Notes under the pieces: model-generated | Told to the model about the DNA's origin: nothing | What the model saw: the letters and a program-made list of their open reading frames with translations, nothing else | Database searches by the model: none | Part shown: positions 1 through 64,000 of the stretch, in pieces | Layout of the letters: the number at the start of each line of letters is the position of its first letter | How positions within the stretch are numbered: position 1 is the stretch's first letter | Translations under genes and position numbers: made by a program | Origin: a virus | IMG/VR virus record: IMGVR_UViG_3300009548_000002 | Strand: one strand, 5' to 3' | DNA: 64,000 bases

Positions 1-22
1 GTGCGGCGTCCATGATTCGTAA

Positions 23-79
23 TGTAGCCACGTTAGGGCAACAGGCAACGGGTTGACGCCTGACCCTAACGTGGCTACA
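23..79. repeat. Perfect inverted repeat TGTAGCCACGTTAGGG / CCCTAACGTGGCTACA, arms about 16 bp with a roughly 25-nt spacer containing TTGACG; candidate operator or binding site upstream of the RHH gene
   Basis: Read directly: arms at about 23-38 and 64-79 are exact reverse complements. Confidence 0.6.
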
Positions 80-80
80 A

Positions 81-275
81 GTGCCCATGGCCGCGAGAAA
101 GCCGAAGGAGCGAAGGAAGGACGTCACCAAGGACATCAGCATCCACCTCCGGGTTACGGAGGAGCAGAAGCGGACGCTCTCGGAGGCCGCCGAGTCGCTC
201 GGCATCGGCTTGTCCGCGTTCCTCCTCTCGACGAGCCTCAAGGAGGCGAAGCGTCTACGAGGCGAGCGCGCCTAA
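81..275 (+). CDS. Ribbon-helix-helix (DUF1778/TacA-like) small DNA-binding protein, 64 aa
   Basis: ISIHLRVTEEQKRTLSEAAESLGIGLSAFLLS matches the DUF1778/RHH antitoxin pattern (beta-strand, then two helices); no GNAT partner downstream. Confidence 0.5.
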   Translation: MPMAARKPKERRKDVTKDISIHLRVTEEQKRTLSEAAESLGIGLSAFLLSTSLKEAKRLRGERA

Positions 276-503
276 ATCAGTGACATGGAAGGGCTTTCGC
301 CGCCCATCGACGCAGTTTGGCGACGATCGGCGCGACGAAGCCCGCGAGCAAGGACGGCATGGTTGCCTCCGTTGGTTCACGCAGACAAAACGGGACCCTT
401 GCGCGTCATCGCGGGCCGATGGATACTTCCCATCGACGCGTCGGGAACGAAGCGCCACCAAGACGTGCAGAAGTGAGAGCCTCAGCGATACGGACGGCTA
501 TCC

Positions 504-998
504 GTGCTGAGGCTTCTTGCTATTTGCGACTCATGGTGGGGTGCCTCATACCGGGTCACGATCGTCCGTTCCGACTTACGTGTAGACGACGATCGACCGC
601 CGCGTGGCAGACACACCCATTGCCTGTACGCGCCAGCACAGAGAGCTTCCTGCTGTCGTAGTTGGTTGTCAAAATTTTTCGGCGGATCGTCGGGCAGAGA
701 TCCTATTCGTCGGGCATCGCGCCTTCATCGGGCAAAGCCCCTCGGCTCCTTCTTCGCGCCGGGTCACGACAAGCGTGCCGAATCGAAGCTCATCGCGGAA
801 GTCTTCGGCGACGTCGCGCACTTCCTCGCCGCCTTCGGCCGCGCACCGGTGGACGCGAAGCCCGCGCCGCCGGAGCACGTGGACGCGGCCCGCGCCGCGA
901 AGCTCGAGATCGCGCTCGTGCGGCTCGACGAGCTTCGACACATTTTGCTCGCGGAGGCGGAGGTGGAGAAGGAGAAAAAGACCGGAGGCGCTTCGTAA
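504..998 (+). CDS. Hypothetical protein (start uncertain; C-terminal half well supported)
   Basis: High GC3 from about 720 onward; N-terminal part of the ORF looks non-coding; no ATG near the well-coded part, so GTG/TTG start likely. Confidence 0.35.
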   Translation: MLRLLAICDSWWGASYRVTIVRSDLRVDDDRPPRGRHTHCLYAPAQRASCCRSWLSKFFGGSSGRDPIRRASRLHRAKPLGSFFAPGHDKRAESKLIAEVFGDVAHFLAAFGRAPVDAKPAPPEHVDAARAAKLEIALVRLDELRHILLAEAEVEKEKKTGGAS

Positions 999-1037
999 TG
1001 CGAAATGACGTATCCGCGCGCGACGGACTGATCTAGG

Positions 1038-1619
1038 ATGCGCGTCATGAACAGCGACGGCATGGGCGACGGTGTGGGCGAAGGCGAGATCACCAGCGGC
1101 TCGAACGGCGCCGCGAACGGCAGCGCGAACGGAAGCGTCCCCTTCGTGCGCGGTTCCGAGACGAGCGAGGAAGCGGCCGTCGCGAAGAAGCCCACGAAAG
1201 CCCGCGACGAGGCCAAGGTCCTCGGCTTCATCCATGGACGGAAAGGACGCGGCGCGACCGACGACGAGATCGAGGTCGGCACCGGGCTCTGCCACCAGAG
1301 CGCGAGCGCCCGGCGCAACGGGCTCGTCTTGAAGGGGCTCCTTCACGACAGCGGGGACAAGAGGCTGACGCGGAGAAAGAGGCGCGCGATCGTCTGGATC
1401 GAGGGTCCCGGCAAAGCTGCGCCGAAGTCCCCGAAAAAGAGCGCAGCGCATTCCTCGTCCGAAGAAACTCTCTCGCTCGAAGGCGTTCCCTCGTCCAAGG
1501 AAATCCGCGCCGCTTCCGAGAACATCGGACGGCTCGTCGCGTACGCCAAGAGCGAAGGCATCGGGCCGGGCAAGGAGCTGCAAAAGCTTCTCGCGTGGCT
1601 CGAGAAGATCGGAAGCTAA
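1038..1619 (+). CDS. Hypothetical protein, 193 aa, G/S/N-rich N-terminus and possible winged-helix core
   Basis: Strong GC3 bias in this frame; antisense ORF 669-1583 rejected. Confidence 0.6.
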   Translation: MRVMNSDGMGDGVGEGEITSGSNGAANGSANGSVPFVRGSETSEEAAVAKKPTKARDEAKVLGFIHGRKGRGATDDEIEVGTGLCHQSASARRNGLVLKGLLHDSGDKRLTRRKRRAIVWIEGPGKAAPKSPKKSAAHSSSEETLSLEGVPSSKEIRAASENIGRLVAYAKSEGIGPGKELQKLLAWLEKIGS

Positions 1620-2173
1620 CGAGAGCGATCTTGTCCATCAAGCGCCGCACCATCGACCCACACCGTCGCGTCATCGGGCACCAGCAAAACGAGACGTGCC
1701 CGGCCTGCGGTCGCACGTTCTTCTGCGACGACTGCGGCATCTGCAGCGAGTGCAGCTTCGCGTCACCGAGCTTCCTCGAGCCGCCCTATCCGAAGTGGCC
1801 CTTGCCGATGCTGGCGTGCAGCGAATGCAGTGGCACGCCGAGCCACAGACGCGATTGCTCCGTCACGAAGCGCGCGGCCGCCGCTTGGGATGGACCCGCG
1901 AAGGCCAAGGCGAAAAAGGCCGAGACGATGAGCGCCTTCGATCGCGTCTGGTCGGCGATGGAGTCGCCGCACGCGGTCGCCGTCTACAAGAGGCCGGGCG
2001 CCGAGCCTTGGGAGTGCTGGGTGAAGCACTTCTTCACGAGCGAAGGCGACGTGGCAGCGTGGAAGGCGGAGAAGAAAATCCCGCCGGACGAGGTCCACTG
2101 GTTCAAGACGACCGAAGAGGCGTGCGCGTTCGCGGCCGAGATGGAATCGGAAGTCGATCCCGATTTGAACTAG
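1595..2173 (+). CDS. Multi-CxxC zinc-finger protein, 192 aa
   Basis: ETCPACGRTFFCDDCGICSECSF and a second CSECSG motif; high GC3; competing ORF 1696-3300 rejected. Confidence 0.55.
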   Translation: MAREDRKLTRAILSIKRRTIDPHRRVIGHQQNETCPACGRTFFCDDCGICSECSFASPSFLEPPYPKWPLPMLACSECSGTPSHRRDCSVTKRAAAAWDGPAKAKAKKAETMSAFDRVWSAMESPHAVAVYKRPGAEPWECWVKHFFTSEGDVAAWKAEKKIPPDEVHWFKTTEEACAFAAEMESEVDPDLN

Positions 2174-3012
2174 AGCTTGTCGTCGTCGCCGTCGCCTGCG
2201 TTGCCATCGTCGCCGTCGTCCTCGGGCCTCTTCTTGAGATCGTGCTCCGCCATGATGCACGCGAACTGCTCGAGCGCGCTCCGCGGCGCGAGCTTCCAGT
2301 CCGAGAGGGCGCATTTGCCGAGGGTCGCGAGGATGACGGAAAAGTTCGCGAAGTTCTCGAGCCCGGCGAAGAAGCGCTCGTCGTCCGTGCCGAACGTCTC
2401 CAGGCTCGGCACGTTCTTGAACGCCAAATCGGCGATGTCGCTGCCCATGGCAAGGATGATCGTGTAGTCGAGCGCGCGGATGTCGAACCTCGGGAAGTCC
2501 GGCCCGAAAGGGATGCGGCTCTTCGTGGGGATGGGCTTCATGAACCGGAGGTCGGCGCGAAACGGCGGGAAACCGAGGCTCGGCCCGAAGAACGTCTGGG
2601 CGTGTGGGATCTCGAGGGTGCAGACCTTCGAGCGGGCGAGATTAATCGCGCGCCGCGCCTCGGCCTCCGCCTTGCCGTCGATGGTCTCAATTGCTTTCGG
2701 ATGATCGAGCAAACCCTTGATGAGCTTCTCCTTCAACGCGAGGAAATTGAAGCGCACGGCCGAGAGCACGCCGAGAGTGAACGTGACGCGCGCGAGGTAC
2801 GGATCCTCTTCCGCGCTCGCCCGTATCGCGCACGACGCGAGGATCGTGGCGACGCGTTCGCCGAGAACGCTCTCGCTGTCGTCCAAGCCGAACCTTCGCT
2901 TCTGGCGTTCCGCGACCCGCGCAGCGCGGTCCTTCGCGCGGCGCGCGCGATCCGCACTCCTGCCCGTGCCGCTGTCGTCCTTGCCGTCACTGCCGTCCAT
3001 GGGACGAACGTA
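2170..3012 (-). CDS. Hypothetical protein with acidic D/G-rich C-terminal tail (DDGDDGNAGDGDDDKL)
   Basis: Minus-strand third positions strongly G/C over the whole ORF; start set at MDGSDGKDD (upstream part lower GC and overlaps a + gene). Confidence 0.6.
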   Translation of the reverse strand, partial: YVRPMDGSDGKDDSGTGRSADRARRAKDRAARVAERQKRRFGLDDSESVLGERVATILASCAIRASAEEDPYLARVTFTLGVLSAVRFNFLALKEKLIKGLLDHPKAIETIDGKAEAEARRAINLARSKVCTLEIPHAQTFFGPSLGFPPFRADLRFMKPIPTKSRIPFGPDFPRFDIRALDYTIILAMGSDIADLAFKNVPSLETFGTDDERFFAGLENFANFSVILATLGKCALSDWKLAPRSALEQFACIMAEHDLKKRPEDDGDDGNAGDGDDDKL

Positions 3013-3091
3013 ACGCAAAATTTGATGTACTGCCAAACGTCGTACGACTTTGTTTCGCAAGGTCGTAGAAGCGCGGTATCTTCGGCTCTTG

Positions 3092-3418
3092 ATGAAGGGC
3101 GACAACGTCATTCGCTTTCCGAAGAAGAGCGACAAGGACAAGAAGAAATCTGCATCGTCTCTGCCGTCTTCGCCGCAAGACTATCCGGATGCGCCCTTCC
3201 GGACGTGGTGCCCGACGTGCAAGCATCCCCTCTGGATAAAAGACGAGGAGGGCTATCCCGAATGGAAGGTACCCTCGATCCCGCGTGCATGCCGCGGTAG
3301 CTCCTGGTGGAAAAGGACCTTTGGAGGCGGATGCCCGGTCCAAGGCACGCATCTTCACCAGCGCTGTTTCCTTTGCCGCGACGAATGGGTCTGCCTTCCT
3401 CCGAAGAAGAACACGTGA
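3092..3418 (+). CDS. Small zinc-ribbon protein
   Basis: CPTCKHPLW...CPVQGTHLHQRCFLC; good GC3 from MKGDNVIRF. Confidence 0.45.
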   Translation: MKGDNVIRFPKKSDKDKKKSASSLPSSPQDYPDAPFRTWCPTCKHPLWIKDEEGYPEWKVPSIPRACRGSSWWKRTFGGGCPVQGTHLHQRCFLCRDEWVCLPPKKNT

Positions 3419-3648
3419 TGACCGTCCACACTGCTTCCTCTGTCGTGATGGTTTGGCGTAGATGGGGTCAGTGGTCTGCGCATCTTTTCGAAAACGACAG
3501 GCAGGTCTGCGCGACAGCGCATGGATCGTTCAAGTCGTTCGAAAAATCGGACGCGCTGCCGCCTGAAGCTCCACTTGCATCATCGGGCACGCCGTTCGGA
3601 AAAGTCTGTCATCGCTGCCTCCGGTTTTGGAACAAGAACGCGCGATGA
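3415..3648 (+). CDS. Small CxxC protein (GTG/ATG start about 3415)
   Basis: VMTVHT...CHRCLRFW; moderate GC3. Confidence 0.3.
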   Translation: MMTVHTASSVVMVWRRWGQWSAHLFENDRQVCATAHGSFKSFEKSDALPPEAPLASSGTPFGKVCHRCLRFWNKNAR

Positions 3649-4421
3649 GTACGAAGGGCGACAAGTTCGGTCCGCTCCGATTCTCCGATGACGACGATGG
3701 TGACGACGAGAGACAAATTTCAGAAGCGCTCGGGAGCAAGATTTCCCCGCCCGATCTCTCCGCACGCGAGTGGCATCACTGGCTCGGGTACCTGAAGAAC
3801 CAGCGCCAGGAGATCGCGATCTGGATCACCACTGTCGGCCGCACGAACCTCCTCATCGGGAGTAAGCGCGCGTGGCTTGAAGCCTACGCGCTCGCGCGCG
3901 GCCACTACCAGCGGGAGCTGCTCTTCGGCTTCCGGAGGTGGGATGGCGCGGGCGCGGGCGGAAAGGAGTGGCTCATGAAGGGCGGCAAGAAGCTCGATCT
4001 GCGGGCCCTGCGCAAGATCTCCATCGCCGCGTTCGATGCGCGCCTCAAGACCATGGGCATCATCAAGGAGAACGAAGGCCGGCAACGCGCACTCGGCTGC
4101 CGCCGCACGCTCACGCACGTTCCGGAGGAGCTGAACCGGATCATCCGCATGCTCGAGCGGAGTCCCACCGCCGAGACGCTCGGCTACGCCCTCGGTAAGC
4201 TCTGGACGATCCGCGAGGAAGCCGGCATCGATCGGACGATCCGGCTCGTGCCCGAACCTCGGTGGCTGCTCGAGGGCGAGAAGAACCGCCGCGAGCGCCG
4301 CAAGATGCAGAAGCGGCAGTGGAAAAAGAGGCGTCAAGAATCCCTCTCAATTAGGAACGAGACACCGGACGGTTCGGATGGCTCAGACGATCCGGGCGAC
4401 GGGAATCCTATCCGTAGTTAG
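3627..4421 (+). CDS. Hypothetical protein, 264 aa, acidic N-terminus and basic C-terminus
   Basis: Consistent GC3; true start may be ATG about 3646 (MSTKGDKF). Confidence 0.6.
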   Translation: MEQERAMSTKGDKFGPLRFSDDDDGDDERQISEALGSKISPPDLSAREWHHWLGYLKNQRQEIAIWITTVGRTNLLIGSKRAWLEAYALARGHYQRELLFGFRRWDGAGAGGKEWLMKGGKKLDLRALRKISIAAFDARLKTMGIIKENEGRQRALGCRRTLTHVPEELNRIIRMLERSPTAETLGYALGKLWTIREEAGIDRTIRLVPEPRWLLEGEKNRRERRKMQKRQWKKRRQESLSIRNETPDGSDGSDDPGDGNPIRS

Positions 4422-4486
4422 GATTGGGACACGCCGAGGAATCAGGCGACGTGTTCCGAGACAGGGTAGTAGAACTTGGACACCGA

Positions 4487-5167
4487 ATGGCTCGCATCGT
4501 TTGCATCAGCGACACGCACGGGTTTCATCGGAGCCTCGACGTTCCCGAGGGCGACGTCCTCGTTCACGCGGGCGACATCACCTCTTCGGGCGAGATTTCG
4601 ACCATCATCGACTTCGGGCTCTGGCTCCGAGAGCTGCCGCATCCGCACAAGGTGATCGTCCCCGGCAACCACGATTTTTGCTTCGACATTTCGCACGCCA
4701 AATTCAGGCCGGAGGCGCGCCTACTCCTCGAAGAGGTACCGGACGTCCACTTCCTCTTCGACGTGTCGCGCGTCGTCGCGGGCCTCAAGTTTTACGGCTC
4801 GCCTTGGGTCCCGAACCTCCAGGGCTGGGCGTTTTTCGACCGCGGCGTGGATCGGTTCGAGCGCGCGCCGCGCGACATCGACGTGCTCGTCACGCACGGG
4901 CCGCCCGCGAACGTCCGCGACCGGGGCAGGGACCACGACACGCAACGGGAGCACCACTTCGGATCGCAATCGCTCCTCCGCTACCAGCGGCGGTGCTTCT
5001 CGCTGAAGCTCCACGTCTTCGGGCACGTGCACGAGGCGTACGGGCGCGAAGGCGAGTCGCCGATCATCGTCAACGCGGCGAGCTGCACGCCCGCGCCGTA
5101 TCGGCCCGAGCATCCACCGATCATCGTTGATCTCGGGCCGACGCTCAAGCCGGAGACGCCTTCCTGA
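4487..5167 (+). CDS. Calcineurin-like metallophosphoesterase
   Basis: IVCISDTHG...VLVHAGDI...VPGNHD...VTHGPP...GHVH motif series; start refined to MARIVCISD inside track ORF 4424-5167. Confidence 0.8.
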   Translation: MARIVCISDTHGFHRSLDVPEGDVLVHAGDITSSGEISTIIDFGLWLRELPHPHKVIVPGNHDFCFDISHAKFRPEARLLLEEVPDVHFLFDVSRVVAGLKFYGSPWVPNLQGWAFFDRGVDRFERAPRDIDVLVTHGPPANVRDRGRDHDTQREHHFGSQSLLRYQRRCFSLKLHVFGHVHEAYGREGESPIIVNAASCTPAPYRPEHPPIIVDLGPTLKPETPS

Positions 5168-5254
5168 TGAGACTTGGTATGCAGTGACATCTCTTGGGAT
5201 GACAGCGACGATGGCGCGCTTGCGTCCTACGCCAGATCGCAGTATCGTCCGGCC

Positions 5255-5557
5255 ATGTCGACGAAAGACATCGTGACCGAAGAGTTCAAGATCCCTGGCC
5301 ACGACGTCCGCATCCCGATGCCGAACGACGACGATTACGACAAGCGTGTCGAATGGCAGATCGACCATGGCCCCGAGCCGAAGCCGGGTGAGAAAAGAAC
5401 CGCGACGCGGATCTTCTACACGGAGTCCGACGTGCGACAGTACCTCTGCTGGCGGATGCTCATGACGAGCTTCGCAGAATCGACGCACGTCGCCATTTAC
5501 GTGAGACGCGTCGAGCGATTCGTCCCGAAAGAGAAAGCCGAGAAGGTGTCCGAATGA
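5255..5557 (+). CDS. Hypothetical protein
   Basis: First gene of a long overlapping-codon operon; start MSTKDIV. Confidence 0.45.
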   Translation: MSTKDIVTEEFKIPGHDVRIPMPNDDDYDKRVEWQIDHGPEPKPGEKRTATRIFYTESDVRQYLCWRMLMTSFAESTHVAIYVRRVERFVPKEKAEKVSE

Positions 5558-5769
5558 CCGACCGCGTTCATGCCCTCACCGTCGTGCTCGACAAGGACAT
5601 CCGCGACGACGACGTCCAGGTCATCATCCAAGCCATCCAGATGATCCGGCACGTCGCGGACGTCAGCGCCCACGTCGCAGACCTCGAGACCTACGCAGCT
5701 CGCGCCCGCGTCCGCGAAGATCTTCGCGACCGGATGTTCAAGCTCTGGAAGGATCTGAGCGATCCATGA
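5554..5769 (+). CDS. Hypothetical small protein
   Basis: ATGA start/stop overlap with upstream gene. Confidence 0.45.
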   Translation: MTDRVHALTVVLDKDIRDDDVQVIIQAIQMIRHVADVSAHVADLETYAARARVREDLRDRMFKLWKDLSDP

Positions 5770-6044
5770 CGCCCGTGCTCGAGTTGACCGCCTCCCAGTG
5801 GGAACTGCTCAGCATCGCGAACAGGGCTCGCGGGCTCGACTACTGGGGCACGTGCGACGACGTGGAGAAGCTCGCGTCGCTACGTTTGATCTTCATGGTG
5901 CGAGAGATGTTCGGCTGGGTACGCAAATGGAAGACGACGAACGCGGGCCGGATCGCCTACGTCGCGCACTGCAACGCGATCGAGGAGATGCGGCAGCTCG
6001 TCGCCCAGCACGATGTCCGCGTGAAGGCAGGGGGCTTCCGATGA
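5766..6044 (+). CDS. Hypothetical small protein
   Basis: ATGA overlap; GC3. Confidence 0.45.
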   Translation: MTPVLELTASQWELLSIANRARGLDYWGTCDDVEKLASLRLIFMVREMFGWVRKWKTTNAGRIAYVAHCNAIEEMRQLVAQHDVRVKAGGFR

Positions 6045-6364
6045 CGCGGCTCGCGACCGAGTGGGAGCCGACGTCGCTTCATCGCCTGCGCGATGGTTTT
6101 TACCTGCTCGTCGCTCGCGCGGCGAACGGTCCGCGGTGGCGCTACACCGTGACGCCCGTCGAGTACACGCAGCGAGGCGCGAGCCTCGCCTCCATGAGGA
6201 TGGGCCACAAGGCCGTCCAGTTCGCGCAAGCTCGGGGCTACATGCGCTCGCGCGAGCGCGCGATGCGTGCGGCGGAGGTCGCGTGCGACGGCTTGCTCAA
6301 GGCGCTCGCCGCCGAACGCAAAAAGAAACGCCCCATCGCAGGCGTGACGCTGAACGATCTGTGA
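6041..6364 (+). CDS. Hypothetical small basic protein
   Basis: ATGA overlap with upstream stop; start MTRLATEWEP inside track ORF 5798-6364. Confidence 0.45.
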   Translation: MTRLATEWEPTSLHRLRDGFYLLVARAANGPRWRYTVTPVEYTQRGASLASMRMGHKAVQFAQARGYMRSRERAMRAAEVACDGLLKALAAERKKKRPIAGVTLNDL

Positions 6365-6370
6365 GGAGAA

Positions 6371-6574
6371 ATGACAACTGTCAAAGAAGCAGCGCCGCGC
6401 TGCCGATGCGGCAAGCACTGGTACAACGAGATGTTCGACTTCTGGATGCTGGACACCGCGCCTCCCGAACCGGCGACCATCGTCAGCGTCAAGCCGCACG
6501 ACACGCTCGAATGCGTTCGAGGCCTCATCGTCGCGAAACCAAAGTCACGACGACCGAAGCGAACCTACAAGTGA
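6371..6574 (+). CDS. Hypothetical small protein (CRCGKHW)
   Basis: Track ORF; coding bias. Confidence 0.4.
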   Translation: MTTVKEAAPRCRCGKHWYNEMFDFWMLDTAPPEPATIVSVKPHDTLECVRGLIVAKPKSRRPKRTYK

Positions 6575-6597
6575 ACTGCGTGAAGGAGCAAACGCGC

Positions 6598-6798
6598 ATG
6601 AAGCCTGGAGAACGCATCGTCCTCGTCTACGACGGCGACCTTTGGTTCGCGCGGCACCTGCGTGTCATCGAGCACGACCTCGATCGCGACGAGAAGGTCT
6701 ACCGATGCGACATGCCGATCGGCACCGGACACCCGTCGCTCGAGAGCCTCGTCAAAAGTCTCGAAGCGAGCGGTGCACACGTGTGGGAAAAATCGTGA
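6598..6798 (+). CDS. Hypothetical small protein
   Basis: Start MKPGERIVLVYDGD inside track ORF 6061-6798; good GC3. Confidence 0.4.
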   Translation: MKPGERIVLVYDGDLWFARHLRVIEHDLDRDEKVYRCDMPIGTGHPSLESLVKSLEASGAHVWEKS

Positions 6799-7229
6799 CT
6801 CGTCCACTCCCAGGCGCTCCCGACAACGTCGTCAACGCCCTCGCGCAGAAACTCTACGCGCAGTTCCAGATCTACGTAGAGAACAAGCCAGTGCCGCCGG
6901 ATGAAGCTTGGGAAAAGCAGCTCCGAGAGCACTTCGCTTCGACGTATCAGCCCGAAGAATTCGAGATCATCGTTCAACAAGAACGTGCGAAGCAGGAAGA
7001 GATCTGTCGCACGGCCCAGATGCGCTGCCAGACCGAGTGGACCCACATCGCTTGGGAGGACCTCGAGCTGTTCGAACAGGTGGTCTTCATCGTGATGGCC
7101 GGCAGTGCCCTCGGCTTCGTGAGGGACAACCTCGTCGAGACCCTCGACCACATCGAGAGGGGCAACGCGCTCAAGCAAAAACTCCTCGAGAAGCTCGGCA
7201 AAGATCCATCGAAGTCCCGTCCCGATTAG
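6795..7229 (+). CDS. Hypothetical protein, about 144 aa
   Basis: GTGA overlap start; good GC3 across VTRPLPGAPD...SKSRPD. Confidence 0.45.
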   Translation: MTRPLPGAPDNVVNALAQKLYAQFQIYVENKPVPPDEAWEKQLREHFASTYQPEEFEIIVQQERAKQEEICRTAQMRCQTEWTHIAWEDLELFEQVVFIVMAGSALGFVRDNLVETLDHIERGNALKQKLLEKLGKDPSKSRPD

Positions 7230-7238
7230 GAAAACCGA

Positions 7239-7520
7239 ATGCCCATCACCGTGAACGTCGGCGAAGTGTTTTTCGACAAGCTCGAGGACGGCCGCTACGA
7301 GCGCTGCATCCTCCAGGCGATGACAGACGACGAGCCCGACCGTCATGCAGCGGCGCGGGGAGGCACGGGCGAGTTCTACGAGGCCATCGGTGACGAAGGC
7401 ACCGCAGAGGAACGGCTCGAGGCGCTCGAGACGGCGGACCACGTCATCTTCGACGTGTCGAACGACGACGGCAGCGGCTTTCCCAAGATGGTCGTGCTCC
7501 GCCGAATCGGAAAATCATGA
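7239..7520 (+). CDS. Hypothetical acidic small protein
   Basis: Track ORF; coding bias. Confidence 0.45.
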   Translation: MPITVNVGEVFFDKLEDGRYERCILQAMTDDEPDRHAAARGGTGEFYEAIGDEGTAEERLEALETADHVIFDVSNDDGSGFPKMVVLRRIGKS

Positions 7521-7723
7521 GCAACGAGCTGACAAAATTCGAGAACGATGAGCCGCCGACAGATCACGTCTATCTTTATTGGGACAACGACGAAAAAGAA
7601 TGGTGCATCTGGTTCGCCGATCCGAATGAAACCGGCGAACCTGAATTTCCGATGTTCAAAAACGGCGACTACGATCGATTCGACCACAAGCTCCACCGAT
7701 ACAAACTCGTGAGGAAATCATGA
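7517..7723 (+). CDS. Hypothetical small protein
   Basis: ATGA overlap. Confidence 0.45.
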   Translation: MSNELTKFENDEPPTDHVYLYWDNDEKEWCIWFADPNETGEPEFPMFKNGDYDRFDHKLHRYKLVRKS

Positions 7724-8019
7724 CGAACGAGAGATTCCCGAAATCCATAAAGGCGCTCCGCGCGAAGTTCTCACGCGGCACGCTCGTCCAGGCGCGCTTC
7801 GTCTTGGGCGATGGCGACGTCGTCGAATTCCAGGGGCTCCTCGAAGGTGGCTACTTCGACAAGGTCGTCACGAGCGTGCGGACGTTCGCGAACCCCGAGC
7901 CGAAGCACGGGGACTACGTGGCCAACTGCACGCATCCCGACTGCGTCGCCATGAAGGCTGAGCCCGGCTACGTGCCGACGAACCACGGACACGCCCGACC
8001 TCGTCAGAAAACCGGGTGA
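7720..8019 (+). CDS. Hypothetical small protein
   Basis: ATGA overlap. Confidence 0.45.
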   Translation: MTNERFPKSIKALRAKFSRGTLVQARFVLGDGDVVEFQGLLEGGYFDKVVTSVRTFANPEPKHGDYVANCTHPDCVAMKAEPGYVPTNHGHARPRQKTG

Positions 8020-8032
8020 TCCACGTCGATGC

Positions 8033-8284
8033 TTGTCGATGCCACATCCCGAAAAAAGCCCGCTCGATCTTCCGACGCCAAAAACCGACCGACAGCGTGC
8101 GCGGATCTTGATGGACGCACTTGCCTGGATCGGGGAGAACGCTCGGTGCGTCGAGGCCCGTTGGCACGCGAGCCGCGCGCTTTCGATCTGCGAGACCGAG
8201 TCGACCGAGTCGACCGAGTTGCTGAAAGGACCGCAACGTGACCGAAGACGAGCTTCAAAGCGCGCACGATCGAGCGTTCCGTAA
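8033..8284 (+). CDS. Hypothetical small protein carrying a 9-bp tandem repeat (GACCGAGTC x3, ESTESTE)
   Basis: Better GC3 than the overlapping frame 8029-8241. Confidence 0.3.
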   Translation: MSMPHPEKSPLDLPTPKTDRQRARILMDALAWIGENARCVEARWHASRALSICETESTESTELLKGPQRDRRRASKRARSSVP

Positions 8285-8558
8285 CAAGCCAAACGTCATG
8301 GCGTCTACGGTCTGCGGTTGCTTCTACTGTCGAAAAACGTGTGCACCGAGCGACGTTCGAGAGTGGGTGCGAGAAGTCGAGGGTGAAAACACTGCCCTCT
8401 GTCCGCATTGCGGCATCGACGCGCTCATCGGCGATGCTTCGGGTTTGCCGGTGACCGACGCGGCGTTTCTCTTGGAGATGCATGCGCATTGGTTCAAGAA
8501 GGCAACGACGTTCACTGCCGCGGAACTCGCCGCAATCGCTGGAAGGAACGAAGTGTGA
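8238..8558 (+). CDS. Zinc-finger small protein
   Basis: CGCFYCRKTC...CPHCG. Confidence 0.45.
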   Translation: MTEDELQSAHDRAFRNKPNVMASTVCGCFYCRKTCAPSDVREWVREVEGENTALCPHCGIDALIGDASGLPVTDAAFLLEMHAHWFKKATTFTAAELAAIAGRNEV

Positions 8559-9130
8559 GCGTCGAAGCTTCCGCCCCGCTCCGCGTGCAGCTCCGCACGA
8601 AGAGGTATTTCTCGTGCCCGTCGTGCGGTAAGCACGAGTTCGAGGTCGAGCACCTGTTCGAAGACGAAATTTCCGGCGAGCGTGAGGTCGGGCCGTGGCA
8701 ATGCGACGAATGCGATGCGACGTGGATGGTGCGCGTCCGTCCGGGCCACGGGACCCTCGACGTCGTCCCCGCGCCGCAGCGGTCGTGGCACAACTGGGAC
8801 ATCCTCGAACTCACCGGCGCCGGCAAGACGATCATCCGCCTCGTCGTTCCCGGGCTCTCGTTCGAGAAGGACCGGAAGCTCGACGAAGAACTCGAGCAGA
8901 AGCGCTTCTACTACGAGGAGAACACGTGTCCGACGAACTACCTCCGTCGGGCGACCCTCGTCGCGTCGGGCGACCATGAGCATTGGGGTGACGACGACCC
9001 GCACGGGCTCTTCCGCTTCGCCACGACGTTCGAACACCCCCTGCGTCCGCATCAAGTCTGGAGCAGCAACGAGATGAACACCCTCGGCGAAATCGCGTGG
9101 AAGACGCTCGCGAAGTTGGGGCGATCGTGA
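8556..9130 (+). CDS. Zinc-ribbon protein, about 191 aa
   Basis: CPSCGKHEF...CDECDATW; GTG start overlapping upstream stop; strong GC3. Confidence 0.5.
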
Positions 9131-9327
9131 GTCGGTCCATTCGCCCTGAGAAGAGTCGGCGGATGCCCGAGGGCCGCGCCGAGTCGCCCGAGATCAAGGA
9201 AGCCGTCGTCAAGCGCCACACGTTCGGCCGCACGGAGAAGATTCGACGCCGGAACAGGAAGACGTGGACGCGGCTCGCAAATAAGCGACGCAGGCGACTC
9301 GATAAGAAGTCGGAGACCGCGTCGTGA
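9127..9327 (+). CDS. Small basic protein
   Basis: GTGA overlap; R/K-rich. Confidence 0.35.
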   Translation: MSRSIRPEKSRRMPEGRAESPEIKEAVVKRHTFGRTEKIRRRNRKTWTRLANKRRRRLDKKSETAS

Positions 9328-9611
9328 TCCCGAAGATGGATCAGAGCAAGCTGCCGAGTGCGGGCGAGATGCGTGAGCGCATCGCCAAGCTCGAAAAGGA
9401 TCGTGAAGACAAACGCACGCTCCGCGGAAAGCACGCGCCGAAACCAGGGACATGCCGCGTCTGCGGCGGCAGCGTCGTGGGTAACGTCGCTTACCCGCAT
9501 TCAGACAGAATCGGTGGCCCGCCGCTCCAGGCCTACGTCCAGGATTGGCACTGCGAGGGCTGCGGCATCGTCTACAAATTCCCGCCGATGGAAAAGAAGC
9601 GAGCGAAGTGA
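9324..9611 (+). CDS. Zinc-ribbon small protein
   Basis: CRVCGG...CEGCG; GTGA overlap. Confidence 0.45.
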   Translation: MIPKMDQSKLPSAGEMRERIAKLEKDREDKRTLRGKHAPKPGTCRVCGGSVVGNVAYPHSDRIGGPPLQAYVQDWHCEGCGIVYKFPPMEKKRAK

Positions 9612-10801
9612 TGAGTGACGAACGAGAAAAATATTTCGTCCCTGAGAACGAGGTCGCTGGGAGCCGGCGCGAACACCTCTCGCCGTCGGGAAAATACAAA
9701 CTCGTCGTGTCGTCCTTCTCGACGCGCGAAGGCGGATGGAGCTACACGCGCGGCAAAGCCTTCAAGATCGGCTCGGATGAACCCATCGCTGTCGTCGATC
9801 GCAATTACTCGGCGTTCCCGTTCTCGTGGATCGAAGATCATCCGAACGGACACGCCTTCCTCATCGCGGGTGAGGATTACCAAGGACAGACCGTCGTCGA
9901 GCTGGATACCGGCAAGCGCCGCGACCACCTCGGCGAAGAGGCCGAGCAGGGTATCGAGTTCTGCTGGTCCGAGCACCGGTTCGATCCGAAGAGCATGCTG
10001 CTCGTCGTGTGCGGCTGCTACTGGGCATGCCCGTACGAGTTCCGCGTCTTCGACTTCATGAACCCGATGGCGGGATGGCCCGAACTCGAGATGTTCGGAC
10101 CGAGCGCCGAGAAAGACGATCGCGAATGGGTCGAGGAAGATCGCAAGTGGCCCGAGATCGTCGCTCCTGATTTGGCAACGCTTGGCCCGACCTTCGTTCG
10201 CACTTTCCAGACGGCGAATTACGACGAAGACGAAGACGAGAGCGACAAGGACGACGAAAGCAACAAGAGCGAGAAGGCGAAGAAGAACCCGGCAGAGATC
10301 CGCGCGATCAAGACTTTCAAACGCGTGGGTCCGAGGCTCATCTTGCAAGACGAATGGGTCTCGGAAGCCGAGAAGAAGTCGCGCCACGAGCGCGAAGAGG
10401 GTCGCAAGAAATACGAGGCCGAGGTCGCCGCCTTCCGCGCGAGCGACCCGCTCTACCTCGCGTACATGAACGAGCTGAACGCGTTCAGGCTCACATGCGA
10501 CGCGGACCATGAGCCCGAAGAACACGATTGGCACGGCATCACACACGACACTTGGTGTCCCGACTTCAAGAAGAAAGAGCGCCGGTGGGGTCGCCGCATT
10601 TACCAGCGAAAACGCAACGAGGCCGGCGTTCTCGAGTCCAGTAACCCCACGATCGAACTCGAATGGGCCGTAGAGACAGGCCCCGTCAAGCTCACGGTGT
10701 GGCACGGCGACGACGGCCCGAAGGTCGAACTCTTCTACGAGCACTCTGTAGATGGAATTCAGAAAGCGTTCGCGCGAGCGCGTGAAGAGATCGCGCGTTG
10801 A
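9611..10801 (+). CDS. Hypothetical protein, about 396 aa, acidic central linker
   Basis: Start MSDEREKYF overlaps the upstream stop; strong GC3 throughout. Confidence 0.6.
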   Translation: MSDEREKYFVPENEVAGSRREHLSPSGKYKLVVSSFSTREGGWSYTRGKAFKIGSDEPIAVVDRNYSAFPFSWIEDHPNGHAFLIAGEDYQGQTVVELDTGKRRDHLGEEAEQGIEFCWSEHRFDPKSMLLVVCGCYWACPYEFRVFDFMNPMAGWPELEMFGPSAEKDDREWVEEDRKWPEIVAPDLATLGPTFVRTFQTANYDEDEDESDKDDESNKSEKAKKNPAEIRAIKTFKRVGPRLILQDEWVSEAEKKSRHEREEGRKKYEAEVAAFRASDPLYLAYMNELNAFRLTCDADHEPEEHDWHGITHDTWCPDFKKKERRWGRRIYQRKRNEAGVLESSNPTIELEWAVETGPVKLTVWHGDDGPKVELFYEHSVDGIQKAFARAREEIAR

Positions 10802-12333
10802 GCTTTCCCTTCCTTCACCGCGAGACGCCCTCGGTCGTGCGCGTCCTTCATCCGGACATCGACATCAAGCTTTTCGCGAACGAGTCGGTCTCCGTGGAGG
10901 CCGACGCATTCGAGCAGCTCATCGAGTTCGCCGACGTGGCCCGCGCGATCCGAGAAGTTCGTGAGCGGGACACGCGCGGCGCCGGCGATCCGTTCTTCGG
11001 CGACGCCGCGCCCGCGATCGAACGCGTCGTGCTCACGCCGGACTTTCACAAAGGCTCGGGCATTCCCGTCGGCACGGTGGTTCAGGCAAAGAACGTCGTC
11101 ATCCCGCAAGCGATTGGCAACGACGTCTGCTGCGGGATGCGGCTCCTCGCGACCGATCTGCCGGCCGAGTCCCTCGAGCCGCACTGGCCCGCGATCCAGA
11201 AGCGTCTCCGCGCGATCTTCTTCGAGGGCGAACGCGACATCCCGATGTCGCCGCGGCAGCGCGAAGCGGTCCTCCGTCATGGCCTACCAGGTCTTGTGGA
11301 CACGTCGGACGACAATCTCACGCGAGGGATCTGGCAGCGCTTCGATCCGAAGTCGCAGCGGGATGACGTCCACCACGTGCACGGCGGCGGGATCCTTCCG
11401 ACAAGGAGACTCTTCGGGTTCGAGAACTTCATCCGCTCGTCGGGCAACATCGACGGCCGCGACCCGCAGATCGGATGCGTCGGCGGCGGCAATCACTTCG
11501 TCGAGATCCAGCGCATCGACGCGCTCTACGAGGGCCACGCGGCTCGCGCGTGGAACCTCGTCCGCGGCAACGTCGCCATCATGGTGCACTCGGGCTCCGT
11601 CGGGATCGGGCACGCTGTCGGTGGGCACTTTATGGATCGCGCGCGCGAGATCTTCCCGAGCGACATCGCGTCGCCGAAAGGCGGCTTCTTCCCACTGCCG
11701 ACGGAAGGACCGAGATGCGAAGAGGGACTCTTCTATCTCGACGGGATGGGGAACGCTGCGAACTTCGCCTTCGCGAACCGGCTCTTTTTGGGTCTCATGG
11801 CTCTTCGCGCCATCGAAGAGGCGACAGGGCTCAGTATCGATGCGCGGCTCGTTTACGACGCGCCCCACAACCTCGTCTTCAAGGACAACGAGTCGTGCCT
11901 CCATCGCAAAGGCGTAACCCCGGCGCACGGGCCAACGGACGACGGCCAAGGTTCCGAGTGGCTCGGCAAGCCTGTCATCATCCCGGGGTCCATGGGCGCG
12001 CCGAGCTACCTTCTCGCGGGCGAGGAGAACGATGAAGCACTCTCAAGCGCGTGTCACGGCGCCGGCCGGAGTCTCTCACGCGGAAAAGCGGCACATGTTC
12101 CGCGCTCCGAGTACCTCGAATCCGTGGAGCGCCTCCGCATCGTCGGGCCCGTCGATCCGAAGTCGCCGATGATGCGAATGAGGAAAGACATTCTCGATAA
12201 ATACGAGAAGCGCATGATGGAGGAGGCGCCTTACGCCTATAAACCCATCGAGCCCGTCATCGACTCTGTCGTGGACGCGCACGTTGCGCAGCGTGTGGCG
12301 AAGCTCTTCCCGCTCTGCACCGTGAAAGGGTGA
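10798..12333 (+). CDS. rtcB: RtcB-family RNA ligase (joins 3'-phosphate/2',3'-cyclic phosphate to 5'-OH)
   Basis: RtcB metal/GMP motif series: DVCCGMR, GGGNHFVEIQ, HSGSVGIGH, LHRKG, CHGAGR; TTG start overlapping the upstream TGA. Confidence 0.9.
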   Translation: MSFPFLHRETPSVVRVLHPDIDIKLFANESVSVEADAFEQLIEFADVARAIREVRERDTRGAGDPFFGDAAPAIERVVLTPDFHKGSGIPVGTVVQAKNVVIPQAIGNDVCCGMRLLATDLPAESLEPHWPAIQKRLRAIFFEGERDIPMSPRQREAVLRHGLPGLVDTSDDNLTRGIWQRFDPKSQRDDVHHVHGGGILPTRRLFGFENFIRSSGNIDGRDPQIGCVGGGNHFVEIQRIDALYEGHAARAWNLVRGNVAIMVHSGSVGIGHAVGGHFMDRAREIFPSDIASPKGGFFPLPTEGPRCEEGLFYLDGMGNAANFAFANRLFLGLMALRAIEEATGLSIDARLVYDAPHNLVFKDNESCLHRKGVTPAHGPTDDGQGSEWLGKPVIIPGSMGAPSYLLAGEENDEALSSACHGAGRSLSRGKAAHVPRSEYLESVERLRIVGPVDPKSPMMRMRKDILDKYEKRMMEEAPYAYKPIEPVIDSVVDAHVAQRVAKLFPLCTVKG

Positions 12334-12366
12334 AGGGGTGAGGAAGCAGTCAGCATATAACGTTAC

Positions 12367-12615
12367 TTGATGTATCGTGGGATGCATGTCATACTGAACT
12401 GCATGGGTACGAAAAGGATCTACTGCGACGTTCGCGAGGCCTACCCCGTCTTCTCCGTGTCGGAAAAAGAAGAGTGGTCAGGCCAACCTTCCAGCGAAGT
12501 CGACGAAGAGACGCTCGAGCACTGGCACAAAGCGATGGCAGATTGGGCGGAAGTCCAAGAAGAGATCCGATCCGCCTTCGCGGCGGTCGATCCAGACTTC
12601 AGAAGGCACATGTGA
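12367..12615 (+). CDS. Hypothetical small acidic protein (start possibly 12403)
   Basis: Track ORF; coding bias. Confidence 0.4.
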   Translation: MMYRGMHVILNCMGTKRIYCDVREAYPVFSVSEKEEWSGQPSSEVDEETLEHWHKAMADWAEVQEEIRSAFAAVDPDFRRHM

Positions 12616-12833
12616 TGCTCTGGCTCGTCGAAGACTACGAACGCTGGGGCTACAGCCTGAACGTCGTTCGCGCCGCGACCGCGGAAGAAGCGTACAGACT
12701 CGTGAACCCCCACGACGAACGCGACATGAAACTCTTGGAACGCGTCCACATCTGGCCGCTTGCCGTGGACGGCGAGCCCGCAATCTTGTGGTGCCGCGAC
12801 GAATCTCCCGACACGCCCAACAGGGGTGATTGA
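12612..12833 (+). CDS. Hypothetical small protein
   Basis: ATGA overlap; start MLWLVEDYERW. Confidence 0.4.
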   Translation: MMLWLVEDYERWGYSLNVVRAATAEEAYRLVNPHDERDMKLLERVHIWPLAVDGEPAILWCRDESPDTPNRGD

Positions 12834-12887
12834 GGAACCTCGGTACCCGTCTCGCCATGATCTTGGGATGCTGATAAGCTTTCCCCT

Positions 12888-13418
12888 ATGGCCTTCCTCG
12901 ACAAGGAGCTGCTCATTTCTGCCGGCCTCGGCGGCGTCGTCGGTCTCGGGATCGGTGCCGCATTCCTCAGCGAAGAAGACGAGTCATCGTCGTCGAAGCT
13001 CCTCTGGTTTCTCTTGGGTGGGGCGGTCCTCGCGGGTGGCGCCGTCAAGTTCGCGGGCCCGAAGACGCGGCACCTCGTCGGCTACGAGGGCCTCTTCTTC
13101 GCCGGGGCCGGAGCGAGCTTCGAGGACGCGTGGTCGCACGCCGCGCAGAAGTACGACCCCAGCAGCGGCCACGTGCCCGACCTCACCGCCGACCAGCTCG
13201 CGCGGCCTTTCGCCGGCGGTGCGTTCTTGAACGCGTGCGGCGCGCCGGAAGACATGGGCGTGACGATCAAAGCCGCGGTCCAGAACGGCCACGCCGTCGG
13301 TGTGACCGTGACGACCTCGCCGCCGAACCCCCGCATCGCAGCCTGCATCGACGCTGCCGTCCGACGCATGGCGTTCCCGCCGAACCCGAACCTCGACGCC
13401 GTGACGCAAACGTTCTGA
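12888..13418 (+). CDS. Membrane protein, two predicted TM helices
   Basis: MAFLDKELLISAGLGGVVGLGIGAAF and LLWFLLGGAVLAGGAV hydrophobic segments. Confidence 0.5.
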   Translation: MAFLDKELLISAGLGGVVGLGIGAAFLSEEDESSSSKLLWFLLGGAVLAGGAVKFAGPKTRHLVGYEGLFFAGAGASFEDAWSHAAQKYDPSSGHVPDLTADQLARPFAGGAFLNACGAPEDMGVTIKAAVQNGHAVGVTVTTSPPNPRIAACIDAAVRRMAFPPNPNLDAVTQTF

Positions 13419-13431
13419 GGAGATCCTTGCC

Positions 13432-13737
13432 ATGGCCTTTTTCGACAAAGAGCTGCTCGTCTCGGCCGGGATTGGCGGTCTCGTGGGCCTCGCGGTCGGC
13501 GCAACCTCTTCGAAGAAGCCGTCCTCGGATCTCTATTGGTTCTTCGGTCTCGGGGCCGTCGTCGCGGGTGCGGCCGTGAAGTGGGCGGAGACGAAACGTG
13601 CCCCCGGCCACCTCGTGGGCCACTACCCAAACTTCGACCGACCTGGCTGGCCCTCGTACGAGCATGATTGGGATCCCTCGGGCTTCCCCGAGTACGAGCA
13701 GCATTTGGATCCCGCAGGATGGCCGCGCTATGGGTGA
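13432..13737 (+). CDS. Membrane protein, paralogue of the N-terminal half of the upstream gene
   Basis: MAFFDKELLVSAGIGGLVGLAVGA... is nearly identical to the start of 12888-13418. Confidence 0.5.
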   Translation: MAFFDKELLVSAGIGGLVGLAVGATSSKKPSSDLYWFFGLGAVVAGAAVKWAETKRAPGHLVGHYPNFDRPGWPSYEHDWDPSGFPEYEQHLDPAGWPRYG

Positions 13738-13969
13738 TTCCACGATCGAGAGCGTCGAACACCTCCACGAAGAGGCCGACGAGCGTTTTGCCGCGCTCGT
13801 CGAGGAGCTGAAGGCCGAGTGCCGAGGTATGGACGAAGTGACCTTCGCGGGCACGATCTCGGCCATCCTCTTCAAGACGGGCATCAAGCTCGCCGCCCAT
13901 CACGGCGCCCCGAAAGACGTCGTGCAGCTCGCCGTGGCCCAGACGATCGACGAGTGCTTCGGGTCCTAA
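13730..13969 (+). CDS. Hypothetical small protein
   Basis: Start MGDSTIESV inside track ORF 13598-13969. Confidence 0.4.
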   Translation: MGDSTIESVEHLHEEADERFAALVEELKAECRGMDEVTFAGTISAILFKTGIKLAAHHGAPKDVVQLAVAQTIDECFGS

Positions 13970-13974
13970 ACGAC

Positions 13975-14265
13975 CTAGCGACTCGCCGCGGCCACGCTCG
14001 GGCTATGGGCGACCCACTTCCTCACGATCGCGCTCTGGCCGCCGGTGGTGACGACGGCCGAGTGAAGCTCTCCAAGACCCACGAGGTCGCGAAGAGCCTG
14101 ATCGAATTCTTCGAAAGAAAGTGCCACGGGCCGCTCGACGCGGAGCGGGCATCCTGGAGAGCGATCGTCCTTCACGGCGGCGTCTTCTTCACCTTCTTCA
14201 TACGTCTGGGTTTTTGCCTCAACCCGCTTTGAAATGGAAGCGGAAGCTGCATGCATTTCGTGCAA
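13975..14265 (-). CDS. Hypothetical acidic protein (start uncertain)
   Basis: Minus-strand GC3 about 70%; overlaps a promoter-like ATGCATT motif at its 5' end. Confidence 0.35.
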   Translation of the reverse strand: MHEMHAASASISKRVEAKTQTYEEGEEDAAVKDDRSPGCPLRVERPVALSFEEFDQALRDLVGLGELHSAVVTTGGQSAIVRKWVAHSPSVAAASR

Positions 14266-14327
14266 TAGCGCTCGCCTTTCTTGCGAGGCCGATTACTGCA
14301 TCCCGGACAGAGCCGCTTCGTCATCGC

Positions 14328-14738
14328 TCACGGCTGCTTAGACTTGAGCTTGCGGATGCGTTCCGCGGAATCATCGCCGCGCTCGCTCGTGACCGCGGCC
14401 TCTTCGAGAGCGTCATCTCGGACGTCGCGGAACGCGAGCGCGAGCGCGCGGCCATCGAACTCGTGACCGCTCGCGTGGAACGTCTTGTCTTGCCAAGCCC
14501 TCGCGCGCTCGAGGAGATTCCGAGGAACGCGTTCGAGCTTGCACCACTCCTCGTCGGTCAATGACATATCTTTCGCCCCAAGCAGCACTCTTTCCAATTC
14601 TTCTTTCGTGGGAGGCTTACCGATAATTCGGCTCAACTCCGCGCTTAGTTCGGGATCGAATTTGTCCGTGTCAAGCGCTCGCGCGATCTTCTCAGCAATC
14701 AATGGCACGTGACCCGCTTTTTCGTCGGTCATGGTCAC
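14328..14738 (-). CDS. Hypothetical protein, 136 aa
   Basis: Track ORF; protein-like composition. Confidence 0.45.
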   Translation of the reverse strand: MTMTDEKAGHVPLIAEKIARALDTDKFDPELSAELSRIIGKPPTKEELERVLLGAKDMSLTDEEWCKLERVPRNLLERARAWQDKTFHASGHEFDGRALALAFRDVRDDALEEAAVTSERGDDSAERIRKLKSKQP

Positions 14739-14768
14739 GCCTGTTCTTTGAATTCCATCGCGGCTTCC

Positions 14769-15083
14769 TTAGCTGGTGATGAAGCACTTCGGACAGAGGG
14801 GTCCATCGGGCACTTCGGCATGCGTGAGGTTTTCGCCACACGACGTTTCCGTGCTGTTCACATTGCGGAAGACGTGGCGCTTGCCGTCCCCGGCCATCGT
14901 CGCGCACACCGCAGGCGTGGACGAATCCACGAGCCACGCAGTGAGAACACGTGCCTGATGAGCATGCTCGTCGTCCCCAAAACGCACGATGTAGAAGGGC
15001 TTGTCCTTATCAAACCCTTCGACGCGGCCGTCAAACACTTTCACGTCTTCGATCATGGGCTTCATTTTCCCATCTTCGATCAT
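14769..15083 (-). CDS. Hypothetical protein with CPKC motif
   Basis: Well-coded C-terminal part of ORF 14769-15215. Confidence 0.4.
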   Translation of the reverse strand: MIEDGKMKPMIEDVKVFDGRVEGFDKDKPFYIVRFGDDEHAHQARVLTAWLVDSSTPAVCATMAGDGKRHVFRNVNSTETSCGENLTHAEVPDGPLCPKCFITS

Positions 15084-15286
15084 GAGGCCCCCTTCGCGCG
15101 GGAGGCTTTGATCGCCGCGACGAAGTCGTGAAGGAAGCGTGTCGCCTCTTGTGCGCTGTCCGCTTCCGCGATGACGACGCCACCGACTGCATCGCGACCG
15201 AGGGCGACGAGCCACTTACCGGGCTCACCGATCTGTTCGCCCGAAAAGACACCGACGTCGAAGGGCCGAATTCGAATCATGGTCAA
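15080..15286 (-). CDS. Hypothetical small protein
   Basis: Track ORF overlapping the downstream start. Confidence 0.35.
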   Translation of the reverse strand: MTMIRIRPFDVGVFSGEQIGEPGKWLVALGRDAVGGVVIAEADSAQEATRFLHDFVAAIKASRAKGAS

Positions 15287-15307
15287 TCTCGTTTCATCGC
15301 TTTCATT

Positions 15308-17062
15308 TTACTGAAGTTCGGGCGAAAGGCTGTAGGCCTTCGCAGACCCGTCGATGAGTCCGAGCGCGCGGAGATCCGCGAGCGTCTGCCCGTACGACCC
15401 CGACGTGTTCGAACGTTTGATCGCCGAGGCGATGTCCTCGCGCGACATCGGGCCGGCGCGCCAGAGAGCGCGCAGGACGAGCCCGTCGCTGGCCGGGCGC
15501 TTACCGATCCACCACTCGAGGAGCGCTTCTCCCTTCGGGAGCTTCTCGACGTAGCCGGCGACCTTCGCATGTCCTTCGGTCGTGATCGCAAACTCCTTGG
15601 ACGACCCGACGATGTCTCCCGCCGCCCGCAGATCCGCAAGCGCTTGACCGAATGATCCGCTCGTGTGCGAGTAACCGGTCCAGATCGCAAGCTTCTTCCG
15701 GTTCATCGCACCACCCGCGGCGAGGGTGCAGAGGATCTTCTTCTCGATCGGGCTCATCCCGGCGATCGAAGATTCAGCCTTCGCCGGTTTCACCGGATAA
15801 ACGACTTCATACTCCTTGGCGAACTTCTTCTTCGCGGCGCCGTTCGCGTGCTCCATTTGAGCGGACGTCGGGCCGCCCTCGAGCCAACGCTTGAGCGCCT
15901 TGAGCAGGTAGGTGTTGGTCTCGAGGATCTTGTTGTGGATCTCCTCGGCGCTGTTGAAGACCTCGATTCGCATTTTCTCGAGCGTCTCGAGTTGCTCTTT
16001 TGCCCATTCTGCCTCGGTGCGACTGAGGAGCGGCTTCTCGGGCGGCGGCGCGAGCTTCACCTCGGCGACGCGGCTCGCGAGCTGCCGCTCGAGCTGCGCG
16101 ATCCGCGTGCGAAGCACCTTCGGATCCTCGGCGCTCGCCTTCTCGATCGCGTCCGCCATCTTCTTTTTGAGCGCGTCGAGGTCCACGTGCGCGAGCGTCG
16201 TGGGAGTCACGCGCTTCTCGCCGGCCTTCGGCGTCGCCGACGAGTCGAAGGTCCGGCGCTCGCGGACGGGCACCTCTTTGAAGATGTCGAGCCAACCGGG
16301 CGACCAGCACCACGCGACGCCGCGGGCGAGTTCCGGTAAGCGCGCCAAGAACGTCTCTTTCTGGTCGGCCGTGTCGTGCTGCTCGATCCACCCTTCGAGC
16401 GCTTTGCGATCTTGCGGCGAGCTTGTGCGGTGGCAGATGAGAAGCTCGAGTTGTGTCAAAATATCTTTGTTGACCGACGCCGCGCGCTGGTCGATGACGG
16501 CGACCCCGATGCCGCTCGTCCGTCCTTGGCGAACAAGTTTCTGGATCGCGCCGACCATCTGCGCTTCCGCCCCGGTCACCCGCTGCGGGACGAAAAGATG
16601 TCCCTCGTCGATGGCGAGCAGCATCGGCGTGTCGCGGCCCTCCTCGCCCTTCCTGTGGTAGAGCCTCCGCGCGAAATCCGTCACGAAGCGACGCATGTCG
16701 CCCTGCGACTCGAAGTGCCGGAGCGACAGGATCGCCGGCAGGCGCTCCTCGACGATGAAGTCCGCGACCGTCGCACCATCGGCCGCCGTGAGCGGGACGT
16801 CGCCGTGCCTGCCGCCGAAGACGATGACGGGGTAACCGGCCTCCTTGCCGTTCTTCGATGACTTGAGCCCCCACCAGACGTCGGTTGGGTCGATGATGAC
16901 GACCTGCTGCCCGGCGTCGAGCAGCTCCTCGGTGAGGACGACACACGTGTTCGTTTTGCCCGAACCGCGGATGCCGAGAATCGCGATGGTCTCCGTGATC
17001 GCCTCGAGTGGGAGCGACAGGGCCGTGGAGATGTGGAGCTTTTTCATTCTTTTTTCACCCAT
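15308..17062 (-). CDS. HerA/FtsK-superfamily P-loop ATPase (DUF87-like) with two C-terminal winged-helix repeats
   Basis: Walker A GIRGSGKT; Walker B LLAIDEGHLF; VIDQRAAS...LLICHRT; two homologous wHTH segments (MSPIEKKILCTLAAGG... and LVLRALWRAGPMSREDIASAIKR...). Confidence 0.8.
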   Translation of the reverse strand: MGEKRMKKLHISTALSLPLEAITETIAILGIRGSGKTNTCVVLTEELLDAGQQVVIIDPTDVWWGLKSSKNGKEAGYPVIVFGGRHGDVPLTAADGATVADFIVEERLPAILSLRHFESQGDMRRFVTDFARRLYHRKGEEGRDTPMLLAIDEGHLFVPQRVTGAEAQMVGAIQKLVRQGRTSGIGVAVIDQRAASVNKDILTQLELLICHRTSSPQDRKALEGWIEQHDTADQKETFLARLPELARGVAWCWSPGWLDIFKEVPVRERRTFDSSATPKAGEKRVTPTTLAHVDLDALKKKMADAIEKASAEDPKVLRTRIAQLERQLASRVAEVKLAPPPEKPLLSRTEAEWAKEQLETLEKMRIEVFNSAEEIHNKILETNTYLLKALKRWLEGGPTSAQMEHANGAAKKKFAKEYEVVYPVKPAKAESSIAGMSPIEKKILCTLAAGGAMNRKKLAIWTGYSHTSGSFGQALADLRAAGDIVGSSKEFAITTEGHAKVAGYVEKLPKGEALLEWWIGKRPASDGLVLRALWRAGPMSREDIASAIKRSNTSGSYGQTLADLRALGLIDGSAKAYSLSPELQ

Positions 17063-17349
17063 CGCTCACGACGATGACAGGATGGGCACACGATGTAGAA
17101 GCCGCGCTCATCTTCGATCATCGACCAGCCACCGACCGCGGCGTTCGCAGCGATCGTCCTCGTGATGTACTCGACATCCCTCGCAACCATGCGTCCGTCG
17201 GACTCGAGAACCTCGTTGCCGCGGCGCGCGAGATCATATTCGAGCTGCTTGCCGCACGGGCCGCCCTCGCGCCGCGCGGCCTCGCAACGAAGCATCCCGT
17301 TCGAACGGGTTTCGACGTGGATGCGATCGTTGAAATTCACTCCTCCCAC
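17044..17349 (-). CDS. Zinc-ribbon small protein
   Basis: CGKQ...CPSCHRRERW. Confidence 0.45.
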   Translation of the reverse strand: MGGVNFNDRIHVETRSNGMLRCEAARREGGPCGKQLEYDLARRGNEVLESDGRMVARDVEYITRTIAANAAVGGWSMIEDERGFYIVCPSCHRRERWVKKE

Positions 17350-18524
17350 TCCCCTTTTCGCGCGTCCCGTTCGGCCATCATCGCGAAAAGCGCCTCCCGA
17401 TCGGCTTCGTCTTTGGCCTGGGCCGCTTCGGCTTCTTCGTCGGTCATGCCGTCGACAGGCATGTTTCGCGCGTCGTCACCGTCGTCCCAGATCGTTCGCG
17501 CGTCGTATCGGAGAAACGCCGTCGCGACGGCGTTGTCGTATTCTTGCTGCTTGCCCCATGTAAGCCAATCGTTCACGAGGCGAGCGATTTCATCATGACC
17601 GGGGCGAAAGCTCAGCGGGATGCGATGGGACGCCCAACTTTTTGCGGGCTGAGGCCGTGCGAGCGAGATTCGTGCAAGCTCACGAGCGGCATGACCACCG
17701 TGTTTCTTCGACATGAGGAGCGGGAAGAGCGTCGAGATCGCGATGGCAGCGTCTTCCTCGGACGAGACGACGGGGCTATTGCCTCCGCGGAATTCGGCGA
17801 GCAGCTCGAGGCCCCTCTTCGATCGCGCGGCCCACGTGAGGGGCTCGCGTCCCGGGATCTCGATCGTCGTCCCCCGGCTGACGAACGCGTCGCGGAGATG
17901 GCGCGAGCAGAGCCAGCGCTTGCTGTAGGGCCAGTCGCTGTTCTCGTAGAGGAGGCGCCCCGCACCCTCACGCATGCAATATTCCTTCAGAGCGTTGCCG
18001 TTCTTACTCGCGGGGTCCTTGTCGTGGTCCGCGCAGCGGGCCTCGCCGTAGAGCTTGAAGAACTCCGCCTTGCTCGCCTCATTCTCCTCGTCCGCTTTCT
18101 TCCGCGCCGCCGCTTCCTCTTCGTACTGCTCGTCCGTCGCGACGTCGTCGCCACCCGCCACGCCGATCATGTAGTCGCTGATCTTCGGTTTCACCGCGAA
18201 TCCGTCGAAGATTTTCCGGAGGCACGCCTCGCAGATCGAGAACGCATAGTTCGTGCAGTCCGAGAGCGCCGGCGAGCTGTAACCGCCCGAGACCTTGGCC
18301 TCGACGAGCCCGTGCGGGCTCTCATGGTCGGCTGAATCGCCGGGGCAAAGGCACCCGCCGCACGCGTTGCAGACCCAGCTCTCGCGCGTGCGCAGGATGC
18401 CCGTGCCCTTGCACGAGCGGCACGAGACAGCCTCTTCGAAGTCGCCCTTCGCCCGCGCGACGCTGCACGCGACGCAAGGCTCGTACATCTTCGCCGTCTC
18501 TGCCACCCTCTGCTCCTCAACCAT
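17337..18524 (-). CDS. Hypothetical protein, 395 aa, with an N-terminal multi-Cys zinc-binding region
   Basis: CVACS...CRSCKGTG...CNACGGCLC; long ORF with good coding bias. Confidence 0.55.
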   Translation of the reverse strand: MVEEQRVAETAKMYEPCVACSVARAKGDFEEAVSCRSCKGTGILRTRESWVCNACGGCLCPGDSADHESPHGLVEAKVSGGYSSPALSDCTNYAFSICEACLRKIFDGFAVKPKISDYMIGVAGGDDVATDEQYEEEAAARKKADEENEASKAEFFKLYGEARCADHDKDPASKNGNALKEYCMREGAGRLLYENSDWPYSKRWLCSRHLRDAFVSRGTTIEIPGREPLTWAARSKRGLELLAEFRGGNSPVVSSEEDAAIAISTLFPLLMSKKHGGHAARELARISLARPQPAKSWASHRIPLSFRPGHDEIARLVNDWLTWGKQQEYDNAVATAFLRYDARTIWDDGDDARNMPVDGMTDEEAEAAQAKDEADREALFAMMAERDARKGEWEE

Positions 18525-27326: not shown

Positions 27327-27727
27327 CGAGCATCCTTCTTCAGGCGACGAAGCTTCTCGAACACGGTGTAGTCGGGCGCCGCTCCCAATTCGATCCAGCG
27401 CCCGACCGTGCGATCCGGATCCTCTTCGACCCGATCGCCGAACGGGATCGAATCCATTTCCCAGTCCGCGGGCAAGTACGAGAGGCTCCTCACGGCGGTC
27501 TCCGGTTCGCCGCGTTCGATGGACTCGGTGTTCGAGATCCTCTCCGCCGACGCAGCGTCGTCCGCGACGATCACGACCTCGTACGTGAGCTGGACGATGA
27601 AGAGCTGCTTCACGTCAGATGTTCCTTCTCTCGAAGCAGGATCGGCATGGCTACCTCGTCTTCCTTTTTCGGGCCACGACCCTACCACGATTGTCGTCCG
27701 GTGCCGATGCTGCAATGATACGACCAT
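27323..27727 (-). CDS. Hypothetical protein
   Basis: Track ORF (start uncertain). Confidence 0.35.
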   Translation of the reverse strand: MVVSLQHRHRTTIVVGSWPEKGRRGSHADPASREGTSDVKQLFIVQLTYEVVIVADDAASAERISNTESIERGEPETAVRSLSYLPADWEMDSIPFGDRVEEDPDRTVGRWIELGAAPDYTVFEKLRRLKKDAR

Positions 27728-27739
27728 CGCGCGCGGCGC

Positions 27740-27943
27740 TTGACCTCGCGGTGCAAAGAAGTTAGGTACAGTTACGTGATGAAATACTTCGTGATGCTCG
27801 TCGGCCCGGACGGCAAACCCCTCCCGATGGTGGACGAAGACGGGAGCGTCACGCTCTTCGACTCCGAGGACGACGCCGAGAAGGCCGGCGCCGAGAACAT
27901 CCTTGGCGGCGGGCGCGGCTACGAGGTCTACCCATGGGACTGA
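27740..27943 (+). CDS. Hypothetical small protein (start likely MKYFVMLVG about 27779)
   Basis: Track ORF. Confidence 0.4.
   Translation: MTSRCKEVRYSYVMKYFVMLVGPDGKPLPMVDEDGSVTLFDSEDDAEKAGAENILGGGRGYEVYPWD
27745..27775 (+). promoter_or_regulatory. Sigma70-like promoter candidate: TTGACC, 17-nt spacer, TAGGTA
   Basis: Read directly, upstream of + operon start about 27779; CAGTTAC element shared with other candidates. Confidence 0.35.
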
Positions 27944-28113
27944 AGGCCAGGATCGTCTTCGAAGACGGCGATCGCTCCTCCTCGGATCGCCATTACGTGG
28001 CCATCTTCCTCGGCAGAGACAAGATCGCCGAGAGCCGCTCGATGAGCGAGAAGGACTGCGAGAAGCTCTGCAAGCGCATCAACGACGCCATCGCCAAGGA
28101 ACGCGAGGCCTGA
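27934..28113 (+). CDS. Small protein, about 59 aa (below track cut-off)
   Basis: Hand translation: MGLKARIVFEDGDRSSSDRHYVAIFLGRDKIAESRSMSEKDCEKLCKRINDAIAKEREA; ATGA overlaps on both sides. Confidence 0.35.
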   Translation: MGLKARIVFEDGDRSSSDRHYVAIFLGRDKIAESRSMSEKDCEKLCKRINDAIAKEREA

Positions 28114-29288
28114 TGCTGAGCGATCTGCGCGCCTTTGAAGTCGTGCTCGCGCGCGCCACGTGTCCCGAGGACGTGTTCGGCGTGGCCCTGAACCTCGCCG
28201 CGCTGAAGAAGTCCTTCCACCACATCGCCGTCGTCGTGCATCCGGACAAGTACGCCACCGATGCCGCCACGTCCCGACTCGCGCAAGACCTCTTCGCCAA
28301 GCTCGTCGTCTGGATGAACAGCGCCGAGCACAAAATGGAGCGCGGGACCTACGGCGACCGCGCGCCGCACGAGCCTGCCCCGCCCCCGAAGCCGAAGACC
28401 GCTCTGCAGATCATCGAGACCCCGAAGCGCCGCTACGTCGTCAAGGACCTCCTCGCGCAGGGCGACGTCGCCGACGTCTACGCCTGCACGTACGTGGACA
28501 AGGGCCGGAGCGGCGACGGCGATCACCCCGCCGCGTTCAAGATCGCCCAGAGCGCCGCGGACAACGACCTCATGGAGAACGAGTCGCGCACGCTCTCGGC
28601 GATGTACCCGCCCGCACAAAAAGAAGAACGCTTCTACCGCTACCTCCCGAAGCCGGTCGACTCGTTCCTCCTGAAGTCGGGTGGCGGCGCCGCGCGACGC
28701 GTGAACGTGATGCAGCTCGCGGAGGGTTACGTCTCGCTCGCCGAGGTCATGGCGGCGTACCCGCACGGCCTTGACTACAAAGATGTCGTCTGGATGCTGA
28801 AGCGAAATTTGGCGGCCCTATGGTACTGCCACAGGCAGAAGCTTGTCGTCCACGGCTGCATTATTCCTACAAACCTATTGGTCCATCCGACCGGACACGG
28901 CGCAAAGGTTGTTGACTGGTGCTACGCCGTTCGCGACTGGCCGAACGACAAGGACCACGTCAAAGCGATCAGCAAGGCGTGGAGGGCATACTACGCGCCC
29001 GAGATCCTCGCGAAAAAGCCGCCGACGCCGTCGGCCGACCTCTACATGCTCGCGAAGATCGTCGTGAAGCTCCTCGGCGGTGAAGTCGCGGAAAGCTCGC
29101 CCTCTTTCCTCATCCCCGATGCTGTTCCGAAACCGATTCGATCGTTTCTCTCGGGCATGCTCCTCATGAACCCAGCCCGTCGCCCCGACGACGGCGGCAA
29201 GCTCCACGAGGAGTTCGACGAGCTGCTCCTCAAGCTCGTGGGCAAGCCCAAGTACAGGCCGCTCGTCATGCCCGCGAGGACCGCGTGA
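28113..29288 (+). CDS. J-domain (DnaJ-like) fused to a protein-kinase-like domain with non-canonical catalytic motifs
   Basis: J-domain HHIAVVVHPDKYATDAA...LFAKLVVWMN; kinase-like AAFKIAQ, ENESRTL, VVHGCIIPTNLLVH (HRD replaced by HGC), VVDWCYA (DFG replaced by DWC), YYAPEIL, DLYMLAKIVVKLLGG. Confidence 0.65.
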   Translation: MLSDLRAFEVVLARATCPEDVFGVALNLAALKKSFHHIAVVVHPDKYATDAATSRLAQDLFAKLVVWMNSAEHKMERGTYGDRAPHEPAPPPKPKTALQIIETPKRRYVVKDLLAQGDVADVYACTYVDKGRSGDGDHPAAFKIAQSAADNDLMENESRTLSAMYPPAQKEERFYRYLPKPVDSFLLKSGGGAARRVNVMQLAEGYVSLAEVMAAYPHGLDYKDVVWMLKRNLAALWYCHRQKLVVHGCIIPTNLLVHPTGHGAKVVDWCYAVRDWPNDKDHVKAISKAWRAYYAPEILAKKPPTPSADLYMLAKIVVKLLGGEVAESSPSFLIPDAVPKPIRSFLSGMLLMNPARRPDDGGKLHEEFDELLLKLVGKPKYRPLVMPARTA

Positions 29289-29315
29289 CCGCTGAAGAAG
29301 CGCCAGGAGACAACA

Positions 29316-29666
29316 ATGTGTGATGACAGCCCGAGCAGTTACCGAACGAATGCGAAGGCTCCCGAGACAGAGCGCTTGTCTCGAAGACCTTGGCTTCTTC
29401 GACGGCGCTCTTGGCAGCTCTACACGCTCGGCAGCGTCATCGGCGTCGCGTTCGGCCTACTGCCGATGTATCTCGAGCATCGGTATTATCCGTCTTCGCC
29501 TCAGCCTTCACCGCTTCCAGCGAAGCCTGCACCCACGTGCAAGGATTCGTTCGAGTGGATCACCGATCGGTGCGACGAACCGTTGAAGCACACCTGCGAG
29601 CCTGGACAGAAGCTGGAAATGCCGAAGGAAGGCACCAGTACGTACATGATCTGCCGCTGCAAGTGA
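29316..29666 (+). CDS. Small Cys-rich membrane/secreted protein
   Basis: TM stretch LYTLGSVIGVAFGLLPMYL; six Cys in the C-terminal half. Confidence 0.4.
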   Translation: MCDDSPSSYRTNAKAPETERLSRRPWLLRRRSWQLYTLGSVIGVAFGLLPMYLEHRYYPSSPQPSPLPAKPAPTCKDSFEWITDRCDEPLKHTCEPGQKLEMPKEGTSTYMICRCK

Positions 29667-29680
29667 GATCGGAAAACACC

Positions 29681-29974
29681 ATGAACGGACTCACGCGTGA
29701 ACAACTCGAAGTGATGGCGGCGAGGCTCGCCGACGAAGCGATCCGTCGCGGCGCGCGCGGCGTCGTCGTCGCTGTGTCCTCTGAAGAAGGCGACCACTCG
29801 AACTACTGGGTCACGCACCGCGGTCCGTGCCTCGAGGTCGAGGGGCTCGCGTCCCGCATCGCCGCGTACATCGGCGGAATTTGGAACGGCAAGATCAAGA
29901 CACGGGCGTTCGGTGCAACCGCATCCGTGGATGAGGGAGGCGTCGTCAACGAGACGAGCGTGAGATCAAAATGA
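29681..29974 (+). CDS. Hypothetical small protein
   Basis: Start MNGLTREQLEV inside track ORF 29390-29974. Confidence 0.4.
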   Translation: MNGLTREQLEVMAARLADEAIRRGARGVVVAVSSEEGDHSNYWVTHRGPCLEVEGLASRIAAYIGGIWNGKIKTRAFGATASVDEGGVVNETSVRSK

Positions 29975-30156
29975 CCATCCTGGAAACGACAGAAGAAGAG
30001 CGCGAACACTTTCGCCGAACGAACGACTTCGTCGGAGGCATGTCCGCAAAAGCGCTCGCCGCCGATCTCGACAAGGCGCTCGAGTTCATCGAGGAGCTGA
30101 GCAAGCAGCCGTACCTGGATCGCTACGCTGCACGCTTCGAAGCGTTCAAGCGGTAG
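29971..30156 (+). CDS. Hypothetical small protein
   Basis: ATGA overlap. Confidence 0.35.
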   Translation: MTILETTEEEREHFRRTNDFVGGMSAKALAADLDKALEFIEELSKQPYLDRYAARFEAFKR

Positions 30157-30217
30157 AGGTCCTTGTTTCGGCAGAAAAAGTACTTATGACTCTTACGAGA
30201 GATTTCGCTTCGATTAG

Positions 30218-31243
30218 GTGACGAAGACAAAGAAGGAGACCGACCCCATGGGCTACAGCACGTACAGCGACGACTTCTACAAGGACCGTGTCGCGACCCG
30301 CGCCGCGACCGGGACCCCGACGTTCGTTCACGACGCGGACATCCGCGCGGGCAAGACGGCGGCGAAGGTCCACGAGTCCCTCAACATTCACGGCAAAATC
30401 CGTGAGGCGCGCGACTCCAAGGAGCATCCGAACTCAACGCCCATCGCCGTCATCTTCGACGAGACCGGTTCCATGGCCGGCGTGCCGAGGATCATGCAAC
30501 AGAAACTCCCGCAGCTCATGGGCCTGCTACTCCGGAAAGCGTACATCGAGGACCCGCAGGTGCTCTTCGGCGCGATCGGCGACTACACCTGCGGCGAAGT
30601 CGCGCCGCTCCAGATCGGGCAGTTCGAGAGCGGCATCGAGATGGATGACAACATCACCCACATTTTCCTCGAAGGCGGCGGCGGCGGGTCGTACGAGGAG
30701 TCGTACCAGAACGCGCTCTACTTCTTCGCGCACCGCACGAAGTGCGACGCGTTCGAGAAGCGCGGCAAGCGCGGCTACCTTTTTCTCATTGGAGATGAGA
30801 TGGCGTACGGCCTCTCCACGAAAGCGGAACTCCAAACGCTCATCGGCGACGGTGCGCAGGGCGACGTGTCGCTCGATGACATCATGACGGCCGTCAAAGA
30901 AAAGTGGGACGTCTTTTTCGTCATCCCGAAAGGCACGAACCACTTTGGTGACAAGAAGCTCGAAGACTTCTGGAAGAAGCACCTCGGCCAGAACGTCATC
31001 AAGCTCGAAGACCCCGAGGCGATCTGCGAAGTCATCGGCGCGGCCATCGGCATCTGCGAGGGCACGACGACGGCGGACGCGCTCTCCGCGGACCTCAAGG
31101 ACGTCGGCGCACGCGACTCGATCGTGCACGTCGCGACGTCAAGCGTCGACGCCATCGCGAAGGATCGCGCGCTCGCGGTGACGGGGAGTGGCGGGTCGCT
31201 TCCCGCGAAGACAGGACGCTCGGACAAAAACGAGCGTCTCTAG
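30218..31243 (+). CDS. von Willebrand factor A (vWA) domain protein
   Basis: MIDAS-like IAVIFDETGSM followed by a Rossmann-like hydrophobic/acidic pattern. Confidence 0.6.
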   Translation: MTKTKKETDPMGYSTYSDDFYKDRVATRAATGTPTFVHDADIRAGKTAAKVHESLNIHGKIREARDSKEHPNSTPIAVIFDETGSMAGVPRIMQQKLPQLMGLLLRKAYIEDPQVLFGAIGDYTCGEVAPLQIGQFESGIEMDDNITHIFLEGGGGGSYEESYQNALYFFAHRTKCDAFEKRGKRGYLFLIGDEMAYGLSTKAELQTLIGDGAQGDVSLDDIMTAVKEKWDVFFVIPKGTNHFGDKKLEDFWKKHLGQNVIKLEDPEAICEVIGAAIGICEGTTTADALSADLKDVGARDSIVHVATSSVDAIAKDRALAVTGSGGSLPAKTGRSDKNERL

Positions 31244-31366
31244 AAACGCGAAAATACGGAGGCGTGGTCGTCGGCGGGTTCACCGCAGCGCGCTTCCCAG
31301 AGGAGCGACCGGGAATTTGGGTTTCGTCCCGCCCGGCGCTCCTCGCTTTTCACGTGGAGCGAATAC

Positions 31367-31582
31367 ATGACGAAGCGAGCAAAGATGCCGGAGCGATCCG
31401 GCGGCGACGGTCGGATCGAGTGTAACCGTGAGGGCGAGCATCTTCTTCTGTCGTGCACGCAGAACGGCGAGACGACGACCGTCCGCATGAGCGACTACAA
31501 CGCGTGGCGCGCCTTCGGTCTCTTGGCGGTCATGCTCAAGATCCCGCTGCCCGACGCGCTCGGCAGGGAGATTAAGTTCTGA
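31367..31582 (+). CDS. Hypothetical small protein
   Basis: Track ORF. Confidence 0.35.
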   Translation: MTKRAKMPERSGGDGRIECNREGEHLLLSCTQNGETTTVRMSDYNAWRAFGLLAVMLKIPLPDALGREIKF

Positions 31583-31587
31583 GGTGA

Positions 31588-31806
31588 GTGATGCATGAAA
31601 AAAGCGAAGAGCTGACGGACGCGCAACTGCGTTTGCTCGGGCGAGCCGTTCGCGGACTCTGCTCCATCTCTCCGGACGAGCGAACAGATGCCGATCGTCT
31701 CGAAGCGCTCGGGTTCATCGTCATCGACGACATCGGGTGGGAAGCTCTTGCGGATCCGACCAATGCTGGCCGGGTTTTCTTGAGCGAGCACGACAAGAGA
31801 GGGTGA
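31588..31806 (+). CDS. Hypothetical small protein
   Basis: Track ORF. Confidence 0.35.
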   Translation: MMHEKSEELTDAQLRLLGRAVRGLCSISPDERTDADRLEALGFIVIDDIGWEALADPTNAGRVFLSEHDKRG

Positions 31807-31807
31807 G

Positions 31808-32008
31808 ATGTTTTTGGCGATGAAGTCCAGATCTCGATCTCGATCGCTCACGCAGGAGGAGCGAGAAGAGGCGCGTCGGCGCGAGCATGCGTACCGTGAG
31901 GCATGCAGGCTCGAGGACGAAGCGAACGTCGTCATCAAGCCGCTCACGTGGTGGAGACGCTTCTTCTTGTGGCTTGGCAAGACCTTCACCCGATGGGGAG
32001 CGACGTAA
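31808..32008 (+). CDS. Hypothetical small basic protein
   Basis: Track ORF. Confidence 0.3.
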   Translation: MFLAMKSRSRSRSLTQEEREEARRREHAYREACRLEDEANVVIKPLTWWRRFFLWLGKTFTRWGAT

Positions 32009-32011
32009 ACA

Positions 32012-33396
32012 TGGCGAACATCACCCTCGTCCTCGGTCTCGGATTTGGCGATGAAGGCAAAGGCGGCTGCGTAGATTTTTTGGCGCGTCACCACGACGCT
32101 CGGCTCGTCGTGCGGTTCAACGGTGGAGCGCAAGCGGGTCATAATGTCATCGACCCAAACGGACAGCACCACTGCTTCTCGCAGTGGGGATCGGGTACCT
32201 TCGCGGGCGCGCGGACGCTCCTGTCGCGGCACGTGCTCGTGAATCCGATCTTCGCCGAGAGCGAGGCGAGGCACCTCGAGTCCGCCGGCGTCCGGGATCC
32301 CTACGCGCTCCTCTCGGTCGAGCGACTCGCGCCCGTCACGACGCCGTTCCACGTCGCCGCGAACCGGTGCCGCGAGCTTTCGAGGCAAGCGGCGAGCGGC
32401 AGCGTGCACGGGAGCTGCGGCATGGGCGTCGGCGAGACGATGGAGGATCTCGTGGAGGGGAGAGAGACCGTTTGGGTGCGCGACTTCGAGGACGACACCC
32501 CGACGCTCAAGCGGAGACTCTTCCGCATCCAGGAGCGGAAGCGCTCCGAAGTCCTCCAGCTCGCGGCCCTCGATCGCCGCTCCCCGCGCGTCCTCCAAGA
32601 ACTCTTTGTGCTCGAGGACCCGAGCATCGTCGACGCCGTCTGCGCGTCGTACACGAAGTTCGCCCGTAAAGCGTCGATCGTGAATCAAGATTTCCTCGAG
32701 CGCGAGCTGGACGCTCCCGGCCACGTCGTTTTCGAGGGCGCGCAGGGCGTCCTCCTCGACGAGTGGTGGGGCTTCCACCCGCACACGACGTGGAGCACGT
32801 GCACCTTCGACAACGCGACGGAGATCCTCGGCGCCGAGCGCGCGGGCCGCGCTCGGCGCATCGGGGTGCTCCGCACGTTCCACACGAGGCACGGAGCCGG
32901 CCCCTTTCCGACGGAGAATAAGAGCATGGACGCGCTCTCGGCGGACGACCACAACAAGCGCGACCCTTGGCAACACGATTTCCGCACCGGAGCCTTCGAC
33001 CTCCTCCTCGCGCGGTACGCGCTCGACGTGTGCGGCGGGTGCGACGGCCTCGCCTTCACGCACCTCGACAAGCTCGAACGGCGCGCGAGCCTACCCGTCG
33101 CCATCGGGTACTACGTGGACGGCGCCAAGATGGTGCGCATCCCGCACCGGCGCCCGAACGATCTCCAATACCAAGAGCGACTCGGCCGGCAGCTCGCACA
33201 AGCGCAACCCATCTATGCCTCCGCGGATCTTGGCGGCGAGCGCATCGCCATGCTCCACGTGGAAGGACTCGCCGAAATGCTCGAGACTCCGCTTGCGATC
33301 ATCTCACGCGGCAAGACCGCTGCAGACAAGATCACTTTGGGTGAAGGCGCGCATGCTTCCCCGCGCCCGCAGTTCTCCACGCCGCCACCCAACTGA
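32012..33396 (+). CDS. Adenylosuccinate synthetase-family enzyme (PurA/PurZ-like), divergent in substrate-binding motifs
   Basis: GLGFGDEGKGG P-loop; GGAQAGHNV; FEGAQGVLLDEWWG; HTRHGAGPFPTE. The IMP loop reads GSCGMGVGE (canonical TTGRGIGP), the aspartate loop WQHDFRTG (canonical RRRRTG), and the guanine motif THLD (canonical TKLD). Start at MANITLVLG inside track ORF 31903-33396. Confidence 0.85.
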
Positions 33397-33406
33397 GAAG
33401 ACGAGC

Positions 33407-33745
33407 ATGAACAGCGCATGGGAACACGACACCACGTGCGACGCGCCCTGCTCCGTTTGCGGGCATCCGGATTGGGGGTGTCCGTACATGCGCATGGCTT
33501 GCGAGGTTCCGAGGACGCAGCACCTCTGTCCGGCATGCGAAAAGAAGCGCTCAGAACAGCTCGTGCTGGCGATGCTCGACGAGTGGTACTACGCACGCGC
33601 ACGAGCGATGTATCGCGAGTTCGCCGCGTACATCATCCGTCCCGATGTCGAACAAGCCCACCAGTGGCAACTCGCTCGCGCGTCCGTGAAGCGCGTCGGC
33701 GACGCGCGCCAAAAACATTTGCAGAAGCTCAGAGCATCGAAATGA
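33407..33745 (+). CDS. Zinc-finger protein
   Basis: CDAPCSVCGHPDWGCPY...CPACEKK. Confidence 0.45.
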   Translation: MNSAWEHDTTCDAPCSVCGHPDWGCPYMRMACEVPRTQHLCPACEKKRSEQLVLAMLDEWYYARARAMYREFAAYIIRPDVEQAHQWQLARASVKRVGDARQKHLQKLRASK

Positions 33746-33909
33746 AAACGAGGAGTGCCGATGCCTCGGCACCCCTCGGGGGCTTGCATGGTGAGGACCT
33801 CGAGTCGTCAAAGCGTCTCGAGGCTGTCCTCGCGGGTTCTACTGGAGACTCCAGCTTAAGATGAATCCGTCACTCGCGTCAACGGTCCCTTCGGACTTGA
33901 GGAGAAAAA

Positions 33910-34167
33910 GTGATGGCGAGGTCGATCGAACGCGAGCTACTCGAGAGCCTCTACGCACTCCTGCGACGGATGGAATCATGCCCCGGTCACGACGTTCCGC
34001 CGAGCGACACGGGCGTGCCCAAGCACCATCACTACGATCCCTCGCGCATCGGCAGGCCCGACACCGTGCAGAAGAACTGCACACTGAGCGAGGTCGAAGC
34101 CCGCGAGGCGGAGTATGCGCGGCTCATGGGACGCGTGAAGGCGCTCCTCTCGAACGCGCCGTCCTGA
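33910..34167 (+). CDS. Hypothetical small protein
   Basis: Track ORF. Confidence 0.35.
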   Translation: MMARSIERELLESLYALLRRMESCPGHDVPPSDTGVPKHHHYDPSRIGRPDTVQKNCTLSEVEAREAEYARLMGRVKALLSNAPS

Positions 34168-34450
34168 TCCGGAAAGACAGCATGCATCGAACGGGCCCCG
34201 AGCATTTCTGCTTGGCCGTGAGCGGCGCACCGCAAAACATGCAACCGCCCTCACACACCCAGTACGACGCCTTGAAGTCTTCGTCGGAAATATTCGGGTA
34301 CTGTGCACGGATCTCGGCGAGCTGCTTCGGCGTCCAATCCCAGTCACCGGGAAGTGCTCTTCCCGTTTTGTGCCGGAAAAGCACATCCGTGTATTCCGCA
34401 TGCGTGTAGCGAATCCAAGTCGCGGCTGGTGTACGAGTCTTGGCGATCAT
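34124..34450 (-). CDS. Hypothetical protein (CEGGCMFCG motif)
   Basis: Track ORF. Confidence 0.3.
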   Translation of the reverse strand: MIAKTRTPAATWIRYTHAEYTDVLFRHKTGRALPGDWDWTPKQLAEIRAQYPNISDEDFKASYWVCEGGCMFCGAPLTAKQKCSGPVRCMLSFRIRTARSRGAPSRVP

Positions 34451-34466
34451 GATCCGCTCCGCTCGT

Positions 34467-34733
34467 TTACTTCTTCTTGCACTTGCAGACGAGGTAGCCG
34501 TCCTTGACCTCGCTCGTCATGTCGTTCGAGCTGCACGACACAGCGCCGCGCGCGTTATCGATGCTCGCCACCTCGTCGCGACACTTCGGCGCTTGGCTAT
34601 CGTGCGCGGACGCGTACGCGCCGTGAGAGAACCAACCGGCCGCGATGCCCGCCGCGATGCCTACGGCCGTCCCGAGCGCGATTGCGCCGCGACTGTTTGC
34701 GAACCTTCGGAACGTCGTGAGCGGCAAGTTCAT
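34467..34733 (-). CDS. Small secreted/lipoprotein-like protein
   Basis: Start MNLPLTTFRRFANSRGAIALGTAVGIAAGIAAG (signal-like); ends KCKKK. Confidence 0.35.
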   Translation of the reverse strand: MNLPLTTFRRFANSRGAIALGTAVGIAAGIAAGWFSHGAYASAHDSQAPKCRDEVASIDNARGAVSCSSNDMTSEVKDGYLVCKCKKK

Positions 34734-34960
34734 TTTCGCACCTTCCACACCGCGGCCCAGCGACCAAGACGCGTCCGTTTCCTCTCGCCCGTCTTCTGGA
34801 TGCGACCCATGCGGTCCAACTCCCCGAATCGCGGGCTGCACGATTGGTGCGGCAGGCCCGTTCTCTCCTCGACGTCGTCGCACGTGCCGCGCGCGGCGTG
34901 GAGCGATCGATAGACGATACCCTGGAGCCGCGTGACGTTGCTCTCGTCCCTCGAAGTCAT
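34730..34960 (-). CDS. Hypothetical small protein
   Basis: Track ORF. Confidence 0.3.
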   Translation of the reverse strand: MTSRDESNVTRLQGIVYRSLHAARGTCDDVEERTGLPHQSCSPRFGELDRMGRIQKTGERKRTRLGRWAAVWKVRK

Positions 34961-35295
34961 TCGATCCGGTTCGTCTTGTGGTGCTTGCCGTCCGCGCCGA
35001 TGAATCCGCCTTGAAGGTCCGCGGGCGGCACAGGTGGCGTCTTGGGCTTCGATTCGGTTCGAGGCATCGCCGTGATCTCGTTCTCCTTCTTCACGGCCTC
35101 GGCATGCAGGCCACTCGCGACGAGCTTCATGACGCGTTCGAGTTGGTAATCGTGCGTACGCTTGGCCGCCTCCCAGATCGCGTCAGCAGCGCGACGAATG
35201 TCGATGGGTCCGAGCTGCCCGTGCTCGATGCATTCGATGAGGTCGCGGAAAGGCTTGTTCGACTCTCGATCGCTCATGGTTCCGTCATACGACAT
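34957..35295 (-). CDS. Hypothetical protein, about 112 aa
   Basis: Well-coded C-terminal part of ORF 34957-35634; start MSYDGTMSD. Confidence 0.4.
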   Translation of the reverse strand: MSYDGTMSDRESNKPFRDLIECIEHGQLGPIDIRRAADAIWEAAKRTHDYQLERVMKLVASGLHAEAVKKENEITAMPRTESKPKTPPVPPADLQGGFIGADGKHHKTNRIE

Positions 35296-35322
35296 ACCGT
35301 AGTACCGTCTGCATCGCAATCC

Positions 35323-35712
35323 ATGAGCCGGCTCTACAAACTCGAAGGCAAGAAAGCCGTACGCGTCACGGACGAACCGGGCTCGGAAGAGTGGCTCGGC
35401 GCTGCCTCGCGACTCGAATCCGGCGACAACTGCGTTGCCCAAGATTTCGTGGACGGCGTCAAGGACGAGTTCGGAACCGAGATCGAGATCCACGTCTCGA
35501 CGGTCTTTCTCGGCATCAACCACAACTTCAGGGGTGAAGGGCCGCCGATCGTTTTCGAAACCATGGTCTTCGGCGGAGCGTTCGACCGCCAGCAGCGCCG
35601 CTACGCGACGTGGGAAGAAGCCGAGTGGGGGCACATCGAGATCCTCACCGAGATCCTCGACTCCGAGAAAAGTGCCAAGCTTCGTCCGAAGGGCAAAAAC
35701 GGCGGGCTCTGA
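35323..35712 (+). CDS. Hypothetical protein, about 129 aa
   Basis: Excellent GC3 from MSRLYKLEGKK; upstream part of track ORF 34978-35712 rejected. Confidence 0.5.
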   Translation: MSRLYKLEGKKAVRVTDEPGSEEWLGAASRLESGDNCVAQDFVDGVKDEFGTEIEIHVSTVFLGINHNFRGEGPPIVFETMVFGGAFDRQQRRYATWEEAEWGHIEILTEILDSEKSAKLRPKGKNGGL

Positions 35713-35713
35713 C

Positions 35714-35950
35714 GTGAAAACGAATTTACCCGAAGGCTGGACATCGGAAAGCGTCTACGAGGGTCGCTACCTCCTTCTCCACTCCGCTCCTCCACAGCGC
35801 TACATGGCAACGATCGACTGGGAAAAACGATGCATCCGCTCGGGCTTCGTCACACGAGGCGTTGCGATCTCGGAAAAGAAATACAACGGTCGCGGTTGGA
35901 AAGACGCGCTCCTCCGAGACGCGGTTGAATGCTTGCGAGATATTCTGTGA
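35714..35950 (+). CDS. Hypothetical small protein
   Basis: GTG start; start/stop overlap. Confidence 0.4.
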   Translation: MKTNLPEGWTSESVYEGRYLLLHSAPPQRYMATIDWEKRCIRSGFVTRGVAISEKKYNGRGWKDALLRDAVECLRDIL

Positions 35951-36363
35951 CGAGTCGAGTTTCTGGCAATGCGCTCGCGTTCTTGATCTGCCTCGAGCGC
36001 CAGGCGACCCACGTCGCCGAATGCCAGGTCGTAGGCCCTTGCGAGCGCGGCGAGGCCATCACGAACGCGATGCTCCGCTCGCACGCGAGGCTCCATCCGC
36101 GCGAGAAGAGGCGCGTGAAAACGATCGTGCGCGAGCACACGAAACGCCTCCTCCAATCTCGCGCGGAGAAGTCGCGTCACGTCTCCGAGCCCTACGCTGG
36201 CACCTGCCCCGAGTGCGGCGAGGTCTCGCTCTGCCGCGACACGTACCACGGCGTGCAGTGCCCGCTTGGGCCGCAACACGAACGCTCGTGCTCGCTCTGG
36301 CGCGAACACGCGCCGGCGTGCTCCTGCGCCTACTGCAAGAAGCACCGGCCCGCCGAGGCATGA
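35947..36363 (+). CDS. Zinc-finger protein
   Basis: GTCPECGEVSLCRD...CPLGP...CSCAYCKKH; excellent GC3. Confidence 0.5.
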   Translation: MTSRVSGNALAFLICLERQATHVAECQVVGPCERGEAITNAMLRSHARLHPREKRRVKTIVREHTKRLLQSRAEKSRHVSEPYAGTCPECGEVSLCRDTYHGVQCPLGPQHERSCSLWREHAPACSCAYCKKHRPAEA

Positions 36364-36395
36364 CCATGCATGTTCGTCAGTTGGTATGTCTTGAC

Positions 36396-36425
36396 GTGCA
36401 TTCGTGTACAACATAGATTCTCCCG
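36396..36425 (+). promoter_or_regulatory. Promoter candidate TTGACG-N17-TAGATT within a conserved ~55-bp motif
   Basis: TTCGTCAGTTGGTATGTCTTGACGTGCATTCGTGTACAACATAGATTC, near-duplicate of 37355-37410. Confidence 0.45.
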
Positions 36426-44216: not shown

Positions 44217-45123
44217 TCACGTCTCGGCGCGCTTGCGCCGGACAAGCTCGGTGACGAGGCCCGCGGAAGGACCGTGCGCGCGAAAGTAGACGATGGATTT
44301 TCTTCCCGGCCTCGCGCAGAGTTGGCACTCGAGGCACGTGAGCTTATGCGTCTGCGCTGGGCACGAGACGAGCTTGCGGCCCTCGGGCGTCCGGTCCGGG
44401 ACCTCCGCGCGCTCGGGCACGACGACCACGACGGGCGCAATGCCGAGCCCAGCCGCGGCGTCCGCCTCTTCGATTGAATCGGTCGAGAGGTTCACGACGA
44501 ACCCTTGCCGCGTGGCCTCGGTGATCGCGCGCCGGTTCTTCTTCCGGACGAGCACCTGCCACACCTTCGGAAGGACCGGCTTGTGCGTGAACGTGAAGCC
44601 GCGTCGTCCCGCTTGGGCGCGTGCGAGCTGCTGGAGCCTGCCCATGTCGATGGCGTTGCCCTCGCCAGGGAGATCGCCTGCCTCGTTGAAGCGCCAGAGC
44701 GTTCCTTCCTCGAGCGCAGCGACCTCGCAGAGGAAGTCGTCCCACGGCATGCCGCGCTCGCGGACGCGATCCCAATGGTAGCGATCGAAACCGTTGTCGG
44801 CGTAGCAGCCGGCCTCGTAGAACATGCACGCGGGCGGGCACGTCCCGCGCTCGGAGTACGTCGTCGGGATGGGTCCGAGCTTACGATTCCCGCTCCGGGG
44901 GACGAAGGAGATGCGTCCGGCGCTCGCGGCATCTTTCCTCTTCGGTCTCGCGTCGAGCTTCTCCGCGGGAGTCTTCCGCTCCCAGTCGCCGTATCGCTTG
45001 TTGCGCTTGTCGCTGCATGCGTTGCAGAGCGCGTCATGCTCGCGTCCGCGCCGGACGAACGCCGCGCGGGGTTTGTTTCGGTGGCAGCGCGCGCAATTTT
45101 TGGCCGCCGTGGACCCCGCCCTC
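44217..45123 (-). CDS. Zinc-finger protein, about 302 aa, encoded immediately downstream of the HDAC-like gene
   Basis: CARCHRN...CNACSD at the N-terminus; GTCPPACMFYEAGCYADNGF; LTCLECQLC; N-terminal extension of track ORF 44217-45803 rejected. Confidence 0.5.
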
Positions 45124-46015
45124 ATGGCTCTTTTTCGCAGTAGACGCGCGCGCACTCGCGCATCGTGTTGTCGTGGACCTCGAGCACTTTCGGGATGCTT
45201 CCGTCCTTCTCTCGCTGGTAGCCGCCGGCGAGGTTCCACGCGACGGGGATCTCGGCGGCGGGGATCTCGGCGGCGGAGAGCGCGTCGAAGACGATCGCGT
45301 CGCGCCGCCGAAGTTGCTCGGTCGTGAGCCAGCCGCCGTACGGGTCGTCGATGTGCGGGTCGGCGCCGGCTTGGTAAAGGACGACGTCCACCTTGTCGAG
45401 GATCATGTGCGCGAGGACCTCGGGGAGTCCCTCGTCGAGGAACGCCTCCGCCTGATCGGGCCTCGTCCAGTTGAGGCCCGCGGTGAAGTGCGTGATCCAA
45501 TCCGCACCGAAGCGGTTCTTGATGTTCACGGTGCCGTTGCCGTAGTGCATGTCGAGGTCGAGGATGCCGACGCGCGGGATGCCGTCCGCCTTCAACGCGA
45601 AGGCGGCGACCATGAGGCCGTTGAACGTGCAAAAGCCCTCCGCGCTCGCGTAGCCCGCGTGGTGGAAACCCGAGCACGGCGCCGCGGCCGCGGCGCCGGT
45701 CGAGATCGCGAGGCGTGCCGCCTGGAGCATCGCGCCGGACGTGTACGGGAGCGCGGCGGCGACCTCGGGCGACTTGTTGCCGAAGCCGTTGGGCTTTTTG
45801 CATCTGAGGATGTCTTCAGCCCAGTCGACCGCATGCACACGCGCGTAATCGCTGAGCGTCACGGGCCGCGGTTCGAGGATCGTGATCGGGAATTTGTTCT
45901 GCCACGAGGCCACGACCTCCTTCGGCTTCTTCGCGCTCGGAGACTCGCAACCGGAATCGGCGACCATCTTCGGCGTGTAGAAGACCGGAATCTTGAAGAG
46001 CTTGCCTCTCGCCAT
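45122..46015 (-). CDS. Histone-deacetylase-family (HDAC/AcuC/acetylpolyamine amidohydrolase) zinc hydrolase
   Basis: HHAGYASAEGFCTFNGL; VGILDLDMHYGNGT (D-x-D-x-H metal site); VVLYQAGADPHIDDPYG; AGGYQ catalytic Tyr. Confidence 0.75.
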   Translation of the reverse strand: MARGKLFKIPVFYTPKMVADSGCESPSAKKPKEVVASWQNKFPITILEPRPVTLSDYARVHAVDWAEDILRCKKPNGFGNKSPEVAAALPYTSGAMLQAARLAISTGAAAAAPCSGFHHAGYASAEGFCTFNGLMVAAFALKADGIPRVGILDLDMHYGNGTVNIKNRFGADWITHFTAGLNWTRPDQAEAFLDEGLPEVLAHMILDKVDVVLYQAGADPHIDDPYGGWLTTEQLRRRDAIVFDALSAAEIPAAEIPVAWNLAGGYQREKDGSIPKVLEVHDNTMRECARVYCEKEP

Positions 46016-46210
46016 TTTTCACCCTCTTTCGGAACCGGTCGCCCGCAATTTTCGTCGCCATGCGCTTCCGGACGAGCCTTTCTCGGGATCCGGACGACCG
46101 GACGCGAAGGGCGGGACGCACCCACGCATTTGACATGCCCGAACCCGATTCGTCAAGGACAGTTGGTTGTGATCGGGCTTGCATCACACGCAGTTACTCG
46201 TTACAGTATG

Positions 46211-46417
46211 GGCATGACCAAGAAAGCGAAGCCCGCAGCCAGCCACGCCTCCACCATCCAGATCACGTTCCGGATTCCCGAGGAGTGGCTCGAGTGGGCC
46301 GACGAACTCGCGTCGAAGCACTCGGCGCCGGGCCTCGTCCTCACGAGGACGGATGGTTTCCGGACGGCCATGGCCGCGGGGTTCGAAAAATACGGCAAGA
46401 AGTCGGCGACGCGGTGA
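46211..46417 (+). CDS. Small ribbon-helix-helix-like protein
   Basis: STIQITFRIPEEWLEWADELASKH pattern; excellent GC3; divergent from the HDAC operon. Confidence 0.4.
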   Translation, partial: GMTKKAKPAASHASTIQITFRIPEEWLEWADELASKHSAPGLVLTRTDGFRTAMAAGFEKYGKKSATR

Positions 46418-46425
46418 CGCGCGAA

Positions 46426-46643
46426 TGCCCGTCACGTTGAGCGACGACGAGGTCCGAGAGATCCGCGCGCTTCTCCACGACCTCGCGTGCAATCCTTTCT
46501 CGGGAGGCGAGATCAATGCCATGGGCGGCCTCCGCTCCGTTCTCTCGCGTGGGCTGCTCTCCAAGCTCTGCGTTCAAATCCCCGAAAATAAAGCCGCCGA
46601 AGCGTTGCGAACAATCGACTCCTCAAGCGCCGACCAAAAGTGA
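46426..46643 (+). CDS. Hypothetical small protein
   Basis: Start MPVTLSDDEVREI inside track ORF 46353-46643. Confidence 0.4.
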
Positions 46644-46897
46644 TCCGCTTCATCACGCGCTGGGCGCTCACGAAAGGGATCCTCGAAGTCGACGGGGACT
46701 ACTCGCCCGACGGCAAGAAGTTCATGGCGAGGCCCCCGCACCACCTGGTCGTCGACCGCGACTACGCGTTCACGCTCCTCACGCAGGCCGAATCCGTCGC
46801 TCGGACCATGGCCAAGAGCGAGATCATCGAGCTGCAGAAAGAGATCAAGAGGCTCGAGTCCTTCAAGCCCAAGATCGTGCGCATGGAGAAGAAATGA
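46640..46897 (+). CDS. Hypothetical small protein
   Basis: GTGA/ATGA overlap. Confidence 0.4.
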   Translation: MIRFITRWALTKGILEVDGDYSPDGKKFMARPPHHLVVDRDYAFTLLTQAESVARTMAKSEIIELQKEIKRLESFKPKIVRMEKK

Positions 46898-47166
46898 AAA
46901 AGAAGAAGGCGACTCCTTCAGGCACGAAAAAACGCAGCTCCGCCAAGCGCGCGAAACGCATCGTGCACGTCCCGCTCGCCAAGCTCGACAAGGTCTGCCG
47001 CGAATGCGGCAAGGTGAAGGAGAGCACGGTCGTGCGCACCTACTACGCGAAGAATTACACGGGCCCGTGCGCGGACTCGTTCTGCTACGCGAGCTGCGAC
47101 AGCTCCTCGTGTCGGCCGGTCACGCGTGTCATCTGCAGCGACTGCGAGGAGAAGCTCAAGAAATGA
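46894..47166 (+). CDS. Zinc-finger small protein
   Basis: CRECGK...CADSFCYASCDSSSC...CSDCEEK. Confidence 0.45.
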   Translation: MKKKKATPSGTKKRSSAKRAKRIVHVPLAKLDKVCRECGKVKESTVVRTYYAKNYTGPCADSFCYASCDSSSCRPVTRVICSDCEEKLKK

Positions 47167-47234
47167 GCCAAGAAGAAACATGCTGAGGACCGCGGTGCAG
47201 CAGAGAGCGATCTGCGCATCTACTGCTGCGAAAC

Positions 47235-48173
47235 ATGCTGGGAGCACGAGCGCGTGCGCCAGATGCACATAAGCGATCGATCATGACCGAGAAGCGGCGT
47301 CCCGGCGTGCGTATCACTCAGGCCTCCTCACTCTATCCCTCCAATGATCGAAAACTATCCCGTGAGGAACTTGGTCCATGGCTCCCGAAGCCCTTGCCTC
47401 GACGCCGCCGCTCTCCATTTCCGCCCCGCCGCGTCTTCGGTTACTGCCGAGTCGATGGTGACTCGATTGCCGACCAGGAGGCCACCATCAACGCAGCAGC
47501 ACATGCACGAGGCCTGAGTCCTACCAGAATTCTCAAGGAGGCGAAGTCGGGCGTCGGTTGGAAGGCGGAGACACGCGACGAGATCCACGCCTTGCTCGCA
47601 GACATCCGCGAGGGTGACCTCGTCCTCGTCGACAAGCTCGCACGCTGGTCTCGCGATCCCGACTTCATGTACGAGACCGTGCGAGAGATCATTCAAGCGA
47701 AGGCTGACATCCACTTCATCAGCGAGGACATCGACCCCGCGACGGCGCGGGGAGCTGAAGAACTGTCGCTTCGCATCGCGTTCGCCCGACGGGCGCACGC
47801 GCATTTCCGGCAACGCACCAACCGCGGCCGCGAGCGCCTCCGCGACGCGGGCTACCGTGCTGAAGGGCTCCCGTCGTTCGGTTACAGGCGCGGTGAAGGG
47901 GCTACGCTAGTCGTGGTCGAAGAGAAAGCTGCGATTGTGGCGCGAGCGTTCGCGATGTGCATCTCAGGCAGTTCCGTGATCGAGATCTCTCGAGCACTCG
48001 GCCTTGGACGCAGCATCGTCAGTAAGATCCTTCACAACCGCATCTACATCGGTGAGCTGCGCGACTCCGACGGCAAATGGATCCGCGCGAAGCATGACCC
48101 GATCGTGGATCCCGACGTCTTCGCCACAGCGGCCGCCGCAATCGAGGCTCGCCGGTGCGCCAAGCCGCGATGA
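47235..48173 (+). CDS. Serine recombinase (resolvase/invertase catalytic domain plus recombinase domain); start uncertain, possibly TTG about 47388
   Basis: VFGYCRVDGDSIADQ catalytic motif; LPSFGYRRGEGATLVVVEEKAAIVARAF recombinase-domain motif; low GC3 in the first ~50 codons of the track ORF. Confidence 0.7.
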   Translation: MLGARARAPDAHKRSIMTEKRRPGVRITQASSLYPSNDRKLSREELGPWLPKPLPRRRRSPFPPRRVFGYCRVDGDSIADQEATINAAAHARGLSPTRILKEAKSGVGWKAETRDEIHALLADIREGDLVLVDKLARWSRDPDFMYETVREIIQAKADIHFISEDIDPATARGAEELSLRIAFARRAHAHFRQRTNRGRERLRDAGYRAEGLPSFGYRRGEGATLVVVEEKAAIVARAFAMCISGSSVIEISRALGLGRSIVSKILHNRIYIGELRDSDGKWIRAKHDPIVDPDVFATAAAAIEARRCAKPR

Positions 48174-48194
48174 ATTCGACGAACGATGAGACTT

Positions 48195-48515
48195 TTAGAA
48201 CCGCCTAATCTCCTGGGCACAATCAAGTGACCAGTCTCGGGGGAGTGGGATCGTAGGATCGTGCACGCGGATCCGCTCGTACTCGGCGGGCGTCACCTCC
48301 GCAATGGCGACGGGGAACGGGTCCGAGTCAGACGCCGCGAAGGTGTACACGTCGACGCGTCCCGTCGCAATCGTGGCCCCATTCACCTCGAGCAACTTGA
48401 TCGGCTCGCTCTCGTTCATCTCGTCGTCGCCGAGGAAACGGATCACGTGTGAAAGATCGGGCTCGTGATCGAAATGCCACGCGACGAGTGCGTGCGCCGC
48501 TTCGCCCTTCGTCAT
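48195..48515 (-). CDS. Hypothetical protein
   Basis: Track ORF. Confidence 0.4.
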   Translation of the reverse strand: MTKGEAAHALVAWHFDHEPDLSHVIRFLGDDEMNESEPIKLLEVNGATIATGRVDVYTFAASDSDPFPVAIAEVTPAEYERIRVHDPTIPLPRDWSLDCAQEIRRF

Positions 48516-48868
48516 CGGCTATCCGGCGCACGGTCATAGCTTCGGATCCCGGAAGGATCGAGCAACTCGTTCGCCCGTTCCCAGAACTCGTCGAGCTGCT
48601 CGCGTAGCGCGTCACCGGTACCTTCCGCTCGATACCGCTCGACGAGCTGCATCGCTCGAAACAGATTGCCGGACATCAAAGCCGCCCGCACCGCGCCGAC
48701 ACGCGAAACTTGGCCCGGCAATACGTTCGGGCTCGTCAACTTCGCGATCTCTTCCTCGAGATCCGCGACGACGGCGTACGCAGCTTGCGCTTCGCACGTG
48801 CCGGGTTGCTCGTGCTCCGCCACCCAAATTGCAGCGGTGACGCGCCGGTTGAGATCATCCAGTAACAC
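48512..48868 (-). CDS. Hypothetical protein
   Basis: ATGA overlap. Confidence 0.4.
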   Translation of the reverse strand: MLLDDLNRRVTAAIWVAEHEQPGTCEAQAAYAVVADLEEEIAKLTSPNVLPGQVSRVGAVRAALMSGNLFRAMQLVERYRAEGTGDALREQLDEFWERANELLDPSGIRSYDRAPDSR

Positions 48869-48873
48869 GAGTG

Positions 48874-49294
48874 CTACTCCACCTGCGGGAGGACCCGCTC
48901 CGTCATCGAATCGCGAACGATGATTTCGCCGAAGCGCGAACGCAGTTGGCCATCAGTGGCGCCCGTGAGCAGTTGGATGATCGGACGAAGCACGGAAAGG
49001 CGAACGTGCTCGTCGCTCACGCGCGTCTCATGCGCGATGAAGACGCGCGGGTGCGGGCACACCGCATCTCCCAGCATTTCCCGGACACGCGCGAGCGACC
49101 GCGGGGCGAGAGCGTACGTCTCGCCGTCTCGGCTAGCGCTGCGGTAGACCACCAAGGGTACGCTCGCTCCGCTTGCGGAGAGTTTCTCCTGCGCGAGGCG
49201 CTGGACCTCCCGGAGTTCGCCCGTCTCCTCGAAGAGAGACTCGAGCGGCGATCCGACGTTGGGATGGTTCGGGAGTTTCGGGAAGTTCTTCATG
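48874..49294 (-). CDS. Hypothetical protein, about 140 aa
   Basis: Start MKNFPKLPNH; C-terminal part of ORF 48874-49470. Confidence 0.4.
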
Positions 49295-50057
49295 GCCTTC
49301 TCTGCATGCTTTGCAAATCGATCGAGCTTGCCCGAACAAGTCGATTGCGAAGAAGTGGACGGTTCCGCCAGTGATCGTTGCGAACCTTGGCGTAGCCTTC
49401 CCGATGCGCCTTCATACGTCCAATGATGCCCTGGGCATCCTCCACGCGCACGTAGACGCCCTCCATCCAATCCGAATCGTCCGTCTCATCCATCGGCCGC
49501 GTGATCCCGACGCGTTTGGCTTCTTCAGCCAAAACGCTGCGCCACGCGGGCGTCTTGTAGAAACTCTTCCCGATGAACGAGCCGAACGCCGGCGCTTTCC
49601 CGAACGGGCCCGACCAAAGGCAAGACACGACGACCACGTCGCACGCGGCGAGCAGATCGTCACGATGAGCGACGCCCAGAAACCGTTCGCGTTCCCTGTC
49701 GAAGACGTCGTAGCCGAGCAGCCAGTCGGGGAGCGCGTCGTAATAGGCCTTGTGCTTCGCGAAACACCACTCGCCGTAAAGCACGTAACGACAGCCGAGC
49801 GCGTCGCGAAGGGCGTCCACGCGCTCCGCGGCCCACCCGTGAAAAGGTGCGAATTGCCGCTCTGAAAGTCCACCCCTCAAGATGTGACCACGACTCTGGA
49901 GCCGAATCTCGCCTTCCTCGAACCAGATGCCGACGTTGGCGCCGTCGACCTTCTCCTCCACGACGACGACGCGCGCGTGCTTCCACGCCTCATAGATGTC
50001 CTCGGTCGCGAGCGACGTGAGTCTGGGTGTCTTCGGGAATTTGATCGCGTCGCCCAT
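49290..50057 (-). CDS. ATP-dependent RNA/DNA ligase-family nucleotidyltransferase (probable RNA ligase)
   Basis: Motif I VVVEEKVDGANVGIW (KxDG lysine-adenylate site); YVLYGEWCFAKHKAY resembles motifs IV/V. Confidence 0.6.
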   Translation of the reverse strand: MGDAIKFPKTPRLTSLATEDIYEAWKHARVVVVEEKVDGANVGIWFEEGEIRLQSRGHILRGGLSERQFAPFHGWAAERVDALRDALGCRYVLYGEWCFAKHKAYYDALPDWLLGYDVFDRERERFLGVAHRDDLLAACDVVVVSCLWSGPFGKAPAFGSFIGKSFYKTPAWRSVLAEEAKRVGITRPMDETDDSDWMEGVYVRVEDAQGIIGRMKAHREGYAKVRNDHWRNRPLLRNRLVRASSIDLQSMQRRP

Positions 50058-50235
50058 GGCTCAAGTTCTCTCGTCTCTCGGTCCTCGATTACGCAAGAGC
50101 ACCTATCCAAACCACGGTCGCTGCAACCGCACCGCAGAAACTCCGTACAAAAATTCTCGAGAAAATCGGTCTAATCATGGGCTCTCGTTGATGGCACGAC
50201 AAAAATAATTTCTGTAAATCCGCCAAGATAAGTTT

Positions 50236-50940
50236 TTATCGGCGCCGATCCAACCTACCGTCCAGGGACAAAACCTTGATCCGGCATCGCTCGCATGCTT
50301 CGCGCTTGCGGGCGACATCACGTTCGAGCCGCTCGAGATCGCGCTCGTGGCGATAGAGAGCAGCCCTGGCCGATGACAAGCTACGCGCACGGGACGCCAC
50401 GATCTCTTTCTCGCGCAACTCGCGCTCCGTCTCGCTTCCATGCGTGAGCGGTCTTCCTTTCGCCGTCTTGCTTTTCCCGATGAGTTCCACGACCGTCTCG
50501 ACGGGTGCAAGCTCCCAACCTGATTTCGGCGGCAACTCGGGCATGCGTTCTTCGTAGAGCGTCGCCCGACGCTCGAGGACGGGGCGACCCGCTTCATCCC
50601 TCGAGAGCCACCAGCTCTGGTGGCTGTATGTTCGAAGGGATTTGATCAGGGGCACAGCTTCAAGCCGCTCGAGAGAAACGGGTCGCGCGAACACGCGGAA
50701 CGTGTCGTGCCATTGGTTCGAGCCGACGAAGAGGACCTGGGCACGACGGACGACGTACCGGGCGACGGGCGATCCGTGCGCGTCGACTCCTTCAGATTCG
50801 TAACCGGGACGGAGGAACCGCACTTCGCGACCGACCCATTGCGAATCTTCGAGCCGCGTCTTGCGAAGCACGTATCCGACGACGCTGCGGCCGGCGCGAT
50901 CGAGCAGGAGGCGTTTTTCGCCGGGCTGTTCCTTCATTCG
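50236..50940 (-). CDS. Hypothetical protein (start likely MKEQPGEKRLL)
   Basis: Track ORF 50236-51003. Confidence 0.4.
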   Translation of the reverse strand, partial: RMKEQPGEKRLLLDRAGRSVVGYVLRKTRLEDSQWVGREVRFLRPGYESEGVDAHGSPVARYVVRRAQVLFVGSNQWHDTFRVFARPVSLERLEAVPLIKSLRTYSHQSWWLSRDEAGRPVLERRATLYEERMPELPPKSGWELAPVETVVELIGKSKTAKGRPLTHGSETERELREKEIVASRARSLSSARAALYRHERDLERLERDVARKREACERCRIKVLSLDGRLDRRR

Positions 50941-51146
50941 CCAAAGTTCTTGCCGGTGATGGCTTCCTTCGCGAGCCCGGCGATGAAGTAATAGGACCCG
51001 CACTCCTCGCAGCTCTTGACGATCGCCCGGAGCTTCTGCTCCGCGAAGACGAAGTGCGCACGGACCTTCTCGACGGCATCGGGGTCCGCGCGCGTGCCGT
51101 GCACGCGTGCTTGGTCGAGATTCTCGAGGGCTTCTTCGATCGTCAT
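50934..51146 (-). CDS. Small CxxC protein
   Basis: MTIEEALENLD...CEECGSYYF; C-terminal part of ORF 50934-51761. Confidence 0.35.
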   Translation of the reverse strand: MTIEEALENLDQARVHGTRADPDAVEKVRAHFVFAEQKLRAIVKSCEECGSYYFIAGLAKEAITGKNFGE

Positions 51147-52036
51147 CGTCGGCTCTTCTTGGAAGTGATGACGTCGTACTCCTCCTTCGTGTCGGTGATG
51201 ATGAACGTCACGAGTGACCGCTCGCGCTCGTCGAGCTTCTTGTCCAGCTCGCCCCAGATAAGGTCTTGGCGCTCCGCGCCACCCATACCGGCGAACCGCG
51301 CGGAGAGCACCCGGCCGCCGATGCGCTCGGGACCCGTCTCCTCGAGCACGACCTCGACGTTCTCCGGTGAGCACGCCGCGACGAGCGCGTCGCGAATCTT
51401 CTGCTCCAGTACTTTGTCCGTTGGCGCGGCGCGCGACGTCGGAGAGCGTTGGGTTTTTGAAAACTCGCGCGCCTTCGGAATCTCTTCTCCGTTCTTCACC
51501 ATGTCGCAGAGCACGTCGAAGACGACTTCCTCGATTCCGAAAAGTGCTTCCTCTCTTCCCGCGGCGAGAAACGAGAGGCTCGGGAACTCGTCGCAGAGTC
51601 CAACGTATTCTTTGTCCTCTCGGGACCACATGATTCGATATCCGTATTTCAGCCACGAATCGAAAAGATCTAACGACATTTGTTCGAGACGCGAAACCGT
51701 CCCAAATTGTTCGAGATCGAATTTGTCTCCCAGCGCTGCCTTGAACCGCAGCGCCCACCAAATGACACGGCGATCGGGATCAAGGACGCGGCCGAGCATC
51801 CGGACGTCCGGATTCATATCGTCATTGGTTCTGTCGCTTCCCGCCCGCGCAACGCGCCGGACATGGCGCTCGCGGAGGGATACCACGGTCGTCGCGACGC
51901 CGAGCGCGACGAATGCCCAGATGCTCTGACTGAGCCATGTGCCGGAGTCGGCGATGGAGAGATGAATGCCGAGGGCGACGAGGATCGCCGCGGGCACGAA
52001 TGCGAGGACGGAGATGGTGGTTTCAGAGAGCTTCAT
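51143..52036 (-). CDS. Membrane protein (two N-terminal TM helices plus a cytoplasmic domain)
   Basis: ISVLAFVPAAILVALGIHL and IWAFVALGVATTVVSL. Confidence 0.5.
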   Translation of the reverse strand: MKLSETTISVLAFVPAAILVALGIHLSIADSGTWLSQSIWAFVALGVATTVVSLRERHVRRVARAGSDRTNDDMNPDVRMLGRVLDPDRRVIWWALRFKAALGDKFDLEQFGTVSRLEQMSLDLFDSWLKYGYRIMWSREDKEYVGLCDEFPSLSFLAAGREEALFGIEEVVFDVLCDMVKNGEEIPKAREFSKTQRSPTSRAAPTDKVLEQKIRDALVAACSPENVEVVLEETGPERIGGRVLSARFAGMGGAERQDLIWGELDKKLDERERSLVTFIITDTKEEYDVITSKKSRR

Positions 52037-52524
52037 GATCTGTGTGCGGCGGGTGGCAAAGGCCAGGATGCGAGTGAGGCGCGACCGATCTCACGTGACG
52101 TCTCCGCGTCCAGGAACACGGCGTTGCTGAACGTGAAGAAGAACTCGAGGAGGCGCGCGGAGAAGAGGCCGCCCACGAGGACGATGAGAACGGCTCCCGC
52201 CATGTGTTTCAAAGTCTCCTCGTAGGAGGCGCCATGCGTGTCGCAGGCGATGTAGACCTGGCGTACGGGCTCCGCGATGGCGCGGAGCTTCCGCGTGATC
52301 GCGGGCTCCGCGGCATCGCCGAGCTTCCGTACGATCGCGACCATCTCGTGCACGCGGCGCTTGCTCGCGGTGTCGAGGCTGAAGGTGACGCCATCCGCGC
52401 CCCGGTGCACGTGGACCACGAGCGTCTCCTTCATCTCGGCGAGCTGCCTCTTCGCCGTTGCCCGCACGTCGCGCTTCAGGGAACATGGGAGTTTCTTGCG
52501 GACGATCTTCCGCGAAGGCATCAC
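52033..52524 (-). CDS. Hypothetical protein
   Basis: ATGA overlap; C-terminal hydrophobic stretch. Confidence 0.4.
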   Translation of the reverse strand: MMPSRKIVRKKLPCSLKRDVRATAKRQLAEMKETLVVHVHRGADGVTFSLDTASKRRVHEMVAIVRKLGDAAEPAITRKLRAIAEPVRQVYIACDTHGASYEETLKHMAGAVLIVLVGGLFSARLLEFFFTFSNAVFLDAETSREIGRASLASWPLPPAAHRS

Positions 52525-52790
52525 TTCCTCACTTCTTTGGCATCGGCAATACGGTTAAGAAACTCGACGAGGGATCGATTCAGGCGTGGCATGGCAGCCA
52601 ATTTGAAGATAAAAATCGGATCCTTGTCCAGATAATCGAAAAAGTAGCGAGATATGTTGATGATAACCAATTTGAAATTCGGGTCGGCGCAAAACAGCTC
52701 CAAATCTTCCATTGGGGTCGAAGAAAGCTCTTCACCGATCGCAGAGAGCACCCGATCGAGAAGTCGCACGTCCAGCCCGGCAAACTCCAT
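52521..52790 (-). CDS. Hypothetical small protein (well-coded part of ORF 52521-52931)
   Basis: Start MEFAGLDVRLL; lower-GC region. Confidence 0.3.
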   Translation of the reverse strand: MEFAGLDVRLLDRVLSAIGEELSSTPMEDLELFCADPNFKLVIINISRYFFDYLDKDPIFIFKLAAMPRLNRSLVEFLNRIADAKEVRK

Positions 52791-52879
52791 AGACTCGCGA
52801 AGCCCGCGTTGGCCCGCGTCTCGCGCTTTACGGGGCTTGTAGTTCTCGGGAAGTTCCTGACCACCGGGGATCTTGAACA

Positions 52880-53116
52880 AAAAGCGCGAACAACCCGAAC
52901 CGCCTGGGCGTAGAGGTCGCGCTCGTCCCATTCCGTGACCTCGTATTCGTGACCCCTGTCATCGCGCCAGCGGAGCGACATGCGCACGATCTTATGGTCA
53001 TCACCGTCTTTCTTCGACAGCTTGTCGAGACCGAGATGATGGGCGCAGCCGACAGTAACTTCACGTCGTACTTCAACCGAAAATTCGTAGTTCATCAAAA
53101 TGCACTCCTCTTCCAA
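52880..53116 (-). CDS. Hypothetical small protein (N-terminal well-coded part of ORF 52580-53116; end uncertain)
   Basis: MEEECILMNYEFSVEVRREV...; the downstream in-frame continuation looks non-coding. Confidence 0.25.
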
Positions 53117-53199
53117 CGCACAATCTCTTCACGTAAGAAATAAACGTCCTCTTAGTTCGTGTTACAGAACTATTGTACCTCACACATCGATATCAAAAT

Positions 53200-53400
53200 A
53201 AGGAAGATAAAAATCGCCTGCCTTACCGAACCACAACAGGCCTGACCGTACCGTACCGTACCTACCTTGCCTGCCATGCCCTACCCAGCCGCACCAGACC
53301 GTACCTACCTAGCCTGCTATGCCCCACCGAACCGAACCCAGCCTTGTCGTACCGAACCCACCTTGCCTGCCTTGTCCTATGGGTAAAGAGAGAAATTTCC
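53200..53400. repeat. Repeat-dense non-coding spacer (ACCGTACC, TACCTTGCCTGCC, CCGAACC motifs, pyrimidine-rich)
   Basis: ccgtaccgtaccgtacctaccttgcctgccatgccctacc...taccttgcctgccttgtcc read directly; lower GC than flanks. Confidence 0.5.
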
Positions 53401-53436
53401 CTTCTTTGTGGACGCCCACTGCACGCGCCCAGAGTG

Positions 53437-53934
53437 CTATTTCAAACCCGCCGTCTGCTTCATTCTTGCCGGCGGAAGAAGCGACGTCACTCCTTCGCGA
53501 AGGCCATCGAGTTCAGAGATCCCCACGACCTTGTCGCACCATCGGCGAAGCTCGTCGACCAGCCGATGAATGTATTCTTGCCTATCGGCGTGCGACGAGA
53601 GGATCCTGGACGGAGGATCATAGCCGCGCCCCGGCTTGAGGTTGATGAGCGAGCGCTGGGGAATCTCCCGGAACTTCGGAGGCTCTGTTCCAGCGATGCG
53701 GAGCGATTGGAGCTGGATCTTCATCGCGATGAGCAGGCGAGCCTGGTAAAGCCGATGAGCTTCTCCAGCCTTCGCGTCGTCCCACTCGAAATACTGATGA
53801 AGAGGAGATTTCTTCGACTTCGCTGCCTCGAGAACGTCTTTGGCTTCGAGGTGCCCTCCGTGAGCTTTTTCGATCTTGGTCAGCTCGCGAGTAACGATCC
53901 GTTGCTTGGTCTCGATTTTAGCTTTCAACATTTT
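53437..53934 (-). CDS. Hypothetical protein (start likely MLKAKIETKQ)
   Basis: C-terminal part of ORF 53437-54180 is protein-like. Confidence 0.4.
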   Translation of the reverse strand, partial: KMLKAKIETKQRIVTRELTKIEKAHGGHLEAKDVLEAAKSKKSPLHQYFEWDDAKAGEAHRLYQARLLIAMKIQLQSLRIAGTEPPKFREIPQRSLINLKPGRGYDPPSRILSSHADRQEYIHRLVDELRRWCDKVVGISELDGLREGVTSLLPPARMKQTAGLK

Positions 53935-54685
53935 ATTTGGCGACTTTCTTTTTGACGTTCCGGAGACCCTCTTTGACACCGGCCTTCGACCCGTCGAACA
54001 TGCGATCGAGATCACCGATGTCGAAATCCATGTCGAGCGCCCACTTCGGGATTTCAGGCGTAGGCATCGGCACCTGACAAGCCTTGATGATCTCCGCGTA
54101 GTCTTTTTGCGGGACGATCTCGGCAGCGACCTGCCAAGTGCCGAACGTGCCGTCTCGCTCGGTACGCCACTCACCGACACCGACGCGGCCGGCCAACTGG
54201 ACGAGTTCGATCAATTGATCCTGGGTCATCAGATCAGGAAAGTACTGGATCGGAAGTTTGGCCGTCCACGTGTCGAACTGCGGGCGGAACCGAATGTCTG
54301 GTTTGCGGCCGATCCCGCTATTGCGAACGATGTCCATACGAGGAGTGTATTCCGCGCCGCCGGCGTTCACGTACTGGATCGGAATCCCGTGACCCATGAC
54401 GAAGAAGGAGAGCTTGAGCTTTTTCTTCTTCTCGAAGTCCTTGACCAGCTCAGAAGCGGTGAGCATCGCCTTCTTGAACGCGATGCTCGGCATCACGATG
54501 ACGCCTTTGGCGTTGCGCACGCACGCCGCTTCGAGGATCTCACGCGGTTTTTTGAATTCACGCTCGACGGTGCGGCCGCAGTGCTTGGCCAGCATCTGCT
54601 CAACGCTTTTCTTCGAGAAAGCGTTCTGGATCAGGGGCGCCGTGCCCTCGATGCACACGATGCTCAGTTGTTGATCCTGCTTCAT
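53933..54685 (-). CDS. Hypothetical protein, 250 aa
   Basis: Track ORF; protein-like. Confidence 0.5.
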   Translation of the reverse strand: MKQDQQLSIVCIEGTAPLIQNAFSKKSVEQMLAKHCGRTVEREFKKPREILEAACVRNAKGVIVMPSIAFKKAMLTASELVKDFEKKKKLKLSFFVMGHGIPIQYVNAGGAEYTPRMDIVRNSGIGRKPDIRFRPQFDTWTAKLPIQYFPDLMTQDQLIELVQLAGRVGVGEWRTERDGTFGTWQVAAEIVPQKDYAEIIKACQVPMPTPEIPKWALDMDFDIGDLDRMFDGSKAGVKEGLRNVKKKVAK

Positions 54686-54689
54686 GAAA

Positions 54690-54870
54690 CACGTCGTAGC
54701 AGATCCAGTTACAATTTGTCAAATGACTCGAAAATACTCACTTGGTAGTGTTTGACATCTGTACAGATGTCAACCACGCGGACGTTCTCGAAAAAATACG
54801 TCGTACGACGACGTGTTTATCACTCAACGGAGTGATGATTCAAAGTTATAATCCCATAAACCTATCAATC
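54690..54870. promoter_or_regulatory. AT-richer intergenic hub with three perfect palindromes: TTGACATCTGTACAGATGTCAA (22 bp), ACGTCGTACGACGACGT (core CGTCGTACGACG) and TCACTCAACGGAGTGA
   Basis: Read directly; lies between a - strand block and a + strand block. Confidence 0.5.
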
Positions 54871-54929
54871 TCGAATGGTTCCGAACCTCGATTTGAGTGA
54901 ATCCAACCTCGCGCCAAGTTTCGTTTTCT

Positions 54930-55060
54930 ACCCTCCAGCGGCTCACAACCCACCACTCGCCGCTCGACTGAGATCCGTGACCGCTGGAGCACCGCTAGGG
55001 TCCGCGACCGCCGCCTTGCGCACGAGGCTGGCCCTCGCCCGCCGCCCACCACTCGCTGCC
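54930..55060. repeat. Direct repeats CGCCCACCACTCGC(C/T)GC (x2) and CCGCTCGNC in an apparently non-coding GC-rich leader
   Basis: Read directly; overlapping ORFs 54875-55105(+) and 54846-55301(-) look non-coding. Confidence 0.35.
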
Positions 55061-55118
55061 ACCGCTCGCCGGCGCTCGCCGTTGACGCCGATACGTCAAA
55101 TGTGATGCACTGGGTCGC

Positions 55119-55442
55119 ATGCCCAGCCCCGACACCTGCGCCCACTGCCGCGGAGCCCTCCACCTCGCGACCGACGCCGTCTCGCGCCGGATCCCGCCGC
55201 CCGACGCCATGCGCGGCGCGATGCTTTTCGGGATCGCCGTCGGCGAAGCGCACCTCGACATCAAGGACGTCTGCACCGAGTGCCGGGAGCAGATCGAGCA
55301 CATCAAGGAAACCATCCTCGGTGCCCAGCCCTCGAGCGAAACGAAGCGCGCCGCTCCTGCGACGCCGCCCATCGTGACCCCGCCGAGCGGCGAGAAGGTG
55401 CCGGCGCAGATGGCGCCGGCCACGACGCCCAAGGCCACTTGA
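55119..55442 (+). CDS. Zinc-ribbon protein
   Basis: CAHCRG...CTECREQ; strong GC3. Confidence 0.5.
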   Translation: MPSPDTCAHCRGALHLATDAVSRRIPPPDAMRGAMLFGIAVGEAHLDIKDVCTECREQIEHIKETILGAQPSSETKRAAPATPPIVTPPSGEKVPAQMAPATTPKAT

Positions 55443-55708
55443 AAACGGTCGACGGTGATCGCGCCGAGGTCCTCAGCAGCGTCGCTCGGAAGATCCTCGA
55501 AGTGATGAACGCCGAGAAGCTCTCGGCCAATGAGGCGCTCATCGTTCTCGCACGCATCATGGGTCAGTGCGAGGGGCACGGTTTGCTCCACGGCGAACTA
55601 CACGGCAGCCTGGACGCGGTTCACGCGGAGATCTCGGGACGCGTCGCCGAGGAGCGCGACGCGTACATCGCGTACGCGCGCGAAAAAACCGAGATGACAT
55701 TCGGCTAA
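55439..55708 (+). CDS. Hypothetical small protein (TTG start overlapping TGA)
   Basis: Good GC3 from LKTVDGDRAEV. Confidence 0.4.
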   Translation: MKTVDGDRAEVLSSVARKILEVMNAEKLSANEALIVLARIMGQCEGHGLLHGELHGSLDAVHAEISGRVAEERDAYIAYAREKTEMTFG

Positions 55709-55718
55709 GATCGAACGC

Positions 55719-56243
55719 GTGTACTCCCCGTGCATGCTCTTCCGCGGCTTCGACGGCCTGGACGACAACGGTCGCATGATCGTCGTGCGGGCGCTGCTCG
55801 AGACGCTCACGCTGTCGAACTGGCAGTACATGAAGCGCCATCCGGAGACGCCGCTCCTCTACGAAGCGCGACCCCGGTACGTCGTCCATCCCGCGCGGGG
55901 CGGCGACGAATGGCGCGACATCGCCGAGACGTTCAAGCGCGGCGCCGGCACTTGCAAAGACTTCGCGTGCATCCGGGTCGCGGAGCTTCGGATGCAGGGC
56001 TACGAGGACGTCGTGCCGTTCATCAAGCTCATCACGTATCCCGATCCAAAGAAGCGACGACCGCCGCTCACGCTCTTCCACGTGCTCGTGCGAAACGGTG
56101 ACGAGTACGAAGATCCTTCGAGCATCCTCGGGATGCCCAAGAACCTAAGCTACGCCGAGCTTCGCGATCATCCAGACGCGGGAGGCATTCACGGCGCGCG
56201 CTGGGGCCTCGAGCAGTGGGCCTCGACGTCAGCGTCGCCGTGA
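55719..56243 (+). CDS. Possible transglutaminase-like cysteine peptidase
   Basis: GAGTCKDFACIRVAELRMQGYED (Cys motif), LTLFHVLV (His), EYEDPS (Asp) in transglutaminase-core order. Confidence 0.4.
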   Translation: MYSPCMLFRGFDGLDDNGRMIVVRALLETLTLSNWQYMKRHPETPLLYEARPRYVVHPARGGDEWRDIAETFKRGAGTCKDFACIRVAELRMQGYEDVVPFIKLITYPDPKKRRPPLTLFHVLVRNGDEYEDPSSILGMPKNLSYAELRDHPDAGGIHGARWGLEQWASTSASP

Positions 56244-58364
56244 AGATGAAGTTCGACGCTTACGAGTCCGAGGTGCCGCCTTCTTGTCCTTGTTCATCCC
56301 GAAGATGACGTACCCAGCGGCGAGGCCAACAAGAGCGCCGGCAAAGATCTTTTTCCACGGCATGCCCGTCTCGACGCTGCCCGCGACGAGGTAGTCGGCC
56401 TCGGGAAGTTCGTCCATCTCGCCATAGCGATCGAGGATCCCGACGTTGTGCGTGAGCGCGTTGTCGGGATCGAGAGCAAGCCTGGACTCGGGCTCGGGCT
56501 CAGGCCACCACGCTTCGGGCGCGAACTCCGGCCATCCTGCTTGCTGCCCTGACCACGGATAGTCGACGTCGTTCGCGGGAGGCAGAGATTCTTTTGCGAA
56601 GTATCCCGCCCAATCGCGCTCGTACGACCACGGAGGTTGTCGCTCGCGTGCGCGCGTCGTGGGACTGGAAGGCCAGCCACCGTGCGCAGGTTTGGACGAC
56701 GCTGGCCCTTGGGTCACTTCCGCGGGAGAAGCGACTTCGGCGGACGGGATGCCGGGCGGCTCGACGTTGCCTGACGCTTCGCCGGCCGCAACGCTCTCCG
56801 CGGACGGGATACCGGGAGGTTCGACAGAGGCCGAGATCTCGGGCGGTCCTGCGGCAGAAGCTGAAGGAATTCCTGGCGGAGAGATGCCCACGCGCGCATC
56901 GCCGGGCGCAACGATTTCTGGTGACGGCACGCCGGGCGGCGTGATCGCCGCCGAAAGCTCGCCGGCTCCGTGGCTACTGGCAGAAGGAATACCGGGTGAT
57001 CCGACGACGGCCGAGATTTCGGACGGCTGAACGATTTCAGGTGACGGGACGCCGGGCAACGCGAGCACGACGGAGACGTCACCGGTCGCGACGACGCCGG
57101 GTGACGGGACGCCGGGCGGAGCGACTCCTTGAGATGCGTCCCCGGGCGCGATGACTTCGGGAGACGGGATGCCTGGCGATCCGACGACCGCCGAGAGTTC
57201 GCCCGCTCCAGTGATCTGCGGCGACGGGACGCCGGGCGGAGCGAGCGCGAGAGAGACGTCGCCGGCCGCGACGACTCCGGGCGACGGGATGCCAGGCGAT
57301 CCGACGACGGCCGAGATGTCACCCGTCACGATGACTTCGGGTGATGGGATGCCGGGCGGCTCGAGCGCCGCCGACACGTCGCCCGCAGAAACGATTTGCG
57401 GTGATGGAACTCCGGGCGGCTCGATCGATCCGGAGAGATCGCCAGCAGCGACGGCTTGCGCGGACGGGATGCCAGGAACCGCGAGCGCGCTCGCGAACGA
57501 TCCCGTTCCGACCCCTTGCGGCGACGGGATGCCCGGAGGCTCCATCGACGTCGACACGTCACCCGCGCCCACGATTTGCGGCGACGGGATGCCCGGCGGC
57601 TCGATCGATCCAGAGAGTTCACCTGCAGAGGTGACTTGCGCAGACGGGATGCCAGGAACCGCGAGCGCGCTCGCGAACGATCCCGTTCCGACCCCTTGCG
57701 GCGACGGGATGCCCGGAGGCTCCATCGACGTCGACACGTCGCCTGCGCCTACGATTTGCGGCGACGGGATGCCCGGCGAACCGACGACGGCTGCCACGTC
57801 GCCTGCGGAGACGACTTGCGGACTCGGAATGCCCGGCGGCGTGATCGCTGCCGAGACATCCCCGGCGCTCACGACTTGCGGCGACGGGATGCCCGGCGGC
57901 GTGATCGCGGCAGCGACATCACCTGCAGTCGTGATCGACGCGGATGGAATACCCGGAGGCTGGATCCGCTCAGCAACGTCGCCCGCGCTCACACGTGCGA
58001 CGCTGACGATGCCCGGCGGCGTGATCGCGACGGCGACGTCTCCCGCATTCGCGATCGATGCGGATGGAATCCCCGGCGGCTGGATCCTCTCGGCGACGTC
58101 GCCCGGGCTCGCGGTCGCGACGCTAACGATGCCCGGCGCGTCGATGACGATCGCAAGCTCGGCAGGCTCGACGAGCATGACGCTCGAGATGCCGGGCGGC
58201 TCTACGAGAATCGCAACGAGGCTACTGCCCTGCACACCGCCACTCGGAACGCCGGGAGCCGCGACGATCTGTATGACTTGGCCCGCGCCGCTCGAAGCAG
58301 CCGACGGGATGCCAGGCGGCGAAAGTACGATCGTCTGGGAAAGGCGCGCGAGGAGAAGACTCAC
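56229..58364 (-). CDS. Repeat protein, 711 aa: about thirty tandem 17-residue units (PPGIPSxxxxxAGDVSxxx), then a W/P/E-rich domain, a C-terminal TM helix and a basic tail
   Basis: 51-bp DNA periodicity with a 180-bp higher-order duplication (57476-57655 vs 57656-57835); C-terminus IFAGALVGLAAGYVIFG + KKAAPRTRKRR; start is 12 nt after the upstream gene. Confidence 0.6.
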   Translation of the reverse strand: MSLLLARLSQTIVLSPPGIPSAASSGAGQVIQIVAAPGVPSGGVQGSSLVAILVEPPGISSVMLVEPAELAIVIDAPGIVSVATASPGDVAERIQPPGIPSASIANAGDVAVAITPPGIVSVARVSAGDVAERIQPPGIPSASITTAGDVAAAITPPGIPSPQVVSAGDVSAAITPPGIPSPQVVSAGDVAAVVGSPGIPSPQIVGAGDVSTSMEPPGIPSPQGVGTGSFASALAVPGIPSAQVTSAGELSGSIEPPGIPSPQIVGAGDVSTSMEPPGIPSPQGVGTGSFASALAVPGIPSAQAVAAGDLSGSIEPPGVPSPQIVSAGDVSAALEPPGIPSPEVIVTGDISAVVGSPGIPSPGVVAAGDVSLALAPPGVPSPQITGAGELSAVVGSPGIPSPEVIAPGDASQGVAPPGVPSPGVVATGDVSVVLALPGVPSPEIVQPSEISAVVGSPGIPSASSHGAGELSAAITPPGVPSPEIVAPGDARVGISPPGIPSASAAGPPEISASVEPPGIPSAESVAAGEASGNVEPPGIPSAEVASPAEVTQGPASSKPAHGGWPSSPTTRARERQPPWSYERDWAGYFAKESLPPANDVDYPWSGQQAGWPEFAPEAWWPEPEPESRLALDPDNALTHNVGILDRYGEMDELPEADYLVAGSVETGMPWKKIFAGALVGLAAGYVIFGMNKDKKAAPRTRKRRTSSSRRR

Positions 58365-58376
58365 GGCAGCGCCTTT

Positions 58377-59138
58377 CTAGAACTGCACCCAGTCCATCGA
58401 CGTGTACGCGAGATTGCCGGCTTGGGTCGCGACGGGATTTTCACGCATGATGACCAAGTTCGGACCCGTTACCGGGATCGGCGTCTCGTAATCGTGATCT
58501 TCGCTACCTCCCGCGAGGTGGAGGATGATGTCTCCGGCTTGGAGGATCGGATTCGTCGTACGAGGGTCTCCGGTCACGACCATGTACGATCGACCCGCGG
58601 CGAGCGTGCCCGCACCGGTGTGCTTGGTGATGTAACAAGTGACGCCGACGGGGACGTAGTGATGGGCATAGAACGTGGAGTTGTCGCCGATCGCGATCGC
58701 GGCCATGACGACGCCGCCGCCCGCGACAGCGGTCATCAGGTTGATGGTCCCGACGTTGGCCAAGTTCGAGCCGCACGACGCGATGACCATGCTCTCGATG
58801 AACTGGATGTCGTTGCCGACGGTGTTCACGGGCGTCACGCCGTTCAGCGCCACCGTCTCCGACTTGGGCTGCATCGCGTTGTTCAAGTAGTTGATCGTGA
58901 CGGAGATCGCACCCGTCCCGGCCCCCGCATCGCTCGCGCTCGTGGAGACGACGCTCCTCTGCCCCTGCGCGACCTGCTGCGCGAACGTCGTCGCGCGCAC
59001 GTTCGTCGGTACGTTGAGGGTGGGCGCCGAGACGTACCCCACGTTCCGGCCCGCGCTCGCGTTCGCATAGGAGCTTGGCGAGATGGCCAAGCAGAACTGG
59101 AACGGGATGACGGACGTATCGCCAAACGGATCAGGCAT
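58377..59138 (-). CDS. T/A/G/N-rich probable virion structural protein
   Basis: Track ORF; composition typical of beta-rich structural/fibre proteins. Confidence 0.45.
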   Translation of the reverse strand: MPDPFGDTSVIPFQFCLAISPSSYANASAGRNVGYVSAPTLNVPTNVRATTFAQQVAQGQRSVVSTSASDAGAGTGAISVTINYLNNAMQPKSETVALNGVTPVNTVGNDIQFIESMVIASCGSNLANVGTINLMTAVAGGGVVMAAIAIGDNSTFYAHHYVPVGVTCYITKHTGAGTLAAGRSYMVVTGDPRTTNPILQAGDIILHLAGGSEDHDYETPIPVTGPNLVIMRENPVATQAGNLAYTSMDWVQF

Positions 59139-59156
59139 CTAAAGACCTCACGTTGA

Positions 59157-60605
59157 TCACATCCAATAACCGTCGACCGACACCGTCCCGCGATTGATGC
59201 CCGGCGTTGCCGCGGCCGTCGTCACGAGCCACTTGAAGCCGATGTGCGTGAACAAACCAGGCAAACAGATGAGCGGCGTCTTCGGAGCCCACGTGGTCGC
59301 CCCCGTTGCGCTCCACAACGTGCCGATTGCCGGTGCGATCGTCGTCGTGTACTGGATACCGAGAGCCTGTCGCAAGCCGCCGCCCGTCGAAAGTAAGTTG
59401 GTGGTGGCGTTGACGCAGACGAACCACTCGATGAACGGCACTCCCGTGAGCGACATCGCCGTCGTGACCATCGGCGCGGGGATCTGGATGCTCTGGAGCA
59501 CGAGCGAATACGGCGTTGGATTCTGGAAAGTGAAGATCGGGGCGCCGGTCTCGATCGCCGCCACGCCCGCAACCGCGTACTCGCCACCGAGGAAAGCGTA
59601 GCCCGTCGTCGCGTTCGCAGGCGTCAACGTCGCGGGGATCGCATTGAACGGCGACGGCGTCTGCGCGCCGGTCAGCGGGTTCACGAGCGCCGATCGCATC
59701 GCAAGTGCCGACTGATCCGACCACGGCATGTTGTTGAGCGCGTCGAGGATCTGAACGGTGTGCGCCGACAGCTTGAGCTGCACTGCAGTGCCGCCGCCGA
59801 CACCGTCCACGTACACGCGTGCAAAACTCGGAACGTGGGAGACGGCGAACGAGTACGGGACGCTCAGGGAGAGCGGCATCTGCATGTCGACGATCGGTCG
59901 TTCACTCGAGTCCGACACGATGAAACGAGCGAAGTCGTCATCGACGATGACGTCGTAATAGTAATAGCTTGTGGTGGCGACGACTCCTTGCGCGAGCACC
60001 TGAGTGACTTGCTCGGTCCCATTGTATGAAAGGACCGCCGCAAGCGTTCCGTCGGCGCGCCAGCGGAAAAAGGCACCGTTTTGAACGATGGCCGTCGTGG
60101 TCGTCGGCGCACCAAAACCAAGCTCGGCGATCGTGTGATTGGCAGCGGGATTCGCTGACAAGAGTGCCCGGAAGCGGCAATAGAGGGGCTGGCGGGCATA
60201 CTTGGGAAATTGACGCTGACTCGTGATGATCGCATCCGTGTTGAGCGTCGTGATCCCGCCATTATTGAGCGTGAGAACACCCGTCACCTGCACGGCAGTC
60301 ATCGTGGCGAGCGATTGCGTCCAGAACGCGTTGATGTTCGCGCCCTCGAACGCGTCTTGCCAAAGGATCTGTTCGCTCGTCGTCCGCTGGCTCGAATACG
60401 TCCCTACACGAATGGCTCGAAGAACGGTGCCGGAGTCGAGTCCGGAGACGGGCAGATAACCCTGCGTCGCGGGGGCGACAGACTTGTCGGCAGGAACAAG
60501 AACGTTTCCGTTTGCATCGTAGAGAAGCGCGCGCCCGCTACCGAATGCGTCGACGTCGAGGATGTTCGAACCCGAACCCGCTCGTCCTTGTACCTGCCAC
60601 GGCAT
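59157..60605 (-). CDS. T/A/G-rich probable structural (fibre or capsid) protein, 482 aa
   Basis: Track ORF; long, low-charge, T/S/N/G-rich. Confidence 0.5.
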   Translation of the reverse strand: MPWQVQGRAGSGSNILDVDAFGSGRALLYDANGNVLVPADKSVAPATQGYLPVSGLDSGTVLRAIRVGTYSSQRTTSEQILWQDAFEGANINAFWTQSLATMTAVQVTGVLTLNNGGITTLNTDAIITSQRQFPKYARQPLYCRFRALLSANPAANHTIAELGFGAPTTTTAIVQNGAFFRWRADGTLAAVLSYNGTEQVTQVLAQGVVATTSYYYYDVIVDDDFARFIVSDSSERPIVDMQMPLSLSVPYSFAVSHVPSFARVYVDGVGGGTAVQLKLSAHTVQILDALNNMPWSDQSALAMRSALVNPLTGAQTPSPFNAIPATLTPANATTGYAFLGGEYAVAGVAAIETGAPIFTFQNPTPYSLVLQSIQIPAPMVTTAMSLTGVPFIEWFVCVNATTNLLSTGGGLRQALGIQYTTTIAPAIGTLWSATGATTWAPKTPLICLPGLFTHIGFKWLVTTAAATPGINRGTVSVDGYWM

Positions 60606-60613
60606 CGATCACC

Positions 60614-60916
60614 TCAGTTCCAGACCCACGCGACATTCCACTTCCCGATGACGGGACCCATGCTCGACGCGGCGACGATCGTAAACCCCGTCCCAGCGAC
60701 GATCGCTTGGCACGTGATCCCGATGCCGCCTGCAGCGGCCATCGAATGCTCGTCTGGAGAGTGATCGGGCGTTGCAGGTGCGGTCGCGTCGAGCCATGCC
60801 TCGGCGAGCGACGCGGGGTACGCCAAGATCCCGGCTTGTCCCGTCACAGGGACCGTCGTGCGATCGGATCCGGGCGACGGGCCGAAATCGACGATGGCGG
60901 TTCCTTCCGCGCCCAT
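60614..60916 (-). CDS. Hypothetical small protein
   Basis: Start MGAEGTAIVDF (ATGA overlap with upstream gene). Confidence 0.4.
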   Translation of the reverse strand: MGAEGTAIVDFGPSPGSDRTTVPVTGQAGILAYPASLAEAWLDATAPATPDHSPDEHSMAAAGGIGITCQAIVAGTGFTIVAASSMGPVIGKWNVAWVWN

Positions 60917-61815
60917 CAGATCGCCATGATGGCGGTGGGCAGACCCGGGTACCAGAGGATCGGCACCGTGAAGCTGATGTTGCCGCCGTTCGGCGCGAAA
61001 GGCAGACCCGCGACCGTCGCGATGACGTCGGCCTGATGGCCCGCGGGAATCGCGCCACCCAGCGCCGCGACCGTGATGGATCGATCGCCTTGGTTGGCCG
61101 CCACGGTGAGCGTCGCGCTCTGCCCGTTCGAGAACCAGAGCGTCGAGTTGTTCGGGATGCCAGCGATGAGCGGCTCGACGCGCACGACGACGTCGCCGCC
61201 GTTCGCGGTCGTGTTGCAAACCACTTGGAGCTTGCCGTCGTTGATCGCGATGAGCCGGTTCGTCCCGTCGGATCCGCCGGCCGCATCGTAGAAGATGATC
61301 GCGGCCGCGAGCTGTCCCGCATAACCCGGCGAGACTGCGAGCCATGAGAAGTTGTTCGCGCTGAGGACGCCACCGATGTCTGTCGTGCCCGCGAGCGGTC
61401 CAGAATCAACGCCGACGCGGCCATTGCCGACGATGATGTCGCTCACGAACGTGGCCTGCGTGAGGTCGACCGCCCATCCGCCGGCCGTATACGCGGCGGA
61501 ACCGGCGACGTTCATCCCCGCGCCCTCGAGCGTGAGCATCTGGAACGTGTTCGCCGCGACCGCTGTCGCGCGCCCGAGCTGGTTGGTCGAGAAGTTGCCG
61601 CCGATGGCCCCGGTCAAGATGATGTCGCCGTTCACGAAGCCGTGCGCCGCTGACGTGTAGACGGCGGGGTTCGCGTTCGTAACGTTCGTGATCTCCTTCG
61701 TCCACGTCGCGGGCTGCGTCGGATCGAAGAGCGCGGCCTTCTGGTTGTCGGCGACCCACCCGATCAGTTTCTCGCCGAAGCCGTGCCGGCCCGGGTCGAA
61801 CATGCGTCCGCTCAT
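60916..61815 (-). CDS. G/A/T/N-rich probable tail-fibre-like protein
   Basis: Track ORF; composition. Confidence 0.5.
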   Translation of the reverse strand: MSGRMFDPGRHGFGEKLIGWVADNQKAALFDPTQPATWTKEITNVTNANPAVYTSAAHGFVNGDIILTGAIGGNFSTNQLGRATAVAANTFQMLTLEGAGMNVAGSAAYTAGGWAVDLTQATFVSDIIVGNGRVGVDSGPLAGTTDIGGVLSANNFSWLAVSPGYAGQLAAAIIFYDAAGGSDGTNRLIAINDGKLQVVCNTTANGGDVVVRVEPLIAGIPNNSTLWFSNGQSATLTVAANQGDRSITVAALGGAIPAGHQADVIATVAGLPFAPNGGNISFTVPILWYPGLPTAIMAI

Positions 61816-61953
61816 GACAGCCCTCGCGCGTGTTCGCTCATCCCGCGGATCTTCTCATAGCTGCGGCTGAAACGCCATGACCGAGATCCAAGGAAAAGGG
61901 CTATATACGCAAGCCGTGATCCAAGGGAAGGACACCAACCTCACGGCGCATGC

Positions 61954-62436
61954 TCAGCCCTCGAGCTTGCGACGGTGGACGATCTTCGAGACGACGCGCG
62001 GGTTCTCGTCGATCTTGAACTTCTGCCCGCGGAACTCCTCCAGGCGGAACTTGTTCGCCGGGTCACCTTCCCACTCGGTCCCTTCCATGAAGGCGACGAA
62101 GATTTTCGGTTCGTCCGACGTGTTCGAGACGAGGAGATCGAGCGAGGAATTCGGAACGTTCGTGTCGAGGCCGAGACTCACGCCCTTCGCCCTCTCGCTG
62201 AAAGCGGGGCCCGGGATCGGGTTCGTCACGACCGCTTGCGAGGCGCCCGCGACCACGATGTCATGGACGAGGAAATGGATGCCGACGTTCTCCGGAATGA
62301 CGAGCCTTCGTCCAGCGAAGTGACGCGTCGTCACGATCTGAAAGACGACAAGCTCCTTGGGTCCCACGATCTCGGGTCCGAACCAATAGGGAGTGTCATA
62401 GGGATCGGCGAGTTGGACTTCGGCAGCGCTGGTCAT
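61954..62436 (-). CDS. Hypothetical (possible structural) protein
   Basis: Track ORF. Confidence 0.45.
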   Translation of the reverse strand: MTSAAEVQLADPYDTPYWFGPEIVGPKELVVFQIVTTRHFAGRRLVIPENVGIHFLVHDIVVAGASQAVVTNPIPGPAFSERAKGVSLGLDTNVPNSSLDLLVSNTSDEPKIFVAFMEGTEWEGDPANKFRLEEFRGQKFKIDENPRVVSKIVHRRKLEG

Positions 62437-62460
62437 GTTCTGATCTCCGCCTCTCTTCTT

Positions 62461-62856
62461 TCACATCCCCCACGTCGGGACCAAAATGATCCAACCGTCG
62501 ACGGTCACGAGGTTCGTCTTGTCGGGGTGCGGGTCGTGCACGATCTCGTGCCCCTTCGCGACGACCGCGTGCGGACGGCCTCGCGGCGAACGACCACCGA
62601 GGACGTAGTAGCTCCCGGGCAGCGTTCCCTCGAAGAAACGGATGGGCACCTCCGGCGTCGCGAAGTGGAGCGCGTAGAGCCCGAACTGCGAGAGCCACGC
62701 ATCGAGCCTCGATGCCCAGTCGAAGTGCGACGTGTCGCCAGGCTCGCTCAAGAAGAGCGGCACGGCATCGACGTTTGGGATCTCGAGGAGCGACGCCAAA
62801 CATGCGGAGAAGCAATTTCCGCGAGCCCCTGTGATCGATTGGTCGATGGGGATCAT
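62461..62856 (-). CDS. Possible CHAP/NlpC-P60-like cysteine peptidase (lysin candidate)
   Basis: GNCFSACLASLL (Cys) ... GRPHAVVAKGHEIVHDP (His); start MIPIDQSIT inside track ORF 62461-63171. Confidence 0.35.
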   Translation of the reverse strand: MIPIDQSITGARGNCFSACLASLLEIPNVDAVPLFLSEPGDTSHFDWASRLDAWLSQFGLYALHFATPEVPIRFFEGTLPGSYYVLGGRSPRGRPHAVVAKGHEIVHDPHPDKTNLVTVDGWIILVPTWGM

Positions 62857-63056
62857 CACCAAAAATTCCTGGCGTCCGCCGCGGGAGACTCCGCGTCTTC
62901 GCCCGCGTCGGCCCATGCGTCGCTTGCCGCATCGCTCTCGACGTGACGCTCGTTCTCGCGCCGCAGAAAGAGTCCCACGCCGACGGCGACAAGGATCCCC
63001 ACCGTGGCAAATAGGCGTTTGGCAACCTGGTGTTTTTGATTCAAATGCATGGGATT

Positions 63057-63506
63057 TTAGAACCCCGGCCCCCACTCGCCCGGCGTGGCTCGGGCCGGCG
63101 GCGCGAGCGGCGTCACGCCTCCCGGGACGCAGTACGCGACGGGTCTCTGTCCCGGCGCGCAAGAGAAGCATTGCTGACCGTCAGCACCGACGAGGTGATG
63201 GCCGCCGCGTTCTTCCCCTCGGACGTAGAGTGCCGCGAGCCCGAGCGCGCCGAGCACGACGGCGCCCGTGAACTTCGGACTCTTCTTGAAGGACTCGAGC
63301 GCGACGTGGGCGATGCCGATGTTGCCCACGAAACGACAGCTCGCGGCCGTACCGATGTCGGCGAGCTTTCGCCGCTCGTCCGGCTGCGACGCTGCCCGCT
63401 CGTCGAAACGACGCGCCGCCATGTGTCCGAGGACGCCAACGCCGAACGAGAACCACGAAAGGTCTTTGGAGATCTTGTCATCCATCGCTGCCCGCTCCTT
63501 CGTCAT
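63057..63506 (-). CDS. Membrane-associated protein
   Basis: Start MTKERAAMDD; hydrophobic WFSFGVGVLGHMAA and AVVLGALGLAALYV. Confidence 0.4.
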   Translation of the reverse strand: MTKERAAMDDKISKDLSWFSFGVGVLGHMAARRFDERAASQPDERRKLADIGTAASCRFVGNIGIAHVALESFKKSPKFTGAVVLGALGLAALYVRGEERGGHHLVGADGQQCFSCAPGQRPVAYCVPGGVTPLAPPARATPGEWGPGF

Positions 63507-63847
63507 TCCCACCAGTAGCGAGTTCGATCCTCTTCCGCGCCTTCCCCGCGCTCGCGCCCAAATCCGAGGCGCTGGGCAACCGCGTCGCCGAAGCCGTTCA
63601 GCGCGGCCTGTCTTCTCGCGCACGGCGTGCACGGCTTCATGCCCACGGCCTTCGTCACGCGCGCGATCGCGTTGCCGATGGGCAAGCGCCCAGCAGTCGT
63701 CTCCTTCGCGAACCGCTGCGTCAGCTCCGCCGCGTAGGGCGGGGCAAGCTCGTAACGCGCGCCCCTGTCGTCGATGCCGTAGGCAGGGGAGGAATTCATC
63801 CCATACCCGTCGTCGAAGATCTGGCCGCCCGCGGAAACGTAATACAT
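63503..63847 (-). CDS. Hypothetical protein; ATG preceded by AAGGAGG ribosome-binding site
   Basis: Start MYYVSAGGQIFDDGY; strong Shine-Dalgarno read directly. Confidence 0.5.
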   Translation of the reverse strand: MYYVSAGGQIFDDGYGMNSSPAYGIDDRGARYELAPPYAAELTQRFAKETTAGRLPIGNAIARVTKAVGMKPCTPCARRQAALNGFGDAVAQRLGFGRERGEGAEEDRTRYWWE

Positions 63848-63852
63848 CGCTC

Positions 63853-64000
63853 TCACTCCTCCTTGGGCGGTTCGGGCGGCCCGGAAAACCCGCCCGACTT
63901 CACGCCGAACTTCACGCCCCAGAAAACGGGCCAAACCGAGCCGACGCCCGACGCGATGACGAGAAGCACGCTGAAGATGAGGGCGACGATCGCCGCGTCC
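63853..64000 (-). CDS. Partial membrane protein (C-terminal end only; N-terminus beyond the window)
   Basis: ...AAIVALIFSVLLVIASGVGSVWPVFWGVKFG...PPEPPKEE. Confidence 0.3.
   Translation of the reverse strand, partial: DAAIVALIFSVLLVIASGVGSVWPVFWGVKFGVKSGGFSGPPEPPKEE

Follow-up and report, generated by a model that had tools for sequence, protein, structure and literature searches.

A predicted J-domain fused to a pseudokinase in a viral genome, encoded beside conserved vWA-like and PurA-like genes

The window analyzed here, a stretch of 64,000 nucleotides from the IMG/VR virus record IMGVR_UViG_3300009548_000002, carries a gene whose product appears to join a J-domain to a kinase-like domain with an altered catalytic loop, which raises the question of whether this protein is a kinase, an enzyme of another kind or a co-chaperone, and with which other gene products it may act. 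The reading frame (Table 1) is open throughout, with no internal stop, and inspection of its 391-aa translation revealed every motif quoted in the initial annotation (VVHPDKY, AFKIAQ, ENESRTL, VVHGCIIPTNLLVH, VVDWCYA, YYAPEIL and DLYMLAKIVVKLLGG). Three sources independently call the identical protein (P0001), on contigs of up to 261.5 kb. The gene forms one transcription unit with the small ORF directly upstream; the matching position in the related locus L109 is occupied by genes of 54 and 62 aa, and a scan for promoters and terminators gave no signal above the shuffled expectation. In the AF2 model the entire chain consists of a J-domain, a linker and a kinase fold, and the Pfam scan found no further domains.

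Table 1. Features of the J-domain/pseudokinase locus (positions are those of the window)
Feature	Position	Strand	Evidence or remark
Upstream ORF, 59 aa	27934..28113	+	stop overlaps the kinase start ATG (TGATG)
J-domain/pseudokinase fusion gene, 391 aa	28113..29288	+	phrog_3043, E=1.9e-45; AF2 pLDDT 94.7, pTM 0.83
Predicted J-domain, aa 1-82	28113..28358	+	family profile; Pfam DnaJ in relatives; AF2; Foldseek
HPD tripeptide, aa 43-45, Hsp70-stimulating motif	28239..28247	+	loop after helix II (AF2)
Pro-rich linker, aa 83-98, RAPHEPAPPPKPKTAL	28359..28406	+	no secondary structure, pLDDT 84-89 (AF2); variable in alignment A2
Protein-kinase-fold domain, aa 99-380	28407..29252	+	Foldseek; Pfam Pkinase
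beta3 Lys, K143	28539..28541	+	102/102 homologues; 95/97 across loci
alphaC Glu, E157	28581..28583	+	100/102 homologues; 96/97 across loci
HGC in place of HRD, aa 247-249, catalytic Asp absent	28851..28859	+	alignment to CaMK1D
N254, position of the metal-binding catalytic-loop Asn (PKA-N171)	28872..28874	+	His in 94/97 relatives
DWC in place of DFG, aa 268-270, metal-binding Asp kept	28914..28922	+	alignment of 97 relatives
APE motif, aa 295-297	28995..29003	+	E297 in 102/102
'Cys-rich secreted protein' ORF, doubtful	29316..29666	+	weak codon bias, not conserved
Small gene, 97 aa	29681..29974	+	82% nucleotide identity to L109:7540-7838, 97-aa gene called there
Putative vWA-like partner 1, MIDAS-like FDETGSM	30248..31243	+	phrog_2971, E=1.2e-59; synteny
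PurA-like partner 2 (adenylosuccinate-synthetase family)	32011..33396	+	Pfam Adenylsucc_synt; phrog_1211; synteny

The N-terminal region is predicted to be a complete J-domain whose HPD loop is exposed. In the AF2 model of residues 1-92 (pLDDT 91.8) helix I comprises residues 4-14, helix II residues 28-42 and helix III residues 51-76, a conserved GTYGD closes the domain, and the HPD lies at the tip of the hairpin made by helices II and III, not outside it. This domain escaped the Pfam and NCBIfam scans of the single sequence (Pfam DnaJ score of the 391-aa protein: 12.7 bits, cut-off: 27.8; HscB models: E ~0.1 only), so that a family profile was required. When the profile of the N-terminal 92 residues (A3) was compared with PDB sequences, it gave 79 matches, and all 60 that were listed are J-domains by molecule name, with the auxilin J-domain (3.7e-7) and E. 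coli DnaJ (5e-6) as the best ones; in addition, 31 of 48 family members individually matched Pfam DnaJ (PF00226, E<=0.01). Foldseek searches of the PDB with the isolated model returned J-domains as 9 of the top 10 structures (TM 0.4-0.6) with a non-significant E of ~1, as is usual for so small a domain, and we take this result as supporting evidence only. The J-domain proposed in the initial annotation is thus borne out by the profile comparison, by the Pfam matches of its relatives and by the predicted hairpin.

A module of this shape might nonetheless have no contact with Hsp70 and be a J-like helical bundle packed on the N-lobe of the kinase fold, used for intramolecular or partner binding. 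The pTM of the whole-chain model (0.83), which suggests a fixed arrangement of the two domains, would agree with such a role, as would the weak single-sequence Pfam score and the loss of the domain in some lineages that keep the neighboring genes (see below). However, J-like domains without Hsp70 function typically lose the HPD, while in this family it is essentially invariant wherever the domain exists (H in 99, P in 98 and D in 99 of 102 full-length homologues), and the J-domain consensus is also matched by YR/K..L in helix II, by F61 in helix III and by the near-invariant C-terminal YG. We consider the J-like alternative unlikely.

The C-terminal domain was modeled by AF2 as a bilobal kinase fold, in agreement with the assignment made initially from the order of its motifs. 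Foldseek searches of the PDB reported PknA, AAK1, GAK, CaMKII and STK40 (E 3e-12 to 1e-10, TM normalized to the target ~0.7), the top match being PknA from M. tuberculosis, and Pfam Pkinase was matched with 41 bits over residues 219-325 (cut-off: 31.7). Residue conservation was assessed in the 102 full-length homologues and, across loci, in 97 non-redundant relatives. HPD, K143, E157, H247-G248, D268-W269, E297, D309 and R357 are invariant or nearly so among the full-length homologues, and the kinase domain retains the alphaF Asp and the alphaH-I Arg besides the Lys, the Glu, the DFG Asp and the APE Glu.

The catalytic loop departs from this picture of conservation. HGCIIPTN of the window protein aligns with HRDLKPEN of CaMK1D, and both the catalytic Asp and the Lys two residues after it are absent (HGCII vs. 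HRDLK). Position 249, which is Cys in the window protein, is Ala in 93 of the 97 relatives and Asp in none of them, and H247 and G248 are invariant; HGA is the family consensus and HGC the variant of the window protein. The replacement of the HRD Asp, pointed out initially for this single protein, is therefore confirmed and family-wide (HGA in 93/97), and its loss is ancestral in the family. In the motif that replaces DFG, the Asp and the Trp are each found in 92 and the Cys in 81 of the 97 relatives, with Ser at the third position in 11 viral sequences. The Gly-rich loop, not mentioned in the initial annotation, is degenerate as well: QGDVADVY stands in place of GxGxxG, with one of three glycines left (G117), followed by the conserved acidic D118. 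Thus, among the features of an active Hanks-type kinase, the fold and the Lys, Glu and DFG Asp are present, but the HRD Asp, the Lys that follows it and GxGxxG are not. Pseudokinases are operationally defined by the lack of the beta3 Lys, the HRD Asp or the DFG Asp (PMC12599244), and by this usual definition the domain, with its HRD Asp missing, is a pseudokinase.

GenBank and PHROG label members of this family as 'serine/threonine kinase', and an ordinary active kinase that phosphorylates host proteins during takeover, like T7 gp0.7, would also be compatible with the Pkinase match above the Pfam cut-off and with a generic similarity to kinases of defence systems. We find this very unlikely: the catalytic base Asp is absent here and in 97 of 97 relatives, the HRDxK Lys is absent, the Gly-rich loop is degenerate, the standard definition of a pseudokinase applies (PMC12599244), and the fixed gene cassette in bacterial chromosomes described below speaks against a phage-specific takeover function. 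PADLOC matches to PD-T4-6, mad6 and PglW were rejected as signs of membership in a defence system, since they reflect only generic Ser/Thr-kinase similarity.

The initial annotation had offered a pseudokinase or an atypical enzyme as the two readings, which is the right frame because the HRD Asp is indeed missing throughout the family. The kinase-like domain could be an active non-canonical enzyme that, for example, AMPylates proteins as SelO does, transfers nucleotidyl or phosphoryl groups in some other way or hydrolyzes ATP. The J-domain would then dock this enzyme on DnaK, and its substrate would be DnaK itself, a client bound to DnaK or the vWA-like partner. K143, E157 and D268 are strictly conserved and accompanied by H247, G248, H262, W269, Y271, the DND at 150-152 and, in 94 of 97 relatives, a His at the position of PKA-N171; such conservation of an active site would be unusual in a dead scaffold. 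SelO provides a precedent: it has no catalytic Asp, but it binds ATP in an inverted orientation and AMPylates proteins (PMC12409994), and reviews emphasize that pseudokinases can gain alternative catalytic functions (PMC12599244). SelO and the window protein are alike in that both lack the canonical catalytic Asp and keep the Lys, the Glu and the metal-binding Asp, but they have no sequence-family relationship (Pfam matches Pkinase only, and neither SelO nor another atypical kinase-fold enzyme), and no shifted catalytic Asp was identified in the family studied here. Moreover, the degenerate Gly-rich loop carries two acidic residues (GDVAD), and the window protein and those of cluster C mycobacteriophages have Asn at position 254 and Cys or Ala at position 249; because of this Asn, a His-based catalytic center is not universal. 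We regard a non-canonical activity as possible, although we lean against it. The strong conservation of the Lys, Glu and Asp, and the appearance of invariant His residues that are new (H247, H262 and, in the family, position 254), are no less in keeping with an enzyme than with an inert scaffold.

The family shares with other bacterial Hanks-type pseudokinases the STK-like fold, the definition given above and the abundance in Actinomycetota. The named bacterial families ActPs1-3, GLW, CP1, DYD and DLHK bear other signatures (VALT with no HRD; GLW; beta3 Arg with HRN; DLHK with HRD kept), and the review that describes them nowhere mentions DnaJ or a J-domain (PMC12599244). None of them combines the beta3 Lys with HGA and DWC(Y), which sets the present family apart as judged by the described motifs alone; in the named families the motifs for binding of ATP or metal are degraded, whereas this one loses only the HRD Asp.

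Profile searches at E<=1e-30 collected 1,523 clusters (50% identity), and because most matches begin at profile position 1-12, the J-domain is included in most of the clusters. Members were found in 202 Mycobacterium phage records of cluster C (Bixzunavirus), where 'serine/threonine kinase' (PHROG 3043) is their sole annotation, on 47 IMG/VR contigs (metagenomic jumbo phages) and in at least 54 bacterial genomes. Judging from these matches, the family is large and distributed over Actinomycetota, Myxococcota and large phages. The architecture, of which the initial annotation knew no example in phages, is hence not new to them and was already present in the genomes of cluster C mycobacteriophages. 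For instance, gp255 of phage BadAgartude (cluster C, PHROG 3043) is a true homologue with 33% identity over residues 35-387, the same HPD, HG(A/C) and DWCY, and the vWA-like and PurA-like genes again on its flanks, but its annotation is that of an active kinase and does not mention the J-domain. More than 200 sequenced mycobacteriophages therefore misdescribe this protein as an active Ser/Thr kinase, for which 'J-domain-containing pseudokinase' would be a better label. A fold search of BFVD returned giant-virus kinases only and was uninformative on the architecture. Neither a J-domain/pseudokinase fusion nor the three-gene cassette turned up in our literature search, although Barriot et al. 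2020 (J Mol Biol 432:3771), who review the J-domain proteins of bacteria and phages, may mention one.

We analyzed the conserved neighbors of the gene in 106 loci (51 viral and 55 bacterial). They define a cassette composed of the J-domain/pseudokinase, a vWA-like protein with a MIDAS motif and a divergent PurA-like enzyme. The vWA-like gene adjoins the kinase gene in 49 of 51 viral and 54 of 55 bacterial loci, the PurA-like gene is present in 46/51 and 50/55, respectively, and in bacteria a gene for an NrtR-like Nudix regulator usually lies upstream; no other gene was conserved in the 106 loci, neither PP2C nor MoxR AAA+. In Labilithrix luteola the cassette occurs in an ordinary chromosomal context, and among phages the trio is found in cluster C mycobacteriophages, where each of the three proteins matches exactly 202 Mycobacterium phage records. 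The cassette is kept with the J-domain missing in a sub-clade comprising roughly a dozen viral loci and a few Streptomyces loci, and Rhizobium and Vibrio phages have the vWA-like and PurA-like pair without any kinase. The proteins of 240-263 aa encoded upstream of the vWA-like gene in the latter phages were considered as diverged kinases and rejected (hhalign <1%; Met-rich, low-complexity). A fusion of the kinase with a presumed vWA domain (P0352, 675 aa) was likewise discarded as Rosetta-stone evidence, as its extension is not vWA-like. Long ORFs that seemed fused when extended from the ends of tblastn hits proved to contain stops.

The vWA-like gene was called mechanically from 30218, but its likely true start is the ATG at 30248, which has AAGGAG just upstream. 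vWA domains combine a DxSxS MIDAS motif with a Rossmann-like alpha/beta fold. D81-E-T83-G84-S85 (a MIDAS-like DxTGS) and D193-E194 are invariant or nearly so in this protein. Neither the single protein nor its profile matched Pfam (33 members scanned), NCBIfam, PADLOC or PDB sequences; the putative 'vWA' assignment rests on the DxTGS motif and on UniRef, where the orthologue from Labilithrix bears the name 'VWFA domain-containing protein'. An insert of ~255 aa interrupts the vWA-like gene of some cluster C phages.

The PurA-like gene, the third conserved partner, was overlooked in the initial annotation; its mechanical ORF begins at 31903 and its likely start is at 32011. The product matches Pfam Adenylsucc_synt over its full length (209 bits, model positions 2-412 of 416) and keeps the P-loop GDEGKG and GGAQAGH. 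In an alignment with an approximate version of the E. coli PurA sequence, the IMP- and aspartate-binding motifs TTGRGIGPAY and TTGRRRR appear to be replaced family-wide by GSCGMGVGET and WQx-xFRxG, which suggests a substrate different from that of PurA. As regards a PurZ (Z-genome) reading of this gene, neither datZ nor mazZ was seen among its neighbors, and the name '2-aminooxy adenylosuccinate synthetase' given to it in PHROG and RefSeq is automated.

Hsp70 owes its specificity to J-domain proteins, and with each new client-binding module the chaperone gains a further task. In the family described here, with its more than 1,500 sequence clusters and apparently unstudied, this module would be a pseudokinase. 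We propose, with about an even chance of being right, that the protein is a class-C J-domain co-chaperone whose pseudokinase serves as the effector and whose J-domain brings host DnaK to a complex of partners organized by the pseudokinase. As known from other J-domains, the N-terminal domain would dock on DnaK-ATP of the host and trigger ATP hydrolysis; the pseudokinase, probably nucleotide-bound, may hold one or both of the cassette partners, as the gene neighborhood suggests, and consequently this complex in particular would be loaded with DnaK, for its assembly, activation or recycling. A phage-borne copy would let the virus run the cassette with the Hsp70 of its host. Since some loci lack the J-domain and keep the cassette, recruitment of Hsp70 would be dispensable for the core function, and since the vWA-like and PurA-like pair occurs without a kinase, the pseudokinase would be accessory, not core. 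The Pfam DnaJ score of the lone protein, just 12.7 bits, also counts against the proposal.

Several known systems resemble parts of this arrangement. GAK also carries a kinase fold and a J-domain in one polypeptide, auxilin provided the best PDB match of the J-domain profile, and GAK and AAK1 are among the top fold matches; auxilin targets Hsc70 to clathrin. The reversed domain order noted in the initial comparison with GAK and auxilin holds (J-domain C-terminal there, N-terminal here), but the likeness does not extend beyond analogy, as the window protein has no PTEN-like or clathrin-binding region; the GAK kinase, moreover, is catalytically intact, and there is no sign of common descent of the two architectures. 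In MoxR AAA+/vWA activase pairs a vWA adaptor targets a remodeling ATPase to one enzyme, and TerY-P triads consist of a vWA protein, a kinase and a PP2C. By analogy, the present cassette would likewise place a vWA-type MIDAS gene beside an ATP-dependent remodeling function or a kinase-fold gene; it differs in having no MoxR or PP2C neighbor, and its remodeling ATPase would be host DnaK, recruited through the J-domain. Among phage proteins, Rki of RB43 is a class-C J-domain protein and an ORFan of T4-like phages (PMC3486835). Rki may be regarded as analogous, with an N-terminal J-domain containing HPD, a unique C-terminal part and an expected action through host DnaK, but it is without a kinase-like domain, whereas the family described here is common to bacteria and belongs to a three-gene cassette.

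We further speculate, with considerable doubt as to the reading as a whole, that the three genes form a previously unrecognized Hsp70-coupled system of Actinomycetota, Myxococcota and their large phages, often placed in bacteria under an NrtR-like Nudix regulator. In such a system a non-canonical nucleotide related to purines or NAD might be the product or the substrate of the PurA-like enzyme. The kinase-fold protein might sense this nucleotide or carry out a non-kinase modification, e.g. by AMPylating DnaK or the vWA partner, and the phage-borne cassette might rewire host nucleotide metabolism or counter nucleotide-depleting defences. The near-obligate linkage to the vWA-like and PurA-like genes, in chromosomes and jumbo phages alike, makes this a compact and tractable system, for which cluster C phages and M. 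smegmatis are usable, and it raises the questions of how phages use host Hsp70, what role bacterial pseudokinases play and which products arise from the divergent PurA-like enzymes of large phages.

Two further reading frames separate the kinase gene from the vWA-like gene. The first, initially described as a Cys-rich secreted protein, is probably not a gene: its GC content by codon position (0.53/0.53/0.69) differs from that of the kinase gene (0.65/0.42/0.86), most clearly at the third position, it has no counterpart even in a phage whose kinase is 88% identical, and neither L109 nor any of the 106 loci contains a similar sequence. The second, the small gene of 97 aa, is common to the closest relative only and lies outside the conserved cassette.

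The fusion ORF is open along its whole length (391 aa) and contains all the motifs recognized in it by the initial annotation. Its ATG overlaps the stop codon of an upstream 59-aa ORF (TGATG), and its GC content by codon position (0.65/0.42/0.86) is typical for the genes of the window. Independent gene predictions in JGI, Logan and ENA data yielded the identical 391-aa protein, on contigs that reach 261.5 kb. The window also encodes a terminase, a tail protein, RtcB and RNA ligases, and no close relative of it was found among isolated phages; thus, it is a part of an uncultured jumbo phage.

The Pfam DnaJ profile matched the single window protein with only 12.7 bits; individually, 31 of 48 family members match it. 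A profile HMM of the first 92 residues, built from these 48 members and searched against PDB sequences (E<=1), reported 79 matches, and all 60 of those listed are J-domain proteins by molecule name (best matches: auxilin J-domain, 3.7e-7; DNAJC3; E. coli DnaJ, 5e-6). AlphaFold2 modeled the full chain with pLDDT 94.7 and pTM 0.83, and residues 1-92 alone with pLDDT 91.8; both models exhibit predicted helices at 4-14, 28-42 and 51-76, with the HPD tripeptide (43-45) at the turn joining the last two. J-domains account for 9 of the 10 best Foldseek PDB matches of the 1-92 model (E-values about 1). The HPD is kept in 99 of 102 full-length homologues, and the DnaJ signatures of helix II, helix III and the C-terminal YG recur in the family consensus ALxxxYRxLxxVVHPDK...F..L...AE.KI.AGTYGD. 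Together, the profile matches, models, HPD conservation and DnaJ-like consensus dispel the concern, raised in the initial annotation, that the HPD might lie outside a J-domain hairpin.

For residues 99-380, Foldseek identified similarity to the solved kinases PknA of M. tuberculosis, AAK1, GAK and CaMKII and to the pseudokinase STK40 (E-values 3e-12 to 1e-10, target TM about 0.7), and Pfam Pkinase matched the C-lobe with 41 bits (gathering threshold 31.7). A phmmer alignment with CaMK1D placed HGCIIPTNLL opposite HRDLKPENLL and YYAPE opposite YVAPE. Conservation was analyzed in the 102 database homologues and, separately, in 97 non-redundant sequences (43 from viral and 54 from bacterial loci). 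The β3 Lys, αC Glu, DFG Asp, APE Glu, αF Asp and αH-I Arg are invariant or nearly so; these include the nucleotide- and metal-binding residues. The catalytic loop reads H-G-A in 93/97 sequences, with never an Asp in the third position, the HRDxK Lys is absent, the PKA-N171 position is occupied by His in 94/97 (Asn in the window protein and the cluster C phages), and the G-loop is reduced to G-D-x-A-D. An ordinary Ser/Thr kinase, as in the database annotation, is the least likely reading. Because the HRD Asp is missing, its sequence classifies the domain as a pseudokinase by the standard criterion, i.e. loss of the β3 Lys, HRD Asp or DFG Asp (PMC12599244). The K + HGA + DWC(Y) pattern fits no bacterial pseudokinase family described in that review, as far as motifs can be compared by description, and the review makes no mention of DnaJ or J-domains. 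The strict conservation of K143, E157, D268, H247, H262 and a DND motif favours some ligand-dependent function. The chief alternative, suggested by analogy, is that the kinase fold serves as an enzyme with another chemistry: SelO likewise lacks the catalytic Asp, yet it AMPylates proteins (PMC12409994).

The initial annotation regarded the J-domain/pseudokinase architecture as unfamiliar in phages, which proved wrong. PHROG 3043 ('kinase') spans residues 35-381 (E=1.9e-45), and tblastn matched 204 phage records, 202 of them from Mycobacterium phages of Bixzunavirus (cluster C), annotated as 'serine/threonine kinase'; a further 47 IMG/VR loci come from 100-500 kb contigs. Scanning of species-representative genomes added 54 bacterial loci, in Actinoplanes/Paractinoplanes, Nocardiopsis, Streptomyces/Actinacidiphila, Glycomyces, Labilithrix luteola, Polyangiales and several MAGs. 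At E<=1e-30, the exhaustive HMM search found 1,523 representatives of 50%-identity clusters; in most of them the alignment begins within about the first 12 positions of the profile and therefore includes the J-domain. A J-less metagenomic member (P0352, 675 aa) is extended at its C-terminus by about 380 aa; the end of this extension resembles, by eye, a peptidoglycan-binding repeat, and the extension represents either a fusion or an artefact of gene calling.

Analyses of genomic context revealed a conserved cassette, the chief new finding. In the cluster C mycobacteriophage BadAgartude, the kinase gp255 (HPD, HGA and DWCY all kept) is followed by gp256, a small ORF (gp257) and gp258; gp256 and gp258 are homologous to the vWA-like and PurA-like genes of the window. 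The kinase has the vWA-like gene next to it in 49/51 viral and 54/55 bacterial loci and the PurA-like gene in 46/51 and 50/55, and most loci without one or both are cut off by the edge of the contig or of the locus. The number of matching Mycobacterium phage records is exactly 202 for every one of the three proteins. The trio of Labilithrix luteola, whose kinase carries HPD, HGA and DWCY, sits amid ordinary chromosomal genes (sigma-54 activator, LysR, SDR, histidine kinase, guanylate cyclase). The usual order is kinase, vWA-like, PurA-like; one viral sub-clade has vWA-like, PurA-like, kinase, and there the J-domain is absent. With >3,662 matches, the vWA-like family greatly exceeds the kinase family in size, and Rhizobium and Vibrio phages carry the vWA-like/PurA-like pair without any kinase; thus, the core consists of the vWA-like and PurA-like genes, with the pseudokinase as a frequent accessory. 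In these kinase-less phages a conserved protein of 240-263 aa (L107:2777-3568 in the Rhizobium phage, with one small ORF before the pair; L108:3216-3935 in the Vibrio phage), unrelated to kinases and with a Met/Gly-rich low-complexity tail, precedes the pair and may be an alternative third partner.

From the known action of J-domains, we propose that the HPD loop of the pseudokinase fusion would bind host DnaK-ATP and trigger hydrolysis, which would load DnaK onto the cargo of the C-terminal domain. Gene linkage suggests that this cargo could be the vWA-like and/or PurA-like partner, and the whole would represent an Hsp70-based counterpart of a vWA-adaptor/remodeller pair. Since some lineages have lost the J-domain, Hsp70 recruitment would modulate the cassette and not be essential to it. 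The window protein is a new member of a catalogued, uncharacterised family; to recognize this family as a J-domain pseudokinase linked to a vWA-like/PurA-like cassette seems to be new: we found no paper on the fusion or the trio in the full texts searched, although a 2020 survey of bacterial and phage J-domain proteins may mention either. A cluster C genome announcement names a separate 'DnaJ-like chaperonin', not a protein of this family (PMC9583779), and Perrody et al. state that J-like sequences exist in mycobacteriophages, nothing further (PMC3486835).

In the window the cassette is broken by about 0.9 kb between the kinase and vWA-like genes. The ORF initially described there as a Cys-rich secreted protein is doubtful as a gene, since it is without counterpart in the phage with the 88% identical kinase or elsewhere and its codon bias is weak. 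The 'vWA' label is based on invariant D-x-T-G-S and G-D-E motifs and one UniRef name; the family profile matched nothing in Pfam or among PDB sequences. In some cluster C phages, BadAgartude (gp256, L001:5020-6801) among them, the vWA-like gene measures 594 aa and is interrupted by roughly 255 inserted aa, which open with Cys immediately after the conserved KRGKKGY. The insert looks like an intein, and tblastn reports the gene of these phages in two pieces. The PurA-like enzyme retains the P-loop GDEGKG and the catalytic His, with GSCGMGVGET apparently replacing the IMP-binding TTGRGIGPAY and WQx-xFRxG the aspartate-loop TTGRRRR throughout the family (in an alignment with a provisional E. coli PurA sequence as reference), and is probably not a standard adenylosuccinate synthetase. 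In PHROG and RefSeq it bears the automated name '2-aminooxy adenylosuccinate synthetase' (PurZ-type), a putative assignment.

At 46 bacterial and 8 viral loci, the trio has an NrtR-type Nudix + winged-helix gene upstream of it, which is absent from the window. On a 764-kb contig (L002:4491-8007), NAMPT and an NMNAT-like gene separate NrtR from the kinase, and NMNAT/Nudix and phosphoribosyltransferase genes lie upstream of the pair in Rhizobium phage RHph_TM30 (L107:1-1269). The recurrence of NAD-related genes next to the cassette suggests a possible connection with NAD or ADP-ribose metabolism.

Coordinates of window features
Feature	Coordinates	Strand	Remarks
RNA-repair/translation toolkit	10798-12333 (+), 49290-50057 (-), 24038-24451 (-)		
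SEC-C protein, 299 aa	26427-27326	-	N-terminal SEC-C zinc motif (Pfam, 2.5e-10); conserved in L109, the phage with the 88% identical kinase
134-aa ORF	27323-27727	-	
Divergent intergenic region	27728-27739		
J-domain/pseudokinase	28113-29288	+	
'Cys-rich secreted' ORF	29316-29666		
97-aa gene	29681-29974		Only part of the 0.9-kb interruption common to L109
vWA-like gene	30218-31243		True start likely 30248
PurA-like gene	31903-33396		True start likely 32011
Two adjacent ARAGORN tRNA calls	42341-42501		
Histone-deacetylase-family ORF, 297 aa	45122-46015	-	Pfam Hist_deacetyl, E=1.3e-24

The SEC-C gene is located just upstream of the divergent intergenic region, with the 134-aa ORF intervening. 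The toolkit includes an RtcB-type ligase (phrog_1075, 3e-62), an RNA ligase (phrog_548) and a small ORF, the L109 counterpart of which carries Pfam PTH2 (peptidyl-tRNA hydrolase). One tRNA call, of 85 nt, is a 'tRNA-???' whose anticodon has four bases (actc), without Rfam support at E<=0.01; the other is a tRNA-Tyr (GTA; Rfam, 56 bits), with an anticodon-loop gap of 9 unshown positions vs 7 in the model. The histone-deacetylase-family domain is unusual phage cargo. On a related 285-kb phage contig, a gene a few kb upstream of the cassette (L110:1-2231) encodes a protein of >864 aa with major-vault-protein domains (MVP_shoulder; Vault_3 weak).

Follow-up and report, generated by a model that had tools for sequence, protein, structure and literature searches.

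What reaction is catalysed by a phage protein that has the fold of adenylosuccinate synthetase (PurA) and substrate pockets that differ from those of PurA? This question is raised by a gene in the 64,000-nucleotide stretch of viral DNA analysed here (the window). A sequence-only reading had proposed for it either a PurZ-like enzyme, which would make the precursor of 2-aminoadenine (Z), or an enzyme with some other altered substrate. The genes that bear on the question are the following:

28113..29288, + strand: J-domain and protein-kinase-like protein, 391 aa (Pfam Pkinase, 3e-10; PHROG 3043)
29316..30156, + strand: three small ORFs in the gap between the kinase-like and vWA genes, 116, 97 and 61 aa (gene calls on the identical contig L001)
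30248..31243, + strand: vWA (integrin I-domain-like) protein, 331 aa (PHROG 2971, function unknown; AF2/Foldseek)
31367..32008, + strand: three small ORFs in the gap between the vWA and PurA-like genes, 71, 71 and 66 aa
32011..33396, + strand: PurA-like enzyme, 461 aa, adenylosuccinate-synthetase fold

Gene, fold and substrate pockets

The PurA-like ORF is real. It runs from an ATG at 32011 to a stop at 33396, with a GGGAG Shine-Dalgarno sequence ~10 nt 5' of the ATG, right after the stop of the preceding small ORF, and its GC3 is 0.81. An identical 461-aa protein (P0001) is called on a public metagenome contig. The span first given for the gene, 32012-33396, had the correct stop and a start that was one base off. 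No near-identical annotated phage was found when 24 kb were compared by megablast with 50,697 phage records. The protein matches PF00709 in Pfam over residues 7-437 (E = 8e-62). Its AF2 model has a pLDDT of 92.7, and the top Foldseek matches of that model are PurA structures, ligand-bound ones included, with TM scores of 0.75-0.87 (about 0.8) at 22-26% identity. By Pfam, AF2 and Foldseek, the protein thus has the long-form adenylosuccinate-synthetase fold, which bears out the fold assignment of the sequence-only reading.

The motifs listed in that reading are all found in the 461-aa protein at the residues stated: GDEGKGG (13-19), GGAQAGHNV (38-46), GSCGMGVGE (134-142), FEGAQGVLLD (241-250), GAGPFPTE (295-302), WQHDFRTG (320-327) and THLD (350-353). 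E. coli PurA reads GTTGRGIGP, GRRRRTG and TKLD at its IMP loop, aspartate loop and guanine motif. We counted residue conservation over 120 homologues with 43-100% identity. Aligned in this way, the substitutions are real, neither alignment artefact nor drift: the differences from PurA that had been pointed out in the IMP loop, the aspartate loop and the guanine motif occur throughout the 120 homologues. Four changes at PurA positions are found in every one of them (N38->Q, T129->C, V273->H and G302->Q; each 120/120), and T301->W is found in 117/120, S240->W in 116/120, R305->F in 113/120 and R131->M in 100/120, while the position of PurA K331 holds H, N or C. In the numbering of the window's protein, the family-invariant replacements are Q41, H133, C136, W261, H294, H314, W320, Q321 and F324.

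These replacements fall in two substrate sites. We take the IMP 5'-phosphate ligands of E. coli PurA to be N38, T129, T239 and R143'; three of these four are replaced in the family, with Q and C at the first two and a variable residue at the position of R143, and T239 is kept. In the aspartate loop, positions T300, T301, R303 and R305 read (P/E)-W-Q-x-x-F, so that both aspartate-binding arginines (R303 and R305) are lost and the fourth Arg of RRRR is kept. R303 of PurA contacts the aspartate substrate and also the O2' of IMP (PMC8342488). The GTP-site and phosphotransfer set (D13, K16, H41, Q224, D333 and SxG) is kept in 115-120 of the 120 homologues. H41, Q224 and D333, like T239, are present in 120/120, D13 and K16 in 119/120 (the remaining sequence is gapped there), and the SxG guanine loop has its Gly in 120/120 and its Ser in 115/120. 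Altered substrates are therefore implied by the remodelled IMP, aspartate and guanine segments, in line with the second of the two earlier proposals.

Relation to PurA and PurZ

The simplest assignment would be a bona fide but divergent adenylosuccinate synthetase, an auxiliary enzyme that boosts AMP synthesis in the phage. PurA (EC 6.3.4.4; E. coli, PDB 1ADE and 1CG0) is indeed the best match in sequence and in structure. It has the same long-form fold and overall length, and it shares the GDEGKG P-loop, Asp13, His41, Gln224, Asp333 and the SxG guanine elements, so that catalytic D13, H41 and Q224 and the GTP site are intact in the PurA-like protein. The pockets argue against this assignment. 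The aspartate loop TTGRRRR of PurA corresponds to (P/E)WQxxFR in the family, with R303, R305 and T300/T301 gone, and the IMP loop GTTGRGIGP corresponds to HGSCGMGIGE; N38, V273 and S240 have become Q, H and W, R143 is unconserved, and the ligands N38, T129 and R143 of the IMP 5'-phosphate are thus all changed. These pocket substitutions are invariant across phages and at least six bacterial phyla. The protein also falls below the cut-offs of all curated NCBIfam PurA equivalog models tested (NF002223, TIGR00184 and others; 168.7 vs 402 bits, 137.7 vs 395.6 and 122.7 vs 700), and it is encoded with vWA and pseudokinase partners, neither of which was found at true PurA loci. We regard an ordinary PurA as very improbable.

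In an NJ tree, the phage and bacterial PurA-like members form one clade, which is sister to PurA, and PurZ is a remote outgroup. Judged from its sequence, the PurA-like gene is thus part of a distinct, monophyletic and previously uncharacterised sister clade of PurA. Thousands of its members are in the databases. Among phages they come from jumbo phages and cluster C mycobacteriophages, and among bacteria from Streptomyces and other actinomycetes, Chloroflexota, Planctomycetota, Myxococcota, CPR bacteria and Bacteroidota. No description of the family, or of the gene cassette in which it occurs (see below), was found in the full-text literature searched, and the papers found there on NAD+ and phages do not mention the family.

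If the enzyme were PurZ-like, it would make the 2-aminoadenine precursor from dGMP for a genome with Z in place of A. It is a phage-borne PurA-superfamily paralogue with altered pockets, as are PurZ and PurZ0 (phiVC8 6FM1, S-2L 7ODX, PurZ0 7VF6), it shares with PurZ a match to PHROG 1211, which is labelled with the PurZ name, and its RefSeq homologues in cluster C mycobacteriophages bear the PurZ label too. Model score, residues, fold and neighbours are all contrary to this proposal. The NCBIfam PurZ model (NF038379) gives 37.1 bits against a cut-off of 300, with the N-terminal 55 residues alone matching, and the BLASTP alignment to phiVC8 PurZ is confined to the first 52 residues. The PurA-like protein keeps D13, where phiVC8 PurZ has Ser (GSTGKG P-loop), and the guanine-specifying D333, whereas phiVC8 PurZ lacks the Asp of xKxD; the basic aspartate loop is gone in the PurA-like protein, whereas phiVC8 PurZ retains KKVRR. 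PurZ uses aspartate (PMC8342488); the tip of its aspartate loop is conserved and rich in Thr, it lacks a guanine-specifying Asp, and its cosubstrate is ATP or dATP (PMC8342488, phiVC8 sequence). The 461-aa protein has the long PurA architecture, in contrast to the short archaeal type of PurZ (about 340-370 aa). In the Foldseek comparison, 31 long-form PurA chains and 2 short archaeal (Pyrococcus) PurA chains outrank any PurZ/PurZ0, which appear at ranks 34-43 with 15-18% identity; TMq is 0.64-0.82 for long-form PurA vs 0.47-0.59 for PurZ/PurZ0.

In Z-phages, datZ, mazZ and dpoZ cluster with purZ (PMC8342488); besides datZ and mazZ, the neighbours often include dpoZ or PrimPol. The sequence-only reading had seen no such partner in the window, and tblastn with the phiVC8 proteins agrees: MazZ-2, DatZ and the primase have no match in the window, which covers 64 kb of a genome of >=186-261 kb, or in the ~170 fetched loci, and DpoZ has none in the window. 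Among the fetched loci, DpoZ gives one weak match (25% identity, E 2e-5), at an unrelated viral locus (L163). An HD protein at 22.1 kb had been raised as a possible DatZ, and we rejected it. The protein (22081-22659) belongs to PF13328 HD_4. Among solved structures, it is closest to small alarmone hydrolases and the hydrolase domains of RelA/SpoT (E about 1e-10), and its match to DatZ is limited to a 26-residue HD motif. By score, residues, fold and these neighbours, the PurA-like protein is not PurZ, and a role in making Z is hardly credible. Annotation pipelines label the PurA-like genes PurA, or even PurZ; on cluster C mycobacteriophage genes, the latter label would wrongly suggest that these phages have Z-genomes.

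A three-gene cassette and its neighbours

The PurA-like gene is the last of a cassette in the order J-domain pseudokinase, vWA protein, PurA-like enzyme, which is found in jumbo-phage contigs, cluster C mycobacteriophages and many bacteria; gp253-256 of mycobacteriophage LRRHood have the same gene order. A vWA gene lies directly upstream of the PurA-like gene at 61 of the 63 bacterial loci with enough upstream sequence and at 75 of the 79 viral loci, and at the four viral loci that lack it the contig ends at or just upstream of the match. The vWA protein is thus an obligate partner of the enzyme. The kinase-like gene is present at 46/63 bacterial and 62/79 viral loci. The small ORFs at 29316..30156 are missing from the bacterial and mycobacteriophage cassettes, in which the kinase-like and vWA genes abut. 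Those at 31367..32008, the last of which stops 2 nt short of the PurA-like ATG, are lineage-specific: L002, a relative at 85% identity, has another small ORF in this place.

The product of 30248-31243 has a vWA fold with a MIDAS (DxSxS ... T ... D). Its AF2 model (pLDDT 88.7) matches integrin I-domains and vWF A3 in Foldseek (E about 1e-5, probability 1.0), and the MIDAS is invariant as D71-x-T73-G74-S75 ... G182-D183-E184. Conservation is higher in the vWA protein than in the PurA-like enzyme, and includes a near-invariant N-terminal 'MG' (118/120) and a C-terminal '[E/D]RL', both on flexible tails. The window copy has no Pfam-A match, none of the vWA homologues listed has a Pfam domain on record, and a sequence-profile search against the PDB gave no relatives. 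An intein lies within the vWA motif, between GY and LFxIGDE, in two sequences (P0159 and P0163).

Of the kinase residues, the kinase-like protein keeps the Lys of VAIK, the Glu of alphaC and, in 'DWC', the Asp equivalent to that of DFG. Its catalytic loop reads VHGC(I/V)xPxN or VHGA, not HRD, and the catalytic Asp is missing family-wide (49 sequences); the product of 28113-29288 is therefore a pseudokinase or an atypical kinase. The N-terminus has an HPD motif in 10 of 12 aligned sequences and aligns with the J-domain of E. coli DnaJ (hhalign probability 87.6%, E 3.5e-6), and we found in it the J-domain signature of helix II - HPD - helix III. Pfam DnaJ has no match in this protein.

NrtR is an ADP-ribose sensor that regulates NAD genes (PMC2330246), and NrtR-type regulators also govern non-NAD operons, such as those of pentose utilisation and of ARG conflict systems (PMC2330246, PMC9503650). 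Rodionov 2008 also names NrtR-regulated genes of unassigned function, nrtX-nrtY. An nrtR gene (NUDIX + NrtR_WHD) lies upstream of the cassette in the same orientation at ~35 of the 63 bacterial loci (about 56%), and the commonest bacterial architecture is nrtR-kin-vWA-purA-like (28 loci). NrtR tblastn matches that overlap the PurA-like gene at high-GC loci were treated as alternative-frame artefacts and left out of the counts. At some loci the NAD genes are interleaved with the cassette, as NrtR-NAMPT-NMNAT-kin-vWA-PurA-like (L006), NrtR-NAMPT-vWA-PurA-like-kin-NMNAT (L095 and L159) or NrtR-vWA-Nudix-NAMPT-PurA-like-kin (L096), and the Bacteroidota loci L073 and L075 have added Prs-like, NADAR, Macro, KptA/Tpt1, PARG and NAMPT genes. 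NAMPT and NrtR are the sole recurrent neighbours at viral loci besides the three cassette genes, and the two together, with or without NMNAT, occur beside the cassette at just 11 of the 79. The 64-kb window has no homologue of NrtR, NAMPT, NMNAT or Prs, and the NAD link for this phage is thus guilt by association from other genomes. That the cassette replaces Prs metabolically was considered too, and dismissed: at L073 and L147, a Prs-like gene occurs along with it.

Proposed reaction and role of the cassette

To our knowledge, PurA-fold enzymes catalyse two types of reaction, those of PurA and of PurZ/PurZ0, both of which use aspartate. A large family that has kept the GTP phosphotransfer machinery and discarded the aspartate pocket therefore indicates an undescribed reaction. 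The explanation we favour, with modest confidence, is a GTP-driven ligase or phosphotransferase that uses a non-aspartate nucleophile and acts in NAD+/ADP-ribose metabolism, with a counter-defence role in the phage. The PurA-like protein would be catalytically active, with the adenylosuccinate-synthetase fold and a dependence on GTP. In a first step, as in PurA, it would most probably transfer the gamma-phosphate of GTP onto an oxygen of a bound nucleotide-type substrate; in a second step, this phosphate would be displaced by a nitrogen nucleophile other than free L-aspartate. Since the acceptor site is rebuilt at its phosphate end and the nucleophile would not be aspartate, neither adenylosuccinate nor the dZ precursor would be the product. 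The enzyme would work as the terminal component of a mobile cassette, together with its vWA/MIDAS partner and usually the J-domain pseudokinase. From the NrtR control in bacteria and the interleaved NAD+/ADP-ribose genes of several jumbo phages and Bacteroidota, we infer a role connected with NAD+ breakdown products, which the cassette would process, recycle or respond to. In this jumbo phage, the cassette may have an auxiliary function, or one of counter-defence, against host immunity that works by NAD+ depletion or ADP-ribosylation.

The phage NAD+ reconstitution pathways NARP1 (Adps + Namat), NARP2 (Nampt + Nmnat) and NARP3 (PnuC + NadR-like) offer a comparison. Some jumbo-phage and bacterial cassette loci have similar gene company (NrtR, NAMPT, NMNAT/Nudix, Prs-like), and both the NARPs and the cassette are found in bacteria as well as in phages, as a role in an NAD+ arms race would allow. 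However, no NARP component is homologous to any of the three cassette proteins, and NARP genes are missing from the window. It is a long shot, and one we offer as speculation, that the PurA-like enzyme and its vWA partner form the core of a fourth, GTP-driven route of NAD+ rebuilding or recycling. The two-step chemistry of PurA would then be reused on a breakdown product or precursor of NAD+: the anomeric 1''-OH of ADP-ribose could be activated for attack by nicotinamide, for example, or a nicotinate nucleotide could be amidated. If true, such a route would be a means by which jumbo phages, cluster C mycobacteriophages and actinomycetes withstand NAD+-depleting immunity. In a stranger variant of this idea, the enzyme would make a protein-nucleotide conjugate of a new kind, in which C6 of a purine nucleotide is bonded to the invariant N-terminal Gly of its vWA partner.

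Further points speak against a place in NAD+ metabolism. Judging by the residues, the retention of D13 and Q224 suggests that the acceptor may be a hypoxanthine- or guanine-type lactam, which has no obvious place in NAD+ chemistry. Moreover, the J-domain, vWA and pseudokinase partners look like protein-binding or chaperone modules, not metabolic enzymes, and would suit a role that is directed at proteins or in signalling no less well than a small-molecule pathway. In such a role, the J-domain pseudokinase and the vWA protein would bind a target protein, such as an ADP-ribosylated protein or an immune effector, and the enzyme would modify a protein amine, for example by linking C6 of a purine nucleotide to a lysine or to the invariant N-terminal Gly of the vWA protein, or would make a nucleotide signal or toxin, all within an NrtR-gated conflict system. 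The J-domain, the vWA/MIDAS domain and the pseudokinase all serve protein interaction, the two conserved ends of the vWA protein lie on flexible tails, and a free Gly alpha-amine would require no arginine-rich carboxylate pocket. In addition, conflict systems predicted to counter ADP-ribosylation repeatedly include vWA proteins and Nudix-type regulators (PMC9503650), AbiE adjoins the cassette at one bacterial locus, and the kinase-like protein is weakly similar to the defence kinases PD-T4-6 and MAD6.

The evidence from defence systems and gene company is less favourable to a signalling role. PADLOC gave no match for the PurA-like enzyme or the vWA protein, and beyond the weak similarity of the kinase-like protein it showed no relation to a known defence system, which was rejected as an identity for the cassette. 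The interleaving with NAD+ synthesis genes favours a metabolic role. The cassette is also abundant in phages beside NAD genes of a counter-defence type, and we know of no PurA-fold enzyme that modifies a protein. We consider a protein-directed or signalling module a serious but unlikely alternative. The TerY-P triad consists of a vWA protein, a Ser/Thr kinase and a PP2C. Its pairing of a vWA protein with a kinase fold appears alike; the PP2C phosphatase is missing from the cassette. The ARG-centred anti-ADP-ribosylation systems, with their Nudix or WYL regulators and vWA chaperones (Iyer et al. 2022), likewise have a vWA/MIDAS protein under a Nudix-type ADP-ribose sensor, but their ADP-ribosylglycohydrolase core is missing from the cassette. 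Unlike the components of both systems, the kinase of the cassette has a J-domain and no catalytic Asp, and a PurA-fold third member is not reported in either of them.

The partnership with the vWA protein and the J-domain pseudokinase, and the placement among NrtR, NAMPT, NMNAT, NADAR, Macro and KptA, would tie the family to NAD+/ADP-ribose, among the most active current fronts in research on phage-bacteria immunity. Culturable models exist, such as the Bxz1-like phages on M. smegmatis. The repeated occurrence of the family in NAD+/ADP-ribose operons suggests that the reaction has a part in the contest between phage and host over NAD+.

Family membership of the PurA-like enzyme

The sequence-only reading had placed a PurA-fold gene at 32012-33396. 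The open reading frame is real and its stop at 33396 was borne out, while the start had to be moved by one base to the ATG at 32011:

32011-33396, + strand, PurA-like enzyme, 461 aa

A GGGAG ribosome-binding site lies ~10 nt 5' of this ATG, the preceding small ORF terminates at 32008, and the third-position GC of 0.81 is typical for coding sequence in a window of 62% GC. A called protein identical to the enzyme (P0001) is present on a public metagenome contig, and residues 7-437 match adenylosuccinate synthetase in Pfam (PF00709, E = 8e-62). All motifs quoted in the earlier reading were found in the protein, and alignment with E. coli PurA confirmed GTTGRGIGP, GRRRRTG and TKLD as their canonical forms.

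To E. coli PurA numbering, we tabulated the residues of 120 homologues sharing 43-100% identity with the enzyme. The substitutions N38 to Q, T129 to C, V273 to H and G302 to Q occur in every homologue (120/120 each), followed by T301 to W (117/120), S240 to W (116/120), R305 to F (113/120) and R131 to M (100/120); position K331 is H, N or C, and the R143 position is not conserved. The deviations from PurA are family signatures rather than noise. D13 and K16 are kept in 119 of the 120 homologues and H41, Q224, T239 and D333 in all of them, and the SxG guanine loop has an invariant glycine and a serine in 115. Because these residues are kept in 115-120 homologues, the GTP-binding and phosphoryl-transfer core is under purifying selection. 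From E. coli PurA structures, we take N38, T129, T239 and R143 to have roles in the IMP-phosphate pocket; R143 extends into the IMP site of the adjacent subunit. R303 touches aspartate and O2' of IMP (PMC8342488). In these alignments, another and equally conserved residue set has taken the place of the aspartate pocket and of most IMP-phosphate ligands.

Against the NCBIfam models, the enzyme scores 168.7 bits for the PurA equivalog (cut-off 402 bits) and 37.1 bits versus 300 for PurZ, where the match is limited to the N-terminal 55 residues. With phmmer, E. coli PurA was the best match among all PDB sequences (1e-30) and no PurZ chain fell below E = 0.01, and BLASTP against phiVC8 PurZ (from NC_027118) aligned residues 1-52 only. 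At the positions where the PurA-like enzyme carries GDEGKG, WQHDFR and THLD, phiVC8 PurZ shows GSTGKG (with Ser at the Asp13 position), an aspartate loop that is still basic (KKVRR), and no xKxD Asp. The structures nearest to its AlphaFold2 model (pLDDT 92.7) are 31 long-form PurA chains (TMq 0.64-0.82, 20-26% identity), followed by two from the short PurA of Pyrococcus, with PurZ/PurZ0 chains at ranks 34-43 (TMq 0.47-0.59, 15-18% identity). In a neighbour-joining tree, all phage and bacterial family members form a single clade whose sister group is bacterial PurA, and PurZ forms a distant outgroup.

Queries from phiVC8 agreed with the earlier view that no MazZ/DatZ/DpoZ partner is evident in the window: tblastn with DatZ, MazZ-2 and primase gave no match there or in ~170 fetched loci, and DpoZ gave none within the window and one weak match (25% identity, E 2e-5) in an unrelated viral locus (L163). 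An HD protein had been left as a DatZ candidate:

22081-22659, - strand, HD_4 protein (PF13328, Pfam), 192 aa

Among solved structures, small alarmone hydrolases and the hydrolase domains of RelA/SpoT are its best relatives (E ~1e-10), and the sole stretch that it has in common with DatZ is a 26-residue HD-motif match. Its probable identity is that of a phage (p)ppGpp/(p)ppApp hydrolase rather than a DatZ dATPase.

We rejected PurZ identity, which disagrees with the data on every testable point. The enzyme resembles PurA in its fold and probable first half-reaction but differs in its aspartate ligands, its IMP-phosphate ligands and its position relative to curated score cut-offs; plain PurA identity was rejected because those ligands are replaced and the score lies below the PurA equivalog cut-off. 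Of the original PurZ-like or altered-substrate proposal, an altered-substrate PurA-like enzyme survives, and the PurZ or Z-genome part is contradicted by models, residues, structure, tree and the lack of DatZ, MazZ and DpoZ matches in the window. In RefSeq, homologues in cluster C mycobacteriophage records (NC_054718, NC_021346, NC_011272 and others) bear the PurZ name '2-aminooxy adenylosuccinate synthetase', whereas the GenBank originals read 'PurA-like'. Since PHROG 1211 puts this family and PurZ in one group, the label is probably an annotation artefact propagated from it.

The three-gene cassette and its partner proteins

The closest annotated relatives of the enzyme are the 'PurA-like' genes of ~200 cluster C mycobacteriophages (37-38% identity). 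In LRRHood, gp253 ('serine/threonine kinase'), gp254 (hypothetical) and gp255 (a small ORF) precede the PurA-like gp256, and the order kinase-like, ~331-aa protein, PurA-like is also seen in Labilithrix luteola and other chromosomal contigs. Six small lineage-specific ORFs stand between the three genes of the window's cassette, whose other two members are:

28113-29288, + strand, kinase-like protein
30248-31243, + strand, middle protein (vWA)

We assessed 63 bacterial loci with at least 3.5 kb upstream (one genome per species) and 79 loci on IMG/VR viral contigs, mostly of 100-500 kb. The vWA gene is an obligate neighbour of the enzyme gene, adjoining it in 61/63 bacterial and 75/79 viral loci, and the kinase-like gene is a frequent one, being present in 46/63 and 62/79; in the four viral loci without a vWA gene, the contig ends at the match or just upstream of it. 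Bacterial members come from Streptomyces, Streptosporangium, Actinomadura, Micromonospora, Nocardia, Chloroflexota, Planctomycetota, Myxococcota, CPR bacteria and Bacteroidota. Neither partner was found at true purA loci (~29% identity to the enzyme).

The window's vWA copy has no Pfam-A match, its listed homologues have no Pfam domain on record, and no PDB sequence relative was found; its model (pLDDT 88.7) adopts a vWA/integrin-I-domain fold. The protein is more conserved than the PurA-like enzyme, with an invariant MIDAS motif (D71-x-T73-G74-S75 ... G182-D183-E184). The N-terminal 'MG' is present in 118/120 sequences and the C-terminal '[E/D]RL' in ~115/120, and both termini are flexible, low-confidence tails. 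It is unusual for residue 2 and the last three residues to be conserved in this way. In two homologues (P0159 and P0163), an intein of ~250 aa sits exactly within the MIDAS-proximal invariant motif GY|LFxIGDE, between GY and (C)FLIGDE. Intein insertion sites are usually found at functionally critical residues, and we therefore take the insertion as a sign that this motif is critical.

By hhalign, the N-terminal segment of the kinase-like protein, which contains an HPD motif, matches the J-domain of DnaJ (probability 87.6%, E 3.5e-6). Its kinase domain retains the VAIK Lys, the alphaC Glu and the Asp of 'DWC', which replaces DFG. Because HGC or HGA replaces HRD in the catalytic loop across the family, the protein is a pseudokinase or atypical kinase. 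Versions without the J-domain N-terminus occur elsewhere (L095:11368-12411 and L100:11335-12333), in phage loci of the NrtR-NAMPT operon type with the kinase-like gene 3' of the PurA-like gene. The chaperone-like nature of the vWA and J-domain pseudokinase partners makes a protein-directed or signalling role of the cassette a serious rival to a role in NAD+ metabolism.

Genomic setting of the window

Contigs carrying the window sequence are 186-261 kb or more in length, with many small ORFs. The source is a probable jumbo phage, on the basis of its small ORFs, RtcB, RNA ligase, alarmone-hydrolase-like HD protein and weak tail-protein match. Genes outside the cassette include:

9611-10801, + strand, 396-aa protein without family match, upstream of and translationally coupled to the RtcB gene
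10798-12333, + strand, RtcB RNA ligase (PF01139, 6e-86, Pfam)
15308-17062, - strand, HerA/FtsK-like ATPase (DUF87 + HerA_C; weak PHROG 'terminase large subunit' match)
17337-18524, - strand, 395-aa protein without match, adjoining the ATPase gene
26427-27326, - strand, 299-aa protein with N-terminal SEC-C zinc-binding motif, divergent from the cassette
44217-45125, - strand, DUF7227 protein
45122-46015, - strand, histone-deacetylase-family protein (PF00850)
47283-48173, + strand, serine recombinase/resolvase
49290-50057, - strand, RNA ligase (PF09414)
59157-60605, - strand, 482-aa protein without match, adjoining the tail-protein-like gene
60916-61815, - strand, weak PHROG 'major tail protein' match (6e-8)

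Identical copies of the RtcB/396-aa gene pair are found on contigs of 186 kb and, within a different block, on contigs of up to 1 Mb. The SEC-C protein is also kept in L002, a relative 85% identical. The four genes at 44217-50057 stand among many small ORFs and recur on contigs of 193-261 kb; this set is consistent with a jumbo phage or other very large mobile element. The region 59157-61815 could mark the border of a structural module, its tail-protein match being the sole virion-like signal seen in the window.

Linkage to NAD+ and ADP-ribose genes and a proposed role

Clustering of the flanking ORFs revealed nrtR (NUDIX and NrtR_WHD in Pfam) as a fourth recurrent gene beside the three of the cassette. 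NrtR is a repressor of NAD metabolism that responds to ADP-ribose (PMC2330246). In ~35/63 bacterial loci a co-oriented nrtR gene is found upstream, and nrtR-kinase-like-vWA-PurA-like is the commonest bacterial architecture (28/63). Beyond the three cassette genes, the only recurrent viral neighbours are NAMPT (10 loci) and NrtR (9 loci). Individual loci combine these genes as follows:

L006: NrtR-NAMPT-NMNAT-kinase-like-vWA-PurA-like
L095 and L159 (jumbo-phage contigs): NrtR-NAMPT-vWA-PurA-like-kinase-like-NMNAT
L096: NrtR-vWA-Nudix-NAMPT-PurA-like-kinase-like
L147: vWA ... NAMPT-Prs-PurA-like
L073 and L075 (Bacteroidota operons): NrtR, Prs-like, vWA, short PurA-like, NADAR, Macro, KptA/Tpt1, NAMPT, PARG and 2OG oxygenase

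No NrtR, NAMPT, NMNAT or Prs homologue was found within the 64-kb window. The genes of the three published NAD+ reconstitution pathways (NARP) are unrelated to the cassette genes, and our full-text search retrieved no paper tying an adenylosuccinate-synthetase-like protein to NrtR, NADAR, vWA, NARP pathways or anti-phage defence.

We propose that the enzyme would still use GTP for O-phosphorylation and then let a nitrogen nucleophile displace the phosphate. This nucleophile would be other than free aspartate, given an aromatic W/Q/F pocket in place of the arginines. The reaction may be part of the NAD+/ADP-ribose economy, and in phages it could act against NAD+-depleting or ADP-ribosylating immunity. 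Four chemistries are conceivable, in no order of preference: ADP-ribose 1''-O-phosphorylation with nicotinamide displacement, as a counterpart of NARP1 with a single enzyme; amidation of a nicotinate nucleotide; conversion of IMP to AMP in one step with ammonia, which suits the kept D13 and Q224 and has no clear NAD logic; and attachment of a purine nucleotide to the vWA partner at its invariant N-terminal Gly.

Because it falls outside both PurA and PurZ and no literature description was found, we regard the family as a PurA-superfamily clade whose specificity and three-gene setting are both new and the function of which we infer. Cluster C mycobacteriophages provide an experimentally tractable system for this cassette.

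Follow-up and report, generated by a model that had tools for sequence, protein, structure and literature searches.

A class IV HDAC-family gene of a large phage, placed beside a DUF7227 gene by a recent indel

Introduction

Zinc-dependent enzymes of the HDAC family are well studied in eukaryotes, while their mapping in bacteria is just starting. A full-text literature search yielded no paper on phage-encoded members of the family, and two surveys of these enzymes (PMC11532494, PMC13325672) do not mention phages. The stretch of DNA analysed here (the window, 64 kb in length) contains an ORF that was described in an earlier note, made from the letters alone, as a histone deacetylase/acetylpolyamine amidohydrolase co-transcribed with a zinc-finger protein, with lysine-rich phage proteins among its conceivable targets. 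The locus raises the question of what kind of enzyme this is, on what it may act, and whether the two adjacent genes belong together. The answer that we consider probable is that the ORF encodes a Zn2+-dependent amidohydrolase of the class IV branch, with activity predicted from the family, that it represents a subfamily which large phages carry as a mobile gene and which is also present in bacterial chromosomes, and that it came to lie beside a DUF7227 gene by an indel.

Results and Discussion

The carrier of the gene

The window forms a segment of contig k141_837401 of ERZ27250124, 261.5 kb in length, and the same sequence was detected on contigs of 261.5 kb and 193 kb, which are composed nearly entirely of short ORFans. 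The element carries a terminase-like ORF, RtcB, an RNA ligase and a tRNA (the rest are mostly ORFans), and no housekeeping genes were found in the 64 kb. The carrier is a large soil or peat phage. It could be argued that the gene is bacterial chromosomal and that the window represents host DNA or a mis-binned fragment, since Dokdonella, Archangium and other bacteria carry truly chromosomal orthologues of 50–60% identity. However, the gene content of the two ORFan-rich contigs, the lack of housekeeping genes in the window and the presence of relatives in 191 viral contigs of IMG/VR, some of them amid tail sheath/tube and other phage genes, make this explanation barely credible.

In the product of ORF 31900-33396 of the same element, the GDEGKG loop is of the PurA type, and the phage proteins that match it best are annotated as 'PurA-like'; a PurZ/Z-genome reading was considered for this ORF.

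The HDAC gene and its active site

The 297-aa ORF (Table 1) begins with an ATG codon, preceded by the sequence GAGGG at positions 46022-46026. Its product matches PF00850 (Hist_deacetyl) well above the curated threshold (E 1.3e-24, 87.5 bits versus a cut-off of 27.9), as the earlier reading of the ORF had led one to expect, while no match was obtained in NCBIfam and PHROGs. All parts of the HDAC/APAH signature that had been recognized by eye (FHHAG...GFCTFNG, DLDMHYGNGT, QAGADPH and AGGYQ) were found and could be aligned, with each residue in register, to the HDAC-family PDB chains 9RJE and 9GKV. The zinc-site residues D155, H157 and D219, whose failure to align had been named as a possible refutation, do align with HDAC structures.

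In an alignment of 164 family members, residues H118, H119, D153, D155, H157, D219 and Y266 are invariant (with one gapped row at Y266), and the HH pair is preceded by F117 in 163 of the sequences and by Tyr in one. The pocket residues of the phage copies are the same as those of the chromosomal bacterial copies. The subfamily is further marked by a set of sharply conserved motifs (SPSAxKP, NGFGN, GFHHA, GFCTFNG, DLDMHYGNGT, YQAGADPH and LAGGYQ). Judged by its sequence, the product is a catalytically intact HDAC-family protein, with activity predicted from that of the family.

Table 1. Coordinates of the features of the HDAC-DUF7227 locus
Feature	Position	Strand	Evidence
Very basic 52/53-aa ORF, doubtful gene	44032..44193	-	open frame, GGGAG upstream
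DUF7227 gene (product of 302 aa with a zinc ribbon at its N-terminus and a radical-SAM-like partial barrel)	44217..45125	-	
C-terminal four-Cys cluster C255, C264, C267, C270 of DUF7227	44316..44363	-	invariant in 40/40 homologues
Cys triad C96-x3-C100-x6-C107-Y-A of DUF7227, loop after first barrel strand	44805..44840	-	invariant in 40/40 homologues
CxxC...CxxC (C11, C14, C34, C37) of DUF7227, probable zinc ribbon	45015..45095	-	every Cys conserved to 90% or more among 40 homologues
Right copy of direct repeat, GGCGGCCAAAAATTGCG, inside DUF7227 5' end	45092..45108	-	
HDAC-like Zn-dependent deacylase gene, class IV-like subfamily	45122..46015	-	PF00850; PDB matches 9RJE, 9GKV; AF2/Foldseek
ATGA stop/start overlap of HDAC and DUF7227 genes	45122..45125	-	direct sequence reading
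Catalytic Tyr Y266 (LAGGYQ)	45218..45220	-	invariant bar one gapped row; aligned to GGGY
Third zinc ligand D219 (QAGADPH)	45359..45361	-	invariant in 164 sequences; GVDPH of 9RJE
Metal-site motif D153-L-D155-M-H157 (Zn ligands D155, H157)	45545..45559	-	invariant; LDLDVH (9RJE), IDSDVH (9GKV)
Tandem catalytic His H118-H119, gatekeeper F117 before	45659..45664	-	164/164 members; aligned to HH of 9RJE, 9GKV
Left copy of imperfect direct repeat, GGCGACGAAAATTGCG	46044..46059	-	aligned to right copy and sibling L176
82-aa divergent gene, left border of indel	46169..46417	+	95% identical in HDAC-less sibling; tblastn vs L176, L177

Place within class IV

The AF2 model of the protein (pLDDT 88.8, pTM 0.91) and its Foldseek matches revealed the alpha/beta fold of the arginase/deacetylase type. 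The model has 465 PDB matches at E<=0.001; those listed are all HDAC-family proteins with TM-scores of about 0.7–0.79, the best being 9GKY and 9GKV (VcHdaH) and 9GZ5 (Leptospira HDAC11), with TM-scores of 0.75–0.79. By sequence, the best full-length PDB matches are 9RJE, 9GKV and 9GZ5, i.e. Chlamydomonas HDAC11 of clade A, V. cholerae HdaH and Leptospira HDAC11, respectively (PMC11532494, PMC13325672), all of class IV. The phage HDAC, with its compact domain of ~300 aa and class IV enzymes as the nearest solved structures, belongs to a tight class IV subfamily (HDAC11/bacterial HdaH 'cluster 5').

VcHdaH (cluster 5b; 9GKV, 9GKY), a characterised lysine de-decanoylase (PMC11532494), is the leading structural match and the second-best by sequence. 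The two proteins share the same fold, the ~300-aa size class without extra loops, an aromatic gatekeeper (GGYHH in VcHdaH, GFHH in the phage), the Tyr of GGGY/AGGY, and a Gly-Phe pair, the I-G-F of VcHdaH being aligned to N76-G77-F78 of the phage protein. However, their identity is only about 23%, and the invariant rim motifs SPSAxKP and NGFGN belong to the phage subfamily.

All four catalytic motifs are common to the phage protein and the HDAC11 enzymes of class IV (9RJE of clade A, 9RJD and 9GZ5 from Leptospira of clade B, and human HDAC11), and the clade A enzyme 9RJE is the best PDB sequence match (E 1e-18 with the single sequence, 3.5e-25 with the profile). With respect to the two clades, neither of which has been reported from phages (PMC13325672), the signature of the phage subfamily is mixed. 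An aromatic foot-pocket gatekeeper before HH, required for fatty-acyl-lysine deacylation, is the signature of clade B (PMC13325672), and F117 conforms to it, whereas clade A has Thr/Ser. In contrast, the position of Glu94 of human HDAC11 appears, by manual mapping and not by computed alignment, to be occupied by Gly, as in clade A; the Glu of clade B contacts the peptide backbone (PMC13325672). The loop L1 motif is neither HPFD (clade B) nor HRFD (clade A) (PMC13325672), and S25-P26-S27-A28, invariant in the subfamily, lies near that place, a correspondence of sequence position only, the HMMER alignments to PDB chains omitting the N-terminus. Given SPSA instead of HPFD and the apparent Gly at Glu94, substrate predictions made for HDAC11 and VcHdaH may not transfer to the phage subfamily.

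Distribution of the subfamily

More than 6700 matches to the HDAC were obtained, hundreds of those listed showing 60–70% identity and lying on contigs of up to 570 kb; at 50% identity and E<=1e-30 there are 561 clusters. Besides the IMG/VR contigs mentioned above, the subfamily was detected in 372 stretches of GTDB species genomes and in thousands of metagenome proteins. The cellular copies are located in the chromosomes of Myxococcota, Gamma- and Betaproteobacteria, for example in the order hemW/HDAC/rdgB/rph/yicC in Dokdonella and next to a LysR gene (LysR/HDAC) on a 9.4-Mb contig of Archangium, although some 'genome' loci may in fact be phage contigs that binning has placed in MAGs. The phage-like contexts of the relatives are dense ORFans. 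Clustering of the neighbours in phages showed them to be lineage-specific, with DnaB about 5 kb upstream in one context, a tail module (sheath-tube-HDAC-HNH) in another, and the HDAC gene following that of an NrdR-like zinc-ribbon protein in a further one; no common partner emerged from this clustering. The subfamily is a stand-alone mobile auxiliary gene of many large-phage lineages. A rough, midpoint-rooted NJ tree is indicative and gives no direction of transfer between phages and cells.

Among 50,697 phage records, the only PF00850 matches were gp202 of Rhodococcus phage E3 and ORFs of the huge phages LR756511, LR756504 and LR756501. These are likewise phage-encoded PF00850 proteins, but they show 25–40% identity to the protein of the window and fall outside the tight subfamily. 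The annotation of gp202 reads 'putative histone deacetylase' only, and its neighbours in the annotated E3 record are all hypothetical. Ten longer family members carry PF00850 only, plus one weak TPR, and such fusions were uninformative on function. The family member P0011 carries DUF2442.

Possible substrates

By analogy with the family, Zn held by D155, H157 and D219 would activate a water molecule, general base and acid catalysis would fall to H118 and H119, and the oxyanion would be stabilised by Y266, with hydrolysis of an N-acyl amide to a free amine and a carboxylate. Because the phage pocket is the same as the cellular one, the substrate should be one already present in ordinary bacteria (an acyl-lysine or a small amine) and not the lysine-rich proteins of the phage. 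It could well be an N-acylated small amine, e.g. an acetylpolyamine or another N-acyl metabolite. An acyl-lysine on host proteins is a plausible second candidate, in which case the enzyme would reset host acylation independently of NAD. A substrate of some other kind seems improbable. Clade A class IV enzymes, to which the best sequence match belongs, showed no activity on acyl-lysine peptides (PMC13325672).

The narrower proposal of a specific acetylpolyamine amidohydrolase (APAH), which would free spermidine/putrescine, thereby neutralising the large packaged genome and supporting translation, deserves separate treatment. In about 18 loci the Myxococcota orthologue is divergent beside a LysR-type regulator, an arrangement characteristic of genes for small-molecule catabolism, and in one Archangium locus a flavin amine oxidase gene lies downstream, although an amine oxidase neighbour occurs in 2 loci only. 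Non-peptide substrates have been proposed for clade A HDAC11, to which the best PDB match belongs (PMC13325672), and the APAHs of giant viruses (Klosneuvirus, Tupanvirus, Hyperionvirus), which are virus-encoded and of the same superfamily, do exactly what this proposal requires and have a proven pro-viral metabolic role (PMC9992855). However, the latter belong to the APAH branch, have eukaryotic hosts, and are longer, with a polyamine-specificity loop. Bacterial polyamine deacetylases are placed in cluster 4 only, with an extended L2 specificity loop, a head-to-head dimer and ~340 aa or more (PMC11532494); the phage protein has 297 aa and its family typically 280–290 aa, and at 283–297 aa there is no room for the dimer-forming loop of that cluster (PMC11532494). 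Matches to true APAH structures are weak and partial (6PHR, 2.7e-8; 3Q9B, 3.6e-7; residues about 93-168 only), and the chains 6PHR, 3Q9B and 9GKZ together cover residues about 91-168 only, with E from 1e-6 to 3e-8. Moreover, the viral APAH homologues in a polyamine survey of the virosphere come from giant viruses (Imitervirales) only (PMC9992855), and neither a GNAT nor a polyamine gene was seen among the about 40 larger ORFs scanned in the window. On balance, a specific APAH is unlikely.

The class IV-like phage enzyme might act in counter-defence or takeover, by removing a host acyl mark from an amine during stress or defence, which we regard as a long shot. Candidate marks would be the acetylation introduced by GNAT-type toxins, stationary-phase lysine acylation of the translation/transcription machinery, and polyamine-sequestering acetylation. 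Owing to its zinc dependence, the activity would persist under the NAD+ depletion of abortive infection, which cripples sirtuin-type deacetylases, and such a role, if true, would explain why unrelated large-phage lineages keep the cellular pocket. A tight HDAC subfamily is common in large environmental phages, with a pocket identical to that of Myxococcota and Proteobacteria genes, and knowing on what a phage copy and a cellular copy act could define the natural substrate of this class IV-like lineage as well as the benefit to the phage.

Pairing of the HDAC and DUF7227 genes

The overlap of the HDAC stop codon with the start of the next ORF, reported earlier, was confirmed: TGA (45122-45124) and ATG (45123-45125) share the ATGA sequence, and the 302-aa ORF ends at 44217. 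Judged by this overlap, the two genes are co-transcribed and translationally coupled; a promoter/terminator scan around the operon gave nothing exceeding the shuffled expectation. To survey the pairing, a DUF7227 HMM search was applied to 80 viral and 80 genome loci (+/-8–10 kb). A DUF7227 at 10 kb or less from the HDAC gene was present in a single viral locus, where the two are not adjacent, and in none of the genome loci, so that the pair is not conserved in related elements and a conserved HDAC-DUF7227 module was rejected. DUF7227 is not adjacent to the HDACs of 85% and 71% identity, and no HDAC gene is adjacent to the DUF7227 of 86% identity.

In the sibling phage L176 the flanking genes are the same but the HDAC gene is missing; in the window this gene forms a roughly 1-kb indel between short imperfect direct repeats at the DUF7227 5' end (Table 1). 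The sequence of L176 at the junction is a hybrid of the left and right repeats. The HDAC gene was placed beside DUF7227 by a recent insertion or deletion and, because this event made the coupling, the coupling appears accidental and not a sign of joint function. As an accident of this kind, the 'HDAC plus zinc-finger' operon is a caution against over-reading a gene pair.

The competing view joins the HDAC and its Cys-rich neighbour in a functional two-gene module, in which the 'zinc-finger' directs the deacetylase to acetyl-lysines of the lysine-rich, H1-like phage proteins or of host nucleoid proteins. Translational coupling through ATGA shows joint expression, which leaves a small probability of a functional link in this one phage, the near-invariant N-terminal CxxC...CxxC of DUF7227 could bind nucleic acid, and the ORF with a lysine-rich tail does exist at 18804-19202 (minus strand). 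Nevertheless, 79 of the 80 viral loci, every one of the 80 genome loci and the nearest relatives of either gene lack the pair. The indel that holds the HDAC gene is recent, DUF7227 resembles a barrel enzyme and not an adaptor, and the pocket is identical in bacterial chromosomal copies without these phage proteins, all of which renders the module highly improbable. The very basic 52-aa ORF, the other proposed target, is indeed an open frame, but it was left uncalled by the gene callers in three assemblies (L001-L003) and has no homologue in L176, and is therefore doubtful as a gene. The idea that the deacetylase acts on the lysine-rich proteins of the phage is not supported: nothing ties them to it, one ORF lies 26 kb off, the other is doubtful, and the chromosomal copies have the same pocket.

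DUF7227 as a probable separate enzyme

The accidental neighbour matches DUF7227 (PF23872) over residues 74-291 (244.7 bits versus a cut-off of 27, E 1.1e-72). It has no PDB match by sequence, and its structure model is a confident radical-SAM-like barrel. In the model, the Cys triad follows strand 88-91 and precedes helix 112-119, which would be the place where radical SAM enzymes bear their cluster motif; its spacing is CX3CX6C and not CX3CX2C, and no match to the Pfam family Radical_SAM, PF04055, was obtained at E<=0.01. The C-terminal four-Cys cluster is predicted to be a second metal or Fe-S site. The three Cys groups are present as previously described; of the zinc-finger label attached to the protein, what stands is the four-Cys knuckle pairs in the first ~45 residues, whereas the other two groups lie inside the barrel domain. 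The N-terminal ribbon also gave a weak match to the endonuclease VII family phrog_1035.

The DUF7227 protein, of the GP88 / Gp37-Gp68 group, is probably a separate radical-SAM-like enzyme that depends on Fe-S, its metal content being predicted. Its barrel is related to those of phage GP88 and Gp37/Gp68 (DUF5131), from which it differs in the spacing CX3CX6C rather than CX3CX2C and in the addition of the invariant four-Cys cluster and the N-terminal zinc ribbon. An apparently 'short' DUF7227 variant (L004) proved to be a difference in gene calling only, the full ORF being present. DUF7227 is a widespread phage family, occurring in Pakpunavirus-type Pseudomonas phages (PAK_P1, in whose annotated record the neighbours are all hypothetical) and in cyanophages.

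The HDAC gene and its product

The ORF that the earlier note had read as a histone deacetylase (HDAC) contains all of the motifs listed there, and its product scores 87.5 bits against Pfam Hist_deacetyl (PF00850; cut-off 27.9). In HMMER alignments, the tandem histidines H118-H119, D153-x-D155-x-H157, D219 (QAGADPH) and Y266 (AGGYQ) match their counterparts in the structures 9RJE and 9GKV, so that the zinc-site residues D155, H157 and D219, on which the earlier note had made its assignment depend, are in register with both. An AlphaFold2 model (pLDDT 88.8, pTM 0.91; input of 36 homologues) had V. cholerae HdaH and Leptospira HDAC11 as its top PDB matches in Foldseek (TM 0.75-0.79). The HDAC enzyme is confirmed as real and is very probably active. 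An AAEIP-AAEIP insertion, encoded by a 15-nt perfect tandem duplication, was located in a surface segment preceding the last strand; it is absent from every other family member in the alignment (A2).

Coordinates of features in the window
Feature	Position	Strand	Details
HDAC gene	45122-46015	-	297 aa; ATG start six bases after GAGGG
Tandem duplication in HDAC gene	45245-45274	-	GCCGCCGAGATCCCC x2
DUF7227 gene	44217-45125	-	302 aa
Imperfect direct repeat, copy upstream of HDAC gene	46059-46044		GGCGACGAAAATTGCG
Imperfect direct repeat, copy in DUF7227 5' end	45108-45092		GGCGGCCAAAAATTGCG
Lysine-rich-tail ORF	18804-19202	-	132 aa; KTKAKK-rich, ends in KKKTKKAKTKAKKTKAKKTKAKK tail
RtcB-type RNA ligase	10786-12333	+
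Adenylosuccinate synthetase homologue	31900-33396	+	PF00709 (E 1e-61); phrog_1211 'aminooxy adenylosuccinate synthetase'
Two adjoining tRNAs (ARAGORN)	42341-42501	+
'tRNA-???'	42341-42425	+	85 nt; four-base anticodon (actc); below Rfam gathering score
tRNA-Tyr(GTA)	42427-42501	+	Rfam agrees (56 bits); 9-nt stretch at the model's 7-nt anticodon loop
Serine recombinase	47235-48173	+	Resolvase and Recombinase domains; about 296-312 aa
PF09414 RNA ligase	49290-50060	-

Class assignment

Among the best-matching structures, that of VcHdaH, a cluster 5b lysine de-decanoylase, is 9GKV (PMC11532494), while 9RJE (Chlamydomonas) and 9RJD/9GZ5 (Leptospira) represent clades A and B of class IV, respectively (PMC13325672). 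Clade B enzymes, which take medium or long fatty acyl groups off lysine, are marked by HPFD at the rim, by Glu at human position 94 and by an aromatic gatekeeper of the foot pocket. Those of clade A have HRFD, Gly and Thr/Ser at the same sites; they gave no activity with acyl-lysine peptides and are suspected of using small-molecule substrates (PMC13325672). The phage subfamily mixes features of both clades. Of 164 sequences, 163 have Phe as the gatekeeper, G77-F78 aligns with Gly-Phe of VcHdaH, and two motifs are invariant, i.e. NGFGN and SPSAxKP, the latter near the expected position of the rim motif. By overall similarity the phage enzyme is filed under class IV; because its signature is mixed, it is treated as a lineage of its own there, to which no substrate is carried over from clade A or B.

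Assignment to the acetylpolyamine amidohydrolase (APAH) branch was rejected: true APAHs align with the phage protein weakly and over part of the length, and their specificity loop needs a longer protein (PMC11532494). Acetylpolyamine chemistry as such is possible. A survey of polyamine genes in the virosphere reported virus-encoded APAH homologues from giant viruses only (PMC9992855). Phages are not mentioned in two HDAC surveys (PMC11532494, PMC13325672), and full-text literature searches of incomplete coverage retrieved no paper on phage-encoded PF00850 enzymes. The lineage is a new and numerous phage and bacterial member of the class IV HDACs and does not amount to a novel type of system.

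Linkage of the HDAC and DUF7227 genes

The TGA of the HDAC gene and the ATG of the DUF7227 gene share four bases (ATGA, 45122-45125), and the two had been proposed to form a functional module. When 80 viral and 80 genome loci were searched with the DUF7227 HMM up to 10 kb from the HDAC gene, the pair was found in a single viral locus (L055, 3.4 kb apart) and in none of the genome loci; it is not conserved among relatives. Downstream of HDAC genes with 85% and 71% identity there are small, unrelated ORFs, and no HDAC gene lies upstream of DUF7227 genes of 81-89% identity. A sibling phage (L176) shares with the window a divergent 82-aa gene (95% aa identity), DUF7227 (86%) and a downstream 55-aa gene (82%), and carries no HDAC gene at this locus. 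The two DNAs are near-identical up to ~46080 and again from ~45090, and the sibling has one copy of the imperfect direct repeat, a left/right hybrid. The proposed module is not supported, and the two genes are neighbours by accident, as the outcome of a recent indel. The HDAC gene would have entered with a short duplication, or the sibling would have lost it via recombination between the repeats. Its behaviour under insertion or deletion alike is that of a mobile single-gene cassette, which fits its varied contexts elsewhere: near DnaB, within a sheath-tube tail module, or after an NrdR-like zinc-ribbon protein.

One phage lineage (HDAC identity 42-45%; IMG/VR loci L034-L048, L058, L059, L063, L064 and L078) has a conserved order of tail sheath, tail tube (gp19-like), 142-aa ORF, HDAC, HNH endonuclease and four more conserved ORFs, which places the HDAC gene inside a tail-gene module. 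Gene gp202 of Rhodococcus phage E3 directly precedes tail-fibre genes. In the most distant viral lineage (IMG/VR loci L083-L092, ~35% identity), the protein encoded directly before HDAC is a 244-aa NrdR-like zinc-ribbon protein, a Cys-rich neighbour different from DUF7227.

The neighbour itself belongs to DUF7227 (Pfam E 1.1e-72), which is found in 184 phage records, commonly in Pakpunavirus-type Pseudomonas phages and cyanophages, and also in metagenomes. Across 40 homologues seven domain cysteines are invariant, in the groups C96-x3-C100-x6-C107, followed by Tyr-Ala, and C255, C264, C267 and C270; the N-terminal C11, C14, C34 and C37 are at least 90% conserved. This pattern points to an N-terminal zinc ribbon, a divergent Fe-S, radical-SAM-like barrel and a second metal cluster. 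Since the canonical CX3CX2C motif and a Pfam Radical_SAM match are both absent, radical SAM membership is not established. The description of the neighbour as a zinc-finger protein probably applies to the four-Cys N-terminus, but not to the putative Fe-S barrel, and the protein is predicted to be an Fe-S-type phage enzyme unrelated to HDAC. Literature searches (full-text, coverage incomplete) found no paper on DUF7227.

Distribution of the HDAC family

A word-indexed search (E<=1e-10) yielded >6700 related proteins, the best 120 of which are 59-88% identical and ~283 aa each; many of these 120 are carried by contigs of 100-570 kb, and all three such contigs inspected contained dense small-ORFan arrays. 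An exhaustive profile search gave 561 clusters (50% identity) at E<=1e-30 and 3139 at E<=1e-10. HDAC relatives were present on 191 viral contigs of IMG/VR, in only 6 of the 50,697 phage records on deposit (gp202 of Rhodococcus phage E3 and four huge uncultured phages), and in 372 stretches of GTDB species genomes, some plainly chromosomal. In nine loci of Dokdonella and other Lysobacterales the gene lies between hemW and rdgB-rph-yicC, and on an Archangium contig of 9.4 Mb its neighbours encode a divergent LysR regulator, nitronate monooxygenase, peptide deformylase and amine oxidase. A divergent LysR-type regulator is directly upstream of the chromosomal orthologue in ~18 Myxococcota loci (among L093-L107, L124, L138, L149-L152, L171).

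A Polyangiales chromosome fragment (L099, 792-kb contig) carries two PF00850 paralogues ~750 bp apart (7899-8864 and 9619-10632). In the 392-aa protein P0011 (L006, 6001-7179) the HDAC domain is fused with a C-terminal DUF2442; this protein occurs on 186-kb phage-like contigs, the longest contig given for it being 261,538 bases.

In a rough NJ tree the phage clade of the window is sister to a cellular clade, whose branching matches taxonomy, and deeper branches are all viral. The root is uncertain, and so therefore is the direction of phage-cell transfer.

Possible substrates

The catalytic and pocket-lining positions do not differ between the window's clade (18 sequences), other viruses (66) and genomes (80), which argues that the substrate would be something present in ordinary bacteria. 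This identity is the strongest argument against the enzyme having evolved for the phage's own lysine-rich proteins, which were among the targets suggested in the earlier note; the proposed targets find no support. The lysine-rich-tail ORF is a real open frame with high third-position GC, but it sits 26 kb from the HDAC gene and no link between them was found. Just downstream of DUF7227, the basic ORF of 52/53 aa is likewise open, with a plausible ribosome-binding site; gene calling in three assemblies did not pick it up, and the sibling phage lacks a counterpart.

Two substrate types are predicted. The LysR pairing in Myxococcota favours a small-molecule, inducible function, and the cellular enzyme may act in a pathway of that type; a small molecule as substrate comes close to an even chance. 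The Phe gatekeeper favours acyl-lysine, a tentative prediction that we regard as only slightly less likely.

The element

Two contigs, one of 261.5 kb (ENA) and one of 193 kb (JGI), encode the exact HDAC protein in the same gene order, and its neighbours there are almost all short ORFs without Pfam match. The window encodes a terminase-like ORF, RtcB ligase, a kinase-like protein, RNA ligase, PurA-like adenylosuccinate synthetase, a small serine recombinase and tRNA-Tyr; no capsid or tail genes were seen within its 64 kb. The window is read as a stretch of a jumbo phage, a reading with good support that falls short of proof.

On the strand opposite the HDAC gene, at a distance of ~1.2 kb, lies the gene of the serine recombinase, a candidate invertase or short integrase. 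The adenylosuccinate synthetase homologue retains the PurA-type GDEGKG loop, and its best phage matches are mycobacteriophage 'PurA-like' genes (~37% identity); PurA and PurZ (2-aminoadenine genome) enzymes are both candidates. The RtcB-type and PF09414 ligases, together with Ro60/TROVE and PTH2 genes near the HDAC gene in related phages (L006, L005), suggest that this phage group carries an RNA-repair toolkit.

What the first reader, a model, noticed from the sequence alone, without database searches (positions are those of the whole stretch)
49290..50057. Second ligase of a different class: ATP-dependent nucleotidyltransferase with a KxDG motif
VVVEEKVDGANVGIW is a textbook ligase/capping-enzyme motif I, and YVLYGEWCFAKHKAY resembles motifs IV/V. 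The size (255 aa) fits Rnl-type RNA ligases better than replicative DNA ligases. With RtcB, the element can seal both 3'-P/5'-OH and 3'-OH/5'-P breaks. That mirrors the T4 Pnkp+Rnl1 logic and adds the archaeal/eukaryotic pathway.
Basis: partly seen in the sequence, partly recalled or inferred. Interest (0 to 1): 0.6.

Follow-up and report, generated by a model that had tools for sequence, protein, structure and literature searches.

The report
Orphan LigB-type RNA-ligase-family enzyme, phage-borne
This gene really does encode an ATP-dependent ligase-type enzyme of the RNA-ligase family on what looks like a giant phage, which is an ordinary kind of find, but it belongs to a puzzling branch whose tested members load themselves with AMP yet have not sealed any standard broken DNA or RNA, and here it lacks its usual end-repair partner.

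The parts
49290..50057 (-). 255-aa stand-alone adenylyltransferase-domain ligase (PF09414; LigB/DdrP-type clade)
49935..49958 (-). Motif I, E34-E-K36-V-D38-G39-A-N41; K36 is the predicted AMP-accepting lysine
   Evidence: K36, D38 and G39 conserved in 172/172. K36 aligns with DR_B0100 K40, the experimentally proven adenylylation site (PMC1997131)
49755..49787 (-).
   Evidence: G95 170/174, E96 173/174, W97 168/174. Its position between motif I/Ia and motif IIIa (D117) matches the ligase motif order
49440..49466 (-). Motif IV, M198-E199-G200-V-Y202-VRVE206
   Evidence: E199 and G200 conserved in 174/174
49401..49421 (-). Motif V variant, G213-R-M-K216-A-H-R219 (K-x-x-R rather than the K-x-K of Rnl2)
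   Evidence: K216 174/174, R219 172/174. DR_B0100 has the same spacing, AKWVRR
48874..49293 (-). 139-aa ORF whose start overlaps the ligase stop by 4 nt; function unknown; probably co-translated
   Evidence: Called gene. No Pfam, PHROG or PADLOC hit. Homologs are ~104-aa metagenomic proteins with no link to ligases
48195..48868 (-). Two further tightly packed small ORFs (118 and 106 aa) ending the same co-directional cluster; ORFans
   Evidence: Gene calls; no family hits; no relatives next to any other ligase locus
50058..50235 (-). 178-nt relatively AT-rich intergenic gap upstream of the ligase; possible promoter region, no sigma-70 consensus match
   Evidence: Sequence; promoter scan found 0 sites
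10798..12333 (+).
   Evidence: Pfam RtcB 289.8 bits over the whole model; phrog_1075 'tRNA splicing ligase' E 3e-62 and phrog_32430 'RtcB' in the window census, which does not name the member
4487..5167 (+). Calcineurin-like metallophosphoesterase; the only conceivable 3'-end-healing candidate in the window, but 44 kb away and not of the ligase-linked type
   Evidence: Pfam Metallophos. Only E 0.012 to the ligase-linked ~280-aa Metallophos HMM. Instead matches PADLOC PDC-S10, E 5e-63

Best explanation
The gene encodes a single-domain ATP-dependent polynucleotide ligase-type adenylyltransferase. It belongs to the PF09414 RNA-ligase family, specifically the clade that includes Deinococcus DR_B0100 (LigB/DdrP) and the 'LIG' genes that precede HD-Pnk in bacterial repair operons. 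It is carried as an orphan accessory gene by a large (at least 261 kb), high-GC, phage-like element from peat and soil metagenomes.

Proposed mechanism. K36 in EEK36VDGAN attacks the alpha-phosphate of ATP to give ligase-(lysyl-N)-AMP, assisted by R56, E96, E199 and K216/R219. This step has been shown for homologs and is inferred here. AMP would then pass to a 5'-phosphate end, and a 3'-OH would attack to seal the break. These two steps are inferred and have not been shown for any clade member on standard substrates.

Most likely role. It is the sealing step of a heal-and-seal nucleic-acid (most probably RNA/tRNA) break-repair route that complements the phage's RtcB and tRNA genes against host ribonuclease defences. 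The 5'-kinase and 3'-phosphatase activities would be supplied in trans, from elsewhere in the phage genome or from the host, because none is encoded beside it.

For: Catalytic residues are essentially invariant over 174 homologs.

Clade: hhalign to DR_B0100 gives 97.9%, E 4.9e-13, over 194 columns including the N-terminal KYPxxPxL and C-terminal HWxxxPxxxN elements, against 9% to DraRnl. K36 aligns with DR_B0100 K40, the proven AMP site.

Repair context of the family: HD-Pnk lies adjacent on the same strand in 75/80 reference-genome loci. In viral contigs, 23 of 47 loci have an end-healing-type gene among the three nearest ORFs. That count breaks down as ~280-aa Metallophos in 14, T4-type Pnkp (AAA_33+HAD_PNKP) in 4, another Metallophos in 3, HD-Pnk in 3 and NT5C in 2, with some loci carrying two. 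A 60%-identical relative (L140) sits with an Rnl2-like ligase, Metallophos, cREC_REC, an AAA_33 kinase and PTH2.

Element context: RtcB, two tRNAs, two PTH2-like genes and 29 PHROG families including a terminase-like ATPase. Jumbo phages are known to combine RtcB with ATP-dependent RNA ligases plus kinases and phosphoesterases (PMC7824862).
Against: No clade member has been shown to seal anything alone. DR_B0100 and the Runella LIG self-adenylylate but failed on all tested 3'-OH/5'-PO4 DNA and RNA substrates.

The protein has no recognisable nucleic-acid-binding accessory domain.

No polynucleotide kinase, HD-Pnk, T4 Pnkp, AAA_33 kinase or ligase-linked Metallophos is detectable in the window or in 10 kb either side.

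The immediate neighbours are unrelated ORFans not seen next to any other ligase locus.

The window's clade (66 leaves in an NJ tree without bootstrap) contains no HD-Pnk-linked member, so guilt-by-association from the cellular operons transfers only indirectly.

RNA versus DNA as substrate is not decided by any test here. Phage identity rests on PHROG content; no capsid, portal or tail gene was seen in the 84 kb examined.
Confidence: 0.6

Rival explanations
1. It is a non-canonical adenylyltransferase. Its true substrate would not be a plain 3'-OH/5'-PO4 break: for example an end carrying a 2'-PO4 or an ADP-ribose/other adduct, or a reaction that stops at 5'-adenylylation, or one that needs an obligatory protein partner. 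In that case 'RNA ligase' misdescribes what it does in the phage.
For: Two independent laboratories found autoadenylylation without sealing, for DR_B0100 and for Runella LIG. The Runella operon adds Tpt1 and an MTase-HIT gene. The Deinococcus operon adds a PARG that removes ADP-ribose from 5'-phosphate ends. Motif V is a K-x-x-R variant conserved across the clade, and Blasius et al. judged motif V absent in DR_B0100. The protein is one domain only. A translationally coupled 139-aa ORF of unknown function follows it.
Against: All residues needed for the three ligase steps in Rnl2-type enzymes have conserved counterparts. The family's repeated pairing with interchangeable kinase/phosphatase healing enzymes in cells and phages is what one expects of a classic 5'-P/3'-OH sealing enzyme. 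No Tpt1, PARG or HIT gene is annotated in the window or flanks. The 139-aa ORF is not conserved next to other family members.
Confidence: 0.2
2. It is a DNA-repair or DNA-nick-sealing ligase for the phage genome, as originally proposed for DR_B0100 in radiation-damaged Deinococcus.
For: DR_B0100 heads a DNA-damage-induced operon. One study reports DNA ligase activity in the presence of DR_B0098 and PprA (summarised in PMC6300522). Several database names for family members are 'DNA ligase'. No other DNA ligase is seen in the 84 kb examined.
Against: There is no OB domain or any DNA-binding module. The fold and profile are closer to RNA ligases than to any DNA ligase. DR_B0100 alone did not ligate DNA. 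Only about a third of the phage genome is visible, so a conventional DNA ligase may lie elsewhere. The surroundings (RtcB, tRNAs, PTH2) are translation/RNA-oriented.
Confidence: 0.12
3. It is a decaying or non-functional passenger gene left after loss of its HD-Pnk partner.
For: It is an orphan among ORFans, with no healing partner nearby.
Against: The ORF is full-length and every catalytic position is intact. It has normal coding GC3. The identical protein occurs on at least 22 contigs from several samples. It belongs to a 66-leaf clade of similarly orphan but well-conserved proteins, 45-78% identical.
Confidence: 0.03

Closest known systems
Deinococcus radiodurans DR_B0100 (LigB / DdrP), first gene of the DR_B0100-DR_B0099(PARG)-DR_B0098(HD-Pnk) operon
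   Same: Adenylyltransferase domain only. Profile homology is 97.9%, E 4.9e-13, end to end. The motif I context is the same (VVxEKxDGxN), with K36 aligned to the proven AMP site K40. Both share the N-terminal KYPxxPxL and C-terminal HWxxxPxxxN elements and the K-x-x-R motif V.
   Different: Only about 27-32% identical over the aligned parts. DR_B0100 is 210 aa and lacks most of the 150-195 helical insert. It is operonic with PARG and HD-Pnk on a bacterial megaplasmid, whereas the window gene is an orphan on a phage-like element.
Runella slithyformis 'LIG' upstream of HD-Pnk (Munir & Shuman; PMC6097658)
   Same: The ligase ORF's 3' end overlaps the 5' end of HD-Pnk. The same overlap is seen directly in the two annotated cellular homologs L009 and L010, and HD-Pnk is adjacent on the same strand in 75/80 cellular loci. 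[quoted passage not shown]
   Different: The Runella sequence itself could not be retrieved, so shared family membership is inferred from the operon architecture, not tested. The window gene has no HD-Pnk, Tpt1 or MTase-HIT neighbours.
T4 Rnl2 adenylyltransferase domain (PDB 1s68) and TbREL1
   Different: 12-18% identity. It lacks the Rnl2 C-terminal domain, which is needed for nick recognition and step 2. Motif V is K-x-x-R rather than K-x-K. There is no hit to NCBIfam TIGR02307.
Rnl5 nick-sealing RNA ligases (Naegleria NgrRnl, Deinococcus DraRnl)
   Different: It has no N-terminal OB-like domain, since motif I starts at residue 34. hhalign to DraRnl gives only 9% probability.
Jumbo-phage RNA-repair toolkits (RtcB and/or Rnl1/Rnl2 plus Pnk, HAD/calcineurin/HD phosphoesterases, tRNAs; Iyer et al. 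2021, PMC7824862) and the T4 Pnkp+Rnl1 system
   Same: A large phage-like genome with RtcB, tRNAs, PTH2 and an ATP-dependent RNA-ligase-family gene. Relatives of the ligase in other viral contigs sit next to T4-type Pnkp or Metallophos genes.
   Different: The ligase is neither Rnl1 nor Rnl2. No kinase or phosphatase partner is visible in 84 kb. The components are scattered rather than forming a cassette.

Membership tests
Covalent nucleotidyltransferase superfamily (ATP/NAD ligases, capping enzymes) | Motif I KxDG with a conserved nucleophilic lysine | tested here: met
   EEK36VDGAN; K36, D38 and G39 conserved in 172/172 non-gap sequences
Covalent nucleotidyltransferase superfamily (ATP/NAD ligases, capping enzymes) | Co-linear motifs Ia, III, IIIa, IV and V, and the NTase fold | tested here: met
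Pfam PF09414 RNA_ligase | Score above the curated gathering threshold | tested here: met
   105.4 bits against a cut-off of 27, residues 30-212
Rnl2 (T4 Rnl2 / REL1) | Rnl2-specific C-terminal domain following the NTase domain; match to TIGR02307 | tested here: not met
   The protein ends 36 residues after motif V. The AF2 model shows a single domain plus a short tail. No TIGR02307 hit at E up to 1.
Rnl5 (DraRnl / NgrRnl) | N-terminal OB-like domain preceding the NTase domain; match to TIGR02306 | tested here: not met
   Motif I begins at residue 34. hhalign to DraRnl gives 9%. No TIGR02306 hit.
Rnl3 (Pab1020 / MthRnl) | N-terminal, dimerisation and C-terminal domains around the NTase; TIGR01209 above cut-off | tested here: not met
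   TIGR01209 scores 15.7 bits against a cut-off of 136.9, covering residues 7-57 only. The profile-to-PDB hit is limited to the pre-motif-I/motif I segment.
Rnl1 (T4 Rnl1) | Rnl1-type NTase with a C-terminal tRNA-specificity domain | tested here: not met
ATP-dependent DNA ligases | OB-fold domain with motif VI after the NTase domain; DNA_ligase_A_M profile | tested here: not met
   No DNA-ligase Pfam hit. No OB domain in the model. DNA ligases rank below all RNA ligase families.
LigB/DdrP-type 'HD-Pnk-associated LIG' clade | NTase-only protein of ~200-265 aa homologous to DR_B0100, with KYPxxPxL N-terminal and HWxxxPxxxN C-terminal elements | tested here: met
   hhalign 97.9%, E 4.9e-13 over 194 columns. 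P8 157/174, T10 164/174, W230 170/174, N238 173/173.
LigB/DdrP-type 'HD-Pnk-associated LIG' clade | Operonic linkage to HD-Pnk (ligase ORF immediately upstream of, often overlapping, HD-Pnk) | tested here: not met
   Met in 75/80 cellular loci but absent here. tblastn and HMM searches of the window find no HD-Pnk. The downstream gene is a 139-aa ORFan. The window's 66-leaf clade has no HD-Pnk-linked member.
LigB/DdrP-type 'HD-Pnk-associated LIG' clade | ATP-dependent autoadenylylation at the motif I lysine | not testable with these tools
   Shown for DR_B0100 K40 and for Runella LIG. It needs an [alpha-32P]ATP assay with wild type and K36A.
T4-like heal-and-seal RNA repair system (Pnkp + ATP-dependent RNA ligase) | A polynucleotide 5'-kinase / 3'-phosphatase encoded with the ligase | tested here: not met
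   No Pnkp, HD-Pnk or AAA_33 kinase in the window or in the 10-kb flanks. The remaining ~180 kb of the genome could not be read.

The most novel reading that the evidence does not exclude
The orphan phage clade to which this gene belongs may have become independent of dedicated end-healing enzymes because it acts on an unconventional end or reaction. Examples are sealing breaks that already carry 5'-P/3'-OH from metal-dependent host nucleases, sealing ends with a 2'-phosphate or another adduct, or merely 5'-adenylylating a target. If so, it would give the first defined substrate for the LigB/DdrP branch, whose biochemistry has been unresolved since 2007. It might work together with the translationally coupled 139-aa ORF as a trans-acting binding subunit.
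Probability: 0.15. Interest if true: 0.6.

Novelty: new member of a known kind. Interest (0 to 1): 0.33.

Why it matters
On its own this is one more RNA-ligase-family gene in a giant phage that also has RtcB and tRNAs. That pattern is already catalogued for jumbo phages (PMC7824862).

The useful points are narrower. First, the gene belongs to the enigmatic DR_B0100/HD-Pnk-linked branch, which self-adenylylates but has never been seen to seal a standard substrate. Annotating it as a working 3'-OH/5'-P sealing enzyme would therefore be premature.

Second, the comparison made here shows a shift in partners. The branch is almost always welded to HD-Pnk in cells (75/80). In phages the partner is exchanged for Metallophos, T4-type Pnkp or HD-Pnk, or lost altogether. 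Partner swapping argues that the branch is a genuine heal-and-seal ligase. It also offers a set of natural variants, including this orphan clade, on which its substrate could finally be defined.

Tried and rejected
1. Sequence search of the single protein against PDB chains gave only noise. The family profile reached only the pre-motif-I/motif I segment of archaeal Rnl3 structures, so the family placement had to come from fold comparison.

2. The afdb50 fold library was unavailable.

3. tblastn of the protein against the plasmid collection did not pick up Deinococcus MP1. The DR_B0100 link appeared only after fetching the megaplasmid by accession and using profile comparison.

4. I searched the window for any end-healing partner using several probes: tblastn with two actinobacterial HD-Pnk proteins, a P-loop regex, tblastn with the L140 kinase, Metallophos and second ligase, and HMMs of five neighbour families. 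All were negative except a marginal Metallophos-superfamily hit at 4418-5164, E 0.012.

5. The PHROG 'kinase' hit is the Ser/Thr-type protein kinase at 27903-29288, not a polynucleotide kinase.

6. The HD protein at 22081-22611 was considered as a 3'-phosphoesterase or DatZ. It looks instead like a RelA/SpoT hydrolase domain.

7. The 139-aa coupled ORF was considered as a ligase partner. It has no domains and no co-occurrence with other ligases.

8. The window ORF 24799-25779 gave a weak hit to the ligase HMM but is not a paralog: hhalign 2.3%.

9. PADLOC gave no defence-system assignment for the ligase or its neighbours.

10. The Munir & Shuman 2017 and Schmier & Shuman 2018 papers are not held. 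A text search for Rnl2 residue numbers found nothing, so those numbers rest on my own knowledge.

11. No sigma-70-like promoter or convincing terminator flanks the gene.

Full report
**Observation.** Its codon-position GC pattern (GC2 0.45, GC3 0.75) is that of genuine genes in this ~62% GC window. Both quoted peptides are present, at residues 31-45 and 91-105. The match to Pfam RNA_ligase (PF09414) is 105.4 bits, E 4.8e-30, against a cut-off of 27, covering residues 30-212. PHROGs assigns two 'RNA ligase' families. A search of 5.8 billion proteins returns 646 homologs of about 240-265 aa; all 120 listed carry PF09414. The identical protein is seen on at least 22 contigs up to 261.5 kb from ENA and JGI metagenomes.

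**Anatomy.** I first aligned 31 homologs and then 174.
- The motif I lysine K36 and D38/G39 are present in 172/172 non-gap sequences.
- R56 (motif Ia, QSRGH) is present in 174/174, and E96 (motif III, YGEW) in 173/174.
- D117 (motif IIIa) is present in 167/174, and E199-G200 (motif IV, MEGxY) in 174/174.
- K216 is present in 174/174 and R219 in 172/174. Together they form a K-x-x-R version of motif V.

The AlphaFold2 model built on the alignment is confident (mean pLDDT 90.2, pTM 0.88). It shows one compact domain with a helical insert around residues 150-195 and a short tail, and no second domain.

Foldseek gives the same order, and the viral structure library returns phage and giant-virus RNA ligases. 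Identity to every solved structure is only 10-21%, and no single-sequence hit to PDB exists.

The protein fails the defining accessory-domain tests for Rnl1, Rnl2, Rnl3, Rnl5 and DNA ligases. It has no OB, no Rnl2-C, no Rnl5-N and no Rnl3 flanking domains. NCBIfam gives only 15.7 bits to TIGR01209 against a 136.9 cut-off, and nothing to the Rnl2 or DRB0094 models.

By contrast, profile comparison with Deinococcus radiodurans DR_B0100 (LigB/DdrP) gives 97.9% probability, E 4.9e-13, over 194 columns running from the N-terminal element to the C-terminal tail. I fetched DR_B0100 from megaplasmid MP1. The neighbouring Rnl5 enzyme DraRnl gives only 9%. BLASTP aligns K36 with DR_B0100 K40.

[quoted passage not shown] It heads a damage-induced operon with a PARG (DR_B0099) and the HD-phosphatase/polynucleotide kinase DR_B0098. 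One report of DNA ligase activity requires DR_B0098 and PprA (PMC6300522). A 2025 study proposes that the operon repairs ADP-ribose-blocked ends (PMC11833690).

[quoted passage not shown] I could not retrieve the Runella sequence. The same architecture is what I find for the cellular homologs of the window protein. In Nocardiopsis and Virgisporangium the ligase ORF overlaps a ~375-aa HD+AAA_33 protein by 14-17 nt. Among the 80 best of at least 574 reference-genome loci, 75 have an HD-Pnk homolog adjacent on the same strand, 74 of them directly downstream. These loci span Actinomycetota, Cyanobacteria, Myxococcota, Planctomycetota, Alphaproteobacteria, Clostridia and Chloroflexota. NCBIfam has no model for this clade.

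**The family in phages.** IMG/VR holds 48 related loci, many on contigs of 300-480 kb. HD-Pnk is adjacent in only three (L017, L022, L028). Clustering the three nearest ORFs of each locus, with Pfam checks on representatives, shows that other end-healing enzymes take its place:
- a ~280-aa calcineurin-like Metallophos protein 37-653 nt downstream on the same strand in 14 loci;
- a bona fide T4-type Pnkp (AAA_33 + HAD_PNKP) 20-389 nt upstream in 4 loci;
- a second Metallophos type in 3 loci;
- an NT5C-type HAD protein in 2 loci.

Allowing for loci that carry two of these, 23 of 47 viral loci have such a neighbour. RtcB lies within 8 kb in two loci (L013, L046).

A 60%-identical relative on a 326-kb contig (L140) sits within 12 kb of several related genes: an Rnl2-like ligase, a Metallophos, a cREC_REC protein, a 153-aa AAA_33 kinase, PTH2 and Cpn10. 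This repeated but interchangeable pairing with kinase/phosphatase enzymes is the best available evidence that the clade is the sealing component of heal-and-seal pathways, despite the negative in vitro results.

**This copy.** The window gene is an orphan. It opens a tight co-directional run of four ORFs: the ligase, then 139, 118 and 106 aa, with 4-nt overlaps or a 5-nt gap. A 178-nt AT-richer gap precedes the run, and a convergent serine recombinase follows it. The three small ORFs have no family assignment and no relatives next to any other ligase locus. The 139-aa ORF has only ~104-aa domain-less metagenomic homologs.

No HD-Pnk, T4 Pnkp, AAA_33 kinase or ligase-linked Metallophos is detectable in the window by tblastn, a P-loop scan or HMM searches of the six-frame ORFs. 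None appears in the precomputed Pfam annotation of the 10 kb beyond each end.

The window's own Metallophos (4487-5167) is 44 kb away, is not of the ligase-linked type (E 0.012) and matches PADLOC candidate family PDC-S10. The HD protein (22081-22611) resembles a RelA/SpoT hydrolase.

In a neighbour-joining tree (no bootstrap), the window protein falls in a 66-leaf clade containing 61 metagenomic proteins, 4 IMG/VR contigs, no reference genome and no HD-Pnk-linked member. Its sister group contains all 75 HD-Pnk-linked sequences. There is no ligase paralog in the window.

**The element.** RtcB is confirmed at 10798-12333 (Pfam 289.8 bits over the whole model), 37 kb from the ligase. The window also holds:
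- two well-supported tRNAs;
- two PTH2-like genes;
- a PurA/PurZ-like synthetase, a Ser/Thr kinase and an HDAC-like gene;
- a HerA/terminase-like ATPase;
- a total of 29 PHROG family matches.

Most genes are short co-directional ORFans, and the contigs reach 261.5 kb. I read this as a jumbo phage with about 0.75 confidence. No capsid, portal or tail gene was seen in the 84 kb available.

The jumbo-phage survey of Iyer et al. already documents several relevant points (PMC7824862). Such phages combine tRNAs with RtcB and/or ATP-dependent RNA ligases 'in any combination'. The ligases generally co-occur with polynucleotide kinases and HAD, calcineurin-like or HD phosphoesterases. Rare divergent ligases outside Rnl1/Rnl2 exist.

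**Mechanism and rivals.**
- Main explanation (0.6). A classic three-step ligase chemistry starting with K36-AMP formation, used to seal nucleic-acid breaks (most probably RNA), with end-healing supplied in trans. It would complement RtcB, which handles 3'-P/2',3'-cyclic-P + 5'-OH ends directly. Shown here: family, fold, intact catalytic residues and the clade's genomic associations. Shown only for homologs: autoadenylylation. Inferred: AMP transfer, sealing, RNA preference, and a counter-defence role.
- Main rival (0.2). The clade needs an unconventional end or an obligate partner, which would explain two independent failures to detect sealing.
- DNA-repair ligase (0.12). This is disfavoured by the lack of an OB or DNA-binding domain and by fold ranking.
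- Decayed gene (0.03). This is disfavoured by perfect motif conservation and wide sampling.

**Verdict.** It is wrong on the motif IV/V assignment. It over-reaches in asserting sealing competence and a T4-like Pnkp+Rnl1 logic. The gene is a new member of a known kind: a phage-borne, HD-Pnk-uncoupled representative of the LigB/DdrP-type branch of PF09414. Interest is modest (0.33). It rests on the unresolved biochemistry of that branch and on the partner-swapping pattern documented here, not on the mere coexistence of two ligase classes in a giant phage.

Noticed in passing
window 31903-33396 (+) (called gene about 32011-33396): Adenylosuccinate-synthetase homolog. Pfam scores 209 bits. It hits phrog_1211 '2-aminooxy adenylosuccinate synthetase' (PurZ-type) at E 1e-72. 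It falls below the NCBIfam PurA cut-offs (168.7 against 402) and scores only 37 bits to the PurZ model. The element might make 2-aminoadenine DNA, but PurA versus PurZ is unresolved.
   Followed up: partly
window 4487-5167 (+): A calcineurin-like phosphoesterase on the phage-like element matches the PADLOC candidate anti-phage defence family PDC-S10 (E 5.3e-63, 210 bits).
   Followed up: partly
window 22081-22611 (-): A stand-alone HD_4 protein resembling the RelA/SpoT hydrolase domain (TIGR00691 N-terminal part, E 3e-15; phrog_990, E 2e-34). It is probably a phage small alarmone hydrolase.
   Followed up: partly
window 24038-24451 (-) and 41974-42225 (+): Two peptidyl-tRNA-hydrolase (PTH2)-like genes. 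The second is a short 83-aa version lying just upstream of the tRNA pair.
   Followed up: partly
window 42341-42501 (+) and 40308-40380 (-): The tRNA at 42427-42500 (ARAGORN: Tyr, GTA) shows a 9-nt anticodon loop in the Rfam alignment. ARAGORN's adjacent 'tRNA-???' with a 4-base 'actc' anticodon (42341-42425) gets no Rfam tRNA support even at E up to 1. A third tRNA at 40308-40380 (-) is called by Rfam only.
   Followed up: partly
window 44217-46015 (-): A histone-deacetylase-family gene (45122-46015) lies next to a DUF7227 gene (about 44217-45125; 242.7 bits; phrog_2554). The pair is conserved in all copies of the element.
   Followed up: no
window 9614-10801 (+): A 395/396-aa ORF whose stop overlaps the RtcB start. 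It has no Pfam, PHROG, NCBIfam or PADLOC hit. It is a possible RtcB partner of unknown type.
   Followed up: partly
window 15308-17062 (-): A HerA/FtsK-like P-loop ATPase whose ATPase part matches phrog_2666 'terminase large subunit' (E 6e-21, partial). It is the only packaging-like gene seen. No capsid, portal or tail genes were found in the 84 kb examined.
   Followed up: partly
L140 1-20726 (ENA ERZ26871208 contig_128460_np1212, 326 kb): A related giant element carries a dense RNA-repair-like cluster within about 12 kb: PTH2, an Rnl2-like 315-aa ligase, a 726-aa ORFan, the LigB-type ligase, a Metallophos, cREC_REC and a 153-aa AAA_33 kinase, plus Cpn10.
   Followed up: partly
L032 and L033 (IMG/VR contigs), about 6600-10150: A compact phage cassette in this order: T4-type Pnkp, LigB-type ligase, (in L032 a conserved 198-aa Cys-rich ORF of unknown function, also seen in L025, L026, L030, L031 and L035), then a ~280-aa Metallophos.
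   Followed up: partly
L142 7705-8967 (10 kb left of the window) and L143 5333-5827 (right of the window): A DDE_Tnp_1 transposase (with a weak SWIM hit) and a PLDc_2 gene lie just left of the window. A weak dual-specificity-phosphatase (DSPc) 164-aa gene and a 537-aa AAA_25/RadA-like ATPase lie just right of it.
   Followed up: no

Follow-up and report, generated by a model that had tools for sequence, protein, structure and literature searches.

A candidate promoter-operator region in the divergent gap beside a phage VIPR locus

In a 64-kb stretch of phage DNA (the whole stretch analysed, hereafter the window), a 433-bp gap (54686–55118) separates a - strand gene starting at 54685 from a + strand gene starting at 55119. 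What is this gap, with its inverted repeats, for? The original prediction, made from the letters alone, saw a switch region between opposing gene blocks and proposed a replication origin, a packaging site or an operator hub. Both gene borders proved correct in an ORF check, but “opposing gene blocks” is too strong, as the + block consists of three genes (55119–56243) and - strand genes resume at 56229.

The gap is compositionally divided. Its left part (54686–54850, 165 bp) has a GC content of 41.2% against a window mean of 62.7% (standard deviation of 5% across windows of 150 bp), and a GC content of 43% or lower is reached in only 0.3% of these windows; the palindrome segment is thus AT-richer, as predicted, and falls in the lowest 0.3% of windows. 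The right part (54851–55118) has 63% GC and no coding signature, in agreement with the GC-rich non-coding leader first proposed. It includes a GC-rich spacer of about 230 bp, whose stretch 54900–55080 is C-rich on the + strand and likewise without coding signature. A hidden small gene in this spacer was ruled out, with GC3 exceeding GC2 in no frame. The predicted direct repeats CCCACCACTCGC(C/T)GC were recovered at 54949–54963 and 55045–55059 (14 of 15 positions match), at a roughly estimated p of only ~0.05 in such GC-rich sequence. A spacer hairpin at 54933–54989 folds at -21 kcal/mol on the + strand and -28 kcal/mol on the - strand.

The VIPR locus to the left of the gap

The gene starting at 54685 was found to be vipr (53933–54685, - strand), an identity absent from the original prediction. 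VIPR (Viral Interference Programmable Repeat) systems, first described in 2026 as CRISPR-related, RNA-guided DNA silencers in phage-phage conflict, combine a Vipr RAMP protein, vap and vrRNAs, the last of which bind Vipr and target DNA by a 1-nt-skip rule; among the types I–VII, type II has been studied in systems from Escherichia phage SUSP1 and from a prophage of Pseudomonas fulva (bioRxiv 10.64898/2026.04.26.720920, 10.64898/2026.04.26.720927). Here, the profile of the 250-aa Vipr family (phrog_4652) matches PDB 36pp, “SUSP1 Vipr protein” (E=2.6e-7), over the G-loop motif GvGEWRP..fG. The AF2 model of the protein (pLDDT of 87.7) gave Foldseek matches at E~1e-6 to 1e-4, and subunits of CRISPR type III Csm/Cmr complexes, together with related RAMP effectors, made up the top 50. 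Vipr proteins are minimal RAMPs that comprise an RRM core, a glycine-rich loop and a thumb domain, and profile and model together bear out the RAMP fold and the loop.

Adjoining vipr is the accessory gene vap (53437–53931, - strand; 164 aa, phrog_15946), and in most of the fetched loci tblastn places a vap homolog directly behind vipr. Vap was without Pfam or PDB match, its homolog search returned two proteins only, and its single-sequence model reached a pLDDT of 56 and was set aside. Beyond vap lies a vrRNA array of GGY/NN pentamers (53213–53371, - strand) with three guides of ~43–53 nt (53309–53361, 53266–53308 and 53213–53265), the handle GGCAGGCWAG between them and a T-run after. By the published vrRNA definition of at least four tandem YNNGG units beside vipr and on its strand (bioRxiv 10.64898/2026.04.26.720920), such runs occur in the whole window only at 53241–53346 (- strand), and the period-5 GGY signal is confined to 53213–53385 (- strand; GG autocorrelation at lag 5 of +0.46). 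The array leader and handles are kept in two relatives, L001 and L002. Among 80 relatives, the array has the same position and strand in ~70 and lies on the opposite strand in one. From this homology, modelling and repeat evidence, we take 53213–54685 to be a complete VIPR locus, made up of the RAMP effector gene, its accessory gene and a vrRNA array of three guides.

The locus resembles that of SUSP1 in having a Vipr homolog with G-loop and RAMP fold, an adjacent accessory gene, a same-strand GGY/NN array with handle, and a phage-encoded setting with long intergenic flanks. It differs in that Vipr is distant (the profile match covers ~55 residues only), the guides are short (~8–10 pentamers, 43–53 nt) with GGCAGGCWAG between them, and no long structured 3' tail like that of SUSP1 was seen. 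The guides of the window, L001 and L002 gave no 1-nt-skip match of at least 14/16 within the window, L001, L002 or L005. The best guide self-match (16/20) was marginal and lies inside vipr; autoregulation by a guide acting on the gap was ruled out, this being the sole match above the null. Promoters and operators of VIPR loci are not described in the two VIPR papers, and the palindromes upstream of vipr have no described counterpart there (bioRxiv 10.64898/2026.04.26.720920, 10.64898/2026.04.26.720927).

Dyad elements and promoter-like sequences in the gap

Of the three palindromes predicted to be perfect, one is so and the other two are imperfect or interrupted by a loop. The perfect one is the 22-bp TTGACATCTGTACAGATGTCAA (TTGACATCTGT|ACAGATGTCAA; 54752–54773), which carries a TTGACA hexamer on each strand as had been noted, has 41% GC, and is centred ~77 bp upstream of the vipr ATG. 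No further intergenic palindrome in the window has arms of 9 bp or more. Stems of 11 bp or longer number three in the window versus 0.27 in shuffled sequence, and the other two are GC-only and intragenic, so that dyad symmetry near the vipr promoter is beyond chance for the 22-mer. We regard it as a candidate operator for a dimeric DNA-binding protein. Because it is complementary through its centre, and an RNA hairpin needs no paired loop, the symmetry is better read at the DNA level. Its half-site has no further copy in the window, and the exact 22-mer had no match in the public viral contig and metagenome contig collections scanned. Given the lack of a second copy and its absence from L001 and L092–L094, a function is argued for this element from symmetry and position only. 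Palindromes do not characterise vipr 5' flanks in general: arms of 8 bp or longer were found in 10.7% of these flanks versus 5% of controls, and those in other vipr flanks resemble GC-rich terminators.

Further upstream of vipr, an imperfect inverted repeat (IR2; AAATACGTCGT-ACG-ACGACGTGTTT, 54794–54818) has 11-nt arms that are 91% complementary. The 17-mer ACGTCGTACGACGACGT (54798–54814), which the original prediction had listed as a palindrome, is not palindromic as a whole, but the 12-mer CGTCGTACGACG within it (54799–54810) is perfect. Beside it lies a small hairpin or dyad (IR3; ATCACTC-aacg-GAGTGAT, 54819–54836; about -8 kcal/mol). The corresponding claim of a perfect palindrome, TCACTCAACGGAGTGA, did not hold, since a 7-bp stem encloses a non-palindromic 4-nt loop, and taken alone this element is at chance level.

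The sequence AAAYACGTCGT occurs in three exact copies, at 54687 (+), 54794 (+) and 54808 (-), and nowhere else in the window. The copy at 54687–54697 is a single half-site which, on the - strand, overlaps the predicted -10/+1 of vipr. IR2 belongs to a recurrent intergenic GTCGTAC(GAC) motif, whose full palindrome GTCGTACGAC has exactly two copies in the window, both within divergent gaps. The other copy (3039–3048) lies in a 91-bp gap between a gene at 2170–3000 (-) and a Cys-rich ORF at 3092–3418 (+), directly upstream of a promoter-like TTGGCA-N18-TACGTT-N6-ATG. GTCGTAC itself occurs 19 times in the window against 4.6 expected, with nine copies intergenic, and three of the four copies in L001 (20.7 kb) fall in a 280-bp gap upstream of its p107 homolog. 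Part of this excess comes from a genome-wide excess of GTAC and CGTACG. Avoidance of a restriction site at GTAC was ruled out, GTAC being over-represented, and the genes that follow GTCGTAC sites showed no paralogy. From its distribution, the GTCGTAC(GAC) motif seems to be part of a small phage regulon, since it recurs in other gaps and upstream of the closest relative's p107 homolog.

Promoter-like sequences were found at both ends of the gap. The predicted vipr core promoter (54686–54722, - strand) reads TTGACA (54722–54717), N18, TACGAC (54698–54693), N7 and ATG (54685), and the putative p107 core promoter region (55079–55118, + strand) holds a TTGACG..CGTCAA dyad (55083–55100) and TGTGAT, with an upstream layout of TTGACG-N17-ATGCAC-N8-ATG. 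Both genes have TTGAC ~37 nt before the ATG and no Shine-Dalgarno sequence; the vipr mRNA is accordingly predicted to be leaderless. Across the window, 9 of 12 TTGACA hexamers fall in the intergenic 16%, and six of 15 TTGAC sequences upstream of genes lie 34–39 nt before a start codon without Shine-Dalgarno sequence. The same leaderless-type layout is present at four further genes, and the -10 boxes at vipr (TACGAC) and p107 (ATGCAC or TGTGAT) are weak, weaker than those of the other four. A consensus promoter scan reported none in 54400–55400. It also missed a perfect TATAAT (54847–54852, + strand) with a weak -35 (TCAACG), the position of which is overlapped by IR3; this TATAAT may possibly be an extra promoter firing into the GC-rich spacer.

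Leaderless-mRNA promoters are known from Actinobacteria, Deinococcus and their phages. The sequences here share with them TTGAC(N), a 16–18 nt spacer, a TAnnnT-like box, 5–10 nt to the ATG and no Shine-Dalgarno sequence. By contrast, the best genomic relatives of Vipr are in Acidobacteriota and Planctomycetota MAGs.

The + strand cassette (55119–56243, 1.1 kb) consists of p107 (55119–55442; CxxC...CxxC), p89 (55439–55708) and p169 (55734–56243), which have no recognisable domains. The p107-p89 pair is kept in L092 and L093. Searched against Pfam, PHROGs, NCBIfam and PDB sequences, neither Vap, p107, p89 and p169 nor ~20–30 neighbours showed a DNA-binding domain (HTH, RHH or other).

Conservation of the palindromes, which had been put forward as a check, was not seen: they are absent from L001, whose Vipr is 73% identical, and from L092–L094, whose p107 is 74% identical. 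In these p107 relatives the only part of the gap that is kept (80%) is 55079–55118, and the final 45 bp before p107 are kept in L092–L094. Six other contigs carrying the region are 100% identical and, for this reason, give no selection signal. The segment 52000–58000 had no DNA match among INPHARED phages. The same uncultivated phage is present on many metagenome contigs, the longest of which (261 kb; 261,538 bp) encodes the exact p107 protein.

Alternative roles for the gap

Several other roles would account for parts of this arrangement. For a replication origin or a pac/cos packaging site, the 165-bp AT-rich segment with its dyads and a minimum of the cumulative GC skew of the window near 55–56 kb speak in favour. 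However, the gap has no DnaA box within one mismatch and no iteron array (only a 1.9-copy 10-mer), and the proteins scanned within ~9 kb included no recognisable initiator, helicase, primase or terminase. The skew change is small and local, with a sign switch ~1 kb to the right, near 56 kb, that lasts ~6 kb, and we attribute it to the PPGIPS-repeat gene at 56229–58364 (-), judging from the composition of that gene. Gene orientation shows no genome-scale switch at the gap, and the region, palindromes included, is not kept in distinct relatives. We therefore found no support for the origin-or-packaging half of the original prediction; judged by the conservation and skew conditions named there for its refutation, it fails, and we consider it extremely unlikely. 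A site-specific recombination site, a border of an invertible segment or a module scar, with the + cassette as an inserted or invertible module and the 22-mer as recombinase core, fits the L001 synteny that stops exactly at the vipr start codon, the occurrence of the p107-p89 pair without VIPR in L092–L094, and the flanking of the VIPR module by three of the four AT-rich troughs of the window. A serine recombinase gene (47235–48173) lies 6.5 kb away, but is not adjacent to the gap. The half-site of the 22-mer has no second copy in the window, no matching inverted or direct repeat was found at the other end of the cassette (gap elements are unpartnered in 54500–59300), and the region has the same orientation in all six fetched, identical contigs. 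An invertible cassette was ruled out by the lack of flanking inverted repeats, and we judge the recombination reading as a whole highly improbable.

Two further possibilities place the function in RNA. The spacer might encode an upstream guide or another VIPR ncRNA on the - strand, with the palindromes as its terminator or processing signals. In SUSP1 a single vrRNA precedes vipr (bioRxiv 10.64898/2026.04.26.720920), a further difference from the present locus, where none was found in the 5' flank, and GG arrays of period 5 lie upstream of vipr in ~16 of 80 genomic relatives. Read on the - strand, the spacer is G-rich (GC skew of -0.25 to -0.46) and ends at a terminator-like hairpin. A GG period-10 pattern was noted post hoc (5/5 units, p~0.009). 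The lag-5 autocorrelation is -0.14, however, versus +0.46 for the real array, the best run reaches 5/10 units (p=0.40), and the gap has not even three tandem YNNGG units on either strand. Reading through the gap revealed no GGCAGGCWAG handle, and the spacer is not kept in L001 or L092–L094. A vrRNA in the gap was thus ruled out by the lack of period-5 GG signal and tandem YNNGG run, and the broader ncRNA reading seems quite improbable. Alternatively, the palindromes may act mainly in RNA, IR2 and its T-run, helped by IR3, forming an intrinsic terminator or insulator that stops - strand read-through from the genes at 56.2–61.8 kb before the vipr promoter, or that ends a - strand ncRNA from the spacer, with the 22-mer as a further transcript hairpin. 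A terminator scan flagged 54814→54798 (-), a 7-bp stem followed by ATTTTTT (54814→54788 with the T-run), which has four G-C pairs, a 3-nt loop, a run of six T on the - strand and the best T-run among 19 terminator candidates in 18 kb. Stem, loop and T-run resemble those of Rho-independent terminators. IR2 is predicted to fold at -8.2 kcal/mol, IR3 at -7.8 and the 22-mer at -13, and RNA of the full gap, taken from the - strand, is more stably folded than shuffled sequence (z = -2.55). A 711-aa gene and the + cassette overlap at the end of the cassette, and no terminator candidate was reported near this overlap. In L001, the AT-rich gap that precedes the vipr-containing block harbours a AAATACACA..TGTGTATTT hairpin. 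Unlike typical terminators, IR2 precedes a gene start in a divergent gap rather than lying behind a co-directional gene (the first - strand gene upstream of it ends at a distance of 1.4 kb, past the + cassette), and its core recurs where termination is implausible: the GTCGTACGAC copy at 3039 folds weakly (~-4 kcal/mol) in a divergent gap where a terminator would make no sense. The motif copies in L001 are separate half-sites and not hairpins, and the 22-mer, paired through its centre, has a T-run on neither strand. Upstream of the spacer no convincing - strand promoter was seen by eye, in line with the consensus scan, and Rfam gave no match in 54500–55300, even at E<=5. A mainly RNA-level role is therefore unlikely in our view.

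A proposed control region for the VIPR operon

With moderate confidence, we favor the reading of the gap as a back-to-back control region whose left, AT-rich third drives, and probably regulates, the VIPR operon. The operator-hub half of the original prediction is thus the part that fared best, and what speaks for it is the AT-rich divergent gap, the -35-like boxes, the unique 22-mer and a dyad core that recurs in intergenic gaps. Under this control-region reading, a host sigma-70-type promoter would drive vipr, vap and the vrRNAs as a single transcription unit, and the p107-p89-p169 cassette would have its own promoter just before 55119. The dyad sites upstream of the vipr promoter may be operators for sequence-specific, probably dimeric, DNA-binding proteins, which would set the timing of expression of the VIPR system. 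Candidate operators lie near -77 (the 22-mer), near -120 (the CGTCGTACGACG dyad) and over the vipr -10/+1 (the half-site). IR2 with its six-T run may in addition end antisense read-through from the right-hand genes, and such termination would insulate the VIPR operon.

This arrangement recalls the lambda OR/PR-PRM and TetR-tetA regions, with two back-to-back units, an AT-rich gap, -35-like hexamers, 12–22 bp dyads and a repeated half-site over the core promoter, although the likeness is drawn from sequence features. In contrast to those systems, the -35 boxes here are ~360 bp apart with a GC-rich spacer between them, the main palindrome is centred at about -77, ahead of the -35 rather than over the promoter, and no repressor gene is recognisable. 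A stronger proposal, that the hub is an on/off switch in which one regulator binding the 22-mer and GTCGTAC(GAC) gates a single leaderless VIPR operon, is tentative, and we consider it rather doubtful; the regulator might then be Vap itself or p107/p89. If true, this would be the first case of transcriptional control described for VIPR, and would link its deployment to a small phage regulon. In a weaker variant of the proposal, the G-rich - strand of the spacer could yield a non-canonical VIPR-associated RNA without pentamer period.

As an element, a palindrome-bearing divergent promoter region is ordinary, and the interest of this one lies in its apparent control of VIPR. Should the 22-mer and the GTCGTACGAC sites be operators, they would offer a compact and testable case of regulated VIPR deployment, with a test system of a 165-bp control region and a ~1.5-kb operon. 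The locus also presents a VIPR module with guides only downstream, in a short-handle array layout that is common to many relatives.

The gap and the VIPR locus beside it

We lean slightly towards reading the gap between genes at 54686-55118 as a divergent promoter and operator hub, possibly with an insulating terminator, that controls a leaderless operon of vipr (53933-54685), vap (53437-53931) and a vrRNA array (53213-53371), all on the - strand. Divergent promoters and candidate operators in the gap would set the expression of this operon, and the insulating terminator would be a possible extra part. As a kind of element such a gap is ordinary; the preprints on VIPR systems (bioRxiv 10.64898/2026.04.26.720920 and 10.64898/2026.04.26.720927) do not describe transcriptional control.

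The window is a phage-like genome of 63% GC, and the 6 kb around the gap has no DNA match in INPHARED. The gene borders originally given at 54685 (-) and 55119 (+) are correct, and the AT-richer segment is borne out, with 41% GC in 54686-54850 versus a window mean of 62.7% (equally AT-rich 150-bp windows make up 0.3%). The following 230 bp are GC-rich and carry a coding signature in no frame, as predicted. The supposed opposing + block consists of just three genes, p107, p89 and p169 (55119-56243), and - strand genes restart at 56229 with a 711-aa protein of ~30-residue PPGIPS/PPGVPS repeats (56229-58364; weak PHROG match to 'minor tail protein'), the 3' end of which overlaps the convergent p169 by 15 bp. 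Troughs of AT-rich sequence (150 bp at ≤45% GC) number just four in the 64 kb (50087-50288, 52514-52759, 53022-53283 and 54645-54943), three of which border the VIPR module. Overall GC at 53-55 kb is 54%, and the module may have been acquired from elsewhere as a cassette of distinct composition.

The vipr product (250 aa, start 54685) has no match in Pfam, only a PHROG match of unknown function, and 35 metagenome homologs. A profile of 30 homologs matched a single solved structure, 36pp ('SUSP1 Vipr protein', E=2.6e-7), across a glycine-loop motif, GvGEWRP..fG. AlphaFold, given the same alignment, returned a confident model (pLDDT 87.7), and its top 50 Foldseek matches in the PDB are CRISPR type III Csm/Cmr complex subunits and related RAMP effectors throughout. 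In VIPR systems the effector Vipr is a minimal RAMP protein (bioRxiv 10.64898/2026.04.26.720920, 10.64898/2026.04.26.720927) that coats vrRNAs, guide RNAs of tandem GGY/NN pentamers, and silences DNA targets read with a one-nucleotide skip; a typical locus comprises vipr, the accessory gene vap and vrRNAs in flanking intergenic DNA (VIPR preprints, 2026). A period-5 GGY scan covering the window on both strands gave a single place, 53213-53385 (-), directly 3' of vap, and the published vrRNA criterion of at least four tandem YNNGG units selects 53241-53346 (-) only. Within the array, the handle GGCAGGCWAG divides three guides, each 43-53 nt long. Two relative loci, L001 (11540-11810) and L002 (8840-8990), share the leader, the handles and the 3' end (TCTTCCTTAGTT-like) but differ at the NN positions. 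In most fetched loci vipr is followed directly by a homolog of vap, which here encodes 164 aa and stands before the array. Since a Vipr homolog, vap and an array are all present, the gap forms the 5' flanking region of a VIPR locus that is complete, and this locus is a new member of the recently described family.

Vipr relatives ~31-33% identical occur in cultured Mycobacterium and Gordonia phages (for example Saal, Donkeykong and Ecliptus; records H1-H25), all annotated as hypothetical protein; these phages could be tractable models. Within vipr, 54204-54232 (+) may be a trace of guides aimed at rival phages' vipr genes, or chance. The stretch 52521-53116 (-) is covered by a 178-aa and a 136-aa ORF that overlap in different frames. 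Annotations on further contigs of this phage give the product as either 171 aa or 136 aa; an ambiguous gene call or a frameshift may lie behind this. The N-terminal part matches a 171-aa gene upstream of vipr in L001, placing the gene on the opposite side of the VIPR module compared with that locus.

Predicted promoters of vipr and p107

TTGACA occurs 12 times in the window, nine of them within the intergenic 16%. Fifteen copies of TTGAC lie within 120 nt upstream of predicted starts, and six of them stand 34-39 nt ahead of an ATG with no Shine-Dalgarno sequence (starts 87, 27779, 36426, 37413, vipr and p107). In four of these six, a TAnnnT-like box (TACAAG, TAGGTA, TAGATT or TAGGCT) precedes the ATG by 5-10 nt, as in leaderless mRNAs. 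The sequences proposed for vipr (TTGACA-N18-TACGAC-N7-ATG) and p107 (TTGACG-N17-ATGCAC-N8-ATG) have weaker -10 boxes than the other four, and a generic promoter scan reported nothing at either gene; we therefore treat both as predicted promoters only. Between vipr, vap and the array we saw no promoter-like or terminator-like signal, and a T-run stands at the array end, which suggests that the three probably form one transcription unit.

Elsewhere, near-identical promoter-like sequences (TTGAC[GA]TGCATT[CG]GT[GA]T[AG]CAAC[AG]TAG..) at 36391-36425 and 37378-37412 stand just before the ATGs of two consecutive + genes, the 37378 copy with a TGCAT..ATGCA dyad inside its spacer. At 1-86, the TTGACG -35 in the leaderless-type promoter of the gene at 87 lies between the arms of a 14-bp inverted repeat, TAGCCACGTTAGGG ... 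CCCTAACGTGGCTA.

Candidate operators, a possible terminator and conservation

Three perfect palindromes had been claimed, and one holds: direct reading of 54686-55118 confirms TTGACATCTGTACAGATGTCAA (54752-54773) as a perfect 22-bp palindrome centred ~77 bp 5' of the vipr ATG. The second was misquoted; ACGTCGTACGACGACGT is not self-complementary, and only its core, CGTCGTACGACG (54799-54810), is perfect. That core, ~120 bp 5' of the vipr ATG, sits in a larger imperfect dyad, IR2 (54794-54818), of the form AAATACGTCGT-ACG-ACGACGTGTTT, in which the 11-nt arms show 91% complementarity. The third (54819-54836) has a 7-bp stem and a 4-nt loop and is unremarkable alone. The direct repeats of the GC-rich part are real, at 15 nt with 14 of 15 positions matching, their significance being borderline by our own rough estimate. 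Perfect inverted repeats with stems of at least 11 bp number three in the window versus 0.27 expected from shuffles; the other two are G+C only and within genes, making the 22-mer the sole long palindrome in the window's intergenic DNA. Its half-site has exact matches only in its own two arms, and with up to two mismatches its copies do not exceed chance (7 versus 8.3 expected). Because the 22-mer is unique, its role rests on position and on perfect symmetry through the centre, for which an RNA hairpin has no need.

Shorter motifs do recur. AAAYACGTCGT, which the original prediction had not picked up, occurs exactly three times, at 54687 (+), 54794 (+) and 54808 (-), with no other exact copy in 64 kb, and a single half-site overlies the predicted vipr -10/+1. 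The 10-mer GTCGTACGAC has exactly two copies in 64 kb, the second (3039-3048) in a 91-bp divergent gap, 3001-3091, between a gene at 2170-3000 (-) and a 108-aa Cys-rich ORF with no annotation at 3092-3418 (+), where it abuts TTGGCA-N18-TACGTT-N6-ATG. A GTCGTAG half-site lies 20 bp from it. A related dyad, TACGACG-TTT-CGTCGTA, lies in a gap at 38227-38243. GTCGTAC is found 19 times in the window versus 4.6 expected, nine copies being intergenic; in part this excess comes from GTAC and CGTACG being over-represented in general. In L001 (20.7 kb), where the p107 homolog is likewise divergent from the vipr side, the 280-bp gap upstream of it contains three of the four GTCGTAC copies. Recurrence, partly as lone half-sites and once where a terminator would make no sense, points to the GTCGTAC-type motif as a candidate protein-binding motif. 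Searches of Vap, p107, p89, p169 and neighbouring proteins turned up no DNA-binding domain. Read on the - strand, IR2 also resembles a canonical terminator more closely than any other site in 18 kb, with a hairpin of -8.2 kcal/mol and then a run of six T. Antisense transcripts running on from the 711-aa gene, whose end overlaps that of the + cassette, could be halted there.

An identical p107 is encoded on at least 22 contigs (longest 261,538 bp), and six fetched contigs are 100% identical over 54640-55140; as these are the same phage, they carry no selection signal. Conservation of the palindromes in relatives did not emerge: they are absent from the nearest distinct relatives, synteny with L001 ends precisely at the vipr start codon, and we rejected long palindromes as a family trait of vipr 5' flanks. 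The only gap part conserved in the relative loci L092-L094 is the last 45 bp before p107 (80%), and p107 and p89 are present there without VIPR.

Other roles considered for the gap, and other genes

The original prediction was real in part as an observation; its interpretation as an origin or packaging site is unsupported, as we found no DnaA boxes or iterons in the gap and recognised no replication or terminase genes among ~40 proteins scanned. Cumulative GC skew, over the window, does reach its minimum near 56 kb, but the rise after it is small, 6 kb long and lies over the PPGIPS-repeat gene, whose composition, we infer, produces it. No inverted repeats flank the + cassette. A serine recombinase (47235-48173, +; 312 aa, Resolvase and Recombinase domains) is encoded 6.5 kb from the gap; we found no link between it and the gap palindromes.

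SUSP1 has one vrRNA upstream of vipr (VIPR preprints, 2026), and among 80 relatives from GTDB genomes, GG period-5 arrays lie downstream on the vipr strand in ~70, also upstream in ~16 and on the opposite strand in 1. Because SUSP1 and a fifth of relatives have upstream arrays, we tested the gap directly for a vrRNA. The G-rich - strand of the spacer, the right-hand part of the gap, has no period-5 signal (lag-5 autocorrelation -0.14 versus +0.46 in the true array), its best GG run is 5 of 10 units, equalled by 40% of shuffles, and the gap has fewer than three tandem YNNGG units and no Rfam match; a canonical vrRNA was accordingly rejected. A period-10 GG pattern in the spacer has p~0.009, post hoc and uncorrected for multiple tests. 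Nor do the guides target the gap, with no 1-nt-skip match of at least 14/16 in the window or the related loci tested.

Elsewhere in the window, 31969-33396 (+) encodes an adenylosuccinate synthetase homolog (Pfam E=1e-61) that could be a PurZ-type enzyme for 2-aminoadenine DNA. RtcB (10837-12333), an RNA ligase (49290-50057) and tRNA genes at 40308-40380 and 42341-42501, the latter including an ARAGORN call at 42341-42425 with a four-base anticodon (actc), may form a tRNA repair or decoding module.
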